Origin: an uncultured Gammaproteobacteria bacterium
GTDB lineage: Bacteria > Patescibacteriota > Patescibacteriia > UBA9934
Length of the DNA stretch: 61,139 nt
Reading direction: 5' to 3'
NCBI GenBank assembly: GCA_964599455.1
Contig: CAZREA010000001.1
Location: forward strand, 419,829-480,967
Shown: positions 1 to 61,139 of the stretch, one piece after another
How positions within the stretch are numbered: position 1 is the first letter of the stretch
Layout of the letters: each line of letters begins with the position of its first letter
The notes under the pieces: generated by a model
Databases searched by the model: none
What the model saw: the letters and a program-made list of their open reading frames with translations, nothing else
Told to the model about the DNA's origin: nothing
Position numbers and translations under genes: made by a program

Positions 1-1
1 A

Positions 2-595
2 CCAAAACCCAATGGCTATCAATCTTTGCACACCACGGTTTTTGACCGTGACGGTTCCATTTTAGAATTTCAAATTCGCACCAAACAGATGCATGAAGAA
101 AATGAGTATGGTGTAGCCGCACATTGGAAATATAAAGAAGGAAAGTCTGCCAACGAACGACATGTACATTGGATGGAAGAACTCGCCGCTATTCAAAAAG
201 AACTTTCAACCGCCGACTTCATGAAGGAACTGAACGAGTTCAAACTCGACATGTTCCGCGATCGTATTTTCGTATTCACTCCCCGCGGCGACGTCATCGA
301 TCTTCCCGAAGAATCCACGCCCATCGATTTGGGTTACGCTATTCACACCGAAATCGGCAATAAAGCCGTCCAGTCTCGCGTCAACGGGGAATTACGCCCA
401 CTGAATCATTCTTTACGCTCCGGCGACATGTGCGAAATCATTATCGATAAAAACCGCAAATTTCCCAGCGAAGATTGGTTAAAATTCATCAAAACACGCC
501 ATGCCAAACAAAAAATAAAAGATGCCCTCAAAGGCACACGGCAAAGTTTATGGTCATCGTTTGTGAAACGCACCGTTGGACGCGGGTCGACGTAA
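2..595 (+). CDS. RelA/SpoT-homolog (p)ppGpp synthetase/hydrolase, 3' part only (5' end outside window)
   Basis: Frame is open from nt 2 ([34 protein letters not shown], end of the synthetase domain). A TGS-like segment follows ([21 protein letters not shown]). Stop at 593-595. The protein ends soon after TGS with no ACT/RRM-like tail. Confidence 0.85.
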
Positions 596-604
596 TATTG
601 AAAA

Positions 605-627
605 AATACAGCTCATTGAGCTGTATT
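605..627. terminator. Bidirectional hairpin between convergent rel-like gene and parB
   Basis: aatacagctc-attg-agctgtatt stem-loop flanked by A-run and T-run. Confidence 0.6.
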
Positions 628-628
628 T

Positions 629-1585
629 TTATGTATTTGCATCATCTGCGCCTATGAGCACCGCCTCTCCCGTCATCTTCTTGGTTATATTTCGTAAATC
701 TTCTTTTGAATAAAAATGAACGGAAATCTTGCCGACGCCAGCACGATATTCGACAACGACCTTCGTACCCAAGGCGTCACGCAGAGCGGTTTCTAAAGCA
801 GCTATATTCGGATCTTTCACGCGATTGATGACACGAGTGCGTGCACCTGCCTGTGCCTCGGCAGAACGCACGGTCATGCCCGCGCCAGAAAGCATCTTTT
901 TAAACAAATCGCGACGCAATTGCGGAATCGGCTCGGCTAAAAGGGTACGCGCATGGCTCTTGGAAATCTTTCCTTCGGAGAGCGCTTGTAGCATGTCACT
1001 TTCCAAATCAAGCAAGCGCATCGCATTGGTAACGGTAGAGCGACTCTTTCCTACTTGGCGAGCGATATCTTCATGCGCCAAGCCGTATTCCTCTGACAAT
1101 CGTTTATAGGCACGGGCTTCTTCAACTGCATTCAAATCTTGACGCTGAATATTTTCGATCAAGGCGAGCACCAGCTTATCCTGCCCTTCCGATGATGAAC
1201 GAATAATGACCGGAACTGCTTCCAAACCCAGTCGACGCGATGCTCGCAAACGACGTTCACCGGCAATGAGTTCAAACGTCCCATTGCCGCGATCAGTGAC
1301 CAACAACGGCTGCAAAATACCATGTTCGCGAATGCTTTCAGTAAGCTCATCAAGTTGCTCTTCCAAAAAGACTGCCCGCGGCTGTTCAATATTCTCTACA
1401 ATCAATCCTGGAGAAATAAAACGAACACTCGCGCCGTCAGCCTGAGGCATTTCTTGCGATTCTTGTACTGCCCTTGCTGATACAGAAGAAAGAAAAGGTG
1501 ACTCCTGCACGGTAGGTGCAGGTGAAGGCCCAATGAGTGCTCCAAGCCCTCTTCCCAATCCTCCTTTTGGTTTATCTTGCGTCAT
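629..1585 (-). CDS. parB: Chromosome partitioning protein ParB/Spo0J
   Basis: ParB box IAGERRLRASR and an HTH region (RQVGKSRSTVTNAMRLL). Lies 3 nt downstream of parA. Confidence 0.93.
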   Translation of the reverse strand: MTQDKPKGGLGRGLGALIGPSPAPTVQESPFLSSVSARAVQESQEMPQADGASVRFISPGLIVENIEQPRAVFLEEQLDELTESIREHGILQPLLVTDRGNGTFELIAGERRLRASRRLGLEAVPVIIRSSSEGQDKLVLALIENIQRQDLNAVEEARAYKRLSEEYGLAHEDIARQVGKSRSTVTNAMRLLDLESDMLQALSEGKISKSHARTLLAEPIPQLRRDLFKKMLSGAGMTVRSAEAQAGARTRVINRVKDPNIAALETALRDALGTKVVVEYRAGVGKISVHFYSKEDLRNITKKMTGEAVLIGADDANT

Positions 1586-1588
1586 AGA

Positions 1589-2398
1589 TTACGTGGAGCT
1601 AACGACAGCATCTTGTTCTGTTGTACGCATCTCCTCCTCACGTTCTAAAAATTCTTTTGCCAAACGCTCGTACGCCTTGGCTGCTTTTGAATACGGATCG
1701 TAGTGTAAAATGGTTTTCCCAAAACTCGGTGCTTCAGCTAAACGCACGCTCCGCGGAATCACCGATCGATACATTTTACCAGGAAAATGTTTATACATTT
1801 CTTCAAGCACTTGTCGCGAGAGTATTGCGACGGGATTAAACATAGTAATAACCGCGCCACGGATATCGAGCCGAGGATTAAGATGTTGGCGGACAAGTGA
1901 AATTGTTTGTAATAATTGTCCAAGTCCTTCAAGGGCGTAATATTCTGCTTGTACCGGAACCACAACGCTGTCACTTGCAACCAGACCGTTGATCGTCAGC
2001 AGACCAAGTGACGGTGGATTATCGACAAGAATGTAATCGTACGCTTGAAGAAGCGGTTCGAGGGCCTGTTCAAGACGTCGCTCGCGATTAAAAGCATTCA
2101 CAAGCTCGACCTGTGCACCAGCAAGATTGGGACTCGCAGCAATAAGATGTAAATGTTCATGAGCGGTTGGAAGAACAACGTCCACCGCTTGATGAGTTCC
2201 CGACAACATTTCGTACGTACCTATACTTTCTGTTGGGGTAAAACCAAGACCGCTTGTTGCATTCCCCTGTGGATCTAAGTCCACCAACAAAATCTTTTTG
2301 CCAAAATCAGCAAGATACGCCGCCAAATTCATGGAAGTCGTGGTTTTACCAACACCGCCTTTTTGATTCACCACCGACACAACCTGCGCCATAGACAT
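1589..2398 (-). CDS. parA: Chromosome partitioning ATPase ParA/Soj
   Basis: Deviant Walker A NQKGGVGKTTT and the LVDLDPQGN motif. Forms an operon with parB. Confidence 0.95.
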   Translation of the reverse strand: MSMAQVVSVVNQKGGVGKTTTSMNLAAYLADFGKKILLVDLDPQGNATSGLGFTPTESIGTYEMLSGTHQAVDVVLPTAHEHLHLIAASPNLAGAQVELVNAFNRERRLEQALEPLLQAYDYILVDNPPSLGLLTINGLVASDSVVVPVQAEYYALEGLGQLLQTISLVRQHLNPRLDIRGAVITMFNPVAILSRQVLEEMYKHFPGKMYRSVIPRSVRLAEAPSFGKTILHYDPYSKAAKAYERLAKEFLEREEEMRTTEQDAVVSST

Positions 2399-2464
2399 GA
2401 GCGTATGGTATCACGTGCAGATGAATGAAAAAAGTCTGAAAAGTGGATGAGCAAGATTAAACAT

Positions 2465-2490
2465 AAAATCTCCTGTGAACAGGAGATTTT
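2465..2490 (-). terminator. Hairpin terminator after the tRNA-Met/tRNA-Leu pair
   Basis: aaaatctcctg-tgaa-caggagatttt perfect 11-bp stem immediately 3' of tRNA-Leu on the minus strand. Confidence 0.6.
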
Positions 2491-2491
2491 A

Positions 2492-2578
2492 TGGTGCCTC
2501 GGGAGGGACTCGAACCCTCAACCCCTCACGGGGAACGGATTTTGAGTCCGTCGCGTATACCAATTCCGCCACCAAGGC
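2492..2578 (-). tRNA. tRNA-Leu (anticodon CAA), long variable arm, CCA encoded
   Basis: Reverse complement reads GCCTTGGTGGCGGAATTGGTA...GGACTCAAAATCC...GGTTCGAGTCCCTCCCGAGGCACCA. Cloverleaf with a 7-bp acceptor stem, anticodon loop CU-CAA-AA and a class II variable arm. Confidence 0.9.
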
Positions 2579-2598
2579 TTTTATTTTTATGAAATTTC

Positions 2599-2675
2599 TG
2601 GTGGCTGGGGTGGGAATCGAACCCACGACCTAAGGCTTATGAGTCCTTCGCTCTAACCGACTGAGCTACCCAGCC
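2599..2675 (-). tRNA. tRNA with CAT anticodon (elongator Met or lysidine-modified Ile2), CCA encoded
   Basis: Reverse complement reads GGCTGGGTAGCTCAGTCGGTTAGAGCGAAGGACTCATAAGCCTTAGGTCGTGGGTTCGATTCCCACCCCAGCCACCA. It lacks the 1:72 mismatch and the triple G-C anticodon stem of initiators. Confidence 0.88.
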
Positions 2676-2849
2676 ATGAACAATTTGTCGAAATTCACGC
2701 CCCATAGCCTAACACGTCATGCACTTCCCGACAAGACAGTATTTCCTTCATTTGCCCTTTTATTATTGATCTGATAAAGTACTGTGCATTCAGTAGCTGT
2801 TTCATCTCTGGCGATGCAACCCGAGCAAGGGAGAAAGCGCCGAGCGAAG

Positions 2850-2973
2850 ATTTGCCACTAAGTTTGTCAGATGCTAGGAGTCGACGAGCACCGGCCGAGG
2901 CGTACTGCCTAAAGTACGGTGAGGCCGGAGCGCAAGTCGACGACAACGCAGCTGGCAAACTTGGGTGGCAAAT
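2850..2973. repeat. 124-bp rod-like imperfect palindrome (MITE-like) abutting tRNA-fMet
   Basis: The arms ATTTGCCACTAAGTTTGTCAG and CTGGCAAACTTGGGTGGCAAAT are inverted copies. The GC-rich interior has nested GTCGAC..GTCGAC and CCGGCC..GGCCGG pairings. Confidence 0.6.
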
Positions 2974-2979
2974 CTGTAT

Positions 2980-3056
2980 CGCAGGGTGGAGCAGCCAGGC
3001 AGCTCGCCGGGCTCATAACCCGGAGGTCGCAGGTTCAAATCCTGCCCCTGCAACCA
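2980..3056 (+). tRNA. Initiator tRNA-fMet (CAT), CCA encoded
   Basis: CGCAGGGTGGAGCAGCCAGGCAGCTCGCCGGGCTCATAACCCGGAGGTCGCAGGTTCAAATCCTGCCCCTGCAACCA. Has the C1:A72 mismatch and three G-C pairs closing the anticodon loop. Confidence 0.93.
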
Positions 3057-3060
3057 CAAA

Positions 3061-3090
3061 AACCCCTCATATCGAGGGGTTTTTGTTTTA
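3061..3090 (+). terminator. Intrinsic terminator after tRNA-fMet
   Basis: aacccctc-atatc-gaggggtt followed by tttgtttta. Confidence 0.7.
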
Positions 3091-3124
3091 TTTTAGCGCT
3101 TATGCTATACTATCGCCAATTGCT

Positions 3125-3592
3125 ATGACCCTTACCACTCACGCCGTTATTGGTGCTGCCATTGGTTCAGTTGTCGGCAGCCCGCTCCTTGGCTTTGTCC
3201 TTGGTGCCGCTTCTCACTTCCTGGTCGATATGATCCCTCATGGCGACAACGAACTCGCTGATAAATATCGCTTGCACAAAAAGAAAAAGGCAGCCGTTGC
3301 CTATGTCACCGTCGATGCCGCCATCGCCATTATTCTGCTCATGACGATTGTCTCCGGTCGATCGTCCAACACCACCAATATCGCTTTTTCTGCCGCGGTT
3401 GCCGGAAGCATCATGCCCGATCTGCTCGTCGGTCTAGGAGATATTTACAAACACCAATTTCTCAAAAAGTTCTCCAAACTCCACTTCTTTTTCCACGACT
3501 TTTTCTCCCGCAAATACGGCGACACTAAACTCGCCTACGCCCTCACCGGCCAAGCCGTTTTCATTATTGTGCTCATGCGCATGGTAGCGTAA
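3125..3592 (+). CDS. Small polytopic membrane protein, possibly YdjM/DUF457-like metal-dependent hydrolase
   Basis: Start moved to the ATG at 3125 because the upstream part of ORF 2852..3592 overlaps tRNA-fMet. N-terminus MTLTTHAVIGAAIG..ASHFLVDMIPHGD resembles the His-rich motifs of that family. About 4 hydrophobic segments. Confidence 0.5.
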   Translation: MTLTTHAVIGAAIGSVVGSPLLGFVLGAASHFLVDMIPHGDNELADKYRLHKKKKAAVAYVTVDAAIAIILLMTIVSGRSSNTTNIAFSAAVAGSIMPDLLVGLGDIYKHQFLKKFSKLHFFFHDFFSRKYGDTKLAYALTGQAVFIIVLMRMVA

Positions 3593-3600
3593 AAATAAAA

Positions 3601-3625
3601 ATCATCCTGAAATACTCAGGATGAT
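3601..3625. terminator. Bidirectional terminator hairpin
   Basis: atcatcctga-aatac-tcaggatgat flanked by A-runs and T-runs, between convergent genes. Confidence 0.65.
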
Positions 3626-3642
3626 TTTTATTTTTAAAAGCT

Positions 3643-4104
3643 TCAAAATACATTGATAATTCCAGCGGAGACCAAAGTGACAAATCCCGCTCCGCACAAT
3701 AACCCACAAAAAATACCCACAACCGCTGCACGAAAAGGAATCTTGAGCGTTACGGCAGCAAGCGTCATCGTCCACACACCCGTAAGAGGAAAAGGAACCA
3801 CGAGTGCTAAAAATAAGGCGATTGCTCCATATTTTTCATAATTACCCCGCAATTTTTTATCTGCACGAGCAATTAAGCGATCAAATGGCGTGATGAGTGC
3901 AGGAAAAATGGTCGTGAGATGACGACGTACAAATTCAAATCCAAAATACAATGGTAAAAACGGAATCAACGCGCCAATGACCCCTAAAAAGTAAGCAATG
4001 GGTAGAGAAAAATGATATTGCGTAATAGCAACCGGAATCGCTAATTGATACTCCGTAATCGGAGCAGCCGACAAGGCCATTACTTGCAACCAATCAGGAA
4101 TCAT
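3643..4104 (-). CDS. Small membrane protein (small multidrug export / COG2426-like)
   Basis: Start set at MIPDWLQVMALSAAPITEYQLAIPVA. The ATG overlaps the upstream stop as ATGA (4101-4104). Four predicted TM helices. Confidence 0.55.
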   Translation of the reverse strand: MIPDWLQVMALSAAPITEYQLAIPVAITQYHFSLPIAYFLGVIGALIPFLPLYFGFEFVRRHLTTIFPALITPFDRLIARADKKLRGNYEKYGAIALFLALVVPFPLTGVWTMTLAAVTLKIPFRAAVVGIFCGLLCGAGFVTLVSAGIINVF

Positions 4105-5075
4105 AGTGCAGTATTTTCTGGCCAAGTGTATGCAGCATAAACCCAATCGGCAACATTCGCCGCATCAGTAAAACGATCATCGATATCTTCCGCTCCCAGA
4201 ATCGTCACAAAAATAGGATGCTGCTCGTGATTAAACGCAGCGGTTACACAATAGCCGGCCTGAGGGATATACCCCGTCTTTCCTGCCAAAAGAGGATATC
4301 CCGAACCTACAAAAGTTGAAGTTAACAAATCATTGGTTGTAGAGACCGTCACTTGGAAACCCGAGGCTTGGACAATCGTTTTTTGTGACAGCGTTGTTCG
4401 TGTCGCAATGTCTTGGTATACAGATGCTCGCGCCAACAAGACACTGACTTCTCGGGCCGTGGATACATTGGCGGCCGACAATCCACTCGGATCAGTAAAC
4501 GATGTATGCGTCAATCCCCACTCCCGTGCCTTTTCATTCATCTTTCTTACAAAATCTTCAGTCGACAAACCAGAAAAACGCACCAAGGCCATGGTCGCCG
4601 TATTGTCCGAACCAATCAAACTTGTCGATAAGACATCACCTAATTTCACCGCATCGCGATAGCCAAGATACGCACGACCGCCACCCGCAAAATCTTCAGG
4701 CACAAGTGTTACCCAGGAAGATAAATCGGGATGCATGTCCAAAAAAACACTCGCCGTCATCAACTTGGTAATACTACCGATTGCACGTACTTCATCAGGT
4801 GCTTCAGCATACAAAAGCGCTCCGGAAGCGGCATCAATAACCGCAACGCTTTGTGCCGATGTTTCCAATCCAAACGTCATGACATCAGTTTTAATGGGAA
4901 CAAGATCCTTGGCCGGGGCTACAGGAAGACGAGCAGGGGCCTGTTGAAAATCATATCCACGAAATTGCGGAGCAGCGGCAGCAACAAAAGCGGGCGTAAA
5001 AAATGCCGTATCCACGCCCCACACTTGCAAGCACACGACTGCAAGTAAAATTTCGCCGATCGTTTTTCCCATCAT
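4101..5075 (-). CDS. D-alanyl-D-alanine carboxypeptidase (peptidase S11, PBP5/6-like)
   Basis: SxxK (SITK), SxN (GSDN) and KTG (AGKTGY) motifs in the canonical order. N-terminal signal/anchor present. Confidence 0.88.
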   Translation of the reverse strand: MMGKTIGEILLAVVCLQVWGVDTAFFTPAFVAAAAPQFRGYDFQQAPARLPVAPAKDLVPIKTDVMTFGLETSAQSVAVIDAASGALLYAEAPDEVRAIGSITKLMTASVFLDMHPDLSSWVTLVPEDFAGGGRAYLGYRDAVKLGDVLSTSLIGSDNTATMALVRFSGLSTEDFVRKMNEKAREWGLTHTSFTDPSGLSAANVSTAREVSVLLARASVYQDIATRTTLSQKTIVQASGFQVTVSTTNDLLTSTFVGSGYPLLAGKTGYIPQAGYCVTAAFNHEQHPIFVTILGAEDIDDRFTDAANVADWVYAAYTWPENTAL

Positions 5076-5626
5076 ACCGTTGTTTCCGATTCTTCTAAGG
5101 CATCAAGAATTTTGGTCATACGTCCGTCGCCATGAAAGGCCTGATAATCTGGCAATTCTGTAAGCGCATGCACACCCAAGTATCGTAAAGCATCGAGAGA
5201 TAAAGTATACACCGCTTCACCACGAGACGAATCGTCTTTTTCCTCAATCAATCCCCGCATTAAAAGATTCCGCAAAATCAACGCACACTGCACACCACGA
5301 ATAGCTTCAAGTTCTGGTCGCGTTATCGGGCCGCGATAGGCAATAACCGTCAGTGTCTCAAGCGATGGACGAGTGAGTTCTCCTACTTCATCTTTTGAAA
5401 GTTTTTTTAAAATTTCAGCATGCACAGGATTAGTAACCAATTGATACACTCCATCTTGCTCGAGAATATGGATACCTGATGTTTCTTGATTTTTTCTCTC
5501 AAAAAGATGTCGCATAGCTACTTTCGTCTCTTCTGTAGAAATCTCCAAAATATTCGCCAATTGTTTAATAGATAAAGGCTTAGGGGAAAGAAAAAGGAGA
5601 GATTCGAGCGCAGCTTCGTAGTTCAT
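5072..5626 (-). CDS. scpB: Segregation and condensation protein B
   Basis: Tandem winged-helix pattern (LSIKQLANIL; TLTVIAYRGPITRPELEAIRGV). 4-nt overlap with scpA. Confidence 0.88.
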   Translation of the reverse strand: MNYEAALESLLFLSPKPLSIKQLANILEISTEETKVAMRHLFERKNQETSGIHILEQDGVYQLVTNPVHAEILKKLSKDEVGELTRPSLETLTVIAYRGPITRPELEAIRGVQCALILRNLLMRGLIEEKDDSSRGEAVYTLSLDALRYLGVHALTELPDYQAFHGDGRMTKILDALEESETTV

Positions 5627-6330
5627 ACAGTTTTTTCCAAAGAAGTAATAGTAATGTCATGAAAAGGTTCAAGTTGATGAATCGTTACCTCACGCCGACG
5701 CAACATTTCAAGCAAGGCCAAAAACGTTACCACCACATCAGCAGAATGCTCAGCACTGCTCGCCACTTCACGAAAACTTAATCGAGCACGAACACGAAGC
5801 GCGTCACCAATATGTTTTATACGCTCTTCAACTGAAACGGTACGCACCATACGTTGCTCTCGCAAAGCGAAAAATGGCTCAAGACGACGCAAAAGTCCAC
5901 AGAACGATTCTTGCAATAGCTGCGGTGTGATATTTTTTGCAGGACGAAATTCTTCAACCCGTAACTGACGAATAAAAGGACGAGCAAAAAGCACCCCTCT
6001 TCCCCATTGTACCTGTAGCCGCTTGGCAGCCTCAACAAACTCTTTATATGCACGCAGTCGATCCTCGAGTCGCGTCGCTTCATCTTCTTCATCGGCAAAC
6101 CGAACATACGGTAATAATTCTTTACTTTTAAGATAAATGAGTCGTGCCGCGACAACCAAAAAATCCGCTATCTCATCCTCAGGAACATCAGTCGTTTGAA
6201 TGTGTGCTAAAAAAGCATCAGCCACTTGAGCTAAATGAACCTTTATAATTTCAAGACGCCGCTCTTCAATAAGCTCCAAAAGAAGCGCGAGCGGACCAGA
6301 ATAGGCATCCTGAGTAACCTGGAAAGACAT
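5623..6330 (-). CDS. scpA: Segregation and condensation protein A (kleisin)
   Basis: N-terminus FSGPLALLLELIEERRLEI and C-terminus VVVTFLALLEMLRRREV, typical of ScpA. Confidence 0.88.
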   Translation of the reverse strand: MSFQVTQDAYSGPLALLLELIEERRLEIIKVHLAQVADAFLAHIQTTDVPEDEIADFLVVAARLIYLKSKELLPYVRFADEEDEATRLEDRLRAYKEFVEAAKRLQVQWGRGVLFARPFIRQLRVEEFRPAKNITPQLLQESFCGLLRRLEPFFALREQRMVRTVSVEERIKHIGDALRVRARLSFREVASSAEHSADVVVTFLALLEMLRRREVTIHQLEPFHDITITSLEKTV

Positions 6331-6381
6331 AAAAGCAGTGTAGCGGAAAAACGAGAGTCAAGAAAGCAACAAAAAGCATTG

Positions 6382-6395
6382 ATCCACAACAGGGT
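6382..6395. repeat. Direct repeat ATCCACAACAGGGT (partner at 7005-7021)
   Basis: Identical to 7005-7021 apart from a 3-nt indel. The two copies bracket the hypothetical gene 6431-6952. Confidence 0.6.
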
Positions 6396-6398
6396 ATA

Positions 6399-6426
6399 AA
6401 AACATCACGTCATGACGTGATGTTTT
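6399..6426 (-). terminator. Intrinsic terminator after hypothetical gene
   Basis: aaaacatcacg-tcatga-cgtgatgtttt 11-bp stem with a U-run on the minus strand. Confidence 0.65.
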
Positions 6427-6430
6427 GATC

Positions 6431-6952
6431 CTATATTAACTCATTCAATTTACCTCGAGCCGCATTCAAATCAGCATCTTTTTCCTCTCTTCTTCGTCTC
6501 TCTCGCTCCCGTTCCGCTTTTTCAGCCTCTCTTCTCTGTTGCAAAACGTGATCAACGAATCTCTCCATTTTTGAAGAACTCATTAAAAGCATAATGGCCT
6601 CAAAAGGACCGTGCTCAGCGTCAAGCTTGCCATTATAAATATATTCCCCATTATCTGCGGCAGACGAGCTATCTCTTGAAAAAAGTTGAGTATATCCAAC
6701 CCTCTCTTGCATCTCACCCCTTAACGCATCAAGAATAACTCTATTCGCATCTCTGCCAGCCAAAAGACGAACACGAATCTTATCGCCGTCCTGTACTTGC
6801 TGAAGACGAACATCTTGTAAAGCCGGGACTCGGTTCCCGAATTCAGTCATAAATCCTCCAGCCCATTTCTCCCTCTCGAGTCTTTTTTGTTTTTGTCCTT
6901 CAGTCTCGCTTCCATCCAGCTTATCTGCAAAAGGATTTTCTAGTTTGGGCAT
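6431..6952 (-). CDS. Hypothetical protein with highly charged coiled-coil C-terminus
   Basis: First ATG at 6952 (MPKLENPF...); the longer ORF begins with TTG. C-terminal tail is RREAEKAERERERRRREEKD. No recognisable family. Confidence 0.55.
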   Translation of the reverse strand: MPKLENPFADKLDGSETEGQKQKRLEREKWAGGFMTEFGNRVPALQDVRLQQVQDGDKIRVRLLAGRDANRVILDALRGEMQERVGYTQLFSRDSSSAADNGEYIYNGKLDAEHGPFEAIMLLMSSSKMERFVDHVLQQRREAEKAERERERRRREEKDADLNAARGKLNELI

Positions 6953-7004
6953 AGGAATATTTCCCTTTAATAATAAGACTTCCCTCAAGAAGTTTCATAT
7001 TTTT

Positions 7005-7021
7005 ATCCACAACATCAGGGT
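7005..7021. repeat. Direct repeat ATCCACAACATCAGGGT (partner at 6382-6395)
   Basis: Contains the stop codon of the displaced aspS 3' fragment. Confidence 0.6.
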
Positions 7022-7125
7022 CGCAAACGCTGCACATCTCTCGGGAAAATCGTCGCTTCCTTGATATTCGCTAATCCGAGCACATCTTGCGTCAAACGCT
7101 GAAGATTCATACCGAATCCGCCTTC
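7015..7125 (-). pseudogene. Displaced duplicate of the last 36 codons plus stop of aspS
   Basis: Translates to EGGFGMNLQRLTQDVLGLANIKEATIFPRDVQRLRP*, versus EGGFGMGLQRLTQNVLGLANIKEATIFPRDVQRLRP* at 7597-7707. By hand count 89 of 111 nt are identical. No upstream coding body. Confidence 0.85.
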
Positions 7126-7150
7126 GTAATTTCAAGTTTCCGCTCGTCAA

Positions 7151-7591
7151 TCAGTCCCAACGCGATGATTGACAAATCTCTTCCAACACCTCTTGCTCTC
7201 CTTCAATAAGATCAAGAGACTCTATTTCCAACAAAGAAAAAAAGGCTAATTTATCAACTTTCGGATCTTTTTGATGCAAAATATTCTCTTCATGAATTGG
7301 AACGCAAAGAAAAGGCAACTCTACTATTTGCAGCTGTGTTCCATCAGCTTTTTCTCGATAACGAATAAAGGTACGAGATAACATTCCGAGCACACGAACC
7401 TCCACACCGCTTTCTTCTTCCACTTCACGCACGACCGCCTCTTCAGGCGATTCGCCATACTCTAACTTACCTCCCAATAAATTCCATTTTCCATGAATAG
7501 CAGGAATCTCTGGTTCATATCTTCTTCCCAGCAAATAGCGACCATTTACATCGCGAACAATCGCCAAAACGACCACTAGCTGCTTCGTCAT
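7151..7591 (-). CDS. NUDIX hydrolase
   Basis: Nudix box GGKLEYGESPEEAVVREVEEESGV (GX5EX7REUXEEXGU). Confidence 0.9.
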   Translation of the reverse strand: MTKQLVVVLAIVRDVNGRYLLGRRYEPEIPAIHGKWNLLGGKLEYGESPEEAVVREVEEESGVEVRVLGMLSRTFIRYREKADGTQLQIVELPFLCVPIHEENILHQKDPKVDKLAFFSLLEIESLDLIEGEQEVLEEICQSSRWD

Positions 7592-7596
7592 ATCGC

Positions 7597-8910
7597 TTAT
7601 GGACGAAGTCGCTGTACATCACGTGGGAAAATCGTCGCCTCCTTGATGTTGGCGAGTCCAAGCACATTTTGCGTCAAACGCTGCAGGCCCATACCAAATC
7701 CGCCTTCAGGCGGGATGCCGTATTTGTGCATCATGAGGTAATCCTCGAATTGAGCAGGATCTAAACCTTTATCTTTAATACGTTGCACCTGCTCATCATA
7801 GCGATTCACCCGCATGCCACCAGAAATGATTTCACTACCAAAGCCAACAAGATCGAAACTGAGCGTACCGTTCGGATCATCGGGATTGAGTTTTACGTAG
7901 AAGGGGCGTTTCGATGCCGGGTAGTCGGTCACAAATACAAAACCCGATCTGTAATGCTGCGGTGCCCACACGGTCGACAGCCAGCGCTCGCCCGCCGGGG
8001 AAAGATCAGGCTCACTTGTTTCATCAACGCCACCCTCATCTTTATAAACTTGCAGTGCTTCTTTGAGCGAAATACGAGGAAACTTTTCGCCAAGCGGCGG
8101 CAACGTGACACCCAACAACGAGAGCTCAAGTGCACATTCACGCTCAACGGTCGCGAGCATTTCCCGGATCACCGCCTCAGCATGATCCATAATCTCGTCC
8201 ATGCCATCAACAAAACCAAGCTCAAATTCGAATTGATTGAACTCCGTCAAGTGTCGTGACGTCGCAAACTTTTCAGCACGGAAGGAATACGATAAGCCAT
8301 ACACACCTTCGTAGACTCCCATAGTCATTTGCTTATACAACTGCGCAGATTGTGTGAGCGTTGCTTCACGACCGTAATAGTCAACCTTAAAAAACTCTGC
8401 ACCACCTTCAGAAGCAGCACCTGCCAAAACAGGAAAGAAGATCTCTGTGAATCCCTGACGATTCATGTACTCGCGATAGCCACGAACAAGCGCAGCTTGG
8501 ACGCGGAAAATAGCGCGTTGCTTTGGGTGACGTAAAGTAACGACGCGATTATCCAACAATGTATCGAGCTGTGCATCAATTTCCGGTTTGCTGATTTCCA
8601 CTGGAACTGGATCAAGAACCGGTGAGAGTATCTCGATCGTTTGCGCTTGCACTTCAACTTCTTTTACGCTTGGATCTTTGCTCTTTTTTTCCTTTACGAC
8701 GCCGGTAACCTTAAGAACTGTTTCCATCTGGAAGCCTTTTAGCTGCTCAAGATGTTGCGGTTCTAAAACGACCTGCACAAGTCCGGTTCGATCACGCAAA
8801 ATAGCGAAACCAAAATTCTTCATGTCGCGAAGATTGTGAAGCCAGCCAGCAATAATCACCGTTTCGCCGAGAAGTAAAGGAAGTTCAGAGATGAGTTTGC
8901 GATTGTGCAT
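7597..8910 (-). CDS. aspS: Aspartyl-tRNA synthetase, archaeal/eukaryal-type class IIb
   Basis: OB-fold N-terminus (VIIAGWLHNLRDMKNFGFAILRDRTGLVQVV), class II motifs (FRAEKFATSRHLTEF; GGFGMGLQRL) and C-terminus FPRDVQRLRP. Start chosen at ATG 8910; the alternative at 9000 adds 30 non-conserved residues. Confidence 0.9.
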   Translation of the reverse strand: MHNRKLISELPLLLGETVIIAGWLHNLRDMKNFGFAILRDRTGLVQVVLEPQHLEQLKGFQMETVLKVTGVVKEKKSKDPSVKEVEVQAQTIEILSPVLDPVPVEISKPEIDAQLDTLLDNRVVTLRHPKQRAIFRVQAALVRGYREYMNRQGFTEIFFPVLAGAASEGGAEFFKVDYYGREATLTQSAQLYKQMTMGVYEGVYGLSYSFRAEKFATSRHLTEFNQFEFELGFVDGMDEIMDHAEAVIREMLATVERECALELSLLGVTLPPLGEKFPRISLKEALQVYKDEGGVDETSEPDLSPAGERWLSTVWAPQHYRSGFVFVTDYPASKRPFYVKLNPDDPNGTLSFDLVGFGSEIISGGMRVNRYDEQVQRIKDKGLDPAQFEDYLMMHKYGIPPEGGFGMGLQRLTQNVLGLANIKEATIFPRDVQRLRP

Positions 8911-9059
8911 AGGAGTTAGGAGTGATGAGCGAGGGCCATGATCTGTCCACCACGATGGTCTTCTGAGCCAGCCGTCGGCAAAATTCCATTTTGCCGTCAA
9001 CGGCGTTTCTCAGCCGACCGGAGCAAGGACAGATCATTGCCCGAGCGATATCAAAATAT

Positions 9060-10364
9060 TTATGGAGTAAATCTATTAAGCATCCGAGGAAACGCGATCG
9101 TTTCCCGAATATGATGCACACCGGTAATCCAGCGAACCGTGCGTTCTAATCCAATACCGAATCCACTGTGCGGAACTGAACCGTATTTGCGCGTGTTCAA
9201 GTACCATTCGTATTGTTCAAGTGGATATTTGCGATCGATGATTTCTTGACGCAGAACTTCATAACTCTCTTCACGTTGGCTCCCACCAATAATCTCTCTT
9301 CCCTCTTCCGGCGCAATTAAATCAGCACACCGCGCACGGACGACACCTTCTTCATCCGCATAACGCTTCATGTAAAACGACTTCACGACAAGCGGATAAT
9401 CTTGAATGAAGACGGGTAGCTGATATTTGTTTCCTAAATGAATTTCTTCCTCAGTCGTCATGTCATCAAGGCGATCAACCGTTAAACCATCAGCAGCTAA
9501 GAGATCTTTCGCCTGAGCATGCGTCAAGCGAACAAACGGCTCATCAACCAGACGTTGTAGCAACGTTGTATCGCGTTCGAGAATCTTGAGCTCTTCCTGA
9601 CAATGTTCAAGCACATCTTTTACGATTCTTTTCACCATCTTTTCTTGCAAATCCATGTTCATGACCTGATCAAAAAAAGCCATCTCCGCATCCATCATCC
9701 ATAACTCTGATAAGTGATGCCGTGTCTTGCTTTTCTCGGCACGAAACACTGGTCCAAAATCATACACTTTACCAAAACCCATGATACCGGCCTCGCTATA
9801 AAGCTGACCTGATTGTGACAAATACATTGGTGTACCGTAATAGTCGACACTGAACAGCTGGGTCGTATCTTCGCAACTCGTCGGCTGCAAAATTGGTGCA
9901 TCAAAACGAATAAAACCTTCTTCGTGAAAGAATTGCTCAATTGAGAAAAAAACCCGATCACGAATACGCAATACTGCCCAAGGTGTTTTTGAGCGTAAGT
10001 ACAGATCGCGATTATCAAATAAAAATTCCGGACCATGATCTTTTTTCCCAATCGGATATTCATCGGTAAAAATATGGATTGCCTTGAAACTTGTACCTTG
10101 AATTTCAAATCCAGATGGCGCTCGAGGTTCCGCTTTAACCAAACCCGTGATCTCCACCGAAGATTCGATAGTCAACTTCTGCAATTCTTCCCACTGCTCA
10201 GCGGAAAGTTCAGCGGCGCTGTAGACAATCTGGACAAAACCAGAGCCGTCGCGAAACTGCAAAAAGAAGATCTTTCCGCTCGAACGGAAATTATATGCCC
10301 AACCTTTCAGCGTTACTTCTTGACCGACATGCTCAGCAAGGTGATTGATAGTGATAAAAGACAT
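9060..10364 (-). CDS. asnS: Asparaginyl-tRNA synthetase
   Basis: KGWAYNFRSSGKIFFLQFRDGSGFVQIV, FRAEKSKTRHHLSELWMMDAE, GFGIGLERTVRWITG..IRETIAFPR. AsnRS-type class IIb. Confidence 0.9.
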   Translation of the reverse strand: MSFITINHLAEHVGQEVTLKGWAYNFRSSGKIFFLQFRDGSGFVQIVYSAAELSAEQWEELQKLTIESSVEITGLVKAEPRAPSGFEIQGTSFKAIHIFTDEYPIGKKDHGPEFLFDNRDLYLRSKTPWAVLRIRDRVFFSIEQFFHEEGFIRFDAPILQPTSCEDTTQLFSVDYYGTPMYLSQSGQLYSEAGIMGFGKVYDFGPVFRAEKSKTRHHLSELWMMDAEMAFFDQVMNMDLQEKMVKRIVKDVLEHCQEELKILERDTTLLQRLVDEPFVRLTHAQAKDLLAADGLTVDRLDDMTTEEEIHLGNKYQLPVFIQDYPLVVKSFYMKRYADEEGVVRARCADLIAPEEGREIIGGSQREESYEVLRQEIIDRKYPLEQYEWYLNTRKYGSVPHSGFGIGLERTVRWITGVHHIRETIAFPRMLNRFTP

Positions 10365-10535
10365 AAAAGAAAAAACGCACTTACCTTTACAAAAATCACT
10401 AAGGAATGATTCTTGTAAGGGCGAGAGCGTTTGCTTCGCGGTGCCACCTTACTTTGTACTCTTTTTCGCATTGCGGAGCGAAGCCCGATCTGCTCGGCGG
10501 TTGTTCAGCCGCGTCATTGCATCTATCTTGACAAT
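10365..10535 (-). promoter_or_regulatory. T-box-type leader upstream of asnS
   Basis: The minus strand carries AAGGUGGCACCGCGAAG (10434-10450), matching the conserved T-box sequence. Upstream is a short hairpin GCGG-CUGAACAA-CCGC that exposes AAC (an Asn codon). Putative promoter TTGACA-18-TATTGT at 10560-10531. Confidence 0.65.
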
Positions 10536-10556
10536 ACTGGAAAGAAAAACAAGCTG

Positions 10557-11336
10557 TCAAGCCGAGAGATGTGCACCCTCCCAATATGGCCTCTCTAAGT
10601 AGCCCGGCACATGCATCCGCAACAAATCATGCACGCAAGAAGAAAAATGATACACCGGCTGTGGAGCAATGGCGGTACGCGCCAAATCAGCATAGGCCGC
10701 CTCGCGAGCATAACGCAGCAGGGCCACAATTTCTTCATCAATCATGCGTGCGCTAAACCATTCCTGCGCCTGACCCAAAAAACATTCAGTGCACACGAGC
10801 CCGCCTTTCAAATCATGCCAACGAAATGACAATGGCATAATTCCCGTTCGACAAGAAAGACACACATCAAGTTCGGGCTCATATCCCAAATGTCGCATCA
10901 GGCGTAAAAATAATCCACCTAGTAAAAAAGTGCTACGCGAAGGCGGCAAAGCGGGAATGGTATTTAAAAAGGTGAAAAAGCCGACTACTTCTTCATACAA
11001 GGCTTCATCAACAAAATCCGGTTTTACCATCTTATCAATGAATCCCATGGCTACCTGGCCCAGTAAACGATGTTCAAGTGTACACAAACATTGTGAAAAA
11101 ACTTCAAGACGCTCGGCTCCAATAACCGTCGTTTGACGCTTACCGACGATAAGTTCCAACTGAACAAGTGCGAACAATTCTAAATGCGATGCTAATTTTG
11201 CTTTTGCTTTCCGAGCACCACGTCCAATAAATTCAATCTTCCCAAAATCCTTGGTCAGTGCGCGATATTTTCGATCCGCCTCTTTAAACGGTTCAACTGC
11301 AATAATAAGGGCCGAGGTTTTAACAGATGACCACAT
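10557..11336 (-). CDS. recO: DNA repair protein RecO
   Basis: N-terminal OB region (ALIIAVEPFKEADRKYRALTKDFGKIEFIGRGARK) and a C-terminal zinc motif (CLSC..CTEC). Confidence 0.82.
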   Translation of the reverse strand: MWSSVKTSALIIAVEPFKEADRKYRALTKDFGKIEFIGRGARKAKAKLASHLELFALVQLELIVGKRQTTVIGAERLEVFSQCLCTLEHRLLGQVAMGFIDKMVKPDFVDEALYEEVVGFFTFLNTIPALPPSRSTFLLGGLFLRLMRHLGYEPELDVCLSCRTGIMPLSFRWHDLKGGLVCTECFLGQAQEWFSARMIDEEIVALLRYAREAAYADLARTAIAPQPVYHFSSCVHDLLRMHVPGYLERPYWEGAHLSA

Positions 11337-11449
11337 AGAGAATAAAACAGACGGACACAGATCAAAAAGTATAAACAGATACGAGAAGAATCGCGGTTAA
11401 TATCTGGATTCAAAAATGAATTCTTTAGGTGCACATCTGTCTGGAATCC

Positions 11450-11857
11450 TTAAAATCTGCGTTCATCTGTTCTTCCATCCAAAAACTCCTGCGTAATCAC
11501 CATCGCGGCTAATGCATCTTCAGGAGCTTTAGTGGCATTTTCTCGCTGTAAACGTTTGGCCTCATGCGAGGTAAAGGCTTCATCAATAATCTCTACCGGT
11601 AGGCCAGATAATTCTTTCAGTGACGCAATGAACACCTTTGTTCGTTCCCATTGTGCAGGGTTCTGCTGTGTGGTCGTAGGCACCGGTAAGCCTACAACAA
11701 AAGCATCAATGCCTTCCTTGGATGCTAGAGCAATAATACGTTGAACCACATCAGCACCACCTTCTATCATGTCAAAGGGAACAGCAATACGCGAAGCGCT
11801 GTCTCCAAGTGCAAGTCCAACCTTGCGTAAGCCGTAATCAATACCCAGATATTTCAC
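11450..11857 (-). CDS. ruvX: Holliday junction resolvase-like protein RuvX/YqgF
   Basis: MKYLGIDYGLRKVGLALGD RNase H-like start. Length 135 aa. Confidence 0.87.
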   Translation of the reverse strand: MKYLGIDYGLRKVGLALGDSASRIAVPFDMIEGGADVVQRIIALASKEGIDAFVVGLPVPTTTQQNPAQWERTKVFIASLKELSGLPVEIIDEAFTSHEAKRLQRENATKAPEDALAAMVITQEFLDGRTDERRF

Positions 11858-11862
11858 AAATA

Positions 11863-12291
11863 TTATTTTGCGGTAAATGAAATCTTAACAACCTCTCCAT
11901 TCACCATAACAGGACGATCAATACCCGGCTCATAAACACCATCTCCATCATCAACAATCAAAAGAGCAAAATAGTTCACGCCACTTTCAAGATGCTCTGA
12001 GGAAACAACGTAGTTAGTATACGCATCGGGCTTAAGAAGATCACTTACTCCGATAATTTTTCCTGGGGCAACGCCCATAGCTTCATGAATGGTAATGAAA
12101 CCTTCCTTCTGAATACTCGCATCAATCTGCACCATCGAGCCTTGCGCTTCCTCTATTGTTAGCGAGCTCCCCGATACTTCCAAAGGAGCAAAGGAGACCT
12201 CAGGAGCATCAGGAGCGAACATGAAAAATGCCGCCAAGCCGCCAAGCATAAGGAAAAGAAACGCAAGACCCGTGATATCACCTTTTTTCAT
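11863..12291 (-). CDS. Hypothetical membrane-anchored protein
   Basis: N-terminal TM anchor (ITGLAFLFLMLGGLAAFFMF) followed by a beta-rich domain. No known motif. Confidence 0.55.
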   Translation of the reverse strand: MKKGDITGLAFLFLMLGGLAAFFMFAPDAPEVSFAPLEVSGSSLTIEEAQGSMVQIDASIQKEGFITIHEAMGVAPGKIIGVSDLLKPDAYTNYVVSSEHLESGVNYFALLIVDDGDGVYEPGIDRPVMVNGEVVKISFTAK

Positions 12292-12490
12292 AATGCTTTT
12301 TCAGTATATCTTCCATCCACGCACGATCGTTATCGTCGATAACTTCATACGGCACAAAAAAAGTCGCTGATCCCATGCGTGTTTCATATCCTCCATCATA
12401 ATGCTCATGACGAACATACACGTTTTCCTGAGGAGCAAAAGCGCGGCAAAAATCACGAATCCATGTTTGATCACGCTCTTCATCGCGCAT
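12278..12490 (-). CDS. Hypothetical small protein (70 aa)
   Basis: ATG start 3 nt after the map stop. 14-nt overlap with the next gene. No family recognised. Confidence 0.45.
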   Translation of the reverse strand: MRDEERDQTWIRDFCRAFAPQENVYVRHEHYDGGYETRMGSATFFVPYEVIDDNDRAWMEDILKKHYEKR

Positions 12491-12493
12491 AGC

Positions 12494-13273
12494 TTACAAA
12501 TCAATCTCCGGTTGCGGAGTAAGAATTTCTGGACCCGCTTCCAAAAGCGCAATTGTTACTTCAAAATGCGCAGCATCACTACCATCTGACGTCACAATCG
12601 TCCAGCCATCGGTTGAAACTTCAACTTCATCCGTCCCCCGCGTCACCATTGGCTCAATTGCCAAACACATACCAGCTTGCAATGCCACTTTCGCAAAAGA
12701 CTTGCTTACAAAATTCGGTACGTGCGGCGATTCATGAACCGCATGCCCAACACCATGACCGACAAGAGATTTCACAATGCCATACCCACGCGGAACCGTT
12801 CCCTCAACCGCTGCAGCGATATCATGCGTCGTCTTCCCTACCTCAGCAGCCCAGACTCCAGCATACATAGCATCACGAGTAATACGTAACAGCTTCCGCC
12901 GTGCCTCAGTAATTTTACCAACCGGAACAGTAACCGCCATGTCCGTGCACAAATCTTTATACCAACAACCAATATCAAGTCCCACGATATCCCCTTCTTC
13001 AAGAACGATATCTCGGCCACCTACACCATGCACAACTTCATCATTACGAGAAATACAAACCGTGGAAGGAAAAGGAATTTTTCCACCTGCTTTATATCCT
13101 TTGAACGAAGGCTTTCCGCCACCAGTAATAATCGCAGCTTCAGCAATAGCATCAAGTTCTTTCATGGTAACACCGGGCCGAATCGCAGCAATCGCCTTGC
13201 TTAAAGCTGATGAAAGCAAAAGCCCACCTTCACGGAGTGCATCAATTTCTTTTGGAGATTTTATAAGAGACAT
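12494..13273 (-). CDS. map: Methionine aminopeptidase type I
   Basis: Metal ligands in context (VVHGVGG; DIVGLDIG; VGHGVGHAVHE; LAIEPM; FEVT). Confidence 0.94.
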   Translation of the reverse strand: MSLIKSPKEIDALREGGLLLSSALSKAIAAIRPGVTMKELDAIAEAAIITGGGKPSFKGYKAGGKIPFPSTVCISRNDEVVHGVGGRDIVLEEGDIVGLDIGCWYKDLCTDMAVTVPVGKITEARRKLLRITRDAMYAGVWAAEVGKTTHDIAAAVEGTVPRGYGIVKSLVGHGVGHAVHESPHVPNFVSKSFAKVALQAGMCLAIEPMVTRGTDEVEVSTDGWTIVTSDGSDAAHFEVTIALLEAGPEILTPQPEIDL

Positions 13274-13302
13274 AACGTAAGGCAGAGCGTCAGAGGCAGA
13301 AG

Positions 13303-13848
13303 TTATATAATCATGGCAATACGTTGTGCGATTTCATCAATCATGCCCACACCGTTTACGTGCCGAACAAGTCCACGTTTCGTATATTCTTCAAGCATAG
13401 GTAACGTTTCCGCTTCGTAAATATCCAGACGTCGCACCATAACTTCAGGTGTATCATCACTGCGACTCTCTTTTTCAATACGCTGCGTCAATCGTCGCAA
13501 AGATTCTTCGCGAGGAACATCCAGAACAATAACCTGTGTTGGTTGATCATAACGATCATAAGCCAGAAATTGATGATAATTCCGAGGAAACCCATCAAGA
13601 AGATAACCGCCTTTGGCGTGCAGAGTATCCAATTTCCGGTCAAGAACCGTAATAGCGATATCGTCAGATACCAATTCTCCCGCCTCAAGAATTGGTCGAA
13701 TACGTTCAGCAAGCATACCCCCCTCCGCAATAACTTCTCGCAAGAGATGTCCCATTGATAATACGGGAATACCTAATCTCTGTCCCAATAATGCGGCCTG
13801 TGTCCCCTTTCCCGACCCTTGCGGACCCAGCAGAAGGATTTTATGCAT
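13303..13848 (-). CDS. adk: Adenylate kinase (short form, no zinc lid)
   Basis: P-loop GPQGSGKGTQA and LLDGFPRN. Confidence 0.93.
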   Translation of the reverse strand: MHKILLLGPQGSGKGTQAALLGQRLGIPVLSMGHLLREVIAEGGMLAERIRPILEAGELVSDDIAITVLDRKLDTLHAKGGYLLDGFPRNYHQFLAYDRYDQPTQVIVLDVPREESLRRLTQRIEKESRSDDTPEVMVRRLDIYEAETLPMLEEYTKRGLVRHVNGVGMIDEIAQRIAMII

Positions 13849-13867
13849 ACGCCACCTATGGTAAACG

Positions 13868-13901
13868 AAAACACCTCACTTTGAAAGAAATGAGGTGTTT
13901 T
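13868..13901 (-). terminator. Hairpin (attenuator/terminator) between secY and adk
   Basis: aaaacacctca-12 nt-tgaggtgtttt with a U-run on the minus strand. Confidence 0.55.
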
Positions 13902-13926
13902 CTGTGGGCATTTTTCCTTTCGCGCC

Positions 13927-15183
13927 TTAACCGTCGTATGAATGCGTTGTAAGCTGAGCTTCAACCTGCTTCACGACATCAATAACAACCGATACCACAA
14001 TAAGCACCGAGGCACCCCCGACCGCCAACGACGGATTTGCCGTAATTGCCTGCACAATGGTTGGTAATACTGCCAAAACAGCAAGAAATACCGCACCAAC
14101 AAGCAAAATACGATTCATAACCCATTGTAAATACTGTACCGTTTTCTCTCCTGGACGAACACCCGGAATAAATCCACCTTGCTTTTGCAAATTATCACTA
14201 ATCTGCTGCGGACGAAAAACAATTGAGGCGTAAAAGAAGGTAAAAAGCACAACCAGTAAAAACTGTGCAATACCGTAAAAGAGATGATTACTCGAAAAGG
14301 CAATAACCCACCGCGCTACCGTGCGAACCCATTCCGTAGAAGCCGCTGTAAAGAATTGCGCAATCAATGCTGGGGTCACGAGCAGTGACATCGCAAACAA
14401 AATCGGGATCATGCCTCCCATATTTACCCGTAAAGGCAGAGCAGACGACACTTTTCCCGAACCACCTCGTGCATATTGCACAGGAATATTTCTTTGCGCT
14501 TCGCTCACAAAAACTACGCCCAGCACCGTTAACAACGTCAATGCAGCAAAGAGCAATACGTCAATAAGGTCAGAGGCGGAGTATGTCGAGGCAGTATTAG
14601 CCAAAAATCCTGGGAATGAGGCAACGATACCACCAAAAATCATCAACGAAATACCATTTCCCATCTTCCGTTCAGAAATAAGCTCTCCCAACCACATCAA
14701 AAATAGCGTGCCACTAACCATAGACACCACTGCCACAACCCATTGCCAAGTGGTAAGCACGGTACCAACACCAAAAATACCTTGCTGAGAAAGAAGGGTG
14801 ATTAAACTATATGCTTGAAGTGCCGCCAAAGGAACCGTCGCCACGCGCGTCCAGCGATTCAATGTGCGTCGACCCTGTTCTTCCTTTTGCATTTCTTCTA
14901 CAGAAGGAAAAATCATGCCCAACAATTGAAAAATAATTGAAGCAGTAATGTACGGAGCAACACCTAGCGCAACCAAAGAAAAATTGCTCAGTGTTCCACC
15001 AGCAAAAACGTTCAAAAGACCAAGAAATTGGTTCGCATTCAAGAGTGCCGTCAAGCTCGTCGCATCAATGCCTGGAACAGGAATATGGGCAACGACGCGA
15101 AAGATCGTCAAAACAAACAGGATGAAGAGCAATCCATTTCGCAAATCAGGGGTTTGAAGAATACGCCGCGCAACACCCATCAT
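13927..15183 (-). CDS. secY: Preprotein translocase subunit SecY
   Basis: 10-TM topology, conserved GVAPYITASIIFQLL and GGFIPGVRPG. Confidence 0.95.
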   Translation of the reverse strand: MMGVARRILQTPDLRNGLLFILFVLTIFRVVAHIPVPGIDATSLTALLNANQFLGLLNVFAGGTLSNFSLVALGVAPYITASIIFQLLGMIFPSVEEMQKEEQGRRTLNRWTRVATVPLAALQAYSLITLLSQQGIFGVGTVLTTWQWVVAVVSMVSGTLFLMWLGELISERKMGNGISLMIFGGIVASFPGFLANTASTYSASDLIDVLLFAALTLLTVLGVVFVSEAQRNIPVQYARGGSGKVSSALPLRVNMGGMIPILFAMSLLVTPALIAQFFTAASTEWVRTVARWVIAFSSNHLFYGIAQFLLVVLFTFFYASIVFRPQQISDNLQKQGGFIPGVRPGEKTVQYLQWVMNRILLVGAVFLAVLAVLPTIVQAITANPSLAVGGASVLIVVSVVIDVVKQVEAQLTTHSYDG

Positions 15184-15197
15184 AGAATTTCGTTGAT

Positions 15198-15635
15198 TTA
15201 AGCCTCAACCTTTCCACCAGCCTTTTCAATAGCCTGCTGGGCAGACTGAGAAACGCGGCAGCTTTTTACAGTAACTGAGATTGCGAGCTCACCCAATGCC
15301 AAAATCTTTACCATTTGATGTGCATCAGCAACCAAACCTTTTTTCACAAGCGTGCGAGGAGAAACCACTTCTCCTGCAATAAATTTCTCTTGAATTTCAG
15401 CAAGGTTCACGGTTTGTGCTCGTGCATGGGGAGAAGTAAAACCACGAAGTTTTGGCGTAGCGAGCATGGTGTGACGCATACCCAAACGTTTCAAACCACC
15501 CACGCCTGAACGTGAAGTTTGACCTTTTTGTCCGCGTCCGGCAGTAGTTCCCTTAGAACCCAAGCCGCGACCCACACGCTTCTTGTCTTTTTTGGCTCCG
15601 TACGCAGCACGGAGCGTATGCAAGGTAATCGACAT
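15198..15635 (-). CDS. rplO: 50S ribosomal protein L15
   Basis: KKRVGRGLGSKGTTAGRGQKGQ. Follows rpsE directly, with no L30 gene between. Confidence 0.95.
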   Translation of the reverse strand: MSITLHTLRAAYGAKKDKKRVGRGLGSKGTTAGRGQKGQTSRSGVGGLKRLGMRHTMLATPKLRGFTSPHARAQTVNLAEIQEKFIAGEVVSPRTLVKKGLVADAHQMVKILALGELAISVTVKSCRVSQSAQQAIEKAGGKVEA

Positions 15636-15640
15636 ACAAA

Positions 15641-16276
15641 TTATTTCACTACTTCAACGACTTTTGCTTTTTCACGTCCGTCACGTCGCAACATCTTCAG
15701 AGCATCAAAAGCCGCCTTTACGTTATTGATCTTGTTCTTTCCTCCCATGATCTTCGAAACCGCGTTTGGTACACCCGCAAGTTCAAGCACAATACGCGCT
15801 GGACCGCCACACTTCAATCCCGTACCCACTGGGGCGGGCTTCAGGAGAACTATCGCTGCACCGAATTTTGCATAGACTTCATGAGGAAGTGTTTCGCGTA
15901 CAATCGGAACATGGACAAGATGTTTCTTGGCTTGGCGGGCAGCCTTATCAAGTGCCATGGTAACATCGGCGCCCTTGGCCACACCAAAGCCTACACGGCC
16001 CTTGTGATCACCAACGACGACCGTGGCACGGAAACGCATACGCTTACCACCCTTGGTCACACGTGTCACGCGCGAAAGTTCCAGCGTCTTCTGATCGAAT
16101 TCGCGAGGATCACGTTCTTGCGTGCGGCCACCTCGTCCACCACGACGATCATTGCCACCACCACGCTGTCCGCCTCGGCCACCTCGTCCACCACGACGAT
16201 CCTGAGGTTTCGCTGCAGGCGCGGCATTGGCTGGATTAGTGGCTGGAACGGCTCCTTGTTGTTGTTCTACAGTCAT
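15641..16276 (-). CDS. rpsE: 30S ribosomal protein S5 with Arg/Gly-rich N-terminal extension
   Basis: Core RVTRVTKGGKRMRFRATVVVGDHKGRVGFGVAKG. About 60 aa of RGG repeats precede it. Confidence 0.94.
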   Translation of the reverse strand: MTVEQQQGAVPATNPANAAPAAKPQDRRGGRGGRGGQRGGGNDRRGGRGGRTQERDPREFDQKTLELSRVTRVTKGGKRMRFRATVVVGDHKGRVGFGVAKGADVTMALDKAARQAKKHLVHVPIVRETLPHEVYAKFGAAIVLLKPAPVGTGLKCGGPARIVLELAGVPNAVSKIMGGKNKINNVKAAFDALKMLRRDGREKAKVVEVVK

Positions 16277-16285
16277 AGCAAAAAA

Positions 16286-16642
16286 TTAGAACTCAAGTCC
16301 CGCCTCACGCGCTGCCTCGGCAAGCGCCTTCACACGGCCATGATATAAATAGGAACCGCGATCAAAAAGAACCGTGGCGACGCCCGCTTTCTTGGCCGCT
16401 TCTGCAACCGCAGTGCCAACAAGTGCCGCGATTTCCAAGGGCTTTTTGTTATCCATACCCTTATCGTTGGCACTCACCAGCGTTTTACCTGCGACGTCAT
16501 CGATCACCTGAGCAGAAATATGCTTCTGCGATCGAAAAATCGACAAGCGTGGACGCTCAGCAGTACCTCGGATGGTTGCACGGACGCGGCGGGCTCGACG
16601 AACCGCACGAGCGCGTTTGGCAAGAATTTCTTTACGAGTCAT
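16286..16642 (-). CDS. rplR: 50S ribosomal protein L18
   Basis: [18 protein letters not shown]...[17 protein letters not shown]. Confidence 0.95.
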
Positions 16643-16648
16643 AAGAGG

Positions 16649-17203
16649 TTATTTATCACCTTTCGCTGCCTTACCGGCCTTGCGACGAATAATTTCATCA
16701 AGATAACGGAAACCTTTTCCCTTGTACGGTTCAGGCTTTTTCAATGCCCGAATTTCTGCTGCGGCGCGACCAACTGCTGGCGCATCAATACCCGACAAGG
16801 TTAAGACGTTATTTTCAATTTTTGCACTTACTCCAGCGGGTAAAGGATATTTCACCTCGTGAGAAAAACCAAGAGCAAACGTCAGCACATTTCCCTGAAG
16901 AGACATCTTGAAACCTACGCCGTTCAACTCAAGACCCTTCTGATAGCCTTCGGTAACGCCCTTGACCATTTGCGCCAAAAGTGCACGCATGGTTCCCCAC
17001 AGGGCACGATCTTCACGTTCAGGATCAAGAACGTTAATAAGCAAGACTGACTTACCCTCTTCGTCATGTTGCGCAACAGACGCATGAGGATGAAGAGCGA
17101 AGGAAAGTTCGCCTTTAGGGCCTTTGATGGTGACGGTTTGTCCTGCGATCATTGCGGTTACGCCTGATGGCAGAAGAACCGGTTTTTTACCAATACGAGA
17201 CAT
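16649..17203 (-). CDS. rplF: 50S ribosomal protein L6
   Basis: MSRIGKKPVLLPSGV start at ATG 17203. The longer ORF would overlap rpsH. Confidence 0.94.
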   Translation of the reverse strand: MSRIGKKPVLLPSGVTAMIAGQTVTIKGPKGELSFALHPHASVAQHDEEGKSVLLINVLDPEREDRALWGTMRALLAQMVKGVTEGYQKGLELNGVGFKMSLQGNVLTFALGFSHEVKYPLPAGVSAKIENNVLTLSGIDAPAVGRAAAEIRALKKPEPYKGKGFRYLDEIIRRKAGKAAKGDK

Positions 17204-17213
17204 AAGCGTGGTG

Positions 17214-17609
17214 TTAGTACACTTCACAAATTACTTCTCCACCCAAACGACGCTTCCTTGCTTCGTCACTTGCCATAAGACCATTTGGTGTTGACAAAAT
17301 GGCAATACCGAAACCAGAGCGAACGGTACGAATATCATCGGCTTTCACATAGACTCGTCGACCAGGCTTACTGATACGAGTCAATGCGCTGATAGCAGGA
17401 GTGCGATCAACACCGTATTTGAGGGTTAAACGGAGTGTTTGTCGGCCTCCTTCGGTTACTGTCTCAACGGCATCAAGATATCCGCGTGTTTCGAGGATCT
17501 TGGCAATCGTGAATTTTATCTTCGACAAAGGCATTTCTACGATGTGGGCACGCGCCATAGTAGCGTTACGCACACGAGTCAGCATGTCGGAAATCGGATC
17601 GGTCATCAT
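17214..17609 (-). CDS. rpsH: 30S ribosomal protein S8
   Basis: MTDPISDMLTRVRNA. Confidence 0.95.
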   Translation of the reverse strand: MMTDPISDMLTRVRNATMARAHIVEMPLSKIKFTIAKILETRGYLDAVETVTEGGRQTLRLTLKYGVDRTPAISALTRISKPGRRVYVKADDIRTVRSGFGIAILSTPNGLMASDEARKRRLGGEVICEVY

Positions 17610-17615
17610 AGAAAT

Positions 17616-17801
17616 TTACCAGCTAGCCTTACGAATACCTGGAATCTCACCAACGTTGGCAAGCTCCCGAAAACAGATACGACACAGGCCGAAACGGCGC
17701 ATGAAGAAACGCTTTCGACCACAGCGCCAACAGCGAAGGACGAGGCGGGTGGAGAATTTAGGAGTTTTTTGCGACTTGGCAATTTGATTTGTCGTTGCCA
17801 T
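17616..17801 (-). CDS. rpsZ: 30S ribosomal protein S14 type Z (zinc-binding, 61 aa)
   Basis: CWRCGRKRFFMRRFGLCRICFRE CxxC..CxxC motif. Confidence 0.94.
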   Translation of the reverse strand: MATTNQIAKSQKTPKFSTRLVLRCWRCGRKRFFMRRFGLCRICFRELANVGEIPGIRKASW

Positions 17802-17804
17802 AGA

Positions 17805-18353
17805 TTACTTGGAAGTTTTTGAAACAAAGGGGAAACCAAGCTCCTTAAAGAGAGCGAGGCCGCGTTCGTGCGTTCCGGCGGTCGTCGTGATTGTGATCTG
17901 TAAACCATGAAGCGATTCAACTTCATCAGGACGAACTTCCGGGAAAGCCGTATGTTCGGTAAAGCCGAAGTTGAAGTTTCCATCGCGATCGATAGCTGTT
18001 TCGGGAATACCACGGAAGTCACGAATACGCGCAAACGCAACATGCGACAACTTATCAAGGAAATGCCACATCTGATTACCACGCAACGTCACTTTCGCTC
18101 CCAAGACCATGCCTTCGCGTACCTTGAAGCCTGCAATGGATTTGCGAGCCAACGTTTTTACTGGTTCTTGACCGGTAATGCGGCGCAAAGTTTCGGTGAT
18201 AGTGTCGATAAATTTACTATCACGTCCCTTCCCCAAACGTGCATTCAACGTCACTTTAATAATCCGCGGAGCTTCATGGACGTTTTTCAAGCCAAAGACT
18301 TCACGCAGCTTCGTGCCAACGGATTTGGTAAATTTTTCTTTCAAGATAGACAT
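17805..18353 (-). CDS. rplE: 50S ribosomal protein L5
   Basis: NVHEAPRIIKVTLNARLG..GFPFV. Confidence 0.95.
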   Translation of the reverse strand: MSILKEKFTKSVGTKLREVFGLKNVHEAPRIIKVTLNARLGKGRDSKFIDTITETLRRITGQEPVKTLARKSIAGFKVREGMVLGAKVTLRGNQMWHFLDKLSHVAFARIRDFRGIPETAIDRDGNFNFGFTEHTAFPEVRPDEVESLHGLQITITTTAGTHERGLALFKELGFPFVSKTSK

Positions 18354-18359
18354 AGGCTA

Positions 18360-18698
18360 TTATGAACCGATTTCTTCAACCGTCTTTTTCACACGAAGCA
18401 CACGCACCTTTTTTCCTTCTTTTACGGCATATCCCACCCGACCGATTCCTTTCTTGCCAACCAATACCACATTGGCAGCAGGTAAAGGAGCCTGAAAGGT
18501 CACCTTCTGTCCTTTTTGGTCGCCACGAGCCTTGAGGTGTTTCGTTCGGGTGCGAACGCCTTCAACAACGACCATGCGGTTATGAGGAAGAACCTGCGTA
18601 ACCTTTCCTTCTTTTCCACGATCGCCTCCCTGTTCTTTGGAGCGGCCGACCATGATACGCACCAGGTCGCCGACTTTAATTTTCATCTTAATTTGCAT
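18360..18698 (-). CDS. rplX: 50S ribosomal protein L24
   Basis: [16 protein letters not shown] motif. An alternative ATG lies at 18686. Confidence 0.93.
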
Positions 18699-18707
18699 AG
18701 GCGAAGA

Positions 18708-19079
18708 TTACAAAACTTCAGGCGCTAAAGAAACGATCTTCACAAAACCTGCCGAGCGAACCTCGCGGGCAATAGGGCCGAAGATGCGTGTTCCTTTGGG
18801 ATCTTTTGTTGCTTTGTTGATGATCACGCCCGCATTCTGATCAAAACGGATATAAGAACCGTCTGCACGACGTACTTCTTTGCGTGTACGGACAATAACC
18901 GCGTGCACGACATCACTCTTTTTGACCGGGTTATGAGGTGAGGCCTCTTTTACAACCGCAGTGACGACATCACCAAGACGAGCGTAACGCTTTTTATAGC
19001 CGCCGTGCACGCGAATAACTTGTAATTTTTTGGCGCCGGAGTTATCAGCGACGGCGATCATTGATCGATGTTGAAGCAT
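18708..19079 (-). CDS. rplN: 50S ribosomal protein L14
   Basis: [18 protein letters not shown] start at ATG 19079. Confidence 0.95.
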
Positions 19080-19089
19080 AGGAAAACGC

Positions 19090-19347
19090 TTACACTTTAG
19101 CAACTACACGCCAACGCTTGCGTGAGGAAAGAGGTCGGGTTTCTTCGATAACCACCGCATCACCAACTTTCACATCTTCACGTTCGTTGTGCGCAAGATA
19201 TTTCTTGCTCACCATGTATCGCTTGTGATACTTGGCATGCATAACTGTACGCGTCACTAAAACCGTGAGCGTTTTTTGCATTTTTTGCGCCACGACCGTG
19301 CCATTGATACGTCGGCGGGGAGTATTTTGAGTCGTTGTTGAAGTCAT
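19090..19347 (-). CDS. rpsQ: 30S ribosomal protein S17
   Basis: [29 protein letters not shown]. Confidence 0.94.
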
Positions 19348-19350
19348 ACT

Positions 19351-19569
19351 TTAGGTCGTAGGAACCTGTCGCTGCATCTCGGCTAACCGGGTTTCAATGC
19401 GAGCGATATCTTTACGTAATACCCGTAACTCACGAACATTCTTTATAGCACGAATGCCAACTTGTCGTTGATAACCTGCCAAACGCTGACGCAATACTTC
19501 GACAGAAGCGCGGAGCTCGTCAGCAGTTTTTTGCAAAAGTTCTTTATATTGCATATTACTGTCTGACAA
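19351..19569 (-). CDS. rpmC: 50S ribosomal protein L29
   Basis: Position between rplP and rpsQ. Helical 72-aa protein, ELLQKTADELRASVEVLRQRL. Confidence 0.9.
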   Translation of the reverse strand: MSDSNMQYKELLQKTADELRASVEVLRQRLAGYQRQVGIRAIKNVRELRVLRKDIARIETRLAEMQRQVPTT

Positions 19570-19969
19570 TAATCTTGGTTTTTACCGGAAGCTTATAGGC
19601 CGCCAAGGTAAGTGCTGCACGTGCTACCTCTTCAGTCACACCATCCATTTCGAACATGACGGTTCCGGCACGCACTGGCGTCATGTAGTAGTCGACACCA
19701 CCTTTTCCCTTACCCATCGGCGCCTCAGCACCGTGGTTGGTAACGGGATGGTCGGGGAAGATACGAATCCAGATCTTTCCTCCACGCTTAATGGCACGAG
19801 TCATAGCGCGACGAGCCGCTTCAATTTGGCGTGCCGTCACCCAAGACTCGGTCACCGCACGCAGACCATAGGTGCCAAACGCAACATCGGTCTTTTGCGT
19901 AGCGATACGATCGCCTTGCGTGTGGCGTTTATGCCACTTGCGGTATTTCATCTTTTTCGGAAGCAACAT
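19556..19969 (-). CDS. rplP: 50S ribosomal protein L16
   Basis: [15 protein letters not shown]. Confidence 0.95.
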
Positions 19970-19977
19970 AGATTCAA

Positions 19978-20709
19978 TTAATTTCGACTACTAGGAGCAC
20001 GTCGAGCAGGCCGACGCGCATCACGTTCACGAGGAGCTGCTTCAGCTGAAGCATCGGCTCGCTTTTCGGTTTCAAAGACATCACCTTTATAGATCCAAAT
20101 CTTGATACCTATCACGCCGTACACCGTATTGGCTCGGACACGTGCGAAATCAATATTTGCACGGAGGTTATGCAGTGGAATGCTTCCCTGAGACAATGTT
20201 TCGGTACGTGCGATTTCGGCCCCATTCAATCGACCAGACAACGTGATCTTCACTCCTTTTCCTCCAGATTTCATCACGCGTTCAATCGACATTTTCATGG
20301 AGCGTCTAAACGGCATACGCTTCTCAATGTCCTGTGCGATCTGTTGACCAATAACCTGCGAGGAAAGCGAGGGATTGGTAACTTCATGAACATTGAGATT
20401 AAGCGTGACACGCCGACCGCGATAAAAGCGCTGCATGATTTTCTTTTTGAGATCCTCGATACCTGCGCCTTGTCGGCCAATGATCATACCCGGCTTCGCA
20501 GCAGTCACTGCAATAGTGACGTGCTTCGGGGTGCGTTCGACGGTAATATCGTTTACGCCCGCGTCCTTCAGTGTGGTGCGCAAGAAATCGCGCAATTCCA
20601 CATCTTCCTGCAGCTGCGCGATAAATTGCTTACCACGGGCAAACCACTTGGAATCCCAGGCGAAGACCGTGTTCAAGCGAAATACTTTTGGATGTACTTT
20701 GTGACCCAT
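19978..20709 (-). CDS. rpsC: 30S ribosomal protein S3
   Basis: MGHKVHPKVFRL and KH domain IIGRQGAGIEDL. Confidence 0.95.
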   Translation of the reverse strand: MGHKVHPKVFRLNTVFAWDSKWFARGKQFIAQLQEDVELRDFLRTTLKDAGVNDITVERTPKHVTIAVTAAKPGMIIGRQGAGIEDLKKKIMQRFYRGRRVTLNLNVHEVTNPSLSSQVIGQQIAQDIEKRMPFRRSMKMSIERVMKSGGKGVKITLSGRLNGAEIARTETLSQGSIPLHNLRANIDFARVRANTVYGVIGIKIWIYKGDVFETEKRADASAEAAPRERDARRPARRAPSSRN

Positions 20710-20717
20710 AGGAAAAA

Positions 20718-21068
20718 TTATTTCTTGAGTGGTGCCGTGCGAGGACCGACGCCAATAGTAATGTGCGAGCTGCGCAAACGAATAGGCGTTGCTCGTCCCT
20801 GCGCACGCGGAGTGTAACGTTTAATTTTTGGACCTTCATCAACTTGCGCTCGGCTGACAATAAAGGAGGCTGCATCAAGATGAAGATTGTGCTCAGCATT
20901 CGCAATAGCGGAATTCAATGCTTTTAGCACTGGCTTCGCCGCAGCTTTCTTGGAAAGCATGAGTTGCTGTCGAGCCTTCTCAATTGAAAGTCCACGAATA
21001 AGCCCAACGACCAAGCGAGTCTTTCGCGGAGCAATGCGGATAAATTTTGCCTTTGAAATCACTTCCAT
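20718..21068 (-). CDS. rplV: 50S ribosomal protein L22
   Basis: AKFIRIAPRKTRLVVGLIRG. Confidence 0.95.
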   Translation of the reverse strand: MEVISKAKFIRIAPRKTRLVVGLIRGLSIEKARQQLMLSKKAAAKPVLKALNSAIANAEHNLHLDAASFIVSRAQVDEGPKIKRYTPRAQGRATPIRLRSSHITIGVGPRTAPLKK

Positions 21069-21077
21069 AAAACAAGA

Positions 21078-21392
21078 TTAACGACTCACTTTTTTAGCGG
21101 CAGCTGGTGCGGCGGCAGGAGCTGCGGCTGCGGCAGCCTTACCGGCATGACGAACGAACTTTCGTGTTGGGGAAAATTCACCAAGCTTATGACCGACCAT
21201 GTTTTCTACAACACGAACTTGGATAAAGTCTTTTCCGTTATGCACGCCAAAGGTAAAGCCAACCATTGCTGGCGTGATAGTAGAGGCACGTGACCAGGTT
21301 TTAAGAACCGTTTTATCACCCGGGCGCAAGTTGCTCACTTTTTTAGCCAAGTGCGGAGCGATGAAAGGGCCTTTTTTCAAACTACGAGTCAT
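21078..21392 (-). CDS. rpsS: 30S ribosomal protein S19 with Ala/Pro-rich C-terminal tail
   Basis: [15 protein letters not shown]. Tail is [18 protein letters not shown]. Confidence 0.94.
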
Positions 21393-21397
21393 AGGGA

Positions 21398-22249
21398 TTA
21401 GGCAGCACGTCCTTTGTCGTGATTGCGACGTCGGACAATCAATTTGTTTGAAGGTTTCTTGGCATGACGTGTCTTCACACCATGTGCGTGTTTACCCTGT
21501 GGTGTCTTGGCATACTTCAAACCAATAGAATTGCGAGCCTCACCACCACCGTGTGGGTGATCCACAGGATTCATTGCCTTTCCACGAACGGTTGGGCGAA
21601 CACTTCGCCAGCGCATACGGCCTGCTTTTCCCCAACGGACAAGGCTCCAATCGGGATTAGAAACCGTACCAATCGTCGCCATACAGGTCTTAGGAACCAT
21701 ACGTACTTCACCAGAAGGCATGCGCAAAGTTGCATATTCACCTTCTACAGCAAGCAACATGGCCGAAGTACCTGCACCACGAACCATTTTTCCACCTTGG
21801 CCAGGTTGTAATTCGATGTTAAACACCTGCATACCAACCGGGATCTTTTCCAAAGGATAGCGATTCCCTACGTTCGGTTCGCCACGTTCACGCATGGTAA
21901 CAACAGAAGTACCAACAGTAAGTCCTTGCGCGGCTAACACATATCGCTTTTCACCATCAGCATAGGCGAGCAAAGCGATGCGGGCACCACGGTTCGGATC
22001 ATATTCAATCGTTTGCACCTTAGCAGGCACGTTCACCTTATTCATCTTCCAATCAATCACACGAATGTGGCGACGAACACCACCACCTCGATGACGAACG
22101 GTAATTTTTCCACCCGCACCACGACCTGCTTGCTGCTTTTGGGCAAGAAGCAAGGATTTGTGGGGTGTAGAGGTGGTAATATCAGAAAACACCTGCACGC
22201 TTGAGTTGCGTCGGCCAGCCGATGTAGGTTTGTAGATTTTCGTTGGCAT
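21398..22249 (-). CDS. rplB: 50S ribosomal protein L2
   Basis: GRRNSSV..; [15 protein letters not shown]. Confidence 0.96.
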
Positions 22250-22254
22250 ACCTT

Positions 22255-22593
22255 TTAGACGTTGGCAAAGAGATCAATATGAGTACCGGCAGGAACGGCG
22301 ATATACGCTTTCTTCCAATCGGATCGTTGTGCAGTCACTCTTCCAAAACGCTTGGTCTTTCCATGGACGCGAAGAATATTTACTCGTGTAGGCAAAACCC
22401 CATACATTTCCTTAAATGCTTGACCAATGGCAATGCGACGAGCTGAAGGAAGGACCTTAAATGCATATACCGATGAACCCGCAAGATGCGCCGTCTTCTC
22501 GGTCATGAGTGGCGTTAATTTCACCGCAAGAGTCGCCGCCGAAAGACGAGAAGGGGTGATCTGCTGAGCAGGAGTTTTCTTTTTGGTAGGCAT
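22255..22593 (-). CDS. rplW: 50S ribosomal protein L23
   Basis: Position; LMTEKTAHLAGSSVYAFKV. Confidence 0.92.
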   Translation of the reverse strand: MPTKKKTPAQQITPSRLSAATLAVKLTPLMTEKTAHLAGSSVYAFKVLPSARRIAIGQAFKEMYGVLPTRVNILRVHGKTKRFGRVTAQRSDWKKAYIAVPAGTHIDLFANV

Positions 22594-22599
22594 AGGATA

Positions 22600-23232
22600 T
22601 TAGCCGGTAAACGTTTGTTCCATCTCGGCAATTGCTTGCGTCGAGGCAATCACCACGCGATGCTTGGCAAGATCGCGAACATTGAGATTAGATGCGCCAA
22701 TGCTTTGTGTTTTTGGCAAATTTTGCATGGTGTAGCGAGCGTCACTTTCATTCTTTGCAAGAATGACCAATGCCGACAATGTTCCACCGGGCAATGCTTT
22801 GCGCATTTGTGCTGCAAACTTGGTTTTGCGTTCTGGGAATGCAAAGTTTTCTACTACTACAACGTCACCTGTGCCAAGTTTATCGGAAAGCAACATGGCA
22901 AGTGCCGTGCGTTTAGCTTTACGGTTTACTTTTTTGGCAAAAACGCGCTCAGGATTTGGACCATGGGTAATACCACCACCAACCCAAATAGGTGAACGAC
23001 GTGATCCGTGACGAGCACGACCCGTTCCCTTTTGCTTCCACGGCTTTTTGCCGGTACCCGCAACTTGAGAACGATCTTTCACATGAGCAAAAATTTCACG
23101 TGCATTCGCTTCTTGTGCCACGATTACTTCATGAACAACAGAGGATTTGATCGGAAGAGCAAAAAGAGCATCAGGGAGCTCGGTAGATCCCACTTCTTTT
23201 CCTTCCCATGAATAGAGTTTTACTTGCGCCAT
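22600..23232 (-). CDS. rplD: 50S ribosomal protein L4
   Basis: KQKGTGRARHGSRRSPIWVGGGITHGP. Confidence 0.95.
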   Translation of the reverse strand: MAQVKLYSWEGKEVGSTELPDALFALPIKSSVVHEVIVAQEANAREIFAHVKDRSQVAGTGKKPWKQKGTGRARHGSRRSPIWVGGGITHGPNPERVFAKKVNRKAKRTALAMLLSDKLGTGDVVVVENFAFPERKTKFAAQMRKALPGGTLSALVILAKNESDARYTMQNLPKTQSIGASNLNVRDLAKHRVVIASTQAIAEMEQTFTG

Positions 23233-23843
23233 ACGTTTCCATCAGTTCCCATAAGGGTTACTTCCGAACCGCGTGCACCCGGGAGGGCGCCTTTGAGAGC
23301 GATCATATTCTTTTCTCCATCAACTGCAGCAACTTCAAGATTTTGTACCGTGACCTGCGATCCACCCATACGTCCAGCCATGCGCAAACCTTTGAACACA
23401 CGCTGGATGCCACCGGCACCAATAGAACCGGATTTACGAACCTGGTCCTTATGACCGTGCGTCGTGGGGTGACCAGCGAAACCATGACGTTTCACCACAC
23501 CTTGAAAACCTCGTCCTTTACTTGTACCAACAACATTTACCAAATCACCCACCGTAAACGTCGCAACGGTCAACGTTGCACCATTTTCCGGCACACTTCC
23601 CTCCTTTACAGGCACAGAAGCTAAACGGGCAAAAGGTCCTTTATCTGCAAAAGCTTTTGCTTGCGCTTTGGCAGGATGTTTGCTGATACCGGTACCAAGA
23701 ATAACCACATCGCGACCCTGAGGATCTTTACGAATAGCGGCGACAGTGCACGGTAAAACCTCAACAAAGGTTACCGGAACAACCATACCGTTGTCGGCAT
23801 ACACTTGGCCCATATGCATCTTTTTTCCTAAAAGATACTTCAT
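23220..23843 (-). CDS. rplC: 50S ribosomal protein L3
   Basis: MKYLLGKKMHMGQVY start at ATG 23843 (alternative 23858). GTSKGRGFQGVVKRHGFAG. Confidence 0.95.
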   Translation of the reverse strand: MKYLLGKKMHMGQVYADNGMVVPVTFVEVLPCTVAAIRKDPQGRDVVILGTGISKHPAKAQAKAFADKGPFARLASVPVKEGSVPENGATLTVATFTVGDLVNVVGTSKGRGFQGVVKRHGFAGHPTTHGHKDQVRKSGSIGAGGIQRVFKGLRMAGRMGGSQVTVQNLEVAAVDGEKNMIALKGALPGARGSEVTLMGTDGNVWRK

Positions 23844-24133
23844 ATTTTCCACGTTCATGCGTTACACGCAGCGGAACGAACAAGAATAAAGGATAAATAA
23901 AAAGCAAGAAGTCATCTGCATACGTGCAAGACGGCTTCCAGCCCACAAAAAAGCAACTCTGAAGAACAATCCTTCTGAAAGATGTTCATGTTGTTTTAAG
24001 GAGATGGAGCAAAGCTTTTCATTTCAAGGAATTCCGTGCAAAGCGCGGCAAGGTTTTCCCTCGAAGCTCCGACGTAAGGAGGAGCGAAGTGGGATCTTTC
24101 TTTCCGGTTTGTCATAGGAACCGCAGTACGGAA

Positions 24134-24171
24134 CTGCCATGGAAAGACAATGTTTTCTCTTTCCATGGCAG
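24134..24171 (-). other. Perfect 13-bp stem-loop inside the rpsJ-rplC spacer
   Basis: ctgccatggaaag-12 nt-ctttccatggcag, about 35 nt downstream of the rpsJ stop. No U-tract follows. Confidence 0.7.
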
Positions 24172-24204
24172 ACCCGATCCTGTGAAGGATCTGATCTGCG
24201 AACA

Positions 24205-24543
24205 CTACATTTTGATTTCAACGTCAACGCCTGCAGGTAAGTTGAGATTCATGAGCGCGTCAATCGTTCGTTCCGTAGGATTAACGATATCGATCAGACG
24301 CTTGTGAATACGCATTTCGTATTGATCACGCGATGTTTTGTCGATAAACGTTGAACGGTTCACCGTGAATCGACGAATTTCCGTAGGAAGAGGCACCGGG
24401 CCAATGACCGAAGCACCACTGCGTTCCGCGGTTTTGATGATTGTGACGGTTGCTGTATCGATCAATTTATGATCATACGCACGAATCTTCATGCGAATAC
24501 GCTGTTCCTTCTCTTCTTTCTGCTGTTTAGCGGTATCAGACAT
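24205..24543 (-). CDS. rpsJ: 30S ribosomal protein S10
   Basis: [40 protein letters not shown]. Confidence 0.95.
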
Positions 24544-24597
24544 ACAAGGTACAAAAGAGCAAAAAGGGGAACCGTGAGGGAACCCCTTTCTTCATCA

Positions 24598-25791
<1,194 letters not shown>

Positions 25792-25910
25792 AGGTCGTGA
25801 GAAAGTTAGAGAGGTCCAATCAAAGAAAGATTGGACAAAAATTAAAAATAATTGCCGCGGAACTGTAACAGAAACGAAAAAAACGTGCAAGTGGTAGTGT
25901 GGGAGGAATA

Positions 25911-26384
25911 CTATTCCCCAATCGTAAATCGATCCTCGGGAGACATACGGTGAGCCGGTTTTGGTCGAAGATTGCCTGGTGATGGACGTTGAGGAGGGAT
26001 TTGGAAGGCCTGATAGGCCTGTGCGGCCTGATTGACAGACTGTTGCATGCGTTGAGGGGGAGGATTTTCGGGAAAACCTCGCTGATGGGCCATGATTTGC
26101 TCGGCATCGTAGTCGCTGTCCCAAGAGTCGGCGGCGGAGGGGGTATTGAAAGAAGAGGTTGCGGGGGCAGGAGGGCTCGTCCGCGGGTCTACGGCCGAGG
26201 AAGGTAAAGAGGACGAGGGGAGAAGGGGGGTCATCAATGCAGTCGATGGTTGAGAAATAAGCTGTTCGTAGGCAGAAAGAGGCAGAATCATCACGGGCTC
26301 ATGCCGCTCATTCAAAGAAAAAACCACTCGTTCGCCATTTTCCTGAACAAGACGAATAAGGCGAAGAATGTGCTCATGGTGCAT
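25911..26384 (-). CDS. Hypothetical protein: Phd/YefM-like N-terminal fold with long Pro/Ser-rich disordered tail
   Basis: [38 protein letters not shown] resembles the antitoxin-type N-domain pattern. The rest is low complexity. Confidence 0.45.
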
Positions 26385-26455
26385 AAAACGCTTTTCTGTA
26401 TGGTACTCACCGGGTAAGGAATTGAAAACAGACCCTGTGGGTCTGTTTTCAAAAA

Positions 26456-26935
26456 TTAACTTGCAATATCTTGATCAAGAACTTCCCAAGACAAAATTTC
26501 TTGCACTATTTGATCAAAAGAGAAAGCTGGGTATTGCTTCCAGACTCCAATAACCGCATCCCCTACCTGTTCAGGAGAAGTCCGAGCATCAAGGCCAAGT
26601 TTTGGACGAAGCATTATCACTTCAGCTCGCGATAATTCACGGGAAGGAATAAAGCTCACCTCGTGTACCTCAGGAGATGGGGAAGGTTCATTTCTTCCTG
26701 GAGATGGTCGAGATAATACTTCGGCTACAAAGGCCCCAAAGGAAGGCACATCTGGTCGTGTAATATATTCGTCTGTTAATGCACGATAAGTTTCATCAGA
26801 GGTCGCATTATCAGGCAATCCCATCTTTATACCTAACATGCGCAGTTGATCAGCAGGAATTTCAGGGACAAATCCCCTACTTACTTCAATGTCTCCTCCC
26901 CTTGATGCTGATCCTATATTATCTATACCGCTCAT
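26456..26935 (-). CDS. Hypothetical protein (160 aa)
   Basis: Start set at ATG 26935 (MSGIDNIG...). The upstream part of the ORF overlaps the fusA 3' end and its terminator. An AT-rich TATAAT-containing region lies at 26936-27000. Confidence 0.5.
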   Translation of the reverse strand: MSGIDNIGSASRGGDIEVSRGFVPEIPADQLRMLGIKMGLPDNATSDETYRALTDEYITRPDVPSFGAFVAEVLSRPSPGRNEPSPSPEVHEVSFIPSRELSRAEVIMLRPKLGLDARTSPEQVGDAVIGVWKQYPAFSFDQIVQEILSWEVLDQDIAS

Positions 26936-27002
26936 AAAAAGATATTTCAAAAGAATTATAAAGCTTTTATCGTAATTCTTGTGATGTCTTATGCACAGAA
27001 TC

Positions 27003-27029
27003 AAAAACACCCCGAGATGGGGTGTTTTT
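27003..27029 (-). terminator. Intrinsic terminator after fusA
   Basis: aaaaacacccc-gagat-ggggtgttttt. Confidence 0.75.
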
Positions 27030-27038
27030 GTGTTCAGG

Positions 27039-29129
27039 TTATTTTGCTGAACGCTCTTTGATAATTTGTTCGGCAACGTTACGAGGAACTTCTTGATATT
27101 CGGCGAATTCCATAGTGGAGGATGCACGGCCCTGCGTCAGAGAACGCAGGTTGGTTGCGTATCCGAACATTTCTGCAAGAGGAACCAATGCCCGAACCGT
27201 TTTAACATTACCTCGGTTGCCCATTTCTTGAATCTGCCCGCGCTTAGAGTTGAGATCACCGACAACTGAACCCAAGGATTCTTCTGGAGTAACAACTTCA
27301 ACCTTCATGATTGGCTCGAGAATTACCGGCTGTGCTTTGCGGATAGCCTCTTGGATAGCCATAGAACCCGCCATTTTAAAGGCAGCTTCGTTGGAGTCTA
27401 CATCGTGGTACGAACCATCGAAAACCGTAGCATGTACACCAATAAGAGGGAATCCTGCCAACACACCCCGATCAACCGCTTCGCGAGCACCTTTTTCAAT
27501 TGCCGGAATATATTCACGAGGAACAGAACCTCCTTTAATTTCTTCTTCGAATACAAAGGCTTCGGGATGTTCGGTATCGGTATTTGGGGTGACACGAATC
27601 CAGGCATGGCCATATTGACCACGACCACCTGATTGCTTCACGTATTTTCCTTCGCCCTCGGCAGAACCACGAATCGTTTCGCGGTAACTGACCTGCGGCT
27701 TCCCTACCGTTACTTCAACACTATATTCACGTTTCATGCGATCAACCATGATTTCGAGGTGAAGTTCTCCCATACCCGAAATGATGGTTTGATTGGTGTC
27801 GCTATCGGTATGCACACGGAAGGTAGGATCTTCTTCCATGAGGCGAGAAAGGGCCATGCCCATTTTTTCTTGGTCGGCTTTTGTTTTTGGTTCAACGGCT
27901 TGAGAGATAACCGGCTTAGCAAAATTGATTGCTTCAAGAACGATGGGATGATCGGGATCACACAAGGTATTTCCCGTTGCCGTTCCTTTTAAACCTACTG
28001 CCGCCGCAATTTCTCCTGCGTATACTTGATCAACTTCTTCACGAGAATTGGCGTGCAAGCGTACAATGCGAGAAATGCGCTCTTTTTCACCAGTAGAAGA
28101 GTTGAGTACATAAGTACCCGACTTCACCGAACCAGAATAGACGCGGAAGAACGCCAATTTTCCCACAAAAGGATCAGCAGCGATCTTAAATGCAAGTGCA
28201 GCGAAAGGTTTACTGTCGTCAGCCAAGCAAGGAATGACTTCTTCGGGATCTTCGGGATTAAAGCCAGAAAGTGCAGGACGATCCAAAGGAGAAGGCAGAA
28301 ATTCCACAACCGCATCAAGCATTTGTTGCACACCTTTGTTCTTGAGCGATGATCCGCACAGCACAGGGAAAATGCTCATACTCACAACGCCCTTGCGCAG
28401 TGCGGCCTTCAATTCAGGAATAGGAATTTCTTCACCCGCAAAGAAACGATCCATCAACTTTTCATCTTGTTCAACGATCGCTTCGATAAGTTCCTTGCGA
28501 TACTTTTCTACGTTTTCCTTCATGTCTTCAGGAACATCGGTTTCCTGAATATCTTTTCCGAGATCATCCTTATAGATATAGGCACGACGCGTAAAAAGAT
28601 CAACCAAACCAACGAAGTTTGATTCAGTGCCAATAGGCAGCTGAATAGGATGCGCTTTGGTCGTGAGACGCTTAGCAATGGATTCCAGATCTTTATAAAA
28701 ATCTGCACCGGTACGATCGAGTTTGTTGATATAACACACACGAGGCACACCGTATTTATCGGCCTGGTGCCAAACCGTTTCGGATTGTGGTTCAACACCC
28801 GCAACACCGTCAAAAACCGTTACACCACCATCAAGCACACGAAGAGAACGTTCAACTTCAACCGTAAAGTCAACGTGACCCGGAGTATCGATAATATTGA
28901 TGCGATGATCTTTCCAAAAACAAGTTGTGGCGGCGGCGGTAATCGTAATACCACGTTCCTGCTCCTGCTCCATCCAGTCCATGGTAGCTTCACCTTCATG
29001 CACTTCACCAATTTTGTGCTTTTTACCCGTATAGAAAAGGACGCGCTCGGTAGTAGTGGTTTTACCGGCATCAATGTGCGCAATAATACCAATGTTTCGT
29101 ACACGTTCCAAAGGATAGTCACGGTTCAT
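27039..29129 (-). CDS. fusA: Elongation factor G
   Basis: [26 protein letters not shown]. 696 aa. Confidence 0.97.
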
Positions 29130-29138
29130 AGAGAAAAA

Positions 29139-29181
29139 CGGTTAAATCGGTTAACCGGTTAAACGCCTTAACCGCCTTAAC
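29139..29181 (-). repeat. Short tandem units (CGGTTAA x3, CGCCTTAAC x2) forming an imperfect hairpin just before the fusA start
   Basis: cggttaaat cggttaac cggttaaa cgccttaac cgccttaac. On the mRNA strand the hairpin is followed by CCGUUUUUCUCU-AUG. Confidence 0.7.
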
Positions 29182-29194
29182 CGCTTTGAAATAC

Positions 29195-29662
29195 TTATCG
29201 AGCAAAGTGCGCAAAAGCACGGTTAGCTTCAGCCATGCGTTGTACGTCGGCACGCTTTTTAACAGCTTCACCTTCACCCTTTGCTGCGTTCATTAGCTCT
29301 TCAGACAATTTTTCACACATTGGGCGACCTTTTTTGCCACGAGCTGCGCCTAAAATCCAACGAAATGCCAACGCGTATTTACGTTCACCGCGAACAGGCA
29401 TCGGAACCTGGTAGTTTGCACCACCCACACGCTTGGACTTCACTTCAACGGCAGGCATGACGTTTTTCATGGCCTCATCAAAAACTTCAATAGGGCTTCG
29501 TTGCGTTTCGGTGGCAATAATTTCAAAAGCCTCGTACACAACCTTTTGCGCTACGGACTTCTTGCCGTCGCGCATGACGTAGTTAATAAGTTTTGCAACT
29601 AAAACACTGCTGTATTTGTTATCGGGAAGAACAATTCGCTGAGGTGCGGCTTTACCACGCAT
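29195..29662 (-). CDS. rpsG: 30S ribosomal protein S7
   Basis: KYSSVLVAKLINYVMRDGKKSVA..; C-terminus ANRAFAHFAR. Confidence 0.95.
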   Translation of the reverse strand: MRGKAAPQRIVLPDNKYSSVLVAKLINYVMRDGKKSVAQKVVYEAFEIIATETQRSPIEVFDEAMKNVMPAVEVKSKRVGGANYQVPMPVRGERKYALAFRWILGAARGKKGRPMCEKLSEELMNAAKGEGEAVKKRADVQRMAEANRAFAHFAR

Positions 29663-29740
29663 AATGAAGAGAGATTATCCTTCGCGATCACAGGGATCAC
29701 TTCCCGAGGTGGAGCTTCGGTACTCGAAGGGGAATGAAAA

Positions 29741-30184
29741 TTACTTTTTCTTAGGGGCTGCTTTTCCGGCCTTTGGACGCTTGGTTCCGTAACGAGAACG
29801 GCCACGATTACGGCCATCAACACCGGTTGCGTCGTAACGACCGCGAACAATGTGATAGCGCACACCTGGCAAGTCTTTTACACGTCCACCACGGATCATG
29901 ACGATGGAATGCTCTTGCAGGTTGTGACCTTCGCCAGGAATATAGGCTGTAACTTCCGTTCCATTAGAAAGGCGGATACGAGCAATTTTACGCAAAGCCG
30001 AGTTTGGCTTTTTTGGGGTCATGGTGGTGACCTTCACGCAGACGCCGCGTTTAAAAGGTGCGCCCTTGGGCAAATCGGTACGCTTGCGATGCAAAGAATC
30101 GAGCGTGTATTGCATGGCGGGTGATTTTGACTTCACCTTGGTGCGCGAACGTCCTTTGCGGATGAGTTGGTTAATAGTTGGCAT
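29741..30184 (-). CDS. rpsL: 30S ribosomal protein S12 with Lys-rich C-terminal tail
   Basis: [22 protein letters not shown]. Extra tail is [19 protein letters not shown]. Confidence 0.95.
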
Positions 30185-30202
30185 AGCAAATAAAGTGCCA
30201 AA

Positions 30203-30231
30203 ACTCTAACATACGCCAAAAATTGGGTCAA
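30203..30231 (-). promoter_or_regulatory. Putative sigma-70-type promoter of the str operon
   Basis: Minus strand reads TTGACC-17 nt-TAGAGT, about 20 nt upstream of the rpsL ATG. Confidence 0.5.
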
Positions 30232-30233
30232 TG

Positions 30234-30914
30234 TTATCCTCCGAAATAGAAGCTTAAAACCCCTAAACAGGAGGTTTGCGACAATAAATCACAAGCAAAG
30301 ATAGCAGGCGTGGTGATAAAAAAGAAGGGATCAAAAGGAGTTACTAATGAAATGACGACCAATCCTAAAAGAATTTGGGAGCCGTAGGCTTCGAAAAGTA
30401 TACGAGCCCGATGCCATTGCGCTTTATGAAGTAACGCATCCAAAACATGCGATCCATCAAGAGGTGGAATGGGAATGAGATTAAAAAAGAGCAACATGAG
30501 ATTAACGAGCATGAGCAACATCAAAAATGCAGGCAATAAGCTTCCAGCCTGTAAAAGATTTGCTATCAACAACCACTGAAAAACCATACCCGCAGCTGCT
30601 GCCATCAACAGGTTTGCCGCTGGTCCAGCCAAGGCAATCACTGCACCATCGAGCAACGGGTTAGGGAGACGACGAGGATCAAACGGCACTGGCTTGGCCC
30701 AACCAAAGCCCAACGTCAGCAACATGAGGGTTCCTACCGGATCAAGATGCGCAAGTGGATTCAGCGTTAATCTTCCCATGTGTTCCGCAGTCCGATCACC
30801 GCGCCACTTCCCTACTGCTGCATGCGCAAATTCATGCACGGTTAACGAGACAATAAGCGCAATCGCATACGCGAGCGCAAGAAGAGGAGCGGTGAATAAA
30901 AGATTCAAAAGCAT
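30234..30914 (-). CDS. Site-2 protease family zinc metalloprotease (peptidase M50)
   Basis: HEFAHA (HExxH) in TM1 and NLIPIPPLDG in a later TM. About 6 TM helices. Confidence 0.82.
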   Translation of the reverse strand: MLLNLLFTAPLLALAYAIALIVSLTVHEFAHAAVGKWRGDRTAEHMGRLTLNPLAHLDPVGTLMLLTLGFGWAKPVPFDPRRLPNPLLDGAVIALAGPAANLLMAAAAGMVFQWLLIANLLQAGSLLPAFLMLLMLVNLMLLFFNLIPIPPLDGSHVLDALLHKAQWHRARILFEAYGSQILLGLVVISLVTPFDPFFFITTPAIFACDLLSQTSCLGVLSFYFGG

Positions 30915-30990
30915 AGAGAAAAGATTAAGGGGCAGGCGCTAATGCAAAGAGGAATCCAGCGCTAAATACTATTCTTTTATCACAATCGTT

Positions 30991-31025
30991 TTCTAGGCCC
31001 TTCGCATTCGCTCAGGGTCTGTCCT
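30991..31025. repeat. Copy 1 of TTCTAGGCCC..TTCGCTCAGGGTCTG repeat core
   Basis: ttctaggcccttcgcattcgctcagggtctgtcct. Near-identical cores at 42914, 47229 and 43441. Confidence 0.75.
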
Positions 31026-31037
31026 GCACATCTTTCA

Positions 31038-32336
31038 TCACTCCACCACGATTTGTGCGCCGACGCTGCGGAGTTTTGCGTCGAGATTTTCGTAGCCACG
31101 TTCGAGGTGATCAATACCCGTCAGTGTCGAAGTCCCTTCAGCGACAAGGGCGGCAATGACGTACGCAAGTCCCGCACGAATATCAGGCACGATCATTTCC
31201 GTTGCATGAAGCGAGGTCGGCCCCTTGATCACTGCTGAATGCTTGTAATTATGATCTTTAAACCGACAAGGAATTTCACCCAAACAATTTTCAAAAAGTG
31301 TAATATCAGCACCCATCTTTACCAGAGCTTCAGTATAGCCGAATCGCTCTTGATAGACCGTTTCATGCATAACTGACGTTCCTTCCGCTTGCGTCAACAC
31401 CACGAGAAAAGGTTGTTGCCAATCGGTAGAAAATCCGGGATAGGTATCGGTTTCGATTTGCAAGCCTTTGTATTTCTCTTTGCCAATAAAACGAATACCA
31501 TCATTGCTTACTTCATATTCCCCACCAATCAAACGTACGGCATTCAGAAACGTAATCATGTCCCGATGATGTGCGCCTTTCACGAAAATATTTCCCCGAG
31601 TCGCAAGTGCAAGCGCTGCGAATGACGCCACCTCGAGACGATCAGGTAAAATCGTATGTTCGCATCCATGCAGCTCAGAGACACCGATAATTTCAATTTC
31701 ACGCCCCGCACCAAGCTCGATAATCGCTCCCATCTTTTGGAGCATCATCACAAGTTCAATGATCTCCGGTTCGATAGCTGCATTTTTTAAAACAGTTCGT
31801 CCTTTTGCCAGAACACCCGCAAACAAAATCGTTTCGGTTGCTCCAACCGAAGGATACGGCAATTCGATCACGGTTCCCTTTAAACCATTCGGCGCAGTTG
31901 CACGATAGCCATCCGTCGCTTCTTCAATCGTTGCTCCCATTTTTTCGAGCGCATCAAGATGGAAATTGACGGGACGGGGTCCAATCTTATCCCCGCCGAG
32001 CGTTGGCACAAAGGCTTCACCTGCACGATGGAGCAAAGGTGCGAGCGCTAAAATCGCCAAACGATTCTTCCGCGACAACTGCATGGCCGAAGTTGAAGCA
32101 ATCTCCCTCGTCCGTAATTGAAGTGTGTGATCTGTAAGATTCGTCTGTGCGCCCAACGTCGTGATCAATTCCCGGGCAATATCCGACTCTTGCTGTAACG
32201 GAACATTATGCAGAATCACTTCTTCTTGAGTTAAGAGAGAAGCGATAATCATCTTTGAAGCAGCATTTTTAGCTCCGGAAACGGTGACTTCACCAATCAA
32301 AGGCTTTCCTCCGGTAATGTGCATGCGTGTGGGCAT
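31038..32336 (-). CDS. murA: UDP-N-acetylglucosamine 1-carboxyvinyltransferase with Asp at the catalytic Cys position
   Basis: ITGGKPLIGEVTVSGAKNAASK. Active-site loop LGGDKIGPRPV. Start chosen at ATG 32336. Confidence 0.93.
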   Translation of the reverse strand: MPTRMHITGGKPLIGEVTVSGAKNAASKMIIASLLTQEEVILHNVPLQQESDIARELITTLGAQTNLTDHTLQLRTREIASTSAMQLSRKNRLAILALAPLLHRAGEAFVPTLGGDKIGPRPVNFHLDALEKMGATIEEATDGYRATAPNGLKGTVIELPYPSVGATETILFAGVLAKGRTVLKNAAIEPEIIELVMMLQKMGAIIELGAGREIEIIGVSELHGCEHTILPDRLEVASFAALALATRGNIFVKGAHHRDMITFLNAVRLIGGEYEVSNDGIRFIGKEKYKGLQIETDTYPGFSTDWQQPFLVVLTQAEGTSVMHETVYQERFGYTEALVKMGADITLFENCLGEIPCRFKDHNYKHSAVIKGPTSLHATEMIVPDIRAGLAYVIAALVAEGTSTLTGIDHLERGYENLDAKLRSVGAQIVVE

Positions 32337-32422
32337 AATAGGGATATAGTAGCAAGAAGAAGGCCAGTGAGGCCAGCTTTCAGAAAGTAACGTGATTTCC
32401 AAGGAAAGTCCGTAAAAAGATT

Positions 32423-32454
32423 CACCCGCCGACTAGATCGCTAGTCGGCGGGTG
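32423..32454 (-). terminator. 14-bp perfect hairpin terminator (minus-strand sense)
   Basis: cacccgccgactag-atcg-ctagtcggcgggtg, followed on the minus strand by aaucuuuuu. Confidence 0.6.
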
Positions 32455-32478
32455 AAGAACGGAGAGTGGGTCGACGAA

Positions 32479-32667
32479 CTAGTTGTTGTCGACCCTGTTC
32501 TCCAAGGCGCGGAGGTCTCTCCGCGAAAGGTGCGAGGGCGTCAGGACAGGTATCCCAACACAAGAGCTCGGAGCCAACGAGGAGGGGGTCTCTCTGACCT
32601 CATCAGGAAAGGCGGGATCGGCGGGCGACGAGAGGAGGGGCGGTTCCGGAGGGGGAGACTTGGTCAT
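32479..32667 (-). CDS. Candidate small ORF (62 aa, Pro/Ser-rich) in GC-rich island
   Basis: GGAG 7 nt upstream of the ATG. G/C preferred at third codon positions. Terminator 32423-32454 lies downstream. Low-complexity sequence, so it may be non-coding. Confidence 0.3.
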   Translation of the reverse strand: MTKSPPPEPPLLSSPADPAFPDEVRETPSSLAPSSCVGIPVLTPSHLSRRDLRALENRVDNN

Positions 32668-32771
32668 GTACGAGCTCCAATGAGCAGGTGCTGCGCGATG
32701 CGGGACTGCGATCGCGAGTACGGTACCTTTTTGCAAGATGCCGTTTTCGCGAGTGCAGTGCGCCTACGTGC

Positions 32772-32810
32772 AACCTCCTCCCGGCCTCCTCCTTGAAAAG
32801 GAGGAGGTGA
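32772..32810. repeat. Palindromic element family P1, copy A, flanked by perfect 11-bp direct repeats
   Basis: aacctcctcccgg-CCTCCTCCTTGAAAAGGAGGAGG-tga lies between cgcctacgtgc (32761-71) and cgcctacgtgc (32811-21). Confidence 0.8.
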
Positions 32811-32837
32811 CGCCTACGTGCCTTCGTGCCAAGGTAC

Positions 32838-32872
32838 GAAAGAACCGCCCAATGACCGAGGCGGTTCTTTGT
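32838..32872 (+). terminator. Plus-strand terminator-like hairpin
   Basis: aaagaaccgcc-caatgaccga-ggcggttcttt followed by gtt. Confidence 0.45.
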
Positions 32873-33077
32873 TACATTCGCATTGAGGATGAGCTCTTTA
32901 GCTATGCATGAGATACCGCCACATTTTTTACAAGAAACACGACATCGAGAGAGGACGTCGTAAAAATCTTGCAAATAGTGCGGTACGGTGATTGCATATC
33001 GTCTTTTTTAGAATAACGCACAAAAAGCTGATAATTGAAAAGTTATCCCCATCTCTTCCTACTGTCAAGAACATCTC

Positions 33078-33572
33078 CTACTCGCCAAAATGATATTTAT
33101 CGGTGATCTTTGCGTAGGTAACCAATTCTTCAGGCTTAAACCAAACGCCAATTTCTACTTCAGCTTCTTCAGGAGAACCCGAGGCATGAATAAGATTAAA
33201 GATACCCATATTCTTGGCATCAGCGTGCGCAAAAGAAGCATGTGCGTAATCACCACGAATTGTTCCCGGAGCCGCAGACTTTGGCTCGGTTGAGCCAATC
33301 ATCTTGCGGGTAACTTCCACCATATCAACCCCTTCGAAAACCAAAGCCACAACAGGGCCCATAAGGAGCATGTCAACCATGAGCTTGCGCACGTTTTCGC
33401 CACGGCGACGGGCAAGATCGTCGGTGTAGTGCTGCATGGCGGTGTCGCGGTCGGAAACAAGCAATTTCATGCCAACCATTTTGGCGCCCACGCGTTCAAA
33501 ACGTGTAAGAATTTCGCCAACAATGCCGCGATCAAGGGCATCAGGCTTTAAAAGGACAAGTGTTCGTTGCAT
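33078..33572 (-). CDS. ndk: Nucleoside diphosphate kinase
   Basis: RTLVLLKPDALDRGIVGEIL; catalytic His context NLIHASGS. ATG at 33572. Confidence 0.92.
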   Translation of the reverse strand: MQRTLVLLKPDALDRGIVGEILTRFERVGAKMVGMKLLVSDRDTAMQHYTDDLARRRGENVRKLMVDMLLMGPVVALVFEGVDMVEVTRKMIGSTEPKSAAPGTIRGDYAHASFAHADAKNMGIFNLIHASGSPEEAEVEIGVWFKPEELVTYAKITDKYHFGE

Positions 33573-33632
33573 AAAAAATATCAATAATTTGCATGGAGTA
33601 TAGGAAAAAATACAAAAAATGCAAGGGTAGCG

Positions 33633-34157
33633 CTAAGGAGACTCAAACATCTCTTTTAATAGTTGCGGGAGAGAATCACGATTTTCTGGAGTAACGGTGA
33701 TTAACGTAATGTCCGGATGCGTTTTATATTTCTCTGCCCAAGACTCAGGATCATATACGATAGTAGCCAAGATATCTTGCTCAGACCAAAGAAGTGTATC
33801 AACAAGGGGAAGAAAGGCGGGATCACACACCTCCATCCTCCCAATTTCATCAATAACAAGAATAGCGTCGGTCATTTCACTCGAAGCCTGAAGAGTGGGA
33901 TTAATAAAAGAAGAAATAGCATCAACATCTACAAAATACTTTCCAGCAACAATACATGATGAATGTGAAAACATTTTTTTATGTGCAAGGATGCGATGAG
34001 ATCCCCTAAAATCAACAGCCGTGAAACCCTGACGGCCTTCTTTGTCTCGTATCTCCTGCGTATATACACCTACAAGCTTTCTTGTGGTTATTTCTTTAAA
34101 TTGTAACAGTACGGTGGTTTTTCCAGCTCCTGGAGCACCGGTAAGAAATACCTTCAT
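33633..34157 (-). CDS. P-loop NTPase (THEP1/NTPase_1-like)
   Basis: Walker A GAPGAGKTT, Walker B LVIDEIGRME. 174 aa. Confidence 0.6.
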   Translation of the reverse strand: MKVFLTGAPGAGKTTVLLQFKEITTRKLVGVYTQEIRDKEGRQGFTAVDFRGSHRILAHKKMFSHSSCIVAGKYFVDVDAISSFINPTLQASSEMTDAILVIDEIGRMEVCDPAFLPLVDTLLWSEQDILATIVYDPESWAEKYKTHPDITLITVTPENRDSLPQLLKEMFESP

Positions 34158-34224
34158 ATGATAGCAAGTGTATCAACTTCTTCTTTCGCCCAGAAGAGTC
34201 TTCAAAATCTATCCAAACCTACTT

Positions 34225-36675
34225 CTACAGCTTAAAATCTTTCACCTCTATCCCCTTCTCTGAAAACAATACTCGAATGTCGCCTTGCAGGTCGGTGCGA
34301 TAGGTCGTCGCTCCAAAAAAAGTGAGTCGATCAAGTACATCTTCGTCGGGCAATCCGTAGCTATTCTCTTCTGCGACAGAAATAATTACTACGGTCGGTC
34401 GGATTTTTTCGAGAAGCTCGGATGACGTTGATGTCCGGCTCCCATGATGACCGACCTTCAGCACATCAACCCTATCAGGCAAGGCATCAAGAAAAAAATC
34501 TTCTTGCTCAACTCCCGCATCACCCGTTAGCAACATTGATCCGTGCGGCGTCTCGAGCAGCGCCACGATAGAACCATCGTTGGGATCATCAATGCGATCA
34601 TTACCATACGGAGCTGCGGGCCAAAGAATACGCAGACGAGTGTCAGGAGCAAGTTCGATCACATCACCTGCTCGAGGAAAAATGCGCTCGGGAATCATCT
34701 TTTGCCACACAAAAAATTCAGATGACGTATATCCTTGTTGCGGATCGTAAACCGACGTCACTGCATACGATTGATAAGTAGGAATCAAACCAATGAGATG
34801 ATCCGCATGTGGATGCGTGACCATCATCGCGTCGATAGAACGATCAAACCACGGCAACACGGCACCAATTTTCTCGGGCATGATCGTTGAAGGTCCGCCA
34901 TCAATGACTACATCTTTACCAGGCGTATCAATGAAAATACCGTCACCTTGTCCGATATTAAATACCCAAACCGAAACCGTATCACGCGAAATCCACGTTC
35001 CGCTTCGGTACGCATGAAAAGCGAGCAATGCCACGATGATTACCACGCCGCCAAATGCAAGCACATTTGTCGAAATTGTAGAAGAAATCTTCTGCGCAGC
35101 CTGTACTGGTTTATGTTCTTTCGCTCGTCGAAAACGAAAGTATATAAAGATTACTCCTGCTCCAATTCCCACAAAAAGCAATTTCACAAACAGATCCGCT
35201 TTCACGCTTGCATACGGGATCTGCGACATCTCACGAATGACAAACAACATTGCCTCAAGCAAAATCCACGGAACAACGGCAAGATATCGTGCGATTGTTG
35301 TTAAAAAAATTCCTAAAACGGTCGTGATTGATCCGGTCAGCATCGCGTACGGAATCAAAGGAAGGACAAGGAGATTCACGAACGGTGCTACAAAGGAAAA
35401 TTGCCCTAAAGAAAAAAGTGTGACCGGCATCGTCGCAAGCGTAGCCGCACAGGTTGTCGCAAAGGCTTCACGTAATCCCAACTTTTCCGGAATGAATGCG
35501 AGACGTTCAGCAAATGGTTTTGCCCAAAACAACAATCCTATCGTCGACAAAACAGAAAGCTGGAATCCGACATCATCACGCAACAATCGTGGCTCGATCA
35601 CAAGCATCGTCGCCACCGTCAGTAAAACGATATTGCGCATGGTTGTTTTGCGTCCGATCATGCGTGCAAGTACGACAAGCGATGCCATGACCCCTGCACG
35701 AGTAACCGCCGCTTCCATTCCCGCCAAAAGAACAAAAAGCAAAATCCCTCCGAGCACAATCCACGTTGCTCGCTTGCGAGGAATGGCAAGTGCGAACAAT
35801 GCGGACAATAGTAATGACACGACAATGGCGACATTTGATCCACTCGCTGCCACAATGTGCGATGTCCCGGTTGTCAAAAATCGTTCATTCCAAGTTTGAG
35901 AAAAAGCGTCATCGCCAATTAACAGTCCCGCGAGAAGTTGCGCGTGCGGATCGGGCAATATGCGATCAATCGCATGCACAACTGCGTCATGCAGATATGC
36001 GGTTGCACGGAGAATTTGAATGCTCCATCGCGAATCCTCTTCGAGAAAGAAAGGAATTTCCCGCGTCGAACAGCGCGCTACAATATCTTTTGCTGCCAAA
36101 AAACGATCGTATGCAAAACCTTCGAACGCTTCCGGTTTTTTCAGCTCACAAAATACTTGTACGCGATCCCCCACGTGCAAGGTTGCAAATAATGGCGCCG
36201 TCACAAGTACACGATCGGTTCGATTTTCTTTATCAACTGCAAGATTTGTGAGGGTGTAGCGCAATGAGGTCTCTGTTTCTTGAATGCGAACGATGGTGCC
36301 GACCACTTCGCGATAGGATTCGGTTGTGTAGATGACAGAGGCAGCATCGGGTTGCACAAGTTGGTAGCGATACCAACCGACGGCAGCGGTAAGAAGGATG
36401 ATGGCGGCGAGCGCCATGCCTGCACGCGACCACCCCCTAGCCCCCTCCTTGAAAAGGAGGGGGAAACGCAGGCTCACACCTTCGCTCCTTCGTACTCCGC
36501 TCAACCACAAAACCATTAGCAAGACAGTAATGCCGAGGACGATATACCCCCACGTCGTGATCGCAAACGAGGCAAAGGCGACTCCAATGATGTATCCCGC
36601 ACAGGCATGCGCAAGAATCCAGCCAGGTTTTAATTGCGGGATGGGCAACATAATGGATGCATTATATATCGCCAT
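34225..36675 (-). CDS. comEC: DNA internalization competence protein ComEC/Rec2 with C-terminal metallo-beta-lactamase domain
   Basis: Polytopic competence domain plus MBL motif VTHPHADHLIG..GHHGS. Start chosen at ATG 36675. Contains the in-frame P1 repeat at 36441-36463. Confidence 0.88.
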   Translation of the reverse strand: MAIYNASIMLPIPQLKPGWILAHACAGYIIGVAFASFAITTWGYIVLGITVLLMVLWLSGVRRSEGVSLRFPLLFKEGARGWSRAGMALAAIILLTAAVGWYRYQLVQPDAASVIYTTESYREVVGTIVRIQETETSLRYTLTNLAVDKENRTDRVLVTAPLFATLHVGDRVQVFCELKKPEAFEGFAYDRFLAAKDIVARCSTREIPFFLEEDSRWSIQILRATAYLHDAVVHAIDRILPDPHAQLLAGLLIGDDAFSQTWNERFLTTGTSHIVAASGSNVAIVVSLLLSALFALAIPRKRATWIVLGGILLFVLLAGMEAAVTRAGVMASLVVLARMIGRKTTMRNIVLLTVATMLVIEPRLLRDDVGFQLSVLSTIGLLFWAKPFAERLAFIPEKLGLREAFATTCAATLATMPVTLFSLGQFSFVAPFVNLLVLPLIPYAMLTGSITTVLGIFLTTIARYLAVVPWILLEAMLFVIREMSQIPYASVKADLFVKLLFVGIGAGVIFIYFRFRRAKEHKPVQAAQKISSTISTNVLAFGGVVIIVALLAFHAYRSGTWISRDTVSVWVFNIGQGDGIFIDTPGKDVVIDGGPSTIMPEKIGAVLPWFDRSIDAMMVTHPHADHLIGLIPTYQSYAVTSVYDPQQGYTSSEFFVWQKMIPERIFPRAGDVIELAPDTRLRILWPAAPYGNDRIDDPNDGSIVALLETPHGSMLLTGDAGVEQEDFFLDALPDRVDVLKVGHHGSRTSTSSELLEKIRPTVVIISVAEENSYGLPDEDVLDRLTFFGATTYRTDLQGDIRVLFSEKGIEVKDFKL
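36425..36470. repeat. P1 palindromic element copy B, in frame inside comEC
   Basis: CCCCCTCCTTGAAAAGGAGGGGG (36441-63) encodes RFPLLFKEGARGW within ComEC. Confidence 0.8.
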
Positions 36676-36702
36676 GTATCGGCCGCGCGTATTCAAACGC
36701 AA

Positions 36703-36725
36703 GAGACGGGTCGCCGACCCGTCTC
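36703..36725. repeat. P2 palindrome GAGACGGGTCGCCGACCCGTCTC, copy 1 (intergenic)
   Basis: Perfect 23-bp palindrome. The twin at 43999-44021 shares the flanking tacg. Confidence 0.8.
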
Positions 36726-36796
36726 TACGGCGACAAAATTCAGCAACGCAATTCGTTTTCGCTAATGCATTTTTGCGATTGCATCCGCGGCACGAT

Positions 36797-36818
36797 GGGG
36801 TCGGGCATGCCCGACCCC
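36797..36818. repeat. P3 perfect palindrome GGGGTCGGGCATGCCCGACCCC touching the leuS stop codon
   Basis: 22-bp perfect palindrome. Confidence 0.8.
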
Positions 36819-39800
36819 TACAGCACAAAATTCACAATTTTTCCTTTTACCACGATCGTCTTTTTTGGCTCGTTCGTCAGGTGCTTGGCAACGTTTTCGT
36901 TTTGTTTAGCAATGGCGACAATCTGTTCATCAGTAGCGTCGGCAGGAACAGTGATGTTCCCACGTAATTTACCGTTTACTTGAACCGCAATCGTCATCTC
37001 GTCATCAGTTAGGAATGCAGAATCAAATTGCGGCCAAGGCTGTTCTTCAACAAATCCTTTTTCGCCAATCTTCTCCCAAAGTTCGTTCGCAACATGCGGA
37101 GCAAAAGGAACGAGCATCATCAATATAAGCTTAAAAGATTCTTTGGTAATCACCTTTTGTTCGTAGACATCGTTCACCAATGTCATCAAGGCTGCAACAG
37201 CCGTATTAAAACGATATCCTTCAATATCTTTGGTGATTTTTTCGAGCGTTTTGTACACTTTCTTTTTTAATGACGCATCTTCGCTGTCAGAAACAAACTC
37301 TGCCATACGCACGACGCGATCCAAAAAACGACGTACGCCAATCACGCCATTCATCGACCATGGTACTGGCTCCTCAAACGGTCCCATGAAAAGCTCATAC
37401 ACACGTAGCGTATCTGCTCCGTACGCTTGCACAATGTCATCGGGATTGACGACATTACCTTTTGATTTGCTCATCTTGGTTCCGTCTTCTGCGAGAATTA
37501 ATCCATGAGCAATACGCTTCTGACAAAATTCGGAAAATGGCACATGTCCGCGATCGAACAACACTTTTGTCCAGAAGCGTGCATACAATAAGTGACGCGT
37601 GGCATGCTCCATCCCACCGTTGTACACATCAACTGGCAACCAGTGTTTAAGCTTATCTTTGCTGGCAAACGCCTGATCATTATGCGGATCGGCGTAGCGC
37701 AAAAAATACCAACTCGACCCTGCCCAATTCGGCATCGTATCGGTTTCGCGTGTGGCTTTGCCCCCACACTGCGGACAAGACGTGTTCATCCAATCAGGAA
37801 TCAACGACAACGGTGACTCGCCCGTATCGGTTGGTTCGTATTTTTCAACCTGCGGCAACGTTACCGGCAAATCTGTTTCCGGCACCGGTACCCAACCATC
37901 ATGTTCCGATGCACATCCATTTTCACAATGCACGAGCGGAATCGGCTCACCCCAATAACGCTGTCGCGAAAATACCCAATCACGCAAACGATAGGTCACT
38001 TTCTTGCGTCCACTTCCCTGCTCTTCGAGCCAAGTAGTAATTTTTTGGATCGCATCATCAGAGGTAAGTTCGGAGAATTGATCTGAGTTCGTAAGGATGC
38101 CTTTTTCAGGCGTACATTGATCGTCTCGACCAATACGTCGCCACACTTCTTTCATGTCGTCAGCAGTAATAAAGCTCATCACTTCATCACGCGAGATCCA
38201 AACAAGATCAGCAAGTGCTTTTTCATCGTCGGCAATCTCTTGGTGAGTATCGTCAGCAAGTTCAAATAACATGCCAGAGAATTCTGCCCAACGATTTTGT
38301 TTTTTTACCATGTGATAAAACTGGGAATGGATAGAATCCCCAAGTTTACGAACCAAACGCATGTTTTGATAACCTGTTTCCTCTTTAATTTCGCGCATCG
38401 CAGCTTCAATCGGCTCTTCCCCATCTTCAATACCGCCAATCACAAATCCCTGCCACGTATTCGCTTTATACTTCACGCACAAGTATTTCTCTTCATTCCA
38501 ATGTTTAATAACACACACTGCAGCTTTTCGTTTTACAAAAGGAGCATCAGGTCGAAGAGCATCATCACCGCTTGATCGAACGAATAATGATTGCACGACC
38601 GAACGAATTGATAAGTGATATTTCTTCGCAAACGCCCAATCACGTTCATCATGCGCCGGCACGGCCATCACCGCACCTGTTCCATACGAACCGACAACAT
38701 AGTCCGCCACCCAAATCGGAACCTTTTCGCCATTTGCCGGATTCACGGCATACGCACCCGTAAAGACCCCGGTTTTTTCACGACTGAGGTCACCACGCTC
38801 TTCATCGGTTTTATTTTTCGTAGTAGCAACATATGCATCAACCTCAGCGCGCTGTGCGTCGGTCGTGATTCGCGAGACCAAGGGATGTTCCGGAGCAAGA
38901 ACAACATACGTAACACCGAAAACGGTATCAGGACGAGTGGTAAAAACGGTAATAATCGGATTTGTCAGCTTAAAATGATAAATATAAACGAGATCATCGT
39001 CGGTAATTTCACGCTTGTAGTACGTAGAATAAATCTTACGTCGCTCCTCAAGCGTCTGCGCATCATGCTCATGGCCCGGAAAATCAAGAGGAACATCCTT
39101 CAACGAACGCTCTTCAATCTGCGTCACTTGCGCCATAGCAAAAACTTGCTGCGCTTCCCAATTAATCAACTTCACAATATCGCCTTCTTTGATATTCTTC
39201 TCCATTCTAAAAGTCACTGTTTTGTTACCAGACATGATCTCATCACAAAGCCAAGGACGGAATTTGAAATATTCGATCGGTCGAGCAGCCGTTTCTCCAA
39301 TCACAAAATCAATCTCCGCACCTTCACTTCTTCCAATCCATTCTTCCTGCTCTTTTTTAATTTTCGGCAAATAGTCGACGCCTTTGAGATCTTCTAACAG
39401 ACGATCGGCATATTTTGTCATCGCAATCATCCACTGTTCTTTTTCGCGCTTCTCAACTGGTGTTCCGCAGCGTTCACACACACCACCAGCTGCTTCTTCA
39501 TTTGCCAAACCAATCTTATCCTTCGGACACCAATTGATCGGCATCTTCGCCTTATAACAAAGTCCATGCTTAAAAAATTCCAAAAACATCCATTGCGTCC
39601 ATTTGTAATACGCGGGATCAGTTGTATCAACTTCGCGGGACCAATCAAAACTAAAGCCGATGGATTGTAATTGTCGGCGAAACGTTTCGATGTTTTGTTT
39701 GGTCACGATTGACGGATGAATGCCGGTTTTGATGGCATAATTTTCAGCAGGCAATCCAAACGCATCCCAACCCATGGGAAAAAGGACATTCATTCCTTCC

Positions 39801-40000
39801 ATGCGACGCTTACGCGCTATGACATCAAGTGCGGTGTAACTCCGCGGATGACCGACGTGCAAACCAGCTCCTGATGGATAGGGAAACTCGACAAGAACAT
39901 AATATTTTTCTCGCAAATCGTTTTCTTTTGCATAAAAGATGGCACTTTCATGCCACTTTTTTTGCCACTTGGGATCAAAAAACCGATGATCGTACGACAT
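36818..40000 (-). CDS. leuS: Leucyl-tRNA synthetase with two extra inserted domains (ASCH-like and Nudix)
   Basis: HIGH (HVGH) and KMSKS present. CP1 editing motifs TTRPDT and AVPAHDERD present. 1060 aa, roughly 200 aa longer than typical bacterial LeuRS. Confidence 0.95.
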   Translation of the reverse strand: MSYDHRFFDPKWQKKWHESAIFYAKENDLREKYYVLVEFPYPSGAGLHVGHPRSYTALDVIARKRRMEGMNVLFPMGWDAFGLPAENYAIKTGIHPSIVTKQNIETFRRQLQSIGFSFDWSREVDTTDPAYYKWTQWMFLEFFKHGLCYKAKMPINWCPKDKIGLANEEAAGGVCERCGTPVEKREKEQWMIAMTKYADRLLEDLKGVDYLPKIKKEQEEWIGRSEGAEIDFVIGETAARPIEYFKFRPWLCDEIMSGNKTVTFRMEKNIKEGDIVKLINWEAQQVFAMAQVTQIEERSLKDVPLDFPGHEHDAQTLEERRKIYSTYYKREITDDDLVYIYHFKLTNPIITVFTTRPDTVFGVTYVVLAPEHPLVSRITTDAQRAEVDAYVATTKNKTDEERGDLSREKTGVFTGAYAVNPANGEKVPIWVADYVVGSYGTGAVMAVPAHDERDWAFAKKYHLSIRSVVQSLFVRSSGDDALRPDAPFVKRKAAVCVIKHWNEEKYLCVKYKANTWQGFVIGGIEDGEEPIEAAMREIKEETGYQNMRLVRKLGDSIHSQFYHMVKKQNRWAEFSGMLFELADDTHQEIADDEKALADLVWISRDEVMSFITADDMKEVWRRIGRDDQCTPEKGILTNSDQFSELTSDDAIQKITTWLEEQGSGRKKVTYRLRDWVFSRQRYWGEPIPLVHCENGCASEHDGWVPVPETDLPVTLPQVEKYEPTDTGESPLSLIPDWMNTSCPQCGGKATRETDTMPNWAGSSWYFLRYADPHNDQAFASKDKLKHWLPVDVYNGGMEHATRHLLYARFWTKVLFDRGHVPFSEFCQKRIAHGLILAEDGTKMSKSKGNVVNPDDIVQAYGADTLRVYELFMGPFEEPVPWSMNGVIGVRRFLDRVVRMAEFVSDSEDASLKKKVYKTLEKITKDIEGYRFNTAVAALMTLVNDVYEQKVITKESFKLILMMLVPFAPHVANELWEKIGEKGFVEEQPWPQFDSAFLTDDEMTIAVQVNGKLRGNITVPADATDEQIVAIAKQNENVAKHLTNEPKKTIVVKGKIVNFVL

Positions 40001-40040
40001 AGATAGAACTATGGTAAAGAGAATACAAAAAAAGGCAACC

Positions 40041-40469
40041 TTAGATCACTTCATCCGACGGAAATGAAGGCATTGTGCCATGCACGCGGTATCCACAGAG
40101 ATCCGAAAAAACAAGATGGACCACAGCCTGCCGGAAACCGAGTGTATCCGGTAATTCTAAATCTTTTGCCAATTCCTCTATATCGCGGTAAATCCCCGCA
40201 GGGAGAACGAACTCAGTTGCAATAGAGGAAGTTGGAAGAAGTTCTTGTCCTGTTTCAAAAAGCTGCTCAAGTGCTTCAGTAATATCGTCATAAGAAAAAT
40301 CTCCGGCAAAGGGCCCACGAGACAATCGCCAACCGTCTTTATATAATACTTGCATTCCCTCAAGAAATCTTCCCAGCAAAGGAACCTGCATCCCCGTCCA
40401 TTGCGCAGCTTCATGAAAAAATCTTTGTGCCTGTTGATCTGGACTCTCTCTTTCTCTTTCACGAGACAT
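40041..40469 (-). CDS. Hypothetical protein (142 aa)
   Basis: ATG at 40469, 2 nt after the methyltransferase stop. No family recognised. Confidence 0.5.
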   Translation of the reverse strand: MSRERERESPDQQAQRFFHEAAQWTGMQVPLLGRFLEGMQVLYKDGWRLSRGPFAGDFSYDDITEALEQLFETGQELLPTSSIATEFVLPAGIYRDIEELAKDLELPDTLGFRQAVVHLVFSDLCGYRVHGTMPSFPSDEVI

Positions 40470-40471
40470 AG

Positions 40472-41356
40472 TTAGGGTTTTTGACCGATCAGCAGAAAGC
40501 TTAGCCACAACGCCCGCTCACTCATACCTAGATTTTTCTGCGCAACACCTCGCAAATGCAACGCTCGTTGTGTCTCAGGAATCTGAAAAACGGGAATTAC
40601 CTGGATATGTTTCCATCCTAAATGTTGGAGAACTTCTTCATACTTTTCAGGCCGGACGCGATTAGGAATGCCGGGAAAGTGCGCGAGACGATAAAGCCAC
40701 TGCGGATAGCGATAAATATTAAGCGGATCACGCTCACGTAAAATGCCCGTGTGCGTTTGTAAATCAATATGCGCGCACAACCACCCGCCGGGCGCGAGGA
40801 CGCGATGTACATCAACAAGCGTTTGCGCGATAGTATCAAAATGCTCGAAGGCATTATTACTCACTACTACATCAATACTCGCATCGGCAATCGGTCGCAA
40901 ATGAAATGCCACGTCCTGTATCCACGAAAGCGCCGAGGACTGATGAGCTTCATAGGCATTCAATTCCTGAGAAATATCCTGACGCTGCGCTGGATCAATA
41001 ATTTCATCCAGCAATGGCTGATACCAATTCTGCGGAACCTGTTCGAGCAGATTGTTTTTATCAAGTCCAACATACCTTTTAGCACCAGCTGCTAAAAGTA
41101 AAAGTCCAGGAGCCAAGTCGGCACCGGGTCCTAATTCCAGCACGCGTTTTTCGGCAAAAGGATGTGCTGATTTCGTCACCTCAACAAGCGCTTTTTCCCA
41201 ACGAGCAACCGTTTCATGCGCATACGTAAACGCACGATCACGTTCAGCGACGGTAAACGGACGCGGTTTATGATAGCCGAGTATCGTGTAACGAATTTTA
41301 TTCAAAAATAAAACCTTCATTCCAACAAAAAAGAGTATGGTAGCACGAACGCTCAT
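40472..41356 (-). CDS. Class I SAM-dependent methyltransferase
   Basis: Motif I VLELGPGADL and post-I/II pattern (LAPGGWLCAHIDL). Confidence 0.72.
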   Translation of the reverse strand: MSVRATILFFVGMKVLFLNKIRYTILGYHKPRPFTVAERDRAFTYAHETVARWEKALVEVTKSAHPFAEKRVLELGPGADLAPGLLLLAAGAKRYVGLDKNNLLEQVPQNWYQPLLDEIIDPAQRQDISQELNAYEAHQSSALSWIQDVAFHLRPIADASIDVVVSNNAFEHFDTIAQTLVDVHRVLAPGGWLCAHIDLQTHTGILRERDPLNIYRYPQWLYRLAHFPGIPNRVRPEKYEEVLQHLGWKHIQVIPVFQIPETQRALHLRGVAQKNLGMSERALWLSFLLIGQKP

Positions 41357-41358
41357 AC

Positions 41359-41697
41359 TTAGGATTCCTTGCCACCTTCAACGTGATAACCCGCCTCCAT
41401 CCAGCCCATGAGACCTCCCGCCAAACGTTGCACATGTGTATATCCACACGCCCGCAAAGCTTCAACTGCCGCGCTGCCTTTGCCCAATTCATCAAATTCA
41501 CCATACACAACAATAACCGCATCTTTATCCTTCACCACATTCATACACGCCTGTTCGGTTATGTGATCAGACGGGAGATGCACCGCGCCAGGAATATGCC
41601 GATGCTCGTAGCCTTCATCGCTTTGCAGATCAATGAGTGTTAACGGCGTATGTTGGTCGAGGTGATTTTTCAATTCAACAACTGAAAGTGTTTCCAT
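41359..41697 (-). CDS. Rhodanese-homology domain protein lacking the catalytic cysteine
   Basis: Rhodanese pattern (LIDLQSDEGYEHRHIPGAVHLP..GGLMGWMEAG), but the active-site position reads IVVYGEFDELG, with Gly instead of Cys. Confidence 0.7.
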   Translation of the reverse strand: METLSVVELKNHLDQHTPLTLIDLQSDEGYEHRHIPGAVHLPSDHITEQACMNVVKDKDAVIVVYGEFDELGKGSAAVEALRACGYTHVQRLAGGLMGWMEAGYHVEGGKES

Positions 41698-41794
41698 ATA
41701 AAGAAAGTGTAGCGAAGTTTAGAGAGAAAGATGGGATAGTGCTGTGGATGAAGTCAATAATCTCGATAACAATGCAATTTTTCGTAAATAACCA

Positions 41795-41812
41795 TTATCA
41801 TCCTGATGATAA
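41795..41812. promoter_or_regulatory. Operator-like inverted repeat in divergent promoter region
   Basis: TTATCATC-CT-GATGATAA between the rhodanese operon and rsmB/F. Confidence 0.25.
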
Positions 41813-41855
41813 CCTTACTAGCCCGTCGTTTAGCCTCCTGCTACACTTCCCTTTC

Positions 41856-42824
41856 ATGAAATCCCCCCAGCTTCCCCCCGATCTCCATACCCGATTCCTC
41901 AGCCAGTTCGGCCCCTCTGCCACCGAACGCATACTTAAGGCATTTCAAACACCACGAAAAACTACTCTCCGCATTAATACGCTCAAAGCAACCGACCAGG
42001 AAGTAATGGAACGTTTCCGAGAGGAAAATATTGCCTTTGAACGTGTAAAAGATATTCCTCATGCACTCATCATCAAAAATCGAAACGATGATGACATGCT
42101 CGCACATCCCTTAAATAAAGAAGGCAAAATCTATCTCCAAGGTATCGCCTCAATGATTCCACCACTGGTGCTTGATCCCCAACCCGGCGAACGCATTCTT
42201 GATTTGTGCGCTGCGCCGGGAAGCAAGACAACGCAGATGGCCGCGCTCGTCCAGGAGGCGCAAACCGCGTCCGTCATCCGCGAGCACAGACCCCCTCCTG
42301 GCCTCCCCCTTGGAAAGGGGGAGGGACCTCGGCTCATCGCGTGCGAGGACAACGAAGTACGCTATCAAAAACTACTGAACACGATCATGATACAAGGTAC
42401 CGATGTTGATGCACGAAATGTAGACAGCACGTTATTGCATCACGAATTACCCGAATATTTCGATAAAATCTTAGCGGACGTTCCGTGTACAGCCGAAGGA
42501 CGCATTGCTTTTACCGATCCACGTTCGTACAAATTTTGGTCACAAAAGAATATTTTGGAACATGCCAAACTCCAACGACGTCTGTTACGCAGCGCCGTGC
42601 GCATGCTTAAACCTGGCGGCACACTCGTCTATTCGACATGCACACTTGCTCCAGAAGAAAATGAACTCATGACGCAATGGTTGCTTTCCGAATTTCCGAA
42701 GATGAAACCTGTCGCTTTTTCCCTTCCCTTACCTTCCGTTAAAAAAGTGGAACATGGAGTCATATTATTGCCAACGGAATCGCACGAAGGATTTTTTGTG
42801 GGGAAGTTTAAAAAGGCGGGCTAG
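41856..42824 (+). CDS. RsmB/RsmF-family (NOL1/NOP2/Sun) RNA cytosine-C5 methyltransferase
   Basis: ILDLCAAPGSKTTQ, DVPCTAEG and TLVYSTCTLAPEENE motifs. Start chosen at ATG 41856. Carries the in-frame P1 repeat. The stop codon lies in repeat E2. Confidence 0.88.
   Translation: MKSPQLPPDLHTRFLSQFGPSATERILKAFQTPRKTTLRINTLKATDQEVMERFREENIAFERVKDIPHALIIKNRNDDDMLAHPLNKEGKIYLQGIASMIPPLVLDPQPGERILDLCAAPGSKTTQMAALVQEAQTASVIREHRPPPGLPLGKGEGPRLIACEDNEVRYQKLLNTIMIQGTDVDARNVDSTLLHHELPEYFDKILADVPCTAEGRIAFTDPRSYKFWSQKNILEHAKLQRRLLRSAVRMLKPGGTLVYSTCTLAPEENELMTQWLLSEFPKMKPVAFSLPLPSVKKVEHGVILLPTESHEGFFVGKFKKAG
42288..42335. repeat. P1 palindromic element copy C, in frame inside rsmB/F
   Basis: CCTCCCCCTTGGAAAGGGGGAGG (42302-24) encodes PPPGLPLGKGEGPR between the SAM-binding motif and LIACEDNE. 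Confidence 0.8.
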
Positions 42825-42825
42825 C

Positions 42826-42960
42826 GAAGAAGGCGGGCAAGGTAAAAACGAAGGGACGAGCAGATCCCGACGCCAGGAGGGACCTAAAAAATCTCCGTGT
42901 GACAAAGGAATTGTTCTAGGCCCTTCGCGTTCGCTCAGGGTCTTTTCGCTTCTTACCTAG
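42826..42960. repeat. Composite repeat E2 (GGCGGGCTAG / GGGCAAGGTAA end, internal 25-bp module, TTCTAGGCCC core)
   Basis: aaaaaggcgggctag..ggcgggcaaggtaa..cagatcccgacgccaggagggacct..ttctaggcccttcgcgttcgctcagggtct. Related to 47171-47337 and 59894-59930. Confidence 0.75.
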
Positions 42961-43047
42961 TCTTACTTTCACCTCTCAAACAGAAAGCACCCGACCACAG
43001 AAAGCCGAGGCTCCCTGCGATGGGTGCTGAAGTTTTTGCGCACGCGT

Positions 43048-43365
43048 TCATCGACGCGGGTGCAAGACGATGATGTACAAGTTGGCGTCGGGCAATGGGA
43101 AATCTGAGTTCTGCCAGGATAGACGTCCTTTGTGGATACGGTGTAAGAAGAGGATATTACCCTTCCTCTCAGAACGCCAGAAGATTTTATGGAAGATGCA
43201 GTCTCTATTTCTGCCATCGTGATACGTCCAGTTCAGATGAAGATCATCCCCATGAAACTCCATCTCGTGAAGGGGTCCTGCATCGATATCGGTGGCTCGA
43301 TGCTCGATAACGGTTCCATTTCGCAATTCATCCGCAGTCAAACCGTGAAACTGAAGTGTAGACAT
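43048..43365 (-). CDS. Hypothetical protein (105 aa) inside an inverted-repeat-bounded segment
   Basis: AAGGAAG 8 nt upstream of the ATG at 43365. A stem-loop lies downstream at about 42985-43030. No family recognised. Confidence 0.55.
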   Translation of the reverse strand: MSTLQFHGLTADELRNGTVIEHRATDIDAGPLHEMEFHGDDLHLNWTYHDGRNRDCIFHKIFWRSERKGNILFLHRIHKGRLSWQNSDFPLPDANLYIIVLHPRR

Positions 43366-43440
43366 GTCGATTCTTCCTTTCACCGTATTCCACGACGGAC
43401 AAATACCCTATAAAAGTTTTCTCTATCAGTCAAAGGCGTT

Positions 43441-43478
43441 TTCTAGGCCTCTCCTGGCGTCGGGATCTGTTCGCTCAG
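43441..43478. repeat. Variant TTCTAGGCC..TTCGCTCAG core containing the inverted 25-bp module; encodes the C-terminus and stop of the glycosyltransferase
   Basis: ttctaggcctctcctggcgtcgggatctgttcgctcag. 43445-43469 is the reverse complement of 42861-42885 (23 of 25 identical). Confidence 0.75.
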
Positions 43479-44522
43479 AAGCTTCCAAATCTTTTTCACC
43501 ACTTCATCCCACGAATATTTTTCTAAACGAATTTTGCCCGCCGCAATCAGTCGCTCACGTAATGCCGCATCATCGGCAACGCAAGATATTGTTTCGGCAA
43601 TGTCTTGAATATTTTCTGGTTCGGCGTAAACGACCGCTTCTTGGCCAATTTCTTGTAAGACGGGAATTGATGATGCAACAACGGGAATGTTATAGGAAAA
43701 CGCTTCAAGCATCGGAAAAGAAAAACCTTCTTCTTTGGAAACAATCGCCATCATCGATGATTGCAAAAGTAATCGATTTTTTTCTTCATTAGAAATATAT
43801 CCCAGCGCACGAACTCCGGGAGTTATCAGTAGCGGCTCGATAGCCTCATAACCATGACCAGGCTTACCGGCAAGGATCAGTTCCCACGTTGGATGCGATT
43901 CGCGAAAAATAGCAAAGGCACGAATGAGATTAGCGACATTCTTTTTCTCTTCGATGCGGCCGATGAATAATATGAATGGCGCGCTTTCGTTCGTGCGCGA
44001 GACGGATCGCCGACCCGTCTGTACGTCAACAGAGCCCCATCCCGTCACCACAATTCGATCTGCGGCAAAACCTACTAATTCGACTAAATCTTTTTTGATT
44101 GCCTCGGTCGGCACAACAACATACCGACAAATCCTCTTCGTTCGCCACAAATCAAAACGCATATACGTTCGTTCACGCAAACTATACGCCTCGGGTCGGC
44201 GGAAAAAAGAAATGTCATGGATGATTTTTACCGTCTTTTTCGGACAAAAAAATGGCAAAGTGTGTACCGGCACAAAAAGCGCATCCGGTTTATCACGCCG
44301 CATCGCCAATGAAAGACCACCAAGTGTCCAAAATCGCTTCCACGTGATAACGCGCTGCGTCATTTCCGGTAAAGAGGAGATCTTTTGCGGCGTGTAATAT
44401 GAAAGATCAACGCCGTCCGGACGCGTTTCCTGCATCTTTTTCAGAAGTGCGTCACTTACAATCTCAACACCCGTTTTTTGCACGCCGTCGATACTGCGTG
44501 AAGCGTCAATCGCGATTTTCAT
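43443..44522 (-). CDS. Glycosyltransferase family 4 (GT-B, group 1)
   Basis: EX7E region EGFSFPMLEAFSYNIPVVAS. The ATG overlaps the upstream stop as ATGA (44519-44522). Confidence 0.85.
   Translation of the reverse strand: MKIAIDASRSIDGVQKTGVEIVSDALLKKMQETRPDGVDLSYYTPQKISSLPEMTQRVITWKRFWTLGGLSLAMRRDKPDALFVPVHTLPFFCPKKTVKIIHDISFFRRPEAYSLRERTYMRFDLWRTKRICRYVVVPTEAIKKDLVELVGFAADRIVVTGWGSVDVQTGRRSVSRTNESAPFILFIGRIEEKKNVANLIRAFAIFRESHPTWELILAGKPGHGYEAIEPLLITPGVRALGYISNEEKNRLLLQSSMMAIVSKEEGFSFPMLEAFSYNIPVVASSIPVLQEIGQEAVVYAEPENIQDIAETISCVADDAALRERLIAAGKIRLEKYSWDEVVKKIWKLLSEQIPTPGEA
43999..44021. repeat. P2 palindrome copy 2, in frame inside the glycosyltransferase gene
   Basis: gagacggatcgccgacccgtctg encodes part of VQTGRRSVSRT. 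Confidence 0.75.
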
Positions 44523-45613
44523 AGCTTCTCTAAAAGACGTTTTATCTCCGTCGCAAAGCGCTCCAAAGAAAACTCTCGTGCGCGTTCCTCGCACGCAGTT
44601 CGCATGGCAAGAGCTCGCTCGGGCGTCATCTCGTGCACCACGTGAATAAGATCATCAATCGCATATTTTGCCGGAATCAAGAGGCCATTTTTGCCATTAA
44701 TAATGGTCTCTTTCAATCCACCTTCGTCAACACCAATGCACGGTTTTCCCGCCGCCATACCTTCGAGCGGCGTCATGCCAAAATCTTCATCAATCGGAAT
44801 ATAGATGGTAGCAATACAGTTTCCTACCAATTGCTGCAATCGATCATTATCAACCCATCCGGCAATCTGGATATTCTCGTATCCTTTTGCTAATACTTTC
44901 ACCGCTTCGGCACGATCGCCCCCTGACAGTACAATGAGCTTCTTTTGTGGTATCCGCTGAAATGCTTTCATAATATCTTCAACCCGCTTCAATTCATCAA
45001 GCCGAGCCGTTGAAAGATAATAATCTCCCTGACCGATCCAATGGAACTTATCTGTTCGTATCGGAGGATAGACAACAAATGCATCTCGGTTGCAAAATCG
45101 CTTGATGCGATTCTGCACATTGACCGAGTTCGTTGCGATCGTCTTCATTCTCGACAATCCCAACCGATACAATCCTCGAATTAAATATTTCCCGATATCA
45201 TAAAAGAAAAATCTCTTTAACGGAGAAGGCTCCGCATTGCGCCGATACGCAAGCAGATCGTAGACATAGCGAACCGGCGTGTGGCAATAATAGAGGATTT
45301 TCTTTTTTCCCAAAGGACGCAATACTGCCGCCAAACAGTTATTGCCAGAAAGAATAATCGTATCGTAGTTTTTAATCAGCTTTCTCGTCTTCCACCAAAA
45401 GTTCCACTGTGCCCGGAAATAGCGCCACACCATTGCCCTTGGCTCGCCTTCGTCTAAAACAAAGACTTGATGCGGAGCATCACTTTTTGAAAACGTTTCC
45501 TCGGTCCAAAACTCAGTCGCAATATCGGCATCAAGAATATGAGCCAGGTCCAAAACCAATCGCTCTGCCCCACCGCGAAATTGAAAACGATCGTGAATGA
45601 TGAGTGTCGGCAT
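44519..45613 (-). CDS. Glycosyltransferase family 4 (GT-B, group 1)
   Basis: EDFGMTPLEGMAAGKPCIGV EX7E motif. Confidence 0.85.
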   Translation of the reverse strand: MPTLIIHDRFQFRGGAERLVLDLAHILDADIATEFWTEETFSKSDAPHQVFVLDEGEPRAMVWRYFRAQWNFWWKTRKLIKNYDTIILSGNNCLAAVLRPLGKKKILYYCHTPVRYVYDLLAYRRNAEPSPLKRFFFYDIGKYLIRGLYRLGLSRMKTIATNSVNVQNRIKRFCNRDAFVVYPPIRTDKFHWIGQGDYYLSTARLDELKRVEDIMKAFQRIPQKKLIVLSGGDRAEAVKVLAKGYENIQIAGWVDNDRLQQLVGNCIATIYIPIDEDFGMTPLEGMAAGKPCIGVDEGGLKETIINGKNGLLIPAKYAIDDLIHVVHEMTPERALAMRTACEERAREFSLERFATEIKRLLEKL

Positions 45614-45621
45614 AGGAAAAA

Positions 45622-46359
45622 TTAAGAAGCCGATTGGAGTATTTTAGACAATCGGTCTATATACCCGCTATGTTCTGATGCAGGAAGAATGTCTAACATT
45701 TTATTTAAAACAATACGTAAACCTTTCTCCACCTTGTCCATATCCGCATCTTGTTCGCGAGCAAGGCGTACTTTTATTAGTGCCTCTCCTCCTTCTAACG
45801 AAAGAAATATTTCAATCTTCTCTCTTGCCATGTTTTTTACCATTTCTTGTAACTGCATCTTTTCAACACCGGTTGCCTCTTTTCCCACTGTACGTTTAAA
45901 TTCGTTTAAAAGATATGCGAAAATATCGTTCGTTTTTTGTCCACTTCGAAACAAACCTTCCGCACGTTTTCGCGCAGTGCCATGATGAGGGTGAAGAAAT
46001 CTTTCTTTTACGGGTGGGGACGCTTGTCGCTTGCCCTGTTTGGAAGTAGTAGTCCGATTCTTCGCATGGCCCGAGCCATATCCTTGTCGTAAAACAGGAT
46101 CAAGAATAATCCCTGCAGTATCAAGACGAAGCCGGTCATACACAAGCTTTTCTTTGGGATCGGATAATATTTCAAACGCCGTACATATTTCTTTAAACCT
46201 TACTTCTGCATCAGGGTTATCAGGATTACGATCGGGGTGATAACGCAAGGCAAGTTTGCGGTATGCTTTTTTTATTTCATCCGGTGTTGCATCGGGAGAA
46301 ATTCCTAAAACAGAGTAAAAATCATATTTTTCGGATAATTTTCTACTCTCACGATCCAT
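45622..46359 (-). CDS. J-domain protein with non-canonical C-terminal region
   Basis: [35 protein letters not shown] (HPD). No Gly/Phe or zinc-finger region. ATG at 46359. Confidence 0.8.
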
Positions 46360-46498
46360 AAAGGGTATATACGCGAGAAAGAATAGCAATATTCATTACC
46401 TGTAAGCAAACGGAAAAACTGTACAAATATCACAAACTCCGCTAAGGTGCTGCGTCGCTGATAACGACATCCCTTTCACTTCACTCTTCGGAGGCATC

Positions 46499-47062
46499 AT
46501 GATCGCGATTCTGGCTATTCTGTCCCTTGCCGCCCACGCCGAACCCCTCAGCGGACAGCTCATGCTGACCGCAACCGGGCAGAGCGAGCTGTCCGAGAAG
46601 GTCGACCTGGACGCTTTCGTCTCGTTGTTCTGGGAACGCTCGGCCGAGACCGAGCTCGCATTCGCCTACGTCGGCATGCCGATCGCAATCACCGATCGCC
46701 TCACGATCGGACCCTACACCGGCGCGGTCCTGAACTGGACCGGGCAGGGCGACATCGCGCCGCTGGCGTCGATCTGGACGTCGTTCGACGCGACCAAGAA
46801 GCTGCACCTGTTCGCGGAAGGAGACCTCTACTTCTTCCCCACGGGACGGCCGGTATACTTTGGTGCCTACAGCGCGGACTACGACCTGATCAGCGACGTG
46901 CTCTCGGCCGGACTCGTCACCGAGCACGTGGACACCGGCTTCAACTCCGGCGGACGCCTGAAGATCGAGTTCGGCGAGACACTGAGCCTGACGGGCACCT
47001 ACCTGAAGAAGATCCGTGCCGAAGGACAGGCCATCCGCATCACGGTGGGCGCCAAGTTCTGA
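46499..47062 (+). CDS. Secreted beta-barrel-like protein in GC-rich island
   Basis: GGAGG 5 nt upstream of the ATG. Signal peptide MIAILAILSLAAHA|EP. Alternating hydrophobic pattern, and C-terminus AIRITVGAKF resembles an OMP beta-signal ending in Phe. High GC3. Confidence 0.6.
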   Translation: MIAILAILSLAAHAEPLSGQLMLTATGQSELSEKVDLDAFVSLFWERSAETELAFAYVGMPIAITDRLTIGPYTGAVLNWTGQGDIAPLASIWTSFDATKKLHLFAEGDLYFFPTGRPVYFGAYSADYDLISDVLSAGLVTEHVDTGFNSGGRLKIEFGETLSLTGTYLKKIRAEGQAIRITVGAKF

Positions 47063-47091
47063 GAGACCACCACGTCATCAACCCGCATCGA

Positions 47092-47133
47092 CAATTCCCC
47101 ATCGGGGTCACGTCGGTGCGGGAATTGTTTTTT
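47092..47133 (+). terminator. Intrinsic terminator
   Basis: caattccc..gggaattg stem with nested cccgcatcgac/gtcggtgcggg pairing, followed by tttttt. Confidence 0.7.
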
Positions 47134-47170
47134 ATGTTCGTTTTCTGTTCGGTGTATAATAAAGAAGAGT

Positions 47171-47337
47171 AGTTGGGCTAGGCGGGCAAGGTAAGGAACA
47201 AAAAGACTCCTGCGTCACGAAGGGATTTTTCTAGGCCCTTCCCCTCGGCCATAGCACGGAATGTACTGGCCGGACGGGCGAGGCTATCGTCAGGGTCTGT
47301 TCCTCCCTTCATCTTTACCTTGCCCAACTAGCCCGCC
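47171..47337. mobile_element. MITE-like element E3 with about 28-bp terminal inverted repeats, in the rarA 5' region
   Basis: Left end is agttgggctaggcgggcaaggtaagg. The reverse complement of the right end is aggcgggctagttgggcaaggtaaag. The interior contains the TTCTAGGCCC..CAGGGTCTG core with an extra hairpin. Confidence 0.7.
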
Positions 47338-47351
47338 TTTTTATCCCTCTT

Positions 47352-48608
47352 ATGGACCTCTTCGACACCAAACCTCCATCCCTCGTACACACTCCCCTTG
47401 CCGAACGCATGCGACCAAAAACACTCGAGGAATACGAAGGTCAACAAGGTGTGATTGGGCAAGGAAGATATTTGCGTACGCTATTACAAAAAGGCGACAT
47501 TCCTTCACTCATTTTTTGGGGACCGCCGGGCGTTGGCAAAACAACACTTGCTCGCATCATCACCAACCACGTCAAGGCACGTTTTGTACCGTTCAGTGCG
47601 ACAAGCGGCAGCATCGCAGATATTCGTCTCGTCTTGAAAGATGCCGAGGAACGACGAAAATTTTATAACGAACGCACGATTCTTTTTATTGATGAAATTC
47701 ATCGCTTTAATAAGAGTCAGCAAGACGCCTTTTTACCCTCAGTAGAAAGCGGCATTGTGACGTTGATCGGCGCGACAACCGAAAATCCGTCGTTCGAAGT
47801 CAATGCCGCACTCTTATCTCGCTGCCGCGTGATCGTCCTTGAGCAATTGTCACTAGAAGCAGTTGTTTCCATTTTACAACGAGCGTTATCAGATGAAGAA
47901 CACGGGCTCGGAAAACTCAAATTAAAACTTTCAGATGACGCGATACGTTTCATTGCACAAGTGTCGAATGGCGATGCACGAAGCGCCCTCAACATGCTCG
48001 AGCTGGTCGCAAAAACGATCGAGTCCGAAAACGCCACCAAAAAATCAATCACACTCGACAAAGTCTCGACGATCATCGAAAAAAATACGCTCCTGTACGA
48101 CAAAACCGGCGAAGAGCATTACAACATTATCTCTGCACTCCATAAATCGATGCGCGGGAATGATGCCGATGCCGCGCTCTATTGGCTTGGCCGTATGCTC
48201 GAAGCCGGTGAGGATCCGCTCTATATCGCTCGTCGTCTTGTTCGATTTGCCAGCGAAGATATTGGTCTCGCGGACCCACATGCACTTGTGCAAGCCGTTG
48301 CCGCGCATCAAGCCGCACACATGATTGGTATGCCGGAATGTAATGTCATTCTTGCGCAATGCGTCGCCTACATGGCTAACGCACCAAAATCAAATGCACT
48401 TTATGTGGCGTATCATCAAGTAAAAGAGGACATCCGTAATCTCCCAAACGCGCCGGTGCCTCTTCATTTACGAAACGCGCCAACAAAACTCATAAAAGAG
48501 CTCAATTATGGCAAAGGTTACAGATACACGCCGGACTTTACGAATGTCGAGGATGCCAAACAGGATTATTTGCCAGAAAAATTAAAAGGCAGGAAATATT
48601 TTGAGTGA
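47352..48608 (+). CDS. rarA: Replication-associated recombination protein A (AAA+ ATPase RarA/MgsA)
   Basis: GPPGVGKTTLA, LFIDEIHRFNKSQQD, and C-terminal MgsA domain (YDKTGEEHYNIISALHKSMRG). Confidence 0.93.
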   Translation: MDLFDTKPPSLVHTPLAERMRPKTLEEYEGQQGVIGQGRYLRTLLQKGDIPSLIFWGPPGVGKTTLARIITNHVKARFVPFSATSGSIADIRLVLKDAEERRKFYNERTILFIDEIHRFNKSQQDAFLPSVESGIVTLIGATTENPSFEVNAALLSRCRVIVLEQLSLEAVVSILQRALSDEEHGLGKLKLKLSDDAIRFIAQVSNGDARSALNMLELVAKTIESENATKKSITLDKVSTIIEKNTLLYDKTGEEHYNIISALHKSMRGNDADAALYWLGRMLEAGEDPLYIARRLVRFASEDIGLADPHALVQAVAAHQAAHMIGMPECNVILAQCVAYMANAPKSNALYVAYHQVKEDIRNLPNAPVPLHLRNAPTKLIKELNYGKGYRYTPDFTNVEDAKQDYLPEKLKGRKYFE

Positions 48609-48628
48609 AAAATTGCTCACATTTTTTC

Positions 48629-48656
48629 TTGACACAAAAAAGACTTGTACTAAGGT
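48629..48656 (+). promoter_or_regulatory. Putative promoter of the tmRNA-like gene
   Basis: TTGACA-16 nt-TAAGGT, about 14 nt upstream of the GGGG 5' end. Confidence 0.4.
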
Positions 48657-48669
48657 AAAGATATCTGGC

Positions 48670-48837
48670 GGGGTCTCCATGACCTTTTCCGAGATGACCA
48701 AAGTAACTCCCCAATTTGGCGGAGTTATTTTTGTTAACACGCCGAGTTGAGCCAAGAATGGGGCCGTGAGGTCAATCGGTTAACCCGTCAGGTTTGTCAT
48801 CTCGAAAATGTCGGTTCGAATCCGGTCGGCTCCACCA
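48670..48837 (+). ncRNA. tmRNA-like RNA (possible minimal ssrA): tRNA-like domain, P2, one pseudoknot and a short tag frame
   Basis: The acceptor GGGGUC/GGCUCC has G3:U and the 3' end is ACCA. The T-arm carries a GGUUCGAAUCC loop. A 9-bp helix 48690-98/48796-804 takes the P2 position. A pseudoknot spans 48703-45. The frame GCC..UAA lies at 48751-83. Only 168 nt. Confidence 0.5.
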
Positions 48838-48863
48838 TTGTTCTTTGGTAAAACTCGGCACCA

Positions 48864-48888
48864 AAAACCCCGCATCACGCGGGGTTTT
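48864..48888. terminator. Bidirectional terminator between the tmRNA-like gene and the LOG gene
   Basis: aaaaccccgc-atcac-gcggggtttt. Confidence 0.75.
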
Positions 48889-48891
48889 CAA

Positions 48892-49440
48892 TTACTTATT
48901 TACTTCTTTCAACCGAGCAATTGCTGTTTGGATATCGGGAATAAATTCAATCAGATCCAAAGGACTACTATAGGATAATCCATTTTCGACAATACTTTCT
49001 AAGACTCGTCGCAACGGCTCATAGCCATCACCAACACAAAGAAGCAGTTTCTGTTTATCTATCTCGCCCAAAGCTTTTCGACAAAGAACTTCGAGAATTT
49101 CATAATGCGTACCAATGCCTCCAGGAAGCGCAACATAGGCATCTCCTAGTCCAATGAGACGCTGCTGGCGCGGAGATAAAGGAGAAAAATCCTCGATATG
49201 CGTATATGCATCATGTTCGAGTGGAGAATCTTTTTTATTTAGGGTAATGCAATGTACTGTACCTCCCGCCGCATGCATGCTTTTACAAATTTCGGTCATC
49301 ATTCCCAAATTTCCGCCGTTCACGCAGGTAAAACCTTCTTTGGCTAACAAAACGCCAAAATCTCGCGCTATTTGCAAATATTTCTCTGCATGTTCACCAC
49401 TTGGTGACGAGGCGCAAAAAACCGTCACATTCTTAATCAT
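48892..49440 (-). CDS. LOG family protein (TIGR00730, cytokinin riboside 5'-monophosphate phosphoribohydrolase-like)
   Basis: GGNLGMMT and PGGIGTHYEILE motifs. Confidence 0.82.
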   Translation of the reverse strand: MIKNVTVFCASSPSGEHAEKYLQIARDFGVLLAKEGFTCVNGGNLGMMTEICKSMHAAGGTVHCITLNKKDSPLEHDAYTHIEDFSPLSPRQQRLIGLGDAYVALPGGIGTHYEILEVLCRKALGEIDKQKLLLCVGDGYEPLRRVLESIVENGLSYSSPLDLIEFIPDIQTAIARLKEVNK

Positions 49441-49443
49441 AAT

Positions 49444-50679
49444 TTAGATGAGTTTCTTCTCCCTCATTGCGGTTTCAAGTCGCTGCAAGGCGATGATAAA
49501 TGCACCGCGACGCAAATCGGTTTGCAAAGAGTGTGATTTTTCAAAGATTTCCATGGTGTTATGACGCAAAATTGTTTGCAGTTTGGCAAACACATCAGCC
49601 TCAGCCCAATGTTCACCCTTCACATTTTGCTCCCATTCAAAGGTGGAGACGGTCACACCACCGGCATTGGCAAGAATATCAGGGATAACGGCAATGCCTT
49701 TGGCAAAAAGAATATCATCGGCTTCGGGAGTCGTTGGACCATTGGCAAGCTCCAAAATGACATTCGCTTGGATTTTGTCGGCATTATCGGCACGGATCTG
49801 ACCTTCGAGTGCAGCCGGGATCAAGAGATCACATGAAAGTGCTAAAAGTTCGTCATTGGTGATATTGCGTGAGCCAGGAAAATTCATGACCGATCCGGTT
49901 GATCGCTTATGTTCAAAAACTGCTACTGGATCAAGTCCAGATTCATTAACAATTGCGCCTTGCGAATCAGAAACCGCAAGAATCGTATGCCCCGCCGCGG
50001 ACCAAATCTTGGCTGCATATTCACCTGCATTGCCAAAGCCCTGAATAACCACGCGACACTTTTCCGGCAATTTCAGGTTTTCACGGAGCGTCTCGAAGAC
50101 ATAAAATCCTCCTTGCGCGGTGGCCGTACCGCGACCTTCCGATCCTCCGTTTGCGAGTGGTTTACCGGTAATCACCGCACCGCTGGTGTCACCGGTGATC
50201 TTTCCATATTCATCAGCCATCCACGCCATAATTTCCGGCGTGGTGTTCACGTCCGGTGCTGGTACATCTTTTTGCGGACCAATAACGTCAGCAAAAGCCC
50301 GTGCCCAGCCGCGGCTGAGTTGCTCAAGCTCAGCTTTGGATAACGTTTTGGGATCAACAGTCACCCCACCCTTCCCTCCGCCCATGGGAATATTGGCAAC
50401 TGCACATTTCAGCGCCATCCAAAATGCCAATGCCCTTACTTCATCAATATCGGTTTGTTGATGAAAACGAATGCCGCCCTTAAACGGACCACGGGCATTA
50501 TTGTGCTGCACACGATAGCCTTCAAAAACTTTCAGCGTGCCGTCATCCATGCGCACCGGAATCGATGCCCGCACTTCACGCATCGGTCTTGCTATGACTT
50601 CAAGGAAATCCGGCGAAAATGTCACCAGTCGGCCAGCACGATCAAGTTGATGGAGCGCATGTTGAAAAGCATTGGTCAT
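49444..50679 (-). CDS. gdhA: Glutamate dehydrogenase (Glu/Leu/Phe/Val dehydrogenase family)
   Basis: FKGGIRFH, IPMGGGKGG and Rossmann motif GFGNAG. Confidence 0.92.
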   Translation of the reverse strand: MTNAFQHALHQLDRAGRLVTFSPDFLEVIARPMREVRASIPVRMDDGTLKVFEGYRVQHNNARGPFKGGIRFHQQTDIDEVRALAFWMALKCAVANIPMGGGKGGVTVDPKTLSKAELEQLSRGWARAFADVIGPQKDVPAPDVNTTPEIMAWMADEYGKITGDTSGAVITGKPLANGGSEGRGTATAQGGFYVFETLRENLKLPEKCRVVIQGFGNAGEYAAKIWSAAGHTILAVSDSQGAIVNESGLDPVAVFEHKRSTGSVMNFPGSRNITNDELLALSCDLLIPAALEGQIRADNADKIQANVILELANGPTTPEADDILFAKGIAVIPDILANAGGVTVSTFEWEQNVKGEHWAEADVFAKLQTILRHNTMEIFEKSHSLQTDLRRGAFIIALQRLETAMREKKLI

Positions 50680-50762
50680 AAAATTTTACGTTATATTTGA
50701 TGATAGATGGGTCTTTGGAAATGTGTAGCTAAAAATAACAAGGATGTGCTTCTTGCAGAATA

Positions 50763-52028
50763 CTAACGAAAGAAGCTGTCTAGTGCAGGATACCAATGTT
50801 TTGCCGATAATTGCATCAACTTTTCTTGAAACGAAGTGTTATCAAACAATTCTCCAATTTTACGTAAAATATCATCATCACATTCTGCCTGTTCATCTTT
50901 ACTCACGCCGCGTTCTCTGCGGTCAAGCGCAAGCGCATGAACTTCACCAAAAAATGCTGGGTAATCGGCAGCTTGAAGGATTTCTGCTCGTTGTCCACGA
51001 AGAGTTTCCGTAATAAATGCACGAACACGAAGATCAGTAAAAGCTCCAGGACGAACGGTGCGCGTTTTCCATTGATGCCAGTAAATTCCTTTGCTCTGTA
51101 CTTCTCCAAAAAGTCTATCAAGCGCCTCTCCTGCAAAACCTAATTCAATACATCGTTGACGAGTATCTTTCACTGTTTCGGCATCAAGATGTTGAAGGCT
51201 AAAAAGTTCAGGAGCGACCACACCCATCCCTACCAATACATACTCACCAACACTATTGAGAAAAGCGTGTTCGAAAGACTCGGGCGTTGATCGCGAAGTT
51301 AATTTATGAACATTCGTCAGCAAACGCTTCTGAATACGGTCTGCTAATAGGGGAAAGAAACTTTCCAAGACACTCAGCTCACGCAAAAATTCAAGAGGGG
51401 TGCGCAAAGACTGAGGATCCCTTTCAGTCAAAAAACTGCGAGTAAAGGTAGCAAGATTATTCACGGGCTCTTGTAACTGTTCAGCAATAGCCTGTGCTCT
51501 TCGAAGACGTTGTAATTCTTGAAGGAAGCCCGTCATAACGACATCCGGTTTCGCCCGCAAAACTTCTTCATGCTGATCAATATCGATCTGTACTTCCTTT
51601 GGTCTTACCAATGCCTTTTGCACCTCAACAAATGAAGCACGTCGCTCCTTTTCTTCATCTCCTTCAAGAAATATCCCATCTTGTGCATCGTAGTAATAAC
51701 GAAGTGAAAAAATCTGTAAACGCCTTGCATTTGGCACCGCTAAATCAGCGGCTCGATCCACGATTCTTTCAAGAAAATTTGGCAGCTGCTGAAGAGTAGC
51801 AGCGTAAATAGTACGACGTTGTTCAGGAGCCGCCGCTACTACTCGCTCTAAAAAAGCAGGAAATACTTCACGTGGACTGTCTTGACCTTCTCGAAAATGC
51901 TCGCGCAAGCTCAAGGCAAGTCTCTGCAAAAGCGCCTGACGCTGTTCAACTCGCTGATCTAAAAGTTCTTCTTGAGATAGTCTTTGTTCTTCTCGAAGCT
52001 CTAAACGCATCCCTCCCATAAAAATCAT
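50763..52028 (-). CDS. Hypothetical protein (421 aa), helical, Gln/Leu/Arg-rich N-terminus
   Basis: Long uninterrupted ORF with native-looking composition. No recognisable catalytic motif. Confidence 0.6.
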   Translation of the reverse strand: MIFMGGMRLELREEQRLSQEELLDQRVEQRQALLQRLALSLREHFREGQDSPREVFPAFLERVVAAAPEQRRTIYAATLQQLPNFLERIVDRAADLAVPNARRLQIFSLRYYYDAQDGIFLEGDEEKERRASFVEVQKALVRPKEVQIDIDQHEEVLRAKPDVVMTGFLQELQRLRRAQAIAEQLQEPVNNLATFTRSFLTERDPQSLRTPLEFLRELSVLESFFPLLADRIQKRLLTNVHKLTSRSTPESFEHAFLNSVGEYVLVGMGVVAPELFSLQHLDAETVKDTRQRCIELGFAGEALDRLFGEVQSKGIYWHQWKTRTVRPGAFTDLRVRAFITETLRGQRAEILQAADYPAFFGEVHALALDRRERGVSKDEQAECDDDILRKIGELFDNTSFQEKLMQLSAKHWYPALDSFFR

Positions 52029-52036
52029 TTATATTT

Positions 52037-52963
52037 TTACTCATGATGCGCCAGAAAACGTTCAGCGTCGAGAGCAGCCATGCACCCCGTACCTGCAGCA
52101 GTTACCGCTTGTCGATAGGTAGGATCCATCACATCGCCACAGGCAAAGACTCCAGGAATATTCGTACGGGTCGATTTACCTTCGGTGACAACATAACCCT
52201 TGATGTCTACCGTGAGTTTATCGGCAAAAAGTTCGGTATTCGGTTTATGACCAATAGCCACAAACAGTCCCTCCGTTTTATATTCGCTGATTTCCCCACT
52301 TTTTACATCACGCAACTTGAGTGCCTCTATTTTTTCAGTTCCGAGTACTTCTTCAATAACGGTATTCATGATGAAAGAAATTTTCGGATTTTTCTTAGCA
52401 CGCTCAAGCATGATATGTGATGCTTTGAAGGTTTCGCTGCGATGAACAATAGTGACCTTTGTCGCAAATCTTGTTAAAAATGTCGCTTCTTCCATAGCAC
52501 TATCACCACCACCGGCAACCACAATCTCCTTTCCACGAAAAAAGAAGCCATCGCACGTTGCACACGCAGAAACACCCTTGCCCTGCAATCGCTCTTCGCC
52601 AGGAATGCCAAGCCATTTTGCCGATGCGCCCGTCGCAATAATGATCGCCTTTGCCTGATGCTGTACACCTCGCGAGGTTGTCAACGTAAAAGGATGATTA
52701 GAGAGATCAACCGCAGTGATCGTATCTTCAACAATCTCCGTTCCGAAACGTGCTGCCTGCTTTTTTAATTTTTCCATGAGTTCAGAACCCAAAACGCCAT
52801 CAGCTTCACCCGGCCAATTCTCAACTTCAGAAGTCAACATTAATTGTCCGCCCGGTTGCAAACCTGCAAACATGACTGGCTCAAGACTTGCACGCGAAGC
52901 ATAAATAGCAGCGGTGTAGCCCGCAGGACCCGAACCGATGATGGCAATATCGCGAAGAGACAT
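52037..52963 (-). CDS. trxB: Thioredoxin-disulfide reductase
   Basis: GSGPAGYTAA FAD motif, redox centre CATCDG, and NADPH motif GGGDSAMEE. Confidence 0.95.
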   Translation of the reverse strand: MSLRDIAIIGSGPAGYTAAIYASRASLEPVMFAGLQPGGQLMLTSEVENWPGEADGVLGSELMEKLKKQAARFGTEIVEDTITAVDLSNHPFTLTTSRGVQHQAKAIIIATGASAKWLGIPGEERLQGKGVSACATCDGFFFRGKEIVVAGGGDSAMEEATFLTRFATKVTIVHRSETFKASHIMLERAKKNPKISFIMNTVIEEVLGTEKIEALKLRDVKSGEISEYKTEGLFVAIGHKPNTELFADKLTVDIKGYVVTEGKSTRTNIPGVFACGDVMDPTYRQAVTAAGTGCMAALDAERFLAHHE

Positions 52964-52976
52964 AGGGGAAAAATCC

Positions 52977-53291
52977 TTAGCTCAAAACACTCGCCAATTT
53001 CTCTTTAAGCACATCTTTCGTTGTCGCACCTTGCAAGCGACCAATTTCCGAACCCGCTTTCATGATGATGAGTGTGGGAATGGAAAGCACATTAAAACGC
53101 ATCGCCAAATCGGGCGCTTCATCAACATTTACTTTAGCAAAAGTAAGATCAGGCATCTCTTGCGCAAGTTCTTCGAAGATTGGTCCCATAGTTCGGCATG
53201 GACCACACCAGGGTGCCCAAAAATCAACCACAACCGGAGCAGTGAATTTGGTCACTTCGGCATCAAAATTTTGTGCAGTAAGAGTAAGCAT
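52977..53291 (-). CDS. trxA: Thioredoxin
   Basis: WAPWCGPC active site. 104 aa. Confidence 0.95.
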   Translation of the reverse strand: MLTLTAQNFDAEVTKFTAPVVVDFWAPWCGPCRTMGPIFEELAQEMPDLTFAKVNVDEAPDLAMRFNVLSIPTLIIMKAGSEIGRLQGATTKDVLKEKLASVLS

Positions 53292-53338
53292 AGGAGTTAG
53301 ATATAATACGGATTGAAAACGGATAGCGACGGATCAAA

Positions 53339-55360
53339 TTACGACACCATCAATGTGCGTGCTTGTAATTCTTCCTGGTAGGCCTCCAGTGTATCACCGA
53401 CTTCCATTTTGGTTTTCCCCAAAAAAGAGACACCGCACTCCTGACCTGCAAGCACATCTTTAACAGATGTTTTACCAACCTGGATTGCCTCGATCTTTCC
53501 TTCACCAATGATTTGTTCCTGACGCATGACACGAAGCGTAGCACCGGGAATGAATTTCCCCTTGCGCATTTTCACCCCAACAATAACGCCCTTGTCGGTC
53601 TTTTTAAAGAGAGCGAGCACCTCGCCCGTTCCAAGTTCGGAATACACCTTTTCGGACGGGAGAAGTTTCTTGAGGTGTTCAACAACACTTTCAAACAGTT
53701 TATAAATAATCGAATGTTCTTCGATGACAATATGTTTTTCTCGAGACAAGTCAGCAATACCCATGCCCGGCTTCACGTTAAAAGCCATGATGATGGCATT
53801 GGCAGCTTCGGCTCGTCCGATATCGGCGTCGGACACGTTACCCAAACCTCTGCCGACAACTTTCACTGCGACGTGCGGATTTTGAATCTTTTCAATCATG
53901 CCAAGCACTGCCTCAAGCGATCCCAACACGTCCGCTTTTACCAACAGATTTAATGTCGGCTTTTTCCCATCTTCTTCTTCATTTGAAGGCTTTTGTGCCA
54001 CCGAAGAAATCTCATCAACACCCGAACGCTTGGATGAAGACGTTTCTTTCAAATCTGACAATGATGCCAAGTCACGTGTGGCTTCAACAATATCACCAAC
54101 CGATGGCGCCGCTTTAAAACCGAGAATTTTCACTGGCGTTGAAGGAGGCGCTTCTTTAAGTGATGTGCCATCAAAAGCCTTCATCGCCCGAACGCGTCCG
54201 TAGTTAATACCACGCACACCAAGATAATCCTGTAAACGCAACGTTCCCGTTTGCACCACAATAGTGGCAAGCGGTCCTTCATTTTTATCGACACGCGATT
54301 CGATGATCGTTCCAATCGCTGCGCGATCGGGATTGGCAACGATATTTTCCTTCTCCATGTCAGCAACAAGCAACAAGACATCAAGAAGACCGTCAATATT
54401 CGTCAATTTCTTGGCTGAGATAGGAACACAAACGGTCTTTCCTCCCCAATCTTCCGGCACCAGCCCTAAATCCGACAACTGCGTCTTCACAAAATCCTGA
54501 TTGGCATCGGGTTTATCGATTTTGTTGATCGCAACCACAAAAGGAAGTTTTGCAGCTTTAATAATATCGATCGCTTCTTTGGTTTGCGGCTGCACACCAT
54601 CGTCGGCAGCGACAACTAAAATAGCAATGTCCGCAACCTTCGCACCACGCGAACGCATAACCGTAAAGGCTTCGTGACCCGGAGTGTCAATAAACGTCAG
54701 CGGTCGACCATTGCGTTCAACCTGATACGCACCAATGTGCTGGGTAATTCCACCCGCTTCGCCCGCGACGACGTTTGCTTTTCGCACGGCGTCGAGCAGC
54801 GACGTTTTCCCATGGTCAACGTGACCCATGACCACGATGACGGGCGGACGAGCCTCGGCATCACCGGACGCTTTTTCATTCTCTTTCACTTGTGCCAAAC
54901 GATTATCCGCTTCACCATCAACAGCTTCTTCTTTTTCTTCTTCAGCTTTTTGCGCAATAAAACCTAAATCTTCCGCAATAATTGCTGCAGAATCGTAATC
55001 GATTCGTTCGTTCAAAGACGCCAAAATACCACTACGCATCAATTCCTGCATGACCTTGGCAACCGGCAAATTAAGTAATGCCGCAAAATCACGCACCGTA
55101 ATCAGCGCAGGAATAGCAACCTGATCAGCAGAACCGGATTGCACGCGTGCCTTTCGTTCGGCACGAGCTTTTTGCTCCTCCATTTTCTTTTGCAAATACA
55201 AGCGCTTTTTGTATTCATTCCAGGCTTTGGAGATTTTACCGACATCACGATCAGGAATTTTGATGGCCTTTCCCCCAATATCAAAGCCAAGTTCCGGCAA
55301 GCGGGAACGCAATTCTTCAGTTGGCACCCGTAACTGACGGGCAAGTTCGGAAATATTCAT
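53339..55360 (-). CDS. infB: Translation initiation factor IF-2
   Basis: Start at ATG 55360 ([10 protein letters not shown]). G domain [21 protein letters not shown]. Confidence 0.95.
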
Positions 55361-55557
55361 GTGGGCAAGGATACTGGAGAGAGCCTGATTTGACAACCAA
55401 AGAAACCAATGGTGGCATATACCGGTTCCTTCACTCACCCTAACAGAACCTTTTCTCCACGGTGGAAGGAAGGTCATGCACAAGCCCATTTCTGCGGTAA
55501 GCGACACTGTGCATACGTTATCTTGAGTGAGGGCACCTTTTATGATTCAATAATCTT

Positions 55558-55997
55558 GCCTGTCTCAGGCAAGCGTTTCTGTATCCCCAAACGGCGAGGG
55601 GAGAGAAACGATGGACGCCAACGCGGCATCATCGAGGTCACCTGCGACCTTGCCGTGCCGCTTCAGCACTACGCCATCAACACAAGGGATCAACCACATG
55701 CTCTTCGTCACCTAGCCCCCGCGCCATAGGCGCGGGAACCCTGTAAGAGCCGCAAGGCTCCGGGGCAAAACGTGATGCCGCCGAGAACGGCAACAAGTAC
55801 GAGCCAAAGCTTGAACGCTAGGTTCGTGGTCGGGAACGCGTGTTCCGACTAAGCTCTGCCTTGACCAACGACACGCGTATCGTTGCCGTCACCTCTGTCT
55901 ACACCTCCTGTCCTACTCCATCCTCCATCCTGCTTCCAAAAAGAAAGGAGTCTTCGTTCGAACGCCCCGACCAAGTTGGGGCGTTTCCTTTTATTTT
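55558..55997 (+). ncRNA. Candidate structured noncoding unit ending in a strong terminator (GC-rich island, unit A)
   Basis: Nested helices: cctagc/gctagg, cccgcgcc-atag-gcgcggg, gagcc-gcaa-ggctc, cggcaac/gttgccg and gtcgggaa..ttccgac. Terminator aacgcccc-gaccaagt-tggggcgtt plus a U-run at 55961-97. Only a 34-codon ORF lies inside. The 5' end is a guess. Confidence 0.35.
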
Positions 55998-56435
55998 AAA
56001 GGAAATAACGTTGACACCAAGTTTAAAATCATGATTACATATGTACGTCCCCAAGCGTCCATTTGCGTGTCACCACGCTCTACGGACAGTGCACCCTACA
56101 GCATCCATGACTCGCAAGAGTTATCGTACAACGTGGTACGAAGGATGCATCATACAGGAAACGCACTCCAGCTTGGAACAAGGACCCTCCCGTTCCGAAG
56201 GTTTCGGAACTCCAACTCCTGCCTCCATCGAATTCTCCGAGGTGAACATGACGAAGACCCAGACGCTCTGACGTTTCATACCTGGACGGCGAGAACTCCC
56301 TCAAGCCGGGGCAAGGCCGGCTTCCCTACCAAATGAGTTCGGTAAGGCAAATTCGCGCCAAACCCGCACTCATTCACCCTCCGCCGCCGAGCCTGACCCT
56401 CGGTGGTACACCACCCCTTTCCTCTCGAGGACAAC

Positions 56436-56570
56436 ATGTTCGATCACCTGATCGGCTACGTCCCGAGCAGCGAGGACTTCCGTTCCTTGGCCCTGGAGCC
56501 CGCATTTCTCTCAGCGGCGAGAGCTCCGAACGGCCAGATGAAGATCCTCCTGGACGGGACCAACGTCTGA
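56436..56570 (+). CDS. Small ORF (44 aa) with strong SD and high GC3
   Basis: GAGGA 5 nt upstream of the ATG. About 80 percent G/C at third positions. A 14-bp hairpin at 56588-56625 lies downstream. MFDHLIGYVPSSEDFRSLALEPAFLSAARAPNGQMKILLDGTNV. Confidence 0.45.
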   Translation: MFDHLIGYVPSSEDFRSLALEPAFLSAARAPNGQMKILLDGTNV

Positions 56571-56797
56571 GGCGCCCTGCCTCGCTCACGCACTGTCATC
56601 GGGCTCGCCCTCGATGACAGTGCGTCAACTTTCTTACAGAAAAATATTCCGGCTAAAGGCCGTTTTTTGTTTGACCATTTCCCCTCTACCTGTTTTACTA
56701 TTCGCTCCTCGAAATCGAAACTCGATGAGAGGATCTTCCCGCTCTTAGTAGGCAATAGCTGAAAAGAGTTCACCTGACACGTGGGGATACTAAAGAA

Positions 56798-56962
56798 ATG
56801 GCCGAGATCACATTCGCAATCATCGGAGGAAGCGACGGCGATGTGGACCTCAACGAGGAAGAGACCGCCAAATTTCTGCCCGTTCCCGAGTCCGTCATCT
56901 GCGACCCTGAGACGGTGACGGCTGGACACTTCGAGGTGCAGAGCGTGGTGACGATCGGCTGA
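56798..56962 (+). CDS. Small ORF (54 aa), acidic, high GC3
   Basis: GGGGA upstream. Third positions are mostly G/C. Terminator at 56988-57030 (hairpin plus T8). MAEITFAIIGGSDGDVDLNEEETAKFLPVPESVICDPETVTAGHFEVQSVVTIG. Confidence 0.45.
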   Translation: MAEITFAIIGGSDGDVDLNEEETAKFLPVPESVICDPETVTAGHFEVQSVVTIG

Positions 56963-57158
56963 TCGGCCTCGCTCTCACCTCATCTGTCCCTCGCGCATCT
57001 TTTGATGTGCGGGGGACGTATCTTTTTTTTGAAAAAGGATGAAATGAAAAAGCATCTCCTGAAACAACAGAAAGTTTTACAAAAACGCTTAAATGGTTTA
57101 GCAAACATTTAAATAAACCGGTAGAGTAAAATACGGAATCATAACCATTGAAACACGT

Positions 57159-57956
57159 ATGTCATTTCTCTTGATTGATAAACCATCCGGCATAACGAGC
57201 CATGACGTTGTTGACGTTGTGAGAAAAATCACCGGTGAGCGCCGGGTTGGGCATGCAGGAACTTTAGATCCGTTTGCGTCGGGTTTACTTATTGTTGGCG
57301 TGGGACGAGAAAGCACCAAGTATCTCTCTCATTTTCTTGGTATGGATAAAGCCTATGAAGCCGATATCACGCTCGGGGTTACTACAGCAACACTAGATCC
57401 AGAGAGTCCAGAGGAGATTGTTCCAAAAGAAGGCGAGCAGATTGTCACAGAAGCAGAACTCAGACAAGCAATTCAAGAGCTAACCGGAACACTACAACAA
57501 ATCCCGCCGCAATACGCAGCTATCAAAATCCAAGGCAAAAAAATGTACGAACTCGCACGGGAGGGAAAAACGGTCGATGCGCCGCCGAGAGAAGTAACAG
57601 TGTATGAGTGGAGGGAAAAGTGGGATGGGGCACAAGAAGGCCAGGCGAGCCAGAAGGCCAGAGGATCAAAAAATCTGATGGCTGGCCTACTGGCCCAACT
57701 CTTCCCTCTCCCCGTCACCCTTTCCTTCCATATCCGCGTTTCTTCCGGTACCTACATTCGCGCCCTGGCTCGAGATCTTGGACAGAAATGTGGAACGGGT
57801 GGCTATTTACGCTATTTGCGTCGAACAGCGATTGGGCCGTATACCATTGAACACGCAGTTCCTCTCCATGACCTAACCCCGGAAAACTGGGCCAGTGTTT
57901 CAATTGACTTGGACCCCAACGGGTTGTATCCTAAAAACGCGCGAGAGATGCAATAA
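57159..57956 (+). CDS. truB: tRNA pseudouridine(55) synthase TruB carrying an in-frame palindromic insertion
   Basis: GHAGTLDPFASG catalytic Asp motif; SSGTYIRALARDLG. Confidence 0.93.
   Translation: MSFLLIDKPSGITSHDVVDVVRKITGERRVGHAGTLDPFASGLLIVGVGRESTKYLSHFLGMDKAYEADITLGVTTATLDPESPEEIVPKEGEQIVTEAELRQAIQELTGTLQQIPPQYAAIKIQGKKMYELAREGKTVDAPPREVTVYEWREKWDGAQEGQASQKARGSKNLMAGLLAQLFPLPVTLSFHIRVSSGTYIRALARDLGQKCGTGGYLRYLRRTAIGPYTIEHAVPLHDLTPENWASVSIDLDPNGLYPKNAREMQ
57608..57728. repeat. About 115-bp imperfect palindrome (MITE-like) inside truB
   Basis: Outer arms are ggagggaaaagtgggatgggg and ccccgtcaccctttccttcc. Inner arms are ggccagaggatc and gatggctggcc. Encodes roughly KWDGAQEGQASQKARGSKNLMAGLLAQLFPLPVT. 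Confidence 0.65.
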
Positions 57957-57980
57957 GAAGAAACATCGCGCCCTAAATCT

Positions 57981-59540
57981 ATGCTTTTTACAATCAGTGC
58001 CCTGCTCCTCGGCTTAGCCGGTGGAGCTCTCATTGGATACGCGGTTCGTGTCATACTTTCAAAGCGAAATATTGATTCGGCTGAAGAAAACGCCAAAAAG
58101 ATTCTCGACAATGCCAAGCAAAAAGAGATCTTGGCACTAGAAAACATCAAAAATCAAGAACAGAAATTACTCCTAGAGGCCAAAGAAAAAGCCTTCAAAA
58201 TTGTTGAGGAAGGACAAAAGACCTTACAAGAAAAAGAGCAAGATCTCAAAACATCCCACGATCGCCTCAGTGATCGCGAACGCCGTTTCGACGAAACGCT
58301 TTTAGATTTTGAAAACAAAAAAACACAACTCGAAACCTATAAACAACAACTCGATACCGCAAAAACCACACTTGATACACTTCATATTGAAGCTGAAGCA
58401 AAGCTTGCTCACGTTGCCGGCATGGATAAAGAAACAGCCCTGCAGGAGCTTTTGAAAAAAGTCGAAACCGACAATGAAGAAGCGCTCATGAGCCGCGTGC
58501 GCAAAATGGATCAAATCACCGAAGAAGAGCTTGAAGCGCGTGCACGCAAAATCTTGTCGCTTGCCATTCAGCGCTTTGCCGGTGGTCATGTCGTTGATGC
58601 AACCATCACCTATGTCGAATTGCCGTCTGAGGACATGAAAGGTCGCATTATCGGCAAAGAGGGACGCAACATCAAAGCCATCGAACATCAAACTGGCTGC
58701 GAACTCATTATCGATGACACACCAGGCGTTATTACCATTAGCGGCTTTTCTCCTGTTCGTCGCCAAGTTGCCAAACGCGCACTCGAAATTCTCATGAAAG
58801 ACGGGCGCATTCAGCCAGCGAAGATCGAAGAGGCAATTAAGGAGGCAAAGAATGATTTAGCAAAAGAAATGAAAAAGGCGGGCGAAGATGCGTTGTACGA
58901 ACTAGGCATTCCGGTTCCGAGCATTGATCCAAAACTCATTTCGATTTTGGGTCGTCTGAAATTCCGTACCAGCTACGGACAAAACGTCTTGCAACACTCT
59001 TTGGAAGTCGCTCGTATTGCCGGCATGATCGGTGAAGAGCTGGGTATGGACCCCTTCCCGCTCAAAAAAGGCGGGCTCTTTCATGATATCGGCAAAGCCG
59101 TTGATCATGACATGCAAGGTGCACATCCACAGATCGGCTATAACATCATGAAGAAATTCGGTTTTCCCGAGGATCTCTGCTATCAATCAATTGCGCATCA
59201 TGAAGATCGACCTCGTACCATCGAGGGGGTAGTCGTAAAAGCAGCCGACGCAATCTCTGGCGCGCGCCCCGGAGCGCGACGCAATAGCTTAGAAGAATAT
59301 CTCCAGCGCTTGCAAAACCTCGAAGCAGCGGCCATTAGTTTTGAGGGTGTCGAAAAAGCCTACGCCATTCAGGCTGGTCGCGAGGTGCGCGTATTTGTCG
59401 AGCCCAATACGATTGATGACCTCAAGTCTTACGAACTCGCAAAGCAAATCGCCTTCAAGATCGAAAAAGAGCTTACCTATCCTGGCGAAGTACGTGTCAC
59501 GGTTATTCGCGAAAAACGGGTAATTGAATTCGCTCGATAA
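57981..59540 (+). CDS. rny: Ribonuclease Y
   Basis: N-terminal TM, coiled coil, KH domain (GRIIGKEGRNIKA), HD domain (LFHDIGKA). Confidence 0.95.
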   Translation: MLFTISALLLGLAGGALIGYAVRVILSKRNIDSAEENAKKILDNAKQKEILALENIKNQEQKLLLEAKEKAFKIVEEGQKTLQEKEQDLKTSHDRLSDRERRFDETLLDFENKKTQLETYKQQLDTAKTTLDTLHIEAEAKLAHVAGMDKETALQELLKKVETDNEEALMSRVRKMDQITEEELEARARKILSLAIQRFAGGHVVDATITYVELPSEDMKGRIIGKEGRNIKAIEHQTGCELIIDDTPGVITISGFSPVRRQVAKRALEILMKDGRIQPAKIEEAIKEAKNDLAKEMKKAGEDALYELGIPVPSIDPKLISILGRLKFRTSYGQNVLQHSLEVARIAGMIGEELGMDPFPLKKGGLFHDIGKAVDHDMQGAHPQIGYNIMKKFGFPEDLCYQSIAHHEDRPRTIEGVVVKAADAISGARPGARRNSLEEYLQRLQNLEAAAISFEGVEKAYAIQAGREVRVFVEPNTIDDLKSYELAKQIAFKIEKELTYPGEVRVTVIREKRVIEFAR

Positions 59541-59564
59541 AATGACCGCTTGGTGCATTTGCTC

Positions 59565-59593
59565 TTGACGGATAATCATTCCTTGGCTAATAT
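59565..59593 (+). promoter_or_regulatory. Putative promoter of hup
   Basis: TTGACG-17 nt-TAATAT. Confidence 0.5.
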
Positions 59594-59617
59594 CAGCCCA
59601 TTCTTAATGCTTCTTTT

Positions 59618-59908
59618 ATGAATAAAGCCGAATTGGCACTAAAACTCTCCGAACGCCTGAGTATTCCTAAAAAATTGGCTGAAGATTTTATTGCCCTTTT
59701 TGAAGAATTGATTACCCAAGCACTTGTTACAGGTGAAGAAGTAACAATCGCGGGTTTTGGCACGTTTTCTGCACGCACGCGCACCGCACGCATGGGCGTA
59801 AACCCGCGCAAGCCTCAAGAGAAGATTCAAGTTCCCGAAGTACGTGTGCCAAAATTCAAGGCAGGCAAAGCGCTGAAGGATGCGTTGAAACATAAAAAGG
59901 TGGGCTAG
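59618..59908 (+). CDS. hup: DNA-binding protein HU
   Basis: MNKAEL..GFGTFSARTRTARMGVNPRKPQEKIQVPE..PKFKAGKALKDAL. The last codons and the stop lie in a repeat. Confidence 0.93.
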   Translation: MNKAELALKLSERLSIPKKLAEDFIALFEELITQALVTGEEVTIAGFGTFSARTRTARMGVNPRKPQEKIQVPEVRVPKFKAGKALKDALKHKKVG

Positions 59909-59930
59909 TAGGGCAAGTTAGGCTAGGTAA
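59894..59930. repeat. Partial copy of the GGGCTAG/GGGCAAG-TA repeat end supplying the hup stop codon
   Basis: aaaaaggtgggctagtagggcaagttaggctaggtaa. Compare aaaaaggcgggctag..gggcaaggtaa at 42821-42845 and the E3 ends. Confidence 0.6.
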
Positions 59931-59934
59931 TATA

Positions 59935-59966
59935 AAAATCCACAGAACATCTCTGTGGATTTTTTA
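59935..59966. terminator. Bidirectional terminator
   Basis: aaaaatccacaga-acatc-tctgtggatttttt. Confidence 0.75.
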
Positions 59967-60791
59967 ATCGATACGAAAACCTTGATAGTCGTCTTTGGGC
60001 AGTGGGTTGTATCGCGAATGTACTTCAAAAGTCTCCCCGCCCTCCTTCATGATTAACACTTCAAGAATTCCGGTTTCGCTATTTGTCTGCAGCATTACTT
60101 CTTTTGTTCCTTTGGGAATCAGTACTGGCTGTTCGGGATTGGTAAAAAATCTATACAACGCGTCTCCCTCAAGTTTCGTTTGTGTGCCGTCAGGAAACGA
60201 TCCGCCCCATCCTGCAATAAGCTTTTTCACACCTTTTTGCATCTTCACCGGAAAAGAAAGATTGGGAATTTCAATCCAGCTTTCATCAGGATGTACATAT
60301 CGTTGTTCAGATAATCTCTCATCGTTTTGCTGTGAAGCAGGAGCCCGATGGATACGCGCACCTTGATCAAGAGCGCTGTACGATGAGTGCAATCGAAATG
60401 CTCTTAATCCCGAAGAGGAGATTATGACGTCAACCGTATGTTCTTCAGATTTTTTCAAAATCTGCACCTGTGTGATTCCTAAAGGAATTTCCACGGGTTG
60501 ATCGGGTCGCATGAAAAAGATGTAAGGTGCAGTACCTGCAAGTTGCTCAGCAGAAGGAGGAGGGAAAGACGCTCCCCATTCTTTCATCAGCACCTTTACA
60601 TACTCTTGTACCTCAAGTGCAAATGGTAATACTTTAGGAATCTCCACACGCTCTCCTTTACTGCCAGCCAAAGCCCAAGCCTCAGCATCGGCATCAGTAA
60701 CAAGATAAGATTGGGTACCGGCTCTACTTTCAGATGAAAGAGCGCCCAAAGCAAGCGCTGCTCCCAAAAGTGCCTCTCGCATCTTTCTCAC
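59964..60791 (-). CDS. Secreted hypothetical protein made of two tandem homologous domains
   Basis: Signal peptide MRKMREALLGAALALGALSSESRA. Residues about 50-145 and 175-270 align (EIPKVLPFALEVQEYVKVLMKEWGASFP.. versus EIPNLSFPVKMQKGVKKLIAGWGGSFP..). Confidence 0.65.
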   Translation of the reverse strand: MRKMREALLGAALALGALSSESRAGTQSYLVTDADAEAWALAGSKGERVEIPKVLPFALEVQEYVKVLMKEWGASFPPPSAEQLAGTAPYIFFMRPDQPVEIPLGITQVQILKKSEEHTVDVIISSSGLRAFRLHSSYSALDQGARIHRAPASQQNDERLSEQRYVHPDESWIEIPNLSFPVKMQKGVKKLIAGWGGSFPDGTQTKLEGDALYRFFTNPEQPVLIPKGTKEVMLQTNSETGILEVLIMKEGGETFEVHSRYNPLPKDDYQGFRID

Positions 60792-60797
60792 ACTTTT

Positions 60798-61001
60798 TTA
60801 CGTAAAGGTTACAAATCGAGCCACCACATGACCCATCACCAGCAAAAGACCGATAAACATCACCACGCATGCCGCACGAAAAACTGCGCGAGCATCTTTA
60901 TCGTCGTTAATAAAACCCATGAAAATGTAGGTGGCAAAACCAGCGATGAGTAACGCCGGCAAACCCATCATGACAATACCGATAAGAAGGAGGGTGGACA
61001 T
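60798..61001 (-). CDS. Small two-TM membrane protein (67 aa)
   Basis: Start moved to ATG 61001 because the longer ORF overlaps tRNA-Lys and its terminator. Confidence 0.45.
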   Translation of the reverse strand: MSTLLLIGIVMMGLPALLIAGFATYIFMGFINDDKDARAVFRAACVVMFIGLLLVMGHVVARFVTFT

Positions 61002-61063
61002 AGATACAGACAGTATAGCAAAAAATCCGCACGTTTCATGGTATTCATGAAGTGCGGATTTTA

Positions 61064-61139
61064 TGGTGGACCGGGCGGGACTCGAACCCGCGACCAATTG
61101 ATTAAGAGTCAACTGCTCTACCGACTGAGCTACCGATCC
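61064..61139 (-). tRNA. tRNA-Lys (anticodon CTT), CCA encoded; 5' end coincides with the window edge
   Basis: Reverse complement reads GGATCGGTAGCTCAGTCGGTAGAGCAGTTGACTCTTAATCAATTGGTCGCGGGTTCGAGTCCCGCCCGGTCCACCA. Followed by terminator hairpin aaatccgcac..gtgcggattt (61022-61062). Confidence 0.9.

Follow-up and report, generated by a model that had tools for sequence, protein, structure and literature searches.

The 3' end of aspS, the gene for aspartyl-tRNA synthetase (AspRS), occurs twice in a window of 61,139 nucleotides from a Candidatus Uhrbacteria (Patescibacteria/CPR) bacterium, once at the end of the complete gene (copy A) and once beyond a Nudix hydrolase gene (copy B) (Table 1). We lean towards the explanation that this is the scar of a homology-anchored, one-sided illegitimate recombination between related Uhrbacteria lineages at a hypervariable site. 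What we describe is a molecular fossil, an old DNA-exchange junction, and no new kind of system.

Table 1 Features of the aspS-scpA region, with positions counted from the first letter of the window
Feature	Position	Strand	Basis and remarks
asnS, asparaginyl-tRNA synthetase	9060-10364	-	NCBIfam NF003037, 492.6 bits (cutoff 414); conserved left flank
aspS, working gene for an archaeal-type non-discriminating AspRS, 437 aa, full length	7597-8910	-	Pfam and NCBIfam
Copy A	7597-7707	-	aspS codons 402-437 and TAA stop; motif 3 (GGFGMGLQRL) to C-terminus
Spacer, 5 nt, aspS stop to Nudix start	7592-7596	-	Read from sequence
Nudix hydrolase gene, stand-alone, MutT-like, 146 aa	7151-7591	-	Pfam PF00293, 2.9e-19
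Spacer, 25 nt, Nudix stop to copy B	7126-7150	-	Read from sequence; 3' end is the novel junction
Copy B	7015-7125	-	Last 36 codons and TGA stop; non-functional aspS relic, attributed to a different but related lineage
ORFan, 173 aa from ATG (185 aa from TTG at 6988)	6431-6952	-	Directly downstream of copy B
scpA	5623-6330	-	Pfam SMC_ScpA; conserved right flank closing the hypervariable aspS-scpA interval

An ungapped comparison of the two copies gave the same count as the hand alignment of the preliminary description, with 89 of 111 nt identical. Only two of the 36 residues differ between the translations (G408N, from GGC to AAT, and N415D), and copy B has a stop codon of its own, as had also been reported, TGA in place of the TAA of copy A. 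Third codon positions account for 15 of the 22 nucleotide differences, and the longest identical run is 15 nt. The window has no other long direct repeat of this kind. Homology between the copies ends sharply, with codon 402 as one limit and the stop codon as the other; no similarity was found beyond the repeat edges on either side, where the flanks align no better than shuffled sequence. The earlier statement that the 470 bp between the copies are exactly the Nudix gene is close without being literal, as positions 7126-7596 comprise 471 nt (5 + 441 + 25). The 25-nt spacer resembles neither the DNA that follows Nudix in three relatives (L046, L048 and L099) nor aspS sequence upstream of codon 402.

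The calculation of dN/dS proposed in the preliminary description, carried out on A against B by the Nei-Gojobori method, gave pS = 0.57, pN = 0.073 and dN/dS = 0.07. In neutral simulations with 21 random substitutions, none of 100,000 runs produced two or fewer amino-acid changes and no stop (mean 13.7). A neutral tandem duplication is ruled out by the dN/dS together with these simulations. With a ratio as low as 0.07, most of the differences between A and B appear to have arisen in working aspS genes of different lineages, and to this extent the suggestion that the copies diverged under purifying selection in separate genomes holds, each having lain within a working aspS when most of the differences arose. 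The third-position identity of A and B is 0.58; that between A and the ends from other species ranges from 0.39 to 0.61. By this measure the divergence of the two copies is about that found between aspS ends from separate species. Copy A has the same amino-acid sequence as the aspS ends of L012, L019 and L053. No DNA of the region is better conserved than the aspS end, whose nucleotide identity is 77-82% compared with about 68-74% in the rest of the gene.

Both amino-acid changes in copy B alter residues that are invariant in 35 of 35 orthologous ends, one of them a motif-3 glycine, and we consequently regard copy B as a dead, non-functional relic of a foreign or displaced aspS. Searches with tblastn and blastn over 38 related loci found no second copy of the aspS end. 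A more sensitive scan returned weak matches in L008, L051, L094 and L001; these are not collinear with the aspS end and were dismissed as chance. A tally of counts places A and B about equally near to in-group and out-group aspS ends, and neither GC nor GC3 separates the two as to which is native; the deep branches of the AspRS tree are poorly resolved. Copy B also contains an ORF of 31 codons with an ATG (7015-7110), at which an independent annotation called a gene of 31 aa.

Since the window comes from a metagenome assembly, an artefact had to be considered, for example the collapse of strain variants or a chimeric join. Two Logan contigs from wastewater runs, one of 22.5 kb (X1) and one of 6.2 kb (X2), contain the complete region without a single difference. 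Shorter contigs, again with 0 differences, cross the junctions at 7532-7704 (X3), 6956-7226 (X4, a second study) and 6959-7332 (X6, a third study), and matching contigs overall come from eight runs in three studies, with 0 differences and with each junction spanned. According to the tool description, Logan assemblies are built from words of 31 letters. Identical runs between the copies never exceed 15 nt, so the two should not be confused in such assemblies. The independent junction-spanning contigs from three studies rule out collapsed variants, and the likelihood of any artefact is negligible.

The gene to which copy A belongs shows every mark of a functional aspS. Its product matches Pfam tRNA-synt_2 (1e-72) and the OB anticodon domain, it passes the curated equivalog cutoff of NCBIfam NF003483 over residues 3-437 (462.6 bits against 353), and it is collinear over its whole length with orthologues of 437 aa (75-84% identity); no closer relative, with an AspRS identity above 84%, was found. 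In nearly all relatives asnS lies upstream of aspS, and the order asnS-aspS-[variable interval]-scpA-scpB is kept, the interval ranging from 10 nt to 4.4 kb. Across the eight relatives whose intervals were compared, no ORF other than Nudix is shared. The pairs asnS/aspS and scpA/scpB thus form conserved flanks and potential anchors, with core genes directly bordering the site. One interval (L061) holds two full-length class II aminoacyl-tRNA synthetase (aaRS) paralogues between aspS and scpA. In the window, the ORFan has as its sole match among 5.8 billion proteins itself and matched no Pfam family; its GC3 is 0.35, against 0.47 for aspS. The genes on both flanks point to the same nearest relatives, with identities that agree, and the foreign piece would accordingly be small. 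The preliminary description had named a tandem arrangement fixed in related genomes, with no empty sites, as evidence that would count against it. The search for empty sites that it proposed gave the opposite result, since the relatives include such sites and do not have the tandem arrangement.

The Nudix gene scores 69.8 bits against PF00293 (cutoff 21.1), and its Nudix box is intact from G41 to V63 (G41-x5-E-x7-REVxEExGV; family form GX5EX7REUXEEXGU). Its best matches among solved structures are MutT/NudI/CTP-pyrophosphohydrolase-like, with E values of 4e-10 or weaker, and no curated NCBIfam cutoff was reached. Orthologues, 69-88% identical, immediately follow aspS in L046, L048 and L099; in L101 one gene intervenes. 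The gap between aspS and Nudix is 7 nt in L048 and L099 and 40 nt in L046; the same placement, 7-40 nt after aspS, is found in L046, L048 and L099/L100 and, behind a gene fragment of no assigned identity, on the P0002 contig. No repeat surrounds Nudix at any aspS-Nudix locus for which DNA was available, L046, L048 and L099/L100 among them. The idea of Nudix as a mobile cassette with repeats of its own finds no support in these relatives, since in at least five related contigs it directly follows aspS with no repeat at all. The closest Nudix-bearing relative has the order aspS-Nudix-tRNA-scpA. The gene is missing from some close kin of its bearers, for example from L051 beside L046 (96% bootstrap) and from L002, L007, L009 and L050, all in the L048 clade (100% bootstrap). 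Compared with its closest relative it has a pS of 0.67, and it is therefore as saturated as the flanking genes (0.68-0.78), which gives no support to a recent arrival. A phage origin found no support in viral contigs, whose matches were distant only (38-48% over partial length).

The recurrent association of Nudix with aaRS genes that had been proposed stands for the stand-alone orthogroup, which also occurs in the order lysS-Nudix-serS, and falls for the Nudix domain inside LeuRS, which has nothing in common with the stand-alone protein beyond the Nudix box and was rejected as its kin. On these gene orders Nudix is best explained as an accessory gene that regularly accompanies class II aaRS genes; lineages may have gained, lost and exchanged it through recombination of the type that we propose for the window.

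A second relic of an aspS end, independent of the first, is found on contig L101; its boundaries are different and its flanks mosaic. Here PsbP_2 lies between aspS-end repeats of 33 nt (score 22, reached by 0 of 200 shuffles). The repeat in the window runs from codon 402 to the stop; that in L101 differs at both ends, running from codon 430 to 9 nt beyond the stop, so that the relic contains 24 coding nt. Compared with L099, L101 is about 84% identical in asnS-aspS; the figure rises to 91-99% for the stretch running from the relic through Nudix and falls to 67-80% in scpA. The PsbP_2 case is the sole other repeat-flanked insertion and, with its different boundaries, it gives no support to a fixed integration site.

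Copy B is best explained as marking the joint of two haplotypes, aspS-Nudix and aspS-ORFan-scpA. DNA of a relative would have recombined into the aspS-scpA interval, one end being anchored by homology in a conserved flank (aspS, or scpA/scpB) and the other being joined illegitimately inside or beside the aspS end. Because one aspS stayed complete, a 111-nt piece of the gene from the other lineage would have been left stranded downstream of Nudix, where its decay has begun, and no dedicated integrase would have been involved. The incoming DNA may equally have been copy A with Nudix or copy B with the ORFan next to it. Both parental arrangements exist among the relatives between conserved anchors: aspS-Nudix in L046, L048 and L099, and Nudix-free in about 30 related loci. 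A change of ancestry across the joint is seen only in the parallel case, L101 against L099, the window having no comparator. From the sequences we infer a mechanism that is homologous on one side and illegitimate on the other, with DNA uptake as the entry route. ComEC, encoded in the window at 34225-36828, is counted as a possible route for such uptake, and transformation would then take place in the organism. Two features sit less easily with this one-sided joining: the presence of two independent relics at the same gene end could mean a site preference, which plain illegitimate joining does not predict, and the 11 identical nt at the left edge of the repeat resemble an att core, although a match of this length has a chance of ~0.2 (estimated as 0.58 cubed, for three third positions).

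The preliminary description had instead proposed an integrative element with a surrogate 3' end. In such a remnant of the e14/icd type an integrase element would have supplied a surrogate aspS end at codon 402, displaced the native end to the position of copy B and lost all but Nudix. The layout matches that of the e14 prophage between icd and icdC, in which the working gene runs into the element and a C-terminal pseudogene stands at the opposite end (PMC13626634); here, too, a direct repeat of the 3' end brackets the inserted gene, Nudix, and aspS is full length. The identical nt that open the repeat would fit an att core, the left edge of copy A lies within the loop of a CCGCC-TGAA-GGCGG palindrome, and L101 provides a second repeat-flanked insertion at an aspS end; for the 582-bp unit consisting of the A end, Nudix and the 25-nt spacer, the candidate crossover edge is the GAAGGCGGATT edge. 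The palindrome, however, is explained by the codons for Pro-Pro-Glu-Gly-Gly and is not conserved at the nucleotide level. No recombinase or remnant of one was found inside or beside the repeat: the nucleotides between A and B hold Nudix only, with no integrase fragment, and no recombinase family is matched by any of the 48 ORFs scanned in the window, in accord with the earlier statement that it contains no integrase, or by the 7 cargo ORFs from relatives. There is also no constant crossover core or repeat boundary. Copy A followed by Nudix is the ordinary contiguous order in repeat-free relatives, the other Nudix loci being without a repeat, and since the L101 boundaries differ at both ends they misfit a single att site. 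The integrative element with a surrogate end is thus unsupported, and we consider it quite unlikely.

Copy B might also be what is left of a complete second aspS, a xenologue, which once functioned in the interval and later lost nearly all of its sequence by deletion. The interval accepts whole additional class II aaRS genes, as the paralogues in L061 show, the signature of purifying selection fits a gene that once worked, and small CPR genomes, we assume, tend to delete redundant DNA. But two events are needed, with a deletion that spared exactly the last 36 codons; the relatives examined have no tandem second aspS orthologue, and the short L101 relic, located at a mosaic breakpoint, is a better fit to a joint made in one step. 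Such a history is unlikely. Very unlikely, in our view, are integrase-independent cassettes, that is, small circles of an aspS end and one gene that arise by recombination between repeats and enter another lineage through one homologous crossover at its aspS end. The high conservation of the aspS end within the region, the two independent single-gene insertions between aspS-end repeats and the variable repeat length, which a Campbell-type insertion predicts, are in its favour. Against it, no circle, excision joint or alternative haplotype appears in the assembled contigs, as distinct from the reads, of the eight runs, 80% identity over 111 nt makes a poor substrate for homologous recombination, and Nudix usually occurs free of repeats. 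Retention of copy B for a function, for instance as the 31-codon ORF or in regulating the genes that follow, is extremely unlikely. The frame is open with an ATG, was called as a gene by the independent annotation and runs through 111 nt with no frameshift or stop. Yet the only amino-acid changes fall on residues invariant in AspRS, the relatives have no such ORF, an intact frame over this length is expected by chance at such a degree of decay, and no known RNA family is matched in the region.

Little is known about gene exchange in the small genomes of CPR/Patescibacteria, and under the one-sided recombination that we favour the locus offers, at the aspS-scpA hotspot, a scar of exchange between related lineages that can be dated and is resolved to the base. 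This scar, the second independent one and the mosaic flanks suggest that homology-anchored recombination, rather than classical mobile elements, moves accessory genes here. It is a very doubtful thought that the highly conserved last ~110 nt of aspS serve as portable homology in Uhrbacteria, with which single-gene cassettes (Nudix, PsbP_2 and others) hop between lineages with no recombinase of their own, a displaced aspS-end relic staying behind after every hop; if true, an essential gene would here be the anchor of a cassette system that works free of integrases. The conserved aspS-Nudix and lysS-Nudix-serS linkage is a candidate functional lead, for example to the clearance of Ap4A or related aaRS by-products.

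aaRS enzymes produce Ap4A. The Nudix gene of the window resembles those of Nudix Ap4A/MutT-like hydrolases in its intact Nudix box, its small single domain and its class II aaRS neighbourhood, and Nudix Ap4A hydrolases (PMC10148737, PMC7705103) may provide a functional link to aaRS genes.

Among known systems for the arrangement itself, islands and prophages at tRNA and tmRNA 3' ends have a fixed crossover core and an integrase. The locus shares with them the 3' direct repeat, the restored gene, the displaced fragment at the distal end and the hotspot of variable cargo; it differs in the unlike repeat boundaries of the window and L101, and no integrase was found. Prophage e14 in icd of Escherichia coli is about 15 kb long and is excised by SOS-induced site-specific recombination (Hill et al. 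1989, as described in PMC13626634). In both cases an essential gene is kept intact by an inserted alternative 3' end, the other end remaining as a C-terminal pseudogene at the far junction, and the two end copies differ mainly by conservative or synonymous changes. Here, in contrast, there is only a Nudix gene of 441 nt with no recombinase found, and relatives have a repeat-free aspS-Nudix. Homology-facilitated illegitimate recombination during natural transformation or conjugation is an established process (PMC3240628); the experiments that characterised it used E. coli and a few competent bacteria, none of them CPR. The likeness lies in the combination of a homologous end with an illegitimate end, a process that can duplicate part of the anchor gene and produce mosaic flanks, such as those of L101 against L099.

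We have found that the working aspS gene of the window is followed, after 5 nt, by a Nudix gene and, after a further 25 nt, by a second copy of its own 3' end. The two ends, copy A (the end of the working gene, 7597–7707) and copy B, are homologous from exactly codon 402 (GAAGGCGGATT...) to the stop codon, and beyond the repeat their flanks show no likeness above the level of shuffled sequences. They are identical at 89 of 111 nucleotides and differ in 2 of 36 residues; third codon positions account for 15 of the 22 nucleotide differences (pS 0.57, pN 0.073, dN/dS 0.07), and none of 100,000 random-substitution simulations gave as few amino-acid changes. The observation in the preliminary description of two copies differing almost only at synonymous sites is real and statistically secure; its further statement, that the stretch between them is exactly the Nudix gene, holds in that this is the sole gene there, but the 471 nt also include the two spacers. 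The window has no other long repeat of this type. The left edge of copy A lies in the loop of a perfect palindrome (CCGCC-TGAA-GGCGG), a site that may be fragile or prone to form hairpins.

An assembly artefact is an unlikely explanation of the repeat and was rejected, as independent contigs cross both junctions without differences. A 6,190-bp Logan contig is 100% identical to the window over the whole region, contigs of 22.5 kb and 6.2 kb (sequencing runs X1 and X2, respectively) extend over all of it with 0 differences, and short contigs of run X3 and of two further studies (X4 and X6) bridge the A–Nudix or the Nudix–B–ORFan junction, again with none.

Features of the window and of related loci
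Locus	Feature	Coordinates	Strand	Remarks
Window	asnS	9060-10364	-	
Window	aspS	7597-8910	-	Archaeal-type, non-discriminating, full-length, 437 aa; NF003483 462.6 bits, cutoff 353
Window	Nudix gene	7151-7591	-	MutT-like, 146 aa; PF00293 2.9e-19; Nudix box intact
Window	Copy B	7015-7125	-	Last 36 aspS codons + stop
Window	ORFan	6431-6952	-	173 aa
Window	scpA	5623-6330	-	
Window	scpB	5072-5626	-	
Window	Palindrome	7700-7713	-	Pro-Pro-Glu-Gly-Gly codons; no DNA-level conservation in relatives
Window	asnS-aspS spacer	8911-9059		
Window	Spacer hairpin	about 8925-9045	-	~115 nt; recurring 47-nt piece 8965-9011
Window	LeuRS	36818-40000	-	1060 aa; ASCH (247-345) and NUDIX (491-616) domains flank editing domain
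Window	GC-rich hairpin repeats	32762-32813, 36418-36469, 42279-42330		Intergenic
Window	Weak tRNA	48760-48834	+	Rfam 32.5 bits, gathering score 29; not reported by ARAGORN
L046	Nudix gene			40 nt after aspS, then RHS toxin
L046	RHS-repeat protein	1590-3914		774 aa; EndoU-like toxin domain; small overlap with preceding Nudix
L048	Nudix gene			7 nt after aspS; truncated to pseudogene
P0002	Nudix gene			7 nt after a gene fragment
L099/L100	Nudix gene			60.8-kb contig; directly after aspS
L061	Interval	6321-10232		HIT-family gene; two full-length, high-GC class II aaRS paralogues (444, 433 aa)
L099	76-nt tRNA gene	6594-6669		Anticodon UGA
L101	76-nt tRNA gene	4068-4143		Anticodon UAA
L010	76-nt tRNA gene	2388-2463		Anticodon UGA
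L047, L095, L098	Distant Nudix genes	1542-1973, 2028-2456, 291-677		lysS-Nudix-serS or X-Nudix-serS

Across the group, the last 36 residues of AspRS hardly vary (32–37 of 37 positions, counting the stop), and the DNA of the aspS ends differs by ~18–31%. Copy A matches the ends of other species at 77 to 91 of 111 nucleotides, and its third-position identity is 0.58 with copy B and 0.39–0.61 with other species. Since A and B have diverged about as far as the ends of different species, it is supported that most of their differences arose within working aspS genes of separate lineages; with the low dN/dS, this supports the earlier suggestion of purifying selection in different genomes before the copies were joined. 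Both amino-acid changes in copy B, at G408 (a codon with three substitutions) and N415, fall on residues identical in 35 of 35 orthologous ends, and we read G408 as part of the class II motif-3 GxGxGxxR region. These changes indicate that copy B is the non-functional copy, in which decay has begun, and a functional role for it is unlikely.

The closest loci belong to Patescibacteria / Candidatus Uhrbacteria MAGs. None of 5.8 billion proteins is an AspRS with more than 84% identity to that of the window, whose species is therefore without a close sequenced relative. The order asnS-aspS-[interval]-scpA-scpB is kept in 38 related loci, none of which was found to carry its own aspS end twice. The interval ranges from 10–30 nt (in effect empty sites, at L009, L012, L014 and L056) to 4.4 kb and carries an RHS/EndoU toxin, a deaminase, a cupredoxin, a HIT protein with two extra aaRS paralogues, and several ORFans; in eight relatives compared, no ORF apart from Nudix is common to the contents. 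Its variable length and unshared cargo make the interval a hypervariable hotspot. In three close relatives a 76-nt tRNA gene, with differing anticodons and compensatory stem changes, lies at the same place between aspS/Nudix and scpA; it is missing from the corresponding position in the window and looks too short for the long variable arm that Ser/Leu tRNAs should have.

Nudix homologues of 69–88% identity adjoin the aspS 3' end in several contigs. The best comparator is the related locus L099, which reads RuvX-RecO-asnS-aspS-(7 nt)-Nudix-(315 nt containing tRNA)-scpA-scpB-PepS11, collinear with the window, and where copy B and the ORFan are both missing. This adjacency shows that A–Nudix is an ordinary contiguous arrangement in the group rather than an attP-like element end. 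In a bootstrapped AspRS tree, lineages with and without Nudix are intermixed (L046 with L051 at 96%; L048 with L002, L007, L009 and L050 in a 100% clade), and in L048 the gene is decaying; it is thus repeatedly gained and lost. Synonymous sites between the window and L099 are equally saturated in Nudix (pS 0.67) and in recO, scpA, pepS11 and aspS (0.68–0.77), and this comparison gives no sign of recent entry of Nudix into the window's lineage. More distant members (45–64% identity) lie beside serS, and the conserved neighbourhood of Nudix and class II aaRS genes may reflect a functional link such as Ap4A turnover. The NUDIX domain of the window's LeuRS has the Nudix box alone in common with the stand-alone protein (16/33 identities).

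The asnS-aspS spacer, 4–155 nt in relatives, holds in the window a near-perfect hairpin just upstream of aspS (−65.9 kcal/mol, z −6.3) that matches no Rfam family. Because other contigs from the same samples carry its 47-nt piece with 4 mismatches, the hairpin appears to be a palindromic repeat element. Elsewhere, members of a GC-rich hairpin family (...CCTCCTCCTTGAAAAGGAGGAGG...) may be terminators or REP-like elements.

The best-supported reading of the repeat is one-sided homologous plus illegitimate recombination between related lineages. These would recombine at the hotspot bounded by conserved genes, with one end homologous and the other an illegitimate joint, so that a complete aspS would be preserved and part of the other lineage's aspS stranded. 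Either A and Nudix entered a genome reading aspS-ORFan-scpA, or B and the ORFan entered one reading aspS-Nudix-(tRNA)-scpA, as at L099, replacing the tRNA-bearing spacer; aspS-end distances, GC3, flank identities and dS do not separate the two directions. DNA uptake is a plausible entry route because ComEC is encoded in the window. The proposal that Nudix came as cargo of an integrative element with a surrogate aspS 3' end is not supported: no recombinase family was matched by 48 scanned window ORFs (mostly core genes: ribosomal proteins, EF-Tu/G, SecY, ParAB, IF-2 and others) or by 7 cargo ORFs from relatives, A–Nudix is ordinary in relatives, and the repeat boundaries differ between the window and L101. 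A decayed element like e14 in icd would give this geometry, and the repeat opens with 11 identical nt, but it fails on recombinase, recurrence and fixed boundaries and is not supported. Copy B is possibly a trimmed second aspS xenologue, as whole aaRS genes do land in the interval (L061), but this requires two steps. Integrase-free circles using the aspS end as portable homology are improbable.

A second, independent aspS-end relic is found at L101, a locus of the L099 clade (AspRS 96% identical) with a 207-aa PsbP_2-like gene between aspS and Nudix. Just before Nudix, GATGTACAAAAATTGAGGCCGTAA-TATTTTTAT repeats the last 24 coding nt of aspS and 9 downstream nt (29/33 identical; alignment score 22, which none of 200 shuffles attained). 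This repeat starts at codon 430, against 402 in the window, and continues past the stop. Identity between L101 and L099 is mosaic: ~84% over asnS-aspS, 91–99% over a stretch that begins with the final 13 nt of the relic, takes in Nudix and reaches about 170 nt past it, and 67–80% over the tRNA and scpA. This places recombination breakpoints at the end of aspS and immediately upstream of the tRNA. The relic marks a junction of DNA with different ancestry. Weak matches resembling the aspS end in L008, L051, L094 and L001 show no collinearity with it and were attributed to chance.

For the study of gene flow in CPR bacteria the aspS-end scar is moderately interesting, and the locus also bears on the conserved linkage of Nudix and aaRS genes. 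Scars of this kind, displaced gene-3'-end pseudogenes at recombination junctions, are already known; this example is new. Its geometry matches that described for icd/icdC (PMC13626634), but none of the scanned window ORFs matched a recombinase family, and the repeat boundaries are not the same in L101. The proposed mechanism resembles homology-facilitated illegitimate recombination, in which one end is likewise homologous and the other an illegitimate joint (PMC3240628).

Follow-up and report, generated by a model that had tools for sequence, protein, structure and literature searches.

A Nudix domain within the CP1 editing domain of leucyl-tRNA synthetase, an architecture widespread in Patescibacteria

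The leucyl-tRNA synthetase (LeuRS) encoded in the 61,139 nt stretch of DNA analysed here (the window), which derives from a bacterium of the candidate phyla radiation type, carries a Nudix hydrolase domain inside its CP1 editing domain. This layout is real, is widespread in these bacteria and has apparently not been described in papers. That the architecture is genuine and the Nudix domain probably active is, taken together, a conclusion we hold with high confidence.

The leuS gene and its two inserted domains

The leuS gene (36818..40000, minus strand) is an uninterrupted ORF that begins with ATG and specifies a bacterial LeuRS of 1060 aa. Its product scores 968 bits against the NCBIfam equivalog model leuS_bact (TIGR00396; cut-off 548) and matches the LeuRS of Thermus thermophilus (1h3n) in four collinear blocks (E 3e-220). 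A motif search located the HIGH motif (HVGH, aa 48-51; 39848..39859) and the KMSKS motif (aa 842-846; 37463..37477), both on the minus strand. The N-terminal part of CP1 (aa 350-470; 38591..38953, minus strand), assigned from PF13603, the 1h3n alignment and its motifs, gives 199 bits with that Pfam profile (positions 15-142 of 185). The motifs TTRPDT (38924-38941), GTGAVM (38666-38683) and AHDERD (38639-38656), all on the minus strand, are intact, and they supply the T-rich region, the GTG and the conserved Asp of HDxxD that mark the editing site. The C-terminal part of CP1 (aa 630-669; 37994..38113, minus strand) follows the Nudix insert; the TIGR00396 match picks up again at aa 627, and the residues from aa 630 onward pair with T. 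thermophilus (Tt) residues 377 onward.

The canonical enzymes of T. thermophilus (1H3N) and Escherichia coli (4AQ7) have the HIGH, KMSKS, T-rich, GTG and HDxxD motifs in common with the window LeuRS, and their catalytic body, CP1, anticodon-binding and C-terminal domains are collinear with it. Compared to 1H3N, the window enzyme differs in three places: 159 residues of Nudix domain replace Tt 364-376, about 110 residues of an ASCH domain replace Tt 237-242, and the leucine-specific domain (about Tt 594-636 in the 1h3n alignment) is missing. Judged from these matches, leuS encodes a complete and apparently functional LeuRS, in agreement with an earlier note on this DNA. The neighbouring genes (comEC, an NTPase gene, ndk, a murA-like gene and methyltransferases) give no functional hint, and an Rfam search of the window returned tRNAs only.

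The earlier note had placed a Nudix domain at 38111-38593, equivalent to aa 470-630, in a continuous reading frame with intact HIGH and KMSKS motifs, and had described it as an internal insertion into CP1 and not a terminal fusion. Both statements hold, and the other LeuRS motifs it quoted were all located (aa 443-465; GILTNSDQF, aa 633-641; aa 668-688). The insert spans aa 471-629 (38114..38590, minus strand), where 159 aa take the place of 13 residues of the T. thermophilus enzyme in a CP1 loop, termed site B, that lies about 20 residues past the catalytic Asp motif. Within it, aa 491-616 (38153-38530, minus strand) match Pfam NUDIX (PF00293; E 1e-15, score 58.4 bits, cut-off 21.1) over profile positions 2-127 of 134, and the sequence GGIEDGEEPIEAAMREIKEETGY (aa 522-544; 38369..38437, minus strand) is a complete Nudix box of the canonical form GX5EX7REUXEEXGU. 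An AlphaFold2 (AF2) model of the insert has a pLDDT of 92.6 and a pTM of 0.86, and the same region reaches pLDDT 91-97 in a model of the full-length protein. When the insert model was searched with Foldseek, 520 PDB matches were obtained at E<=1e-3, with probability 1.0 to Nudix enzymes; the best 50 of the 520 were all Nudix enzymes, sharing the alpha/beta/alpha sandwich. The Nudix fold proposed in the earlier note is thereby borne out, and the insert is predicted to be an autonomous, well-folded domain within CP1.

The possibility of an assembly chimera, also raised in that note, or of a fusion introduced by gene calling, found nothing in its favour; the insert lies within the ORF and keeps its reading frame. 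A chimera is excluded because three contigs, among them ones assembled independently from runs SRR16481182 and SRR16481183, code for an identical protein of 1060 aa, and because the insertion recurs in well over 100 independent assemblies, with identical junctions in many independent genomes.

The second insert was absent from the earlier note, which recorded only the Nudix domain. It occupies aa 235-349 (38954..39298, minus strand), in the beta-hairpin leading into CP1 (site A), and was delimited by Pfam and by alignment to relatives, being a clean insertion relative to the closest LeuRS. Residues 247-345 match ASCH (PF04266; E 3.6e-9, score 37.7 bits, cut-off 21.2) over profile positions 3-101 of 103, and the insert also matches E. 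coli YqfB (1te7, E 3e-4), a free ac4C nucleoside amidohydrolase (PMC6972931). The octapeptide GNKTVTFR (aa 258-265; 39206..39229, minus strand) is a YqfB-type variant (GK[T/S]R) among the described classes of ASCH octapeptide (bioRxiv 10.64898/2026.02.27.708502), and aligns to GRKTITIR of YqfB with the catalytic Lys, Thr and Arg in place. These correspond to K21, T24 and R26, the catalytic roles of which have been described (PMC6972931), and a Tyr equivalent to Y89 is likewise shared with YqfB and other ASCH ac4C amidohydrolases (1TE7, 9KYF). However, the insert differs from YqfB in being embedded in LeuRS, in aligning an Asp with E74, and in scoring well below the cut-off of the YqfB equivalog model PRK04980 (E 3e-6, 27.4 bits against 93). 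In the full-length AF2 model the region (aa 237-345) has a pLDDT of about 40-46, the alignment containing no homologous rows for it, and the model does not confirm its fold. None of the other LeuRS examined carries an ASCH insert, which is the rare element here and so far unique to the window LeuRS; no paper describing it was found. A word-indexed search with this insert alone gave no matches. The idea that it removes ac4C12 from tRNALeu was considered and is not supported, the sole tRNALeu(CAA) gene in the window having G at position 12.

Distribution and conservation of the inserted Nudix family

Of the 120 closest LeuRS clusters, roughly half have a Nudix insert at the identical site, as do 67 of 80 species-representative genomes. 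The carriers are mostly Patescibacteria, together with some gut MAGs labelled Bacilli. The rarity implied by the earlier note is therefore not upheld, by a refuting condition that the note itself had set: the architecture is common, and public collections already hold automatic PF00293 matches on such proteins, which are named only 'leucine--tRNA ligase'. Its remark that it knew of no described LeuRS with such an architecture does appear to stand for the searched literature, where no description of a Nudix-bearing synthetase was found; one candidate, an eLife paper (PMC7159879), proved to be unrelated in content. In the search of NCBIfam release 20, no curated model of LeuRS with a Nudix domain came up. 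There is, however, a curated precedent for a class I synthetase with an extra enzymatic domain, IleRS with an N-acetyltransferase domain (NF040702, ileS_w_GNAT), which differs in both the synthetase and the domain added.

An exhaustive search defines a small Nudix family that resides for the most part within aminoacyl-tRNA synthetases; its composition was taken from the best 150 clusters at 50% identity. LeuRS or LeuRS fragments make up about 105 of the 150 clusters, and LeuRS hold the domain at any of three sites, with as many as three copies per protein, while free single-domain proteins (~160 aa) account for about 30%; no host proteins other than synthetases were seen among these clusters. 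A word-indexed search with the insert alone returned just two matches, a limit of sensitivity and not a sign of rarity, since full-length and exhaustive searches recovered the family. The copies in multi-copy LeuRS are 20-44% identical within one protein and cluster by insertion site, and recent intragenic duplication is rejected as their source. One class II prolyl-tRNA synthetase (ProRS; P0226) carries the domain between its anticodon-binding and C-terminal domains, but all of the 80 closest ProRS loci in a metagenome scan were without it, so this fusion is rare. The family also includes two-domain proteins that have no adenylate-forming core, which combine Nudix with a CP1 fragment (P0001, P0233 and P0237) or with an HGTP anticodon-binding domain (P0185 and P0211).

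The Nudix box is conserved across 240 family copies and in an alignment of 45. Among the 149 copies at site B, the equivalents of E537, E540 and E541 are kept in 146-149, R536 in 137 and E528 in 132; every catalytic residue of the box is retained in the window LeuRS and in about 90% of site-B copies. Alongside these metal-binding and catalytic residues, K566, N569, R570, E593 and W601 are conserved as family-specific positions. The insert shares 72% identity with those of close relatives, compared to 70-74% for the whole LeuRS, and by this measure evolves at a rate equal to that of the rest of the enzyme. Given the conservation of its catalytic residues, the domain is probably an active pyrophosphohydrolase.

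Possible functions of the Nudix domain

Among proteins of known structure, the best sequence matches of the insert are the Ap4A hydrolases of lupin and Aquifex, and these are weak (E about 1e-4, 15-24% identity). Near the top of the Foldseek matches are Aquifex aq_158, RppH (including its Ap4A complex, 7sp3), CT771 and Rv2985, with nearly equal scores for MutT-type, DIPP and ADP-ribose enzymes. The Nudix fold and a complete box are common to the insert and to aq_158 (3I7U/3I7V), the lupin enzyme (1F3Y), E. coli RppH (4S2W/7SP3) and Chlamydia CT771. Unlike these free enzymes, the insert sits within a synthetase, is extended at its N-terminus in a way specific to the family, has K..NR, E and W as invariant residues, and lies below every NCBIfam equivalog cut-off; the best models are those of RppH, the top score being 37.9 bits against the 118 of PRK00714. 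ApnA hydrolases reportedly (Dunn et al. 1999) have an aromatic residue about 16-18 positions past the Nudix box; the 45 aligned copies have a conserved F or Y at +17/+18.

For the substrate we infer, as first choice, Ap4A-type dinucleoside polyphosphates, the rivals being tRNA ends or general nucleotide salvage, and we would give the Ap4A-type mechanism a probability of roughly 0.4. Under this scheme, by-products formed when ATP or ADP attacks the aminoacyl-adenylate would be hydrolysed asymmetrically by the Nudix domain, which would act on adenine (di)nucleoside polyphosphates of the Ap4A or Ap3A type and perhaps on the Np4 caps derived from them. Tethering would keep the hydrolase co-expressed one-to-one with the enzyme that produces its substrate and would recycle adenine nucleotides in a genome with little nucleotide biosynthesis, while aminoacylation and editing would proceed as usual. 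The classical strong producers of Ap4A are LysRS and PheRS, not LeuRS, and this counts against the proposal. The clearance of adenylated dinucleotides had been suggested in the earlier note; it remains plausible and gains some indirect support from the nearest sequence and fold neighbours, which include Ap4A hydrolases and RppH, and from the occurrence of the family in both LeuRS (class I) and ProRS (class II), which share adenylate chemistry and tRNA. Synthetases rank among the principal sources of Ap4A, a compound degraded by Nudix enzymes such as RppH and aq_158 (PMC10148737). Base sanitation is probably the task of another gene, since the window (7151-7591) also encodes a separate Nudix protein of the MutT-like kind. 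Clearance of Ap4A leaves unexplained both the LeuRS that have two or three copies and the presence of the domain in the core-less two-domain proteins.

Unrelated hydrolases at neighbouring insertion sites fit a less specific explanation, in which permissive surface loops around CP1, within an essential and constitutively expressed gene, capture salvage and house-cleaning hydrolases for the sake of co-expression. In these streamlined genomes the captured set would comprise Nudix, YqfB-type ASCH, HAD and serine hydrolases, with no mechanistic tie to leucylation. This is a possible account, though an unlikely one. The hot spots of relatives do hold Ser_hydrolase, Hydrolase_4, HAD_2 and DUF559 domains, as the window LeuRS holds ASCH, the E. 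coli counterpart of which acts on a free nucleoside, and the sizeable share of free proteins in the Nudix family points the same way, as does a non-Nudix insert at site B in one genome (L074). On the other hand, the family is overwhelmingly synthetase-bound, recurring at three sites of LeuRS and within ProRS, and site B is occupied almost always by it.

A third reading, lower again in probability, is that the domain strips a pyrophosphate-linked group from a tRNALeu end handled by CP1, as a repair or de-protection step beside editing. Candidate groups would be a 5'-triphosphate or nucleotide cap, removed in the manner of RppH, or else, on A76, a 3'-pyrophosphate or an adduct of the ADP-ribose type. 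CP1 of LeuRS binds the tRNA acceptor end, and the Nudix domain is placed upon it; the two-domain proteins retain only tRNA-handling modules, and RppH accounts for the top NCBIfam models and for many of the neighbours in Foldseek, but at scores far under the family cut-off. Mature bacterial tRNAs have 5' monophosphates, and we know of no such pyrophosphate-linked tRNA adduct in these organisms, both of which count against it, as does P0001, whose CP1 fragment has lost the T-rich editing motif. The genes around P0001 are nucleotide-metabolism-like (radical SAM MoaA/viperin-like and CYTH), not tRNA genes. The companion inserts (ASCH, HAD phosphatase and esterases) could all be read as directed at tRNA, and an ASCH protein has been shown to erase tRNA ac4C (2026 preprint). 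Extended to all of them, this reading would make CP1 a docking platform for tRNA-directed hydrolases, including an ASCH deacetylase. With tRNALeu presented to it by the editing domain, Nudix would clear this tRNA of caps, 5'-triphosphates, 3'-pyrophosphates or ADP-ribosyl adducts, in a new form of synthetase-resident tRNA repair or quality control that goes further than hydrolysing mischarged amino acids. We regard this broader proposal as doubtful.

Very unlikely is a non-catalytic role as a structural or tRNA-binding appendage, for instance one compensating for the missing leucine-specific domain: variant boxes do occur (E528->Q and R536->A/T in about half of the site-A Nudix copies of relatives, and variants at 8 of 67 genome loci), but the catalytic residues are retained in the window and in most site-B copies, and minimal LeuRS of ~760 aa from related bacteria have neither domain, so the insert is unnecessary for basic LeuRS function.

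Meaning for the synthetases of ultra-small bacteria

A second, unrelated catalytic domain within the editing domain of a synthetase is rare, yet many lineages of ultra-small bacteria have a LeuRS in which a member of one dedicated Nudix family is embedded. The pattern, with three insertion sites, up to three copies and an occurrence in ProRS, suggests that selection has linked the hydrolysis of pyrophosphate bonds to synthetase chemistry or to the handling of tRNA, a link of which no description was found in the searched literature. Should the domain act on Ap4A or Np4 caps, as in the reading preferred here, the production and removal of an alarmone would for the first time be seen hard-wired together; should it act on a tRNA end instead, it would represent a new proofreading or repair activity. 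Since the hot spots of LeuRS also host ASCH, esterase, HAD and nuclease-like domains, the LeuRS of these bacteria amounts to a natural experiment in domain insertion and offers protein engineering a supply of insertion-tolerant sites.

Architecture of the leucyl-tRNA synthetase

The leuS gene is a single continuous ORF (36818-40000, minus strand) with an ATG start and 1060 codons for amino acids, and its product (window LeuRS) scores 968 bits against the NCBIfam leuS_bact model (cut-off 548). All of the motifs quoted in the earlier note are present and in frame, namely HVGH (aa 48-51), TTRPDT (aa 354-359), GTGAVM (aa 440-445), AHDERD (aa 449-454), the Nudix box GGIEDGEEPIEAAMREIKEETGY (aa 522-544, nt 38369-38437, minus strand), YRLRDW (aa 670-675) and KMSKS (aa 842-846), and the enzyme is complete, with its synthetic and editing motifs intact. 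Pfam profiles matched tRNA-synt_1 (aa 11-218), ASCH (aa 247-345; E 3.6e-9, 37.7 bits, cut-off 21.2), the LeuRS editing domain (aa 344-471, profile positions 15-142 of 185), NUDIX (PF00293, aa 491-616; E 1e-15, 58.4 bits, cut-off 21.1) and Anticodon_1 (aa 911-1024). Alignment to the LeuRS of T. thermophilus (Tt; 1h3n) gave four collinear blocks, in which aa 471-629 occupy the place of Tt 364-376, and aa 235-349 that of Tt 237-242. The Nudix domain is thus an internal insertion in CP1, the editing domain, as had been proposed, but CP1 and its immediate surroundings contain two insertions rather than one. At around aa 842, the window LeuRS lacks the leucine-specific domain found in canonical bacterial enzymes (about Tt 594-636); the 750-800 aa LeuRS of related bacteria also appear to be without it.

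Base composition along leuS shows no discontinuity at either insert. An identical 1060 aa product, with the same flanking genes, is found on three contigs, including separate assemblies of SRR16481182 and SRR16481183, and the Nudix junctions recur across many unrelated assemblies, so that the chance of an assembly artefact is negligible. The flanking genes (comEC, an NTPase, ndk, a murA-like gene and methyltransferases) gave no hint of function. A weak Rfam tRNA match elsewhere in the window (48760-48834, plus strand), which at 32.5 bits barely exceeds the gathering score, was not called by ARAGORN.

AlphaFold2, given aa 465-635 and an alignment of 45 homologues, produced a model with a mean pLDDT of 92.6 and a pTM of 0.86. 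A Foldseek search of the PDB with this model returned 520 matches at E ≤ 1e-3, and the top matches listed are all Nudix enzymes, including 2azw, the Aquifex Ap4A hydrolase 3i7u, a putative CTP pyrophosphohydrolase, E. coli RppH (with its Ap4A complex, 7sp3), M. smegmatis MutT1, Chlamydia CT771, M. tuberculosis Rv2985 and DIPP enzymes. In a model of the full-length protein (pLDDT 85.7, pTM 0.75), the Nudix region, including the entry linker, is at pLDDT 91-97 and the exit linker at 81. The Nudix fold is real and, as modeled, looks autonomous.

The second insert (aa 235-349, nt 38954-39298, minus strand), overlooked in the earlier note, lies in the hairpin entering CP1. Aligned with its closest relatives (71-74% identity, 953-974 aa), the window LeuRS has about 110 extra aa cleanly inserted between EGAEIDFVI and ITVFTTRPDT, in place of a short hairpin. 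The ASCH profile is matched over its whole length, E. coli YqfB (1te7, 9kyf) is matched at E 3e-4, and the NCBIfam ac4C amidohydrolase model at E 3e-6, but with 27.4 bits against a cut-off of 93. The octapeptide GNKTVTFR is of the YqfB-type GK[T/S]R form, in which Lys, Thr and Arg line up with K21, T24 and R26 of YqfB, the catalytic roles of which have been described (PMC6972931); a Tyr aligns to Y89, and an Asp to E74. ASCH proteins have been reported as ac4C amidohydrolases and erasers of tRNA ac4C, and in a 2026 preprint all 19 of the 19 tested stripped ac4C from tRNA (bioRxiv 10.64898/2026.02.27.708502). The tRNALeu(CAA) gene of the window has G12, and so its product cannot carry eukaryote-style ac4C12. 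Among the 120 closest LeuRS clusters, ASCH occurs only in the window protein, and a sequence search with the insert alone found no relatives. Since aligned homologues are lacking, AlphaFold2 confidence is low over this insert, and its YqfB-type fold is a prediction from sequence; we regard it as a putative YqfB-type domain, a rare extra in this genome.

Distribution among LeuRS and mosaic relatives

The earlier note was right about the insertion and the Nudix identity, but the uniqueness it allowed for did not survive comparison with related enzymes, as about half of the 120 closest LeuRS clusters (90% identity) carry PF00293. In these, the distance from P.HD..D of CP1 to RDW..SRQR.WG is 200-220 aa, compared with 30 aa in the minimal 750-800 aa LeuRS of related bacteria and 58-96 aa in others, and nearly all have the canonical box GG[IV]E.GE......RE[IV].EETGY. 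In a scan of LeuRS loci limited to one genome per species and the best 80 loci, 67 have the insert, 59 of them with the canonical box, so the architecture is common. Submitter labels of the carriers are Patescibacteria, Paceibacterota, Saccharibacteria, Uhrbacteria, Moraniibacteriota, Nomurabacteria and Taylorbacteria, and a separate group of gut MAGs called Bacilli, Tenericutes or Erysipelotrichaceae has the same insertion with a distinct box, GT[IR]..[DEN]E......REI.EETGY, which suggests either gene transfer or mislabeled bins. Loci with such Bacilli-type labels include L014, L025-L027, L029-L035, L038, L040-L041 and L043.

Pfam scans of long relatives revealed mosaic enzymes (P0030, P0042, P0063, P0075, P0102, P0115 and P0122) of up to 1722 aa, which carry serine or alpha/beta hydrolases, HAD phosphatases, DUF559 endonuclease-like domains and as many as three Nudix copies. 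Three sites of insertion recur: A, the hairpin entering CP1, where the window LeuRS has ASCH; B, the place of its Nudix domain; and C, within the C-terminal catalytic half. The layouts are Nudix(A)-CP1-Nudix(B)-Ser_hydrolase(C) in P0030, DUF559(A)-CP1-Nudix(B) in P0042, Nudix, Nudix, Hydrolase_4(A)-CP1-Nudix(B)-HAD(C) in P0063, CP1-Nudix(B)-HAD(C) in P0102, and Ser_hydrolase(A)-CP1 in P0122. Hydrolases of various kinds are therefore accepted at sites A and C, whereas site B is nearly always occupied by a Nudix domain of the same family as the window insert. In one Baikal Paceibacterota MAG (L074), site B instead contains about 100 aa unrelated to the Nudix domain of other genomes; the tblastn match to LeuRS at this locus spans about 4.4 kb.

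At source, the Nudix-bearing proteins are named simply 'leucine--tRNA ligase'. A curated NCBIfam model exists for IleRS with a GNAT domain; none for a Nudix-bearing LeuRS surfaced in the profile search of the window LeuRS, and full-text literature searches found no paper on such an enzyme. A LeuRS that has a dedicated Nudix family embedded in it is thus found widely in public data, but is apparently undescribed.

A Nudix family associated with synthetases

An exhaustive phmmer search of 1.84 billion cluster representatives with the Nudix insert matched no more than 681 proteins at E ≤ 1e-3, of which 209 reached E ≤ 1e-10. When LeuRS segments were mapped onto the best 150 of the 681, about 105 proved to be LeuRS or LeuRS fragments and about 40 to be free proteins of 155-190 aa, and by sequence the family is associated with synthetases. 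Within LeuRS, members of the family are found at each of sites A, B and C. Some LeuRS have two or three copies (e.g., P0123, P0124, P0063 and P0075), which group by insertion site and are only 20-44% identical within a protein, indicating that the multi-copy events are old. Across 240 copies, K566, N569, R570, E593 and W601 (window LeuRS numbering) are nearly invariant. At site B, E537 is retained in 148 of 149 copies, E540 in 146, E541 in all 149, R536 in 137 and E528 in 132, and around half of site-A copies show E528→Q and R536→A/T. Identity to the closest relatives is 72% over the window insert and 70-74% over the full LeuRS, and the insert is therefore under the same constraint as the synthetase.

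The family also occurs in a 643 aa class II prolyl-tRNA synthetase (P0226), between the anticodon-binding and C-terminal domains, with a Nudix box that lacks one residue and carries an R→K change. The alignments of four proteins (P0185, P0211, P0254 and P0269) to P0226 run across the boundary of the anticodon-binding and Nudix domains, and three of them begin at or near the start of the former, so appear to be two-domain proteins. In JGI metagenomes, none of the 80 closest ProRS loci has the insert, and this fusion is therefore rare. Three others (P0001, P0233 and P0237) are two-domain proteins with a CP1 fragment and Nudix. P0001 (L001:4158-4985), found in four samples, is a stand-alone protein of 275 aa with a degenerate CP1 fragment, and aligns without gaps to aa 447-660 of the window LeuRS, spanning both Nudix junctions, which are the same as in LeuRS. 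Its neighbors are MoaA/viperin-like and variant radical-SAM genes, two CYTH genes, recN and lysS, and the gene for a free homologue, P0002, adjoins and overlaps a PAP2 phosphatase gene downstream of secE-nusG-rpsR; neither neighborhood helped with function. At L005:1-2589, the genome that encodes P0002 also has a gyrB gene for a product of 1660 aa or more, which includes two intein-splicing domains.

Possible roles of the Nudix insert

The Nudix domain is probably an active pyrophosphohydrolase. The substrate class that we favor is dinucleoside polyphosphates of the Ap4A type, a mechanism to which we give a probability of about 0.4. Ap4A is formed from an aminoacyl-adenylate and ATP (PMC10148737), and the aminoacyl-adenylate is what LeuRS (class I) and ProRS (class II) have in common. 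The nearest characterized neighbors in sequence and fold include the Ap4A degraders aq_158 and RppH, and we infer that the invariant basic residues would fit a polyphosphate ligand. Base sanitation is probably covered by a separate MutT-like gene (7151-7591, minus strand; 146 aa, box GKLEYGESPEEAVVREVEEESGV), the free-standing product of which is closest to MutT-type models, with all scores below their cut-offs.

That sites A and C accept such different hydrolases favors a salvage or house-cleaning enzyme that is co-expressed with LeuRS and not coupled to it, a less likely alternative. An activity directed at tRNA ends, for which the two-domain proteins keeping only tRNA-handling modules beside Nudix and the resemblance to RppH both speak, is rather doubtful. 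That the domain is a non-catalytic appendage is very improbable. The insert is well folded and conserved, it keeps all catalytic residues, and its family keeps company with synthetases; a link to Ap4A is plausible.

Follow-up and report, generated by a model that had tools for sequence, protein, structure and literature searches.

A YqfB-type ASCH domain embedded in the CP1 editing domain of a Patescibacteria leucyl-tRNA synthetase

Why should an essential aminoacyl-tRNA synthetase carry, inside its editing domain, a domain related to a nucleoside amidohydrolase? The question is raised by a stretch of 61,139 nucleotides (the window) from an uncultured bacterium of the Patescibacteriota lineage. 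A preliminary description, made from the sequence alone, had proposed that about 110 extra residues before the peptide ITVFTTRPDT of its leucyl-tRNA synthetase (LeuRS) form an ASCH domain. It recommended a Pfam ASCH search, a structure prediction to be compared with YqfB, a conservation check on the catalytic residues of YqfB and a tracing of the phylogenetic spread of the insert. The host gene (36818..40000, minus strand) is a complete LeuRS gene with two inserted domains and an unbroken open reading frame of 1060 aa. Its product reaches 967.8 bits with the equivalog HMM TIGR00396 (leuS_bact, cut-off 548.4), which identifies it as a bacterial LeuRS, and its Pfam domains are tRNA-synt_1, ASCH, tRNA-synt_1_2, NUDIX and Anticodon_1. 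The HIGH signature of the synthetic active site (HVGH, aa 48-51; 39848..39859, minus), the KMSKS signature (aa 842-846; 37463..37477, minus) and the editing-site Asp motif PAHDERD (aa 448-454; 38639..38659, minus) can be read directly, AHDERD occupying aa 449-454 and TTRPDT aa 354-359. The Asp motif is also conserved in the ASCH-bearing LeuRS genes, and the gene order RsmB-rhodanese-LeuRS-ComEC is common to the window and ASCH-less orthologues. With the HIGH, KMSKS, TTRPDT and AHDERD motifs all kept, the host LeuRS is an otherwise intact housekeeping enzyme.

The insert maps to aa 235-346 of the LeuRS (38963-39298, minus strand). All the peptides quoted in the preliminary description were located: WIGRSEGAEIDF at aa 221-232, FKFRPWLCDEIMSGNKTVTFRMEKNIKEGD from aa 245, LVYIYHFKL up to 345 and ITVFTTRPDT at 350-359. 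Just upstream lies a first hairpin strand, EGAEIDFVI (aa 226-234; 39299..39325, minus), delimited by the alignment of relatives, and downstream comes a second strand with the Thr-rich editing motif, IITVFTTRPDT (aa 349-359; 38924..38956, minus), which is invariant in relatives. The two flanks align with Thermus thermophilus LeuRS (PDB 1H3N/2BYT) up to residue 236 and again from residue 243, the insert standing in place of residues 237-242. A beta-turn of 6-9 residues just before TTRPDT is replaced by about 115 residues. The spacing from 'EIDF' to 'ITVFTTRPDT' is 117 residues in the window versus 7-9 in most of 13 aligned relatives (2 in the shortest and about 23 in P0023), in agreement with the extra length first described; the closest of the aligned relatives is 74% identical overall and 76% in the core. 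The insert opens with a linker, GETAARPI (aa 235-242; 39275..39298, minus), that has no counterpart in the relatives. Among the other embedded copies linker length and sequence vary, and in the model of the window domain the linker-end block (the first 10 residues) has a lower pLDDT of 76.

In a full-length AF2 model the flanks (224-234 and 349-354) are beta-strands of high pLDDT. Since both are modelled with confidence, the ASCH domain is predicted to emerge from a beta-hairpin, the first of the CP1 editing domain, into whose tip it is inserted in frame. This hairpin differs from the 'CP1 hairpin' of the literature, which is the zinc-binding neck (PMC4138327). Over the insert the same model has zero alignment depth and a pLDDT below 50, because all short ASCH proteins were misplaced in a mixed LeuRS alignment, which was dropped, and it is uninformative on the orientation of the ASCH domain relative to CP1 or tRNA.

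Such a segment could be an assembly chimera, the remnant of an intein or mobile element, or a decaying neutral insertion without function. This suspicion is fed by the rarity of the domain, which occurs in 1 of the 120 nearest LeuRS clusters (the window's own), by one low-depth contig from the same sample that lacks the segment, and by a DUF559 endonuclease-like domain in the same hairpin of another LeuRS. Against it, two separate runs yielded assemblies of the identical protein, and contigs of three independent studies (two wastewater, one aquatic) span both junctions with zero differences, so the insertion is not an assembly artefact. An intein was ruled out: the junctions (starting VIGETAARP and ending HFKLTNPI, then ITVF) carry no intein features, having neither Cys/Ser at the N-junction nor His-Asn followed by Cys/Ser/Thr at the C-junction, and the Pfam search gave no Hint-domain match. 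The open reading frame, the confident fold, the intact catalytic motif and purifying selection on related embedded copies also speak against a remnant, and this scarcely credible reading is already largely refuted.

The ASCH fold spans aa 243-348 (EYFKF...HFKLTNP; 38957..39274, minus). Pfam PF04266 matches it over aa 247-345, covering profile positions 3-101 of 103; the score is 40.9 bits for the isolated segment and 37.7 bits within the whole LeuRS, both above the gathering cut-off of 21.2. The top PDB sequence match of the insert is YqfB, and hhalign gives a probability of 95.3% for its alignment with the E. coli protein. A model of the domain alone (AF2; pLDDT 90.4, pTM 0.80) retrieves the YqfB crystal structures 9kyh/9kyf first in a Foldseek search of the PDB (E 3e-7, TM 0.64-0.71, probability 1.0), and all 17 of the 17 matches at E <= 1e-3 are ASCH-family structures. 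HMM, profile-profile alignment and predicted structure thus bear out the proposal of an ASCH domain at the entry of the editing domain; a CP1 expansion with a different fold is excluded by the PF04266 score and the ASCH-only Foldseek matches. The insert is a complete, well-folding ASCH domain, PUA-like in fold and with the 'GxKxxTxR' motif of the YqfB type. The NCBIfam equivalog model for YqfB, PRK04980, gives 27.3 bits, far under its cut-off of 93, which makes the window domain a YqfB relative but no equivalog.

Comparison with known ASCH proteins sharpens this assignment. E. coli YqfB (PDB 1TE7, 9KYF, 9KYH; PMC6972931) shares with the window domain the ASCH beta-barrel of about 105 residues and a Thr-type octapeptide, GRKTITIR in YqfB versus GNKTVTFR in the window. 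YqfB is a free monomer, whereas the window domain, about 25% identical to it, is embedded in a 1060-aa synthetase, has a conserved GHE motif, carries Met in place of D27 and leaves H70 unaligned. Human EOLA1 and T. thermophilus TTHA0113 have the ASCH fold and reported ac4C deacetylation, but they are free-standing and bear a Glu-type 'GKER' motif with another mechanism. The ZmASCH ribonuclease of Zymomonas mobilis (PDB 5GUQ/5GUS) likewise has the fold; it differs in its Glu-type motif and nuclease activity, and is a weaker structural match (E around 1e-4). That its structures figure in the Foldseek list, and that NYN and RNase H domains are partners of the subfamily, could hint at a metal-dependent single-strand RNA nuclease of the ZmASCH kind. 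This is very improbable, given that the motif is of the Thr (YqfB) and not the Glu type, that YqfB ranks above ZmASCH in the sequence and fold searches alike, and that it would be dangerous for an essential synthetase to have a nuclease next to the 3' end of its tRNA.

The octapeptide GNKTVTFR (aa 258-265; 39206..39229, minus), located by hhalign and MAFFT, is of the Thr ('GKTR', YqfB) type and satisfies the pattern GxKxx[E/T]xR as G258-N-K260-T-V-T263-F-R265. The roles of the YqfB residues were set by mutagenesis (PMC6972931). K21, T24, R26, E74 and Y89 of YqfB correspond to K260, T263, R265, E311 and Y328 in a mapping that is based on the hhalign and MAFFT alignments and not on superposed coordinates. 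E311, the counterpart of the catalytic acid E74, ends the GHE motif (aa 309-311; 39068..39076, minus), and Y328 (39017..39019, minus; hhalign) is that of the substrate-positioning Y89. Across 32 distinct embedded copies, merely 30-50% identical overall, T, R, E and Y are kept in 32/32, K in 31/32 and the His of GHE in 30/32; Y328 is also invariant in alignment A2. Three further residues show 100% conservation within the YqfB branch (D27, H70 and Y89, the last already mapped above), and of these just Y89 has a conserved counterpart: D27 is replaced by M266 in the window and by Leu in the other 31 embedded copies, and H70 aligns to a non-conserved position, H310 adjoining E311 instead. Judged by alignment, the window domain has the whole Thr-Lys-Glu triad, together with the oxyanion Arg and the substrate-positioning Tyr.

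This conservation bears on the possibility that the insert is a non-catalytic PUA-like module, binding RNA or modulating CP1 movement and so aiding tRNA-Leu binding or 3'-end translocation. PUA-like folds, ASCH included, are associated with RNA binding in the literature, and CP1 swings during the catalytic cycle (PMC4138327). The near-complete retention of Thr, Lys, Glu and Arg in such divergent copies, the acidic surface of the domain and the functioning of the closest LeuRS relatives without it nevertheless make a purely binding role improbable.

The spread of the insert was traced by an exhaustive representative search together with pattern scans, since word-indexed searching is blind to embedded copies: a 116-aa insert query missed even the window's own protein, and a 20-sequence ASCH profile returned 17 free-standing proteins and nothing else. 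About 40 other LeuRS genes of Patescibacteria carry ASCH in the same hairpin, and the window's junctions (a strand ending ..GAExxF and a strand with TTRPDT) match those of 16 LeuRS loci of L003-L019 plus L022-L044. One or two IleRS carry the domain in the equivalent hairpin, and one ValRS at another site. The Patescibacteria LeuRS-ASCH proteins, known as database sequences only, come from Saccharibacteria, Parcubacteria, Peribacteria, Uhrbacteria RIFCSPLOWO2_01_FULL_47_17 and UBA6017. Like the window protein, they have the insertion between WIGRSEGAE..F and TVFTTRPDT and the K, T, R, GHE and YY residues, and several also have a NUDIX insert; unlike them, the window LeuRS has a core from an otherwise ASCH-less clade. 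Large hosts of this ASCH subfamily are mostly class Ia tRNA synthetases, with one Mur ligase otherwise, and in synthetases the domain is always internal, within or near CP1, with no terminal fusion. Fusions of the subfamily to NUDIX, PNPOx, peptidase S51, NYN and RNase H also occur.

At 99% bootstrap the window LeuRS falls together with 12 LeuRS proteins that lack ASCH, and it is the sole ASCH carrier inside its own LeuRS clade. Because all close LeuRS relatives are without ASCH, the window lineage most likely acquired the cassette after the divergence of that clade. Its ASCH domain is 29-40% identical to those of other Patescibacteria LeuRS and pairs with a rare second type, P0121/P0286, at 51-54% identity. 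In neighbour-joining trees of about 107 columns the pair of window and P0121 has 58% bootstrap, and the main embedded clade has 83% without these two and 4.5% with them. The copy in ValRS joins P0284 at 100% bootstrap and stands separate from those in LeuRS. A scan of GTDB genomes and JGI metagenomes with a window/P0121 profile gave no further relatives, so that this ASCH type is known from about three clusters only. In a Saccharibacteria clade ASCH has a dN/dS ratio of 0.10-0.34 and the remaining LeuRS one of 0.03-0.08, and in this one clade the embedded domain is thus under purifying selection. One cluster of near-identical LeuRS-ASCH proteins has 246 members, with close copies in Saccharibacteria MAGs, which suggests that this type is widespread.

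The same LeuRS also carries a second inserted domain, NUDIX, at aa 491-616 (38153..38530, minus; Pfam PF00293, 58.4 bits). Its Nudix box GGIEDGEEPIEAAMREIKEETGY (aa 522-544; 38369-38437, minus) is intact, and its pLDDT exceeds 90 in the full-length AF2 model. The accompanying claim that two insertions in one essential synthetase are unusual was not sustained, as they recur in the Patescibacteria. NUDIX is present in most neighbouring CPR LeuRS proteins; an insert of about 200 residues occupies the NUDIX site in 60 of 110 parsed neighbouring LeuRS clusters, a domain-sized insert occupies the ASCH hairpin in 16 of the 110, and at least six other LeuRS genes combine ASCH with NUDIX. In other CPR LeuRS the ASCH hairpin holds NUDIX, Ser_hydrolase or DUF559, and the second CP1 site NUDIX, HAD or Ser_hydrolase. 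The editing-domain hairpin of CPR LeuRS is thus an insertion hot spot for varied hydrolase domains. A specific kinship of the LeuRS NUDIX insert with a free NUDIX-ASCH protein (P0196) was considered and rejected, since the two share only a generic similarity of 32% over 73 residues. GNAT-containing IleRS (NF040702) and CPR LeuRS with NUDIX, alpha/beta-hydrolase or HAD domains resemble the window protein in that an essential synthetase scaffolds an unrelated enzyme; these CPR LeuRS use the same two CP1 sites, but the cargo domain and its chemistry differ. Each of these hosts keeps company with the window protein in another respect: to our knowledge, no synthetase with such a cargo domain (IleRS-GNAT, or CPR LeuRS with NUDIX, hydrolase or HAD) has been characterised.

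Which substrate, then, would such a domain act on? As a tentative first choice, the ASCH domain may be an autonomous N4-acylcytidine amidohydrolase that is carried by LeuRS and serves nucleoside salvage. In the manner of YqfB, the flexibly tethered domain would strip free N4-acylcytidine or N4-acylcytosine of its N4-acyl (acetyl) group, with Lys260 as the putative base, Thr263 as nucleophile, Glu311 as acid and Arg265 forming the oxyanion hole. The cytidine released would enter the pyrimidine salvage on which small-genome symbionts depend, and the NUDIX cargo of the same protein would possibly join in. LeuRS would be a carrier, an essential scaffold with constitutive expression and a permissive loop; the substrate would not come from LeuRS, and aminoacylation and editing would be unaffected by the cargo. 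YqfB acts on free ac4C with a kcat/Km of up to 2.8e6 M-1 s-1 (PMC6972931), and human EOLA1 is reported in a 2026 preprint to deacetylate free ac4C for salvage, with ac4C levels in RNA unchanged. The embedded copies have the same conserved residues as free-standing CPR/DPANN proteins of roughly 110 aa, and they are acidic (median pI 5.3; 5.4 in the window); both features were counted for salvage, as were the unconserved linkers, the unrelated small-molecule hydrolases in the same hairpin, the NUDIX, HAD or Ser_hydrolase cargo of the second site and the subfamily's fusions to NUDIX, PNPOx, peptidase S51 and a Mur ligase. Counted against it were the PRK04980 shortfall, the D27 and H70 differences, the dominance of synthetases among large hosts, the NYN and RNase H partners, which act on nucleic acids, and the lowering of tRNA ac4C by all ASCH proteins assayed in a 2026 preprint. 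The always internal, CP1-proximal placement in synthetases points in the same direction, since position relative to the tRNA may matter.

Those last points lead to a tRNA-directed eraser working in cis, a doubtful reading in which the tethered ASCH domain would take the N4-acetyl or N4-acyl group off a cytidine in the tRNA bound to the synthetase. The preliminary description had thought of recognising or processing a modified nucleoside on tRNA-Leu, a role that the present results do not favour. The synthetase would supply the tRNA binding that YqfB-type ASCH lacks, and the target would lie in the acceptor/D-arm region or at the CCA end. Overexpression of 19 of 19 tested ASCH proteins reportedly lowered tRNA ac4C, and YqfB itself is reported not to bind tRNA, an appended HTH conferring that binding (10.64898/2026.02.27.708502). 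The archaeal ASCH-HTH proteins of that study, Afu3ASCH and Pku4ASCH, provide a precedent: they too join a Thr-type ASCH to a tRNA-binding module, although theirs is a small C-terminal HTH with demonstrated tRNA binding, and the partner in the window is a whole synthetase with an internal insertion. Further support comes from the occurrence of ASCH in three class Ia synthetases, by the Thr-rich editing peptide in the same hairpin of LeuRS and IleRS and elsewhere in ValRS, and never at a terminus. At least two independent insertions are indicated, the ValRS copy being separate and a single LeuRS/IleRS origin that includes the window type having the 4.5% support given above. The nuclease partners NYN and RNase H fit as well. 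The hairpin also hosts NUDIX, Ser_hydrolase and DUF559, however, so its position may be merely permissive, and the acidity of the embedded domains, their unconserved linkers and their sharing of conserved residues with free-standing copies weigh against a tRNA substrate. The only site of ac4C in bacterial tRNA that we know of is position 34 of elongator tRNA-Met, which is another tRNA and a position far from CP1. The idea of a eukaryote-like ac4C12 on tRNA-Leu was dropped, as the window tRNA-Leu(CAA) has G and not C at position 12, and this too counts against an eraser in cis. No ac4C writer was found among the 10 mid-sized ORFs scanned in part of the window, which also tells against it.

A second repair or proofreading activity at the aminoacylated 3' end is quite improbable: ASCH would here take the N-acyl group off N-alpha-acetyl-aminoacyl-tRNA or an acylated C74/C75, beside the CP1 editing pocket. 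GNAT toxins produce N-alpha-acetyl-aminoacyl-tRNA from Ile-, Leu-, Val-, Gly- and Met-tRNAs, and the hosts of ASCH are exactly the three CP1-bearing synthetases. In LeuRS and IleRS alike, the insertion point comes directly before the Thr-rich lining peptide of the editing pocket, the editing motifs are kept, making ASCH additional to editing and not its replacement, and the NCBIfam family NF040702 consists of IleRS that contain GNAT. The conserved residues of the ASCH pocket agree with those of the cytidine-recognising YqfB and of the free-standing enzymes, which argues for an unchanged substrate, and the hairpin tip probably lies at the CP1 end far from the pocket; the reading is purely inferred. 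More broadly, a synthetase-coupled ASCH, to which LeuRS, IleRS and ValRS would hand over their bound tRNA for N4-acyl erasure or for repair of an N-acylated 3' end, is a rather unlikely alternative to salvage, and it extends perhaps to the other hydrolase cargo in both CP1 hot spots.

Both parts of the protein are known, the ASCH amidohydrolases on the one hand and the class Ia synthetases with a CP1 editing domain on the other; their combination is new to the literature searched, in which no published description of ASCH inside LeuRS was found, and the accessible parts of the two 2026 ASCH preprints make no mention of synthetase fusions. The two preprints disagree on the physiological substrate of ASCH, one arguing that ac4C is erased from tRNA and the other that free ac4C is salvaged. 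Natural fusions, with a YqfB-type domain built into three kinds of tRNA synthetase, give a direct experimental means of deciding between tRNA and the free nucleoside. The two CP1 hot spots, with their NUDIX, serine-hydrolase, HAD, DUF559 and ASCH cargo, raise the question of why small-genome symbionts load an essential synthetase, and the pattern also bears on how far CP1 tolerates or exploits inserted domains. If a synthetase-coupled eraser or repair activity were true, it would be the first of its kind built into an aminoacyl-tRNA synthetase, and the proofreading of CP1 would reach past ester hydrolysis.

The leucyl-tRNA synthetase (LeuRS) gene occupies 36818-40000 on the minus strand as a single uninterrupted ORF of 1060 aa. 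Its product is a bacterial LeuRS (TIGR00396, 968 bits; cut-off 548) in which HVGH, KMSKS, the Thr-rich editing motif TTRPDT, and the editing Asp motif AHDERD are intact. The preliminary description placed an ASCH domain at 38963-39298 (minus strand), which translates to residues 235-346, and every peptide that it quoted is found in the translated ORF. In an alignment with 13 relatives of 64-74% identity, '..GAEIDF' and 'ITVFTTRPDT' are separated by 117 residues in the window protein and by 2-9 in all but one relative. The stretch replaced by the insert corresponds to residues 237-242 of the Thermus thermophilus LeuRS (1H3N/2BYT). A full-length AF2 model shows both flanks (224-234 and 349-354) as confident beta-strands, so the first beta-hairpin in the CP1 editing domain is predicted to bear the ASCH domain at its tip, immediately ahead of the Thr-rich peptide. 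The 'CP1 hairpin' of the literature is a different element, the zinc-binding neck (PMC4138327). In the LeuRS relative P0023 the same hairpin loop contains an unrelated insert (FTHTPEANKNRGSN..., about 17 residues), which further indicates that insertions are tolerated there.

The assignment of the insert to the ASCH family is borne out by several lines of evidence. The Pfam ASCH model (PF04266) covers residues 247-345 with 37.7 bits in the full protein and 40.9 bits for the segment alone (cut-off 21.2). Among all PDB sequences the top match of the insert is E. coli YqfB (1TE7, 9KYF), an N4-acetylcytidine (ac4C) amidohydrolase, and a profile of 20 relatives aligns with YqfB at 95.3% probability. 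When residues 236-350 were modelled by AF2 with 17 homologues, the model reached a pLDDT of 90.4 and a pTM of 0.80. Its best fold matches in the PDB are YqfB crystal structures, among them the complex with ac4C, 9KYH (E 3e-7, TM 0.64/0.71), followed by other ASCH structures. Because of the PF04266 score, the sequence and profile matches to YqfB, and the modelled fold with its structural matches, the alternative of a lineage-typical CP1 expansion with a different fold does not hold.

Mutagenesis of YqfB has assigned roles to Lys21 (base), Thr24 (nucleophile), Glu74 (acid), Arg26 (oxyanion hole), and Tyr89 (substrate positioning) (PMC6972931). By alignment, these residues correspond to K260, T263, E311, R265, and Y328 of the window protein. 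GNKTVTFR, the octapeptide of the insert, belongs to the Thr ('GKTR') type, which a 2026 preprint sets apart from the Glu type (10.64898/2026.02.27.708502). Other features differ from YqfB: D27 is replaced by Met, and H70 lacks an aligned His in the insert, where the conserved GHE motif places H310 beside E311. The NCBIfam equivalog model for YqfB gives 27 bits against a cut-off of 93. These differences and the low equivalog score argue that the insert is a YqfB-like relative, not an orthologue.

In 32 distinct copies embedded in synthetases, 30-50% identical to each other, the Thr, Arg, and Tyr are invariant and the Lys is present in 31; in the GHE motif, Glu is found in all 32 and His in 30. 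Within the Saccharibacteria clade, dN/dS is 0.10-0.34 for the ASCH segment and 0.03-0.08 for the rest of LeuRS. The domain is under selection that is looser than that on the LeuRS core, and a non-catalytic module is only a minor alternative. The editing motifs of the host enzyme are intact in the ASCH-bearing LeuRS. A catalytic residue is lost in a few copies, with Lys changed to Glu in the free-standing P0281 and P0283 and to Met in the LeuRS of locus L007, and the ASCH of locus L006 has His changed to Arg. These copies may be inactive or altered variants.

An artefact is likewise a minor explanation of the insert. Assemblies of two different runs contain the 1060-aa protein in identical form, and it is also present on a 481-kb contig. 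The DNA was recovered in two wastewater studies and an aquatic one, all three independent, and short contigs of the second and third study span both junctions without differences. A low-depth contig from the same wastewater sample (run X1) joins 38947 to 39304 through 32 other bases; it probably represents a related strain or species whose LeuRS has no ASCH insert.

ASCH-less orthologues show the same gene order as the window: RsmB-like methyltransferase, rhodanese, LeuRS, ComEC. Two genes between rhodanese and LeuRS (40041-41356, minus strand), encoding a 294-aa class I methyltransferase and a 155-aa protein without a Pfam match, are missing at the otherwise syntenic loci of two ASCH-less relatives (L020, L021). 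Downstream, the final 11 bases of LeuRS (36818-36828) overlap the listed ORF of an 867-aa ComEC-like gene (DUF4131, Competence, Lactamase_B). This overlap may be unreal, since the gene call on another contig begins the ComEC-like gene further down (816 aa). Elsewhere in the window, three tRNA genes with an encoded CCA end cluster at 2492-3056: tRNA-Leu(CAA), a tRNA-Met resembling the elongator type and, encoded by the opposite strand, a tRNA-Met that resembles the initiator and has a C1-A72 mismatch. An apparent ribosomal-protein gene cluster (about 11-30 kb) is flanked at 7597-10364 (minus strand) by two neighbouring genes for class II synthetases of Asp/Lys/Asn type (467 and 434 aa). A 421-aa ORF at 50763-52028 (minus strand) has no Pfam match at E <= 1e-5.

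Among the best 120 LeuRS clusters, of which all named ones are from Patescibacteria, PF04266 was detected in the window protein only. With the insert as query, HMMER recovered 149 relatives in an exhaustive search of 1.84 billion representatives. The majority are free-standing and about 110 aa long; those with a name come from Minisyncoccia and Nanoarchaeota. Several are LeuRS with ASCH at the same position, namely P0121 together with its cluster member P0286 (ASCH-domain identity 54%), P0148 (from a 90% cluster of 246 members), P0198, and P0141. Pattern scans of GTDB species genomes then yielded 17 loci and those of metagenomes 24, all within a class Ia synthetase ORF and in the same hairpin. 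The genomes are labelled mostly Saccharibacteria or Saccharimonadia, and also Parcubacteria, Peribacteria, Uhrbacteria, and UBA6017. One locus (L010:2712-6098, Parcubacteria MAG OH_CBlB_173) encodes an isoleucyl enzyme (IleRS; TIGR00392, 784 bits) with ASCH between 'VYVKFKL' and 'WTTTP', in the editing-domain hairpin equivalent to the LeuRS site; L045 looks like a second such IleRS. In P0254, a C-terminal ValRS fragment, ASCH lies just before 'DVLDTWFSS' and belongs to a different ASCH clade, with 100% bootstrap together with the free-standing P0284; this copy was inserted independently and occupies another site. No description of ASCH in a synthetase was found in the searchable literature; the ASCH-in-LeuRS architecture is already visible in precomputed Pfam annotations.

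The same hairpin hosts other cargo in LeuRS of the CPR: NUDIX in P0028, P0061, and P0073, a serine hydrolase (PF06821 among the cargo) in P0120 and P0073, and a DUF559 (DUF559/MTES_1575) endonuclease-like domain in P0040. A second editing-domain loop carries, in the window protein, a NUDIX domain with an intact Nudix box (38153-38530, minus strand; aa 491-616), and in other CPR LeuRS also HAD and serine-hydrolase domains. The cargo at both CP1 sites consists of hydrolases throughout. Across P0028, P0040, P0061, P0073, P0100, and P0120 it includes an alpha/beta hydrolase and sometimes two or three NUDIX stretches, and cargo-bearing proteins reach 1303-1722 aa. Two insertions in one synthetase had been considered unusual; they are instead recurrent in Patescibacteria LeuRS, as 16 of 110 parsed neighbouring clusters have a domain-sized insert in the hairpin, 60 of the 110 have one of about 200 residues at the second site, and an intact Nudix box accompanies ASCH in at least six LeuRS. 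No publication was found on the LeuRS NUDIX insert; one idea is that it could hydrolyze Ap4A or nucleotides made by or near the synthetase. Free-standing ASCH relatives are fused with NUDIX (P0196), NYN nuclease, RNase H, PNPOx, peptidase S51, and Mur ligase domains (fusion proteins P0196, P0200, P0165, P0168, P0140, and P0183). The two-domain NUDIX-ASCH protein P0196 mirrors the insert pair of the window LeuRS.

The LeuRS core of the window clusters with 12 ASCH-less LeuRS (99% bootstrap, 76% identity), whereas its identity with other ASCH-bearing LeuRS is just 44-57%. A gain specific to the window lineage is the more parsimonious reading. Short NJ trees of the domain give 83% support to a main embedded clade that unites LeuRS and IleRS copies with four short proteins; the window copy pairs with P0121 (58%), and a single clade of all embedded copies receives only 4.5%. 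The window/P0121 type may be a separate insertion.

The fold, motif, position, distribution, and constraint of the insert are shown, and its activity as an N4-acylcytidine amidohydrolase is inferred; repair of N-acylated 3' ends or RNase activity are minor alternatives. The main rival for its role, a tRNA eraser tethered by the synthetase, is rather unlikely. It draws on the striking bias of large hosts to class Ia synthetases, on the consistently internal position beside the editing peptide, and on the reported lowering of tRNA ac4C by all tested ASCH proteins, the archaeal ones reportedly binding tRNA via an appended HTH (10.64898/2026.02.27.708502). A role on tRNA-Leu, as first proposed, is possible, yet it is not the best-supported reading. 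An autonomous role on small molecules is tentatively favoured because YqfB-type enzymes process the free nucleoside very efficiently (PMC6972931) and human EOLA1 is reported in a 2026 preprint to act on free ac4C. It is also favoured because the embedded copies retain the very residues found in the free enzymes, are acidic (median pI 5.3), and have variable linkers at a site shared with unrelated small-molecule hydrolases. Carried by LeuRS, the domain might thus serve to salvage or sanitize acetylated cytidine.

Follow-up and report, generated by a model that had tools for sequence, protein, structure and literature searches.

One-piece tmRNA (SsrA; RF00023) is an RNA of about 350 nt in which an alanine-type acceptor (G3:U70, A73, CCA) and a T arm with a consensus loop are combined with a long irregular helix in place of the anticodon stem, with pseudoknots and with a short open frame whose stop codon lies in a hairpin loop, and it is expressed from its own promoter and terminator. 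It has neither an anticodon arm nor a D stem, and SmpB is bound through a conserved D-loop-like stretch on the 5' side (..UUCGAC) and a stretch of the GGAC type ahead of the T arm. The A four nucleotides before the resume codon of tmRNA is near-invariant, and A86U was without measurable activity in E. coli (PMC2481249). The tags end in a conserved hydrophobic degron of the ALAA type, which is AFA in Mycoplasma (PMC3985003). Reduced tmRNAs without a CDS are known from jakobid mitochondria, from Mallomonadaceae plastids (about 65 bp) and from mycobacteriophage DS6A; they are tRNA-like-domain RNAs in which pseudoknots are few or missing and a functional tag is lacking, and the phage form inhibits the host tmRNA (PMC11915505, PMC3985003). 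A tRNA-like module with T and D arms inside a larger long-stem RNA is also present in YrlA-type Y RNAs (PMC4201824). YrlA of M. smegmatis, with an acceptor stem of 7 bp, is a substrate of RNase P and acquires CCA; YrlA genes adjoin rsr (Ro60), the acceptor forms a closed stem-loop, and both ends of the RNA lie in the Ro-binding stem on the anticodon side (PMC4201824).

The locus compared here with these systems lies between rarA and the LOG gene of a Patescibacteria genome, in the window (the whole 61-kb stretch of DNA that was analysed). It probably gives rise to a transcribed, strongly folded RNA of ~200 nt centred on a degenerate alanine-type tRNA, the features of which are listed in Table 1. 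In our estimate there is an even chance that the locus is a discrete, lineage-specific RNA gene that was derived from a tRNA and is not a tmRNA.

Table 1. Positions of the features of the RNA locus in the window
Feature	Position	Strand	Description
Promoter-like site, sigma-70-like	48629..48656	+	TTGACA 48629-34, 16-nt spacer, TAAGGT 48651-56; predicted start near 48663
Predicted primary transcript body	48663..48862	+	Modules: 5' hairpin, hairpin H1, long stem capped by tRNA-like module
Upstream alternative 5' acceptor strand GGGGUC	48670..48675	+	Pairs with GGCUCC 48828-33, giving G3:U
P2 5' strand, extended (GACCUUUUCCGAGAUGAC)	48681..48698	+	Antisense to anticodon loop, variable region and T-stem 5' side; inverted repeat I2, 16 nt, 88%
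Hairpin H1 (AAAGUAACUCC / GGAGUUAUUU), then U run	48700..48732	+	Terminator- or attenuator-like; inverted repeat I1
Leader strand, extends internal acceptor stem	48741..48759	+	Pairs with 48834-59: 8 + 5 + 3 + 1 pairs
Degenerate tRNA-like module, 78-nt cloverleaf	48760..48837	+	Rfam RF00005, relaxed ARAGORN, alignment to tRNA-Ala genes
P2 3' strand (GUCAUCUCGAAAAUGUC)	48796..48812	+	Anticodon-loop 3' side, anticodon-stem 3' strand, variable loop, first T-stem bases
Trailer strand	48834..48859	+	Partner of leader; CCA (48835-37) in 6-nt bulge of this fold
Bidirectional intrinsic terminator	48864..48888	.	AAAACCCCGC-ATCAC-GCGGGGTTTT; perfect 10-nt inverted repeat I6

The likeness to one-piece tmRNA extends to the acceptor identity elements, the T arm with its consensus loop, the long irregular helix in the place of the anticodon stem, the own promoter and terminator, and a short open frame, its stop in a hairpin loop, downstream of a hairpin or possible pseudoknot. 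In contrast to one-piece tmRNA, this RNA is 168 nt long and without PK2-PK4, its 'tag' is the 5' half of a tRNA that can pair 7/7 with the same 3' acceptor strand, and its tmRNA-like fold is disfavoured before trimming. The reduced tmRNAs differ in being homologous in sequence to the tmRNAs of their relatives, which this RNA is not, and this RNA carries in addition a 90-nt 5' domain and a leader/trailer stem. With tRNA-Ala it shares the acceptor stem, the discriminator, the T arm, the encoded CCA and a D loop with GG, and the gathering score of the Rfam tRNA model is passed; it differs from tRNA-Ala by reading UGU with C37, by a mismatched anticodon stem, by an extra nucleotide before the D stem, by a D arm nearer to the Glu, Asp or Met types, by a cloverleaf that is not the stable fold, by the complementary leader and trailer that flank the module, and by an antisense segment and a second acceptor strand that precede it. 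Its recognisable D arm and anticodon-loop remnant point to descent from a tRNA. The locus described here is flanked by rarA and LOG, its terminal stem is an extension of the acceptor side, the Rfam Y RNA models gave no match to the element, and no GNCGAAN0-1G motif was seen in this RNA by eye; membership in YrlA was rejected on the lack of an rsr neighbour, the wrong side for the terminal stem and the lack of an Rfam match.

The promoter-like site is the single match of the pattern TTGACA-N16-TANNNT in the 61-kb window, and it was not listed in a stricter consensus scan because its -10 hexamer agrees at 3/6 positions only. The terminator is common to the RNA and the convergent LOG gene (LOG end at 48892). 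The element has a G+C content of about 50%, against 28% in the flank. For 48663-48862, an MFE of -76.8 kcal/mol was obtained (z = -4.71; 0/200 dinucleotide shuffles equally stable), and a second run (z = -4.5) placed it among the most extreme few percent of 104 background windows, similar or stronger z-scores being reached by other 200-nt windows of the same genome. No polymorphism can be read from the three contigs available for the organism, since they are 100% identical. No integrase or mobile-element protein was found near the locus, and the idea of a genomic island was rejected, with direct repeats D1-D4 at chance level and no family match for hyp421 and p187.

The tRNA-like module was matched by Rfam RF00005 at 48760-48834 with 32.5 bits (gathering score 29), which is marginal as a tRNA score; the real tRNAs in the window reached 59-75 bits. 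ARAGORN gave no call on it at default settings and, with relaxed settings (-ps), a tRNA-Thr(UGU) with the cloverleaf drawn and 3 spacer nucleotides before a 3-bp D stem; an intron-containing tRNA was also considered and dropped, since ARAGORN with introns allowed added nothing. The acceptor GGGGCCG/CGGCUCC has 7/7 pairs with G3:U70, A73 and an encoded CCA, which is likewise encoded by all four bona fide tRNA genes in the window. The T arm (GTCGG/CCGGT) has five pairs, two of them G-U, unlike the real tRNAs of the window, and the loop UUCGAAU (TTCGAAT, 48815-21). The D stem is of 3 pairs with GG in the D loop; the anticodon stem is weak, with a C-C mismatch and two G-U pairs, and the loop UUUGUCA gives the anticodon UGU with U33 present and C at position 37. 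All 12 acceptor and T-stem pairs, the T loop, A73 and CCA are intact, and the changes are mostly in the D and anticodon arms; the module retains exactly the parts read by RNase P, the 3'-end machinery and alanyl-tRNA synthetase, with the D and anticodon arms eroded. The bare cloverleaf has -10.5 kcal/mol, compared with -25.7 kcal/mol for the MFE structure of the 78 nt, in which the acceptor stem alone is kept.

As for the origin of the module, it is alignable with tRNA-Ala genes along its length, a pattern of its 3' 26-mer retrieved ordinary tRNA-Ala(UGC) genes only, those of jumbo phages, and BLAST against phage and plasmid records gave only similarity of the T arm and acceptor to tRNAs. Ancestry of the whole cloverleaf from tRNA-Ala was dropped: the acceptor and T arm are Ala-like, but the D arm is a better match to the Glu, Asp or Met types. 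The claim made here is therefore limited to descent from a tRNA, with an acceptor of the Ala type. The least probable of the explanations weighed here, and a very improbable one, is that the 78-nt cloverleaf is a decoding tRNA of mixed identity, which would accept Ala via G3:U70 and read ACA (Thr), with deliberate or tolerated Thr-to-Ala mistranslation. The relaxed ARAGORN call combined with the G3:U70 acceptor, the above-threshold Rfam score and U33 agree with this, but C37 stands in place of the usual purine, the anticodon stem is defective as described, the acceptor stem is three nucleotides away from the D stem, another fold is better than the cloverleaf by 15 kcal/mol, and in the 168-nt form P2 sequesters the anticodon region.

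Two 5' strands can pair with the 3' acceptor strand. The upstream one forms 6 pairs, followed by a U-C mismatch at 7:66, and ACCA (48834-37) lies directly after the 3' strand; shuffling gives P = 0.023 for a terminal 6-mer acceptor within 10 nt. The P2 core, CGAGATGAC (48690-98) / GTCATCTCG (48796-804), consists of nine perfect pairs (P = 5e-4 for a 9-bp helix in P2 geometry, shuffles) and can be extended to 16 pairs (48681-98 / 48796-812), whereby it invades and disrupts the T stem. The arrangement of terminal acceptor and P2 (fold A) is unlikely by chance. A sequence-only reading had described the GGGGUC/GGCUCC pairing with G3:U, the ACCA end, the T arm with UUCGAAU and the 9-bp P2 helix, together with the TTGACA-16-TAAGGT site and the terminator, and all of these were recovered, the terminator as a perfect 10-bp hairpin. 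It had also let the 3' strand of P2 follow directly on the UAA, whereas this strand starts 12 nt downstream of the TAA, and had placed the internal GGGGCCG at 48761-67; the pairing of that strand with the 3' end is real, but its position is 48760-66.

The pairing of leader and trailer had escaped that reading. The leader/trailer duplex was calculated at -19.5 kcal/mol (shuffles -7.4 +/- 2.7) and the P2 duplex at -17.7 kcal/mol (shuffles -4.0 +/- 2.2), with 0/2000 shuffles as stable in either case, P values that overstate the significance, since the two helices were selected once the sequence had been inspected. The segment 48738-48862 has z = -3.81. Owing to the leader/trailer stem, the internal acceptor (fold B) is favoured in the unprocessed transcript: for the 229-nt transcript, fold B was calculated at -93.4 and fold A at -78.9 kcal/mol, with a probability of 0.92 for the internal acceptor. 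There, the GGGGUC strand is predicted within a 5' hairpin with 48681-86, and it takes the acceptor role only in the CCA-trimmed 168-nt form (pair probabilities of the terminal acceptor 0.85-0.90 in the 168-nt RNA and 0.00 in the 229-nt transcript); P2 likewise forms only in the CCA-trimmed RNA and has a probability of 0 in the untrimmed transcript. For the 168-nt RNA, fold A was calculated at -56 and fold B at -52.1 kcal/mol, or -50.8 and -45.3 kcal/mol with the T arm enforced; this trimmed form, the only one in which the tmRNA-like fold wins, has z = -2.0. In the computed energies the choice of fold thus depends on the 3' end, with the internal acceptor predicted in 48663-48862 and the tmRNA-like fold after CCA trimming, and the alternative folds suspected in the sequence-only reading are borne out by these two competing folds.

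The proposal that the locus is a minimised tmRNA of a reduced genome was also made in that reading and is given only a slight probability here. As weighed here, a one-piece RNA of 168 nt (RNase P cut at G48670, CCA end at 48837) would be charged with Ala and act with SmpB on stalled ribosomes, with the tag read from 48751-83 and PK2-PK4 lost. This proposal would account for the terminal acceptor and P2 in tmRNA geometry, for the preference of the CCA-trimmed 168-nt RNA for fold A and for a predicted transcription start 6-7 nt before GGGG; the frame has 10 codons, and tags are most often of 10 residues (PMC11915505); tmRNA can do without PK2-PK4 in vitro, and strong reduction is seen in the plastid, mitochondrial and phage forms (PMC3985003, PMC11915505). 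Moreover, no canonical ssrA was detected in the 61-kb window by ARAGORN and Rfam; smpB was found neither in the window (tblastn) nor in the fetched loci of relatives. On the other side, no tmRNA was called in the window by ARAGORN at default, -ps, -ps80 or -ps70, and none of the Rfam families (tmRNA, alpha, beta, cyano, mitochondrial, permuted) reached the gathering score there. With the tmRNA models on 48550-48950 none was listed at E <= 10 (one lower-scoring same-clan match being hidden), and the 5' domain alone gave no tmRNA model match. The 5' segment CCAUGACCUUUUC and the 3' linker AAAAU show no clear match to the SmpB-binding segments of the tmRNA consensus, with which the failure of the covariance models is consistent.

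In the mRNA-like part of the proposal, the H1 stem of the H-type pseudoknot is solid; the second stem, in which TTGGC (48716-20) of the H1 loop can pair with GCCGA (48741-45), has 5 pairs with one G-U and is at chance level, the loop being otherwise paired in the MFE structure (by tools blind to pseudoknots). The spacer after PK1 is 5 nt, compared with about 11-12 nt in tmRNA. The 10-codon frame GCC..TAA does exist at 48751-83 (AKNGAVRSIG), but it is not beyond chance and coincides with the 5' acceptor strand and D arm of the cloverleaf. With GCC at 48751 as the resume codon, position -4 is U48747, where A is nearly invariant (PMC2481249), and with A48745 as the ruler instead, the frame becomes GAG CCA AGA AUG GGG CCG UGA (EPRMGP), which is likewise not tag-like. 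The tag ends in RSIG instead of ALAA or AFA (PMC3985003), the T stem is disrupted by the extended P2, the terminal acceptor and P2 are not predicted in the untrimmed transcript, and the RNA is not conserved in relatives. What the evidence fits is the other option of the sequence-only reading, a tRNA-like RNA of another function, with its alanine-type acceptor and an RF00005 score above the gathering score. The claim of a 168-nt tmRNA should stay out of annotation until the ends of the transcript have been mapped and the whole genome has been checked for ssrA and smpB.

The 5' domain bears on a further explanation, a cis-acting RNA, in which H1 and the U run would be a rarA terminator/3' UTR or an attenuator gating read-through into the tRNA-like module and the leader/trailer stem a processing stem, e.g. 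for RNase III. H1 (core stem GTAACTCC 48703-10 / GGAGTTAT 48721-28) was found in all predicted folds, aligns at noise level to the terminator hairpin of an unrelated sRNA model and is followed by UUUUU, 92 nt past the rarA stop. The P2 5' strand can alternatively pair with 48733-41, extending H1, or with the tRNA body, and mutually exclusive pairings of this kind are typical of leaders; in a Parcubacteria relative (L060), a tRNA gene lies 12 nt after rarA. We regard this explanation as improbable: H1 is AU-rich and weak, the promoter-like site is located between rarA and H1, no ligand or partner can be named, and none of the Rfam leader families matched the element.

Homologues were sought at the orthologous loci, in databases and by pattern scans. 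The RNA was found in none of nine syntenic loci from seven distinct relatives (L083, L084, L085, L092, L093/94, L095/96, L097, L098/99 and L100). In the relatives with 71-82% RarA identity (from the big protein database), the syntenic position does not carry it, and rarA leads straight into trxB (L092) or into unrelated small ORFs; the relatives that keep LOG beside rarA lack it too. LOG lies between trxB and rarA in L097, L098/99 and L100, which indicates that LOG is not foreign, and the content of the rarA-trxB interval differs in every relative. A RarA search of GTDB genomes gave Patescibacteria at <=64% identity, none with the RNA. Pattern scans gave 0 matches in metagenome contigs (both acceptor strands, or terminal strand with T loop and 3' end) and 0 matches in viral contigs (5' domain, P2 to T arm, or terminal strand with T loop/3' end). 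With no homologue found, covariation lends no support to any helix.

This orphan status accords with a non-functional relic, a decaying copy of a tRNA gene that landed in the variable rarA-trxB interval, whose complementarities would stem from template-switch/quasi-palindrome mutations or chance and whose promoter-like site and terminator would serve the neighbour genes. The sub-threshold detection by ARAGORN at default settings, the unstable cloverleaf, the two G-U pairs in the T stem, C37, the C-C mismatch in the anticodon stem, the sharing of the terminator with LOG and the chance level of the regional direct repeats all agree with it, and we hold it to be possible, though unlikely on balance. 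Against a relic speak the intact 12 pairs of acceptor and T stems with the T loop, A73 and CCA, the D and anticodon arms being the most changed, as well as two independent long complementarities, each ahead of 2000 shuffles, the overall z of -4.7 and the position of the sole exact promoter-pattern match in 61 kb. Dead DNA is moreover scarce in the compact genomes of Patescibacteria, which also counts against this reading. If the locus is a relic, it would serve as a warning that a reader can be misled by an alanine-type tRNA whose few complementary flanks make it closely resemble a miniature tmRNA.

For the preferred explanation, a discrete RNA gene derived from a tRNA, the following course is proposed from the sequence and the computed folds. 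The sigma-70-like promoter would start the transcript near 48663, and the shared bidirectional terminator would end it near 48890. In the full transcript, the leader and trailer would clamp the internal acceptor on a stem of ~24 bp (fold B). Upon trimming of the trailer to CCA, 48681-98 could pair with the anticodon/variable region (P2), and the second GGGGUC would then take the 3' acceptor strand, giving the upper half of a tRNA on a long helix (fold A). The mature product may be an alanine-accepting tRNA mimic without a usable anticodon arm, 78 nt or 168 nt in size as set by the RNase P cut site; transcription, processing and charging of the RNA are predicted on the same grounds. If this holds, the locus would be a compact example of the re-use of a tRNA gene, in which the minihelix read by RNase P and AlaRS was kept and the remainder was rewired by two competing helices. 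It would represent an intermediate of the kind postulated for the origin of tmRNA and of the tRNA-like domains of Y RNAs, and Patescibacteria would carry lineage-specific structured RNAs overlooked by standard annotation. A newly evolved functional tmRNA analogue, transitional from a tRNA-Ala-type gene, in which trimming would lead to refolding, Ala charging and action on stalled ribosomes, is given little credence; it may carry out minimal tagging, or serve without a tag in rescue or as a decoy, by analogy with the form of phage DS6A, and the Patescibacteria lineage may be one without a standard ssrA.

Elsewhere in the window, a tmRNA_permuted match on the minus strand (2695-2859; 14.9 bits, E = 0.4) was treated as noise. 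The minus-strand GGGGCGUGAAUUUCGAC near it was weighed as ssrA and rejected; ARAGORN calls this region only at a threshold giving 15 other false positives, and GGGGCGUGAAUUUCGAC runs straight into tRNA-Met.

At the core of the element between rarA and the LOG gene lies a degenerate tRNA whose alanine-type acceptor/T minihelix is intact. At gathering thresholds, tRNA (RF00005) was the sole Rfam family at the locus (48760-48834, 32.5 bits versus a cut-off of 29), and ARAGORN, by which four tRNAs were reported elsewhere in the window and none at the locus, called a 78-nt tRNA-Thr(UGU) at 48760-48837 at lowered thresholds. From the features of this cloverleaf (see the table), it follows that the tag frame, spelled GCC AAG AAU GGG GCC GUG AGG UCA AUC GGU UAA and taken in the sequence-only reading as ten codons (AKNGAVRSIG), maps onto the leader of a tRNA-like cloverleaf plus its 5' acceptor strand and D arm; the hairpin loop said to hold the UAA is the D loop. 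CCA was encoded in 4/4 genuine tRNA genes of the window, so an encoded CCA is what tRNA-type genes carry as a rule here and is no tmRNA hallmark. The RNA would probably be unable to decode normally, and that it acts as a mistranslating tRNA is scarcely credible.

Features of the locus (window positions) and of the cloverleaf at 48760-48837
Feature	Position	Sequence or pairing	Remark
Promoter-like site	48629-56	TTGACA, TAAGGT	16-nt spacer
Terminal acceptor pairing	48670-75 with 48828-33	GGGGTC with GGCTCC	gives G3:U
Nine-pair helix (P2 core)	48690-98 with 48796-804	CGAGATGAC with GTCATCTCG	
Hairpin	48703-10 with 48721-28		loop able to pair with GCCGA 48741-45
Tag frame	48751-83	GCC...TAA	
T arm		GTCGG/CCGGT	encloses TTCGAAT
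ACCA	48834-37		
Terminator hairpin	48864-88		perfect, 10-bp
Cloverleaf acceptor		GGGGCCG/CGGCUCC	7/7 pairs, with G3:U70 and A73
Cloverleaf D stem			3-bp, GG in loop
Cloverleaf anticodon stem			C-C mismatch and two G-U pairs
Cloverleaf anticodon loop		UUUGUCA	position 37 is C
Cloverleaf T stem			5-bp, two G-U pairs

The elements from which a 168-nt minimal tmRNA (48670-48837) had been composed were all read from the sequence at, or within one base of, the positions noted for them; the internal GGGGCCG is present, shifted by one base, at 48760-66. The element is discrete, G+C-enriched and bounded by a well-placed promoter-like site and terminator, and is probably transcribed. That its arrangement is non-random was borne out for the promoter pattern (TTGACA-N16-TANNNT, a single occurrence in a pattern scan of the 61-kb window, at the locus), for the terminal acceptor (6-mer pairing with the 3' acceptor strand inside the first 10 nt, P = 0.023, 200,000 shuffles of the body) and for P2 (nine-pair Watson-Crick helix in tmRNA P2 geometry, P = 5e-4 in shuffles). 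P2 is extendable to 16 pairs (48681-98 with 48796-812), with a duplex energy of -17.7 kcal/mol versus -4.0 +/- 2.2 in shuffles. Neither the second stem of the pseudoknot (5 pairs, one G-U) nor the 10-codon frame exceeded chance; these two aside, what the sequence-only reading observed holds.

As a minimised tmRNA the locus did not hold up. No tmRNA was called by ARAGORN at -ps70, and at -ps80 16 tmRNA false positives were obtained over the window, with 0 at the locus; no tmRNA family was listed with permissive E-values for 48550-48950 (one lower-scoring match of the same clan being suppressed) or for the 5' domain alone. Among tmRNA false positives, tRNAs make up the commonest class (PMC11915505). 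Across 555 tmRNAs, the nucleotide four positions ahead of the resume codon is almost always A, and A86U and A86C abolish activity in E. coli (PMC2481249), whereas the locus has U48747; the E. coli resume codon lies 12 nt past PK1 (PMC2481249), as against a 5-nt spacer here; and the tag ends RSIG, unlike the highly conserved ALAA or the AFA of Mycoplasma (PMC3985003). Set by A48745 instead, the frame would read EPRMGP. Loss of PK2-PK4 alone is not disqualifying: function in vitro does not require them, and reduced or tag-less forms occur in plastids, mitochondria and phages (PMC3985003, PMC11915505). smpB was not found in the window or any fetched locus. The architecture is non-random and curious and shows no conservation in the collections searched; the headline tmRNA claim fails, and a true minimal tmRNA is highly improbable. 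Elsewhere, Rfam gave a weak tmRNA_permuted match (2695-2859, minus strand; 14.9 bits against a gathering score of 47; E = 0.4), near which GGGGCGUGAAUUUCGAC, at 2687-2703 on the minus strand, resembles a tmRNA 5' end. The latter leads straight into tRNA-Met 2675-2599, ARAGORN called it only at a threshold yielding 15 other false positives, and the whole was judged noise.

Two strong, mutually exclusive long-range complementarities are present. When trimmed at CCA, the 168-nt RNA (MFE -56 kcal/mol, z = -2.04) uses the terminal acceptor and P2 (pair probabilities ~0.9 and 0.99, respectively), the T stem being partly consumed by extended P2, and a fold constrained to the internal acceptor lies 4-5.5 kcal/mol higher. 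The second, absent from the sequence-only reading, joins leader 48741-59 to trailer 48834-59 through four blocks (8 + 5 + 3 + 1 pairs), by which the internal acceptor stem is lengthened and CCA is placed in a bulge; its duplex energy was -19.5 kcal/mol versus -7.4 +/- 2.7 in shuffles (0/2000 as stable). In the 229-nt transcript predicted from promoter to terminator, the internal-acceptor fold reached -93.4 versus -78.9 kcal/mol for the tmRNA-like fold, with probabilities of 0.92 for the internal acceptor and 0 for P2 and the terminal acceptor. The z-score was -3.81 for 48738-48862 and -4.71 for 48663-48862, the latter stretch being in the extreme few percent of, and not unique against, a coarse background of 104 windows of the same genome (400-nt step, roughly the first 41.6 kb only; mean -0.5, sd 1.6). 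Plus-strand 200-nt windows at 24001-24200, 32401-32600, 26401-26600, 32801-33000 and 18401-18600 gave z from -4 to -5.7. Thus, on these energies, probabilities and z-scores, the better-supported predicted structure has three modules: a 5' hairpin, H1 (the hairpin around 48703-28) followed by a U run, and a long stem with the tRNA-like module at its tip. Only loss of the trailer makes the tmRNA-like fold competitive. Because P2 crosses the leader/trailer stem, the two must either exclude each other or belong together in a pseudoknotted fold beyond the reach of the folding tools used. The bare 78-nt cloverleaf is weak (-10.5 versus -25.7 kcal/mol for another fold). The fallback of the sequence-only reading, a tRNA-like RNA with alternative folds, is supported; that the RNA is a cis-acting leader or processing element is improbable.

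A pattern search with the 3' 26-mer brought up jumbo-phage tRNA-Ala(UGC) genes of the ordinary kind, with which the 78 nt can be aligned along their length. Outside the acceptor stem, the D arm is closer to Glu, Asp or Met-type tRNAs than to Ala, and a phage tRNA-Asp gave a full-length, non-significant BLAST match to the module, so descent is claimed from a tRNA bearing an alanine-type acceptor rather than from tRNA-Ala in particular. Notably, the acceptor and T stems keep 12/12 pairs and the T loop, A73 and CCA are preserved, most changes falling in the D arm, the anticodon arm and the variable loop. A precursor would carry the tRNA-like module on the leader/trailer stem, cleavage by RNase P together with 3' trimming might release a 78-nt or 168-nt CCA-ended RNA, and AlaRS could charge it via G3:U70. 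That the RNA is a functional or semi-functional tRNA mimic is as likely as not; a plain relic is a less likely alternative.

By its RarA the window belongs to Patescibacteria, the closest matches among species representatives being 57-64% identical; in a larger protein collection, relatives were found at 82% and at 71-73%, with none between 82% and 100%. Gene order is conserved (LeuRS - rhodanese - RsmB - RarA ... TrxB - Trx - IF2 - TruB), and the content of the rarA-trxB interval differs in every relative. Among the rarA-bearing loci from related genomes, the gap is 78 nt in L092; unrelated small ORFs occupy it in L084, L085, L093/94 and L095/96, a convergent repeat protein in L083, and a native LOG (49-60% identity) in L097, L098/99 and L100. 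The RNA, any tRNA and any Rfam family were absent from all of these loci, and end-anchored pattern scans of metagenome and viral contigs gave 0 matches to the RNA. As far as the collections searched show, the element is an orphan; with no homologue, and three identical contigs of the source organism, no helix therefore has covariation support. Nothing at the locus points to an island junction: neither an integrase nor a recombinase was found there, nor any significant direct repeat on its flanks.

Two flanking ORFs (421 aa, 50763-52028, minus strand; 187 aa, 46499-47062, plus strand) matched nothing in Pfam or NCBIfam and lacked homologues in all the relatives' loci retrieved, and the window GDH is only 46% identical to the L095 copy, which marks the rarA-trxB interval as a gene-turnover hotspot. 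In one relative in which LOG adjoins rarA, the corresponding 298-nt intergenic region (L098 7271-7567; L099 3340-3636) is G+C-rich with many long hairpins; it shows no sequence relation to the window RNA and no Rfam match, and may be a different structured RNA in the same place. In the Parcubacteria relative L060, a tRNA-Ser(GGA) lies 12 nt past rarA on the same strand (1125-1211), so a tRNA gene downstream of rarA has precedent in the phylum.

Between two divergent tRNA genes, a near-perfect hairpin of ~125 nt (2848-2975, plus strand; MFE -79.4 kcal/mol, z = -9.4), matching no Rfam family, ends 5 nt upstream of tRNA-Met 2980-3056; it is a candidate structured leader, small RNA or foldback/MITE-like element. 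The 1060-aa leucyl-tRNA synthetase (36818-40000, minus strand) contains ASCH and NUDIX domain matches, and its NUDIX insertion is also present in L084, L085 and L093.
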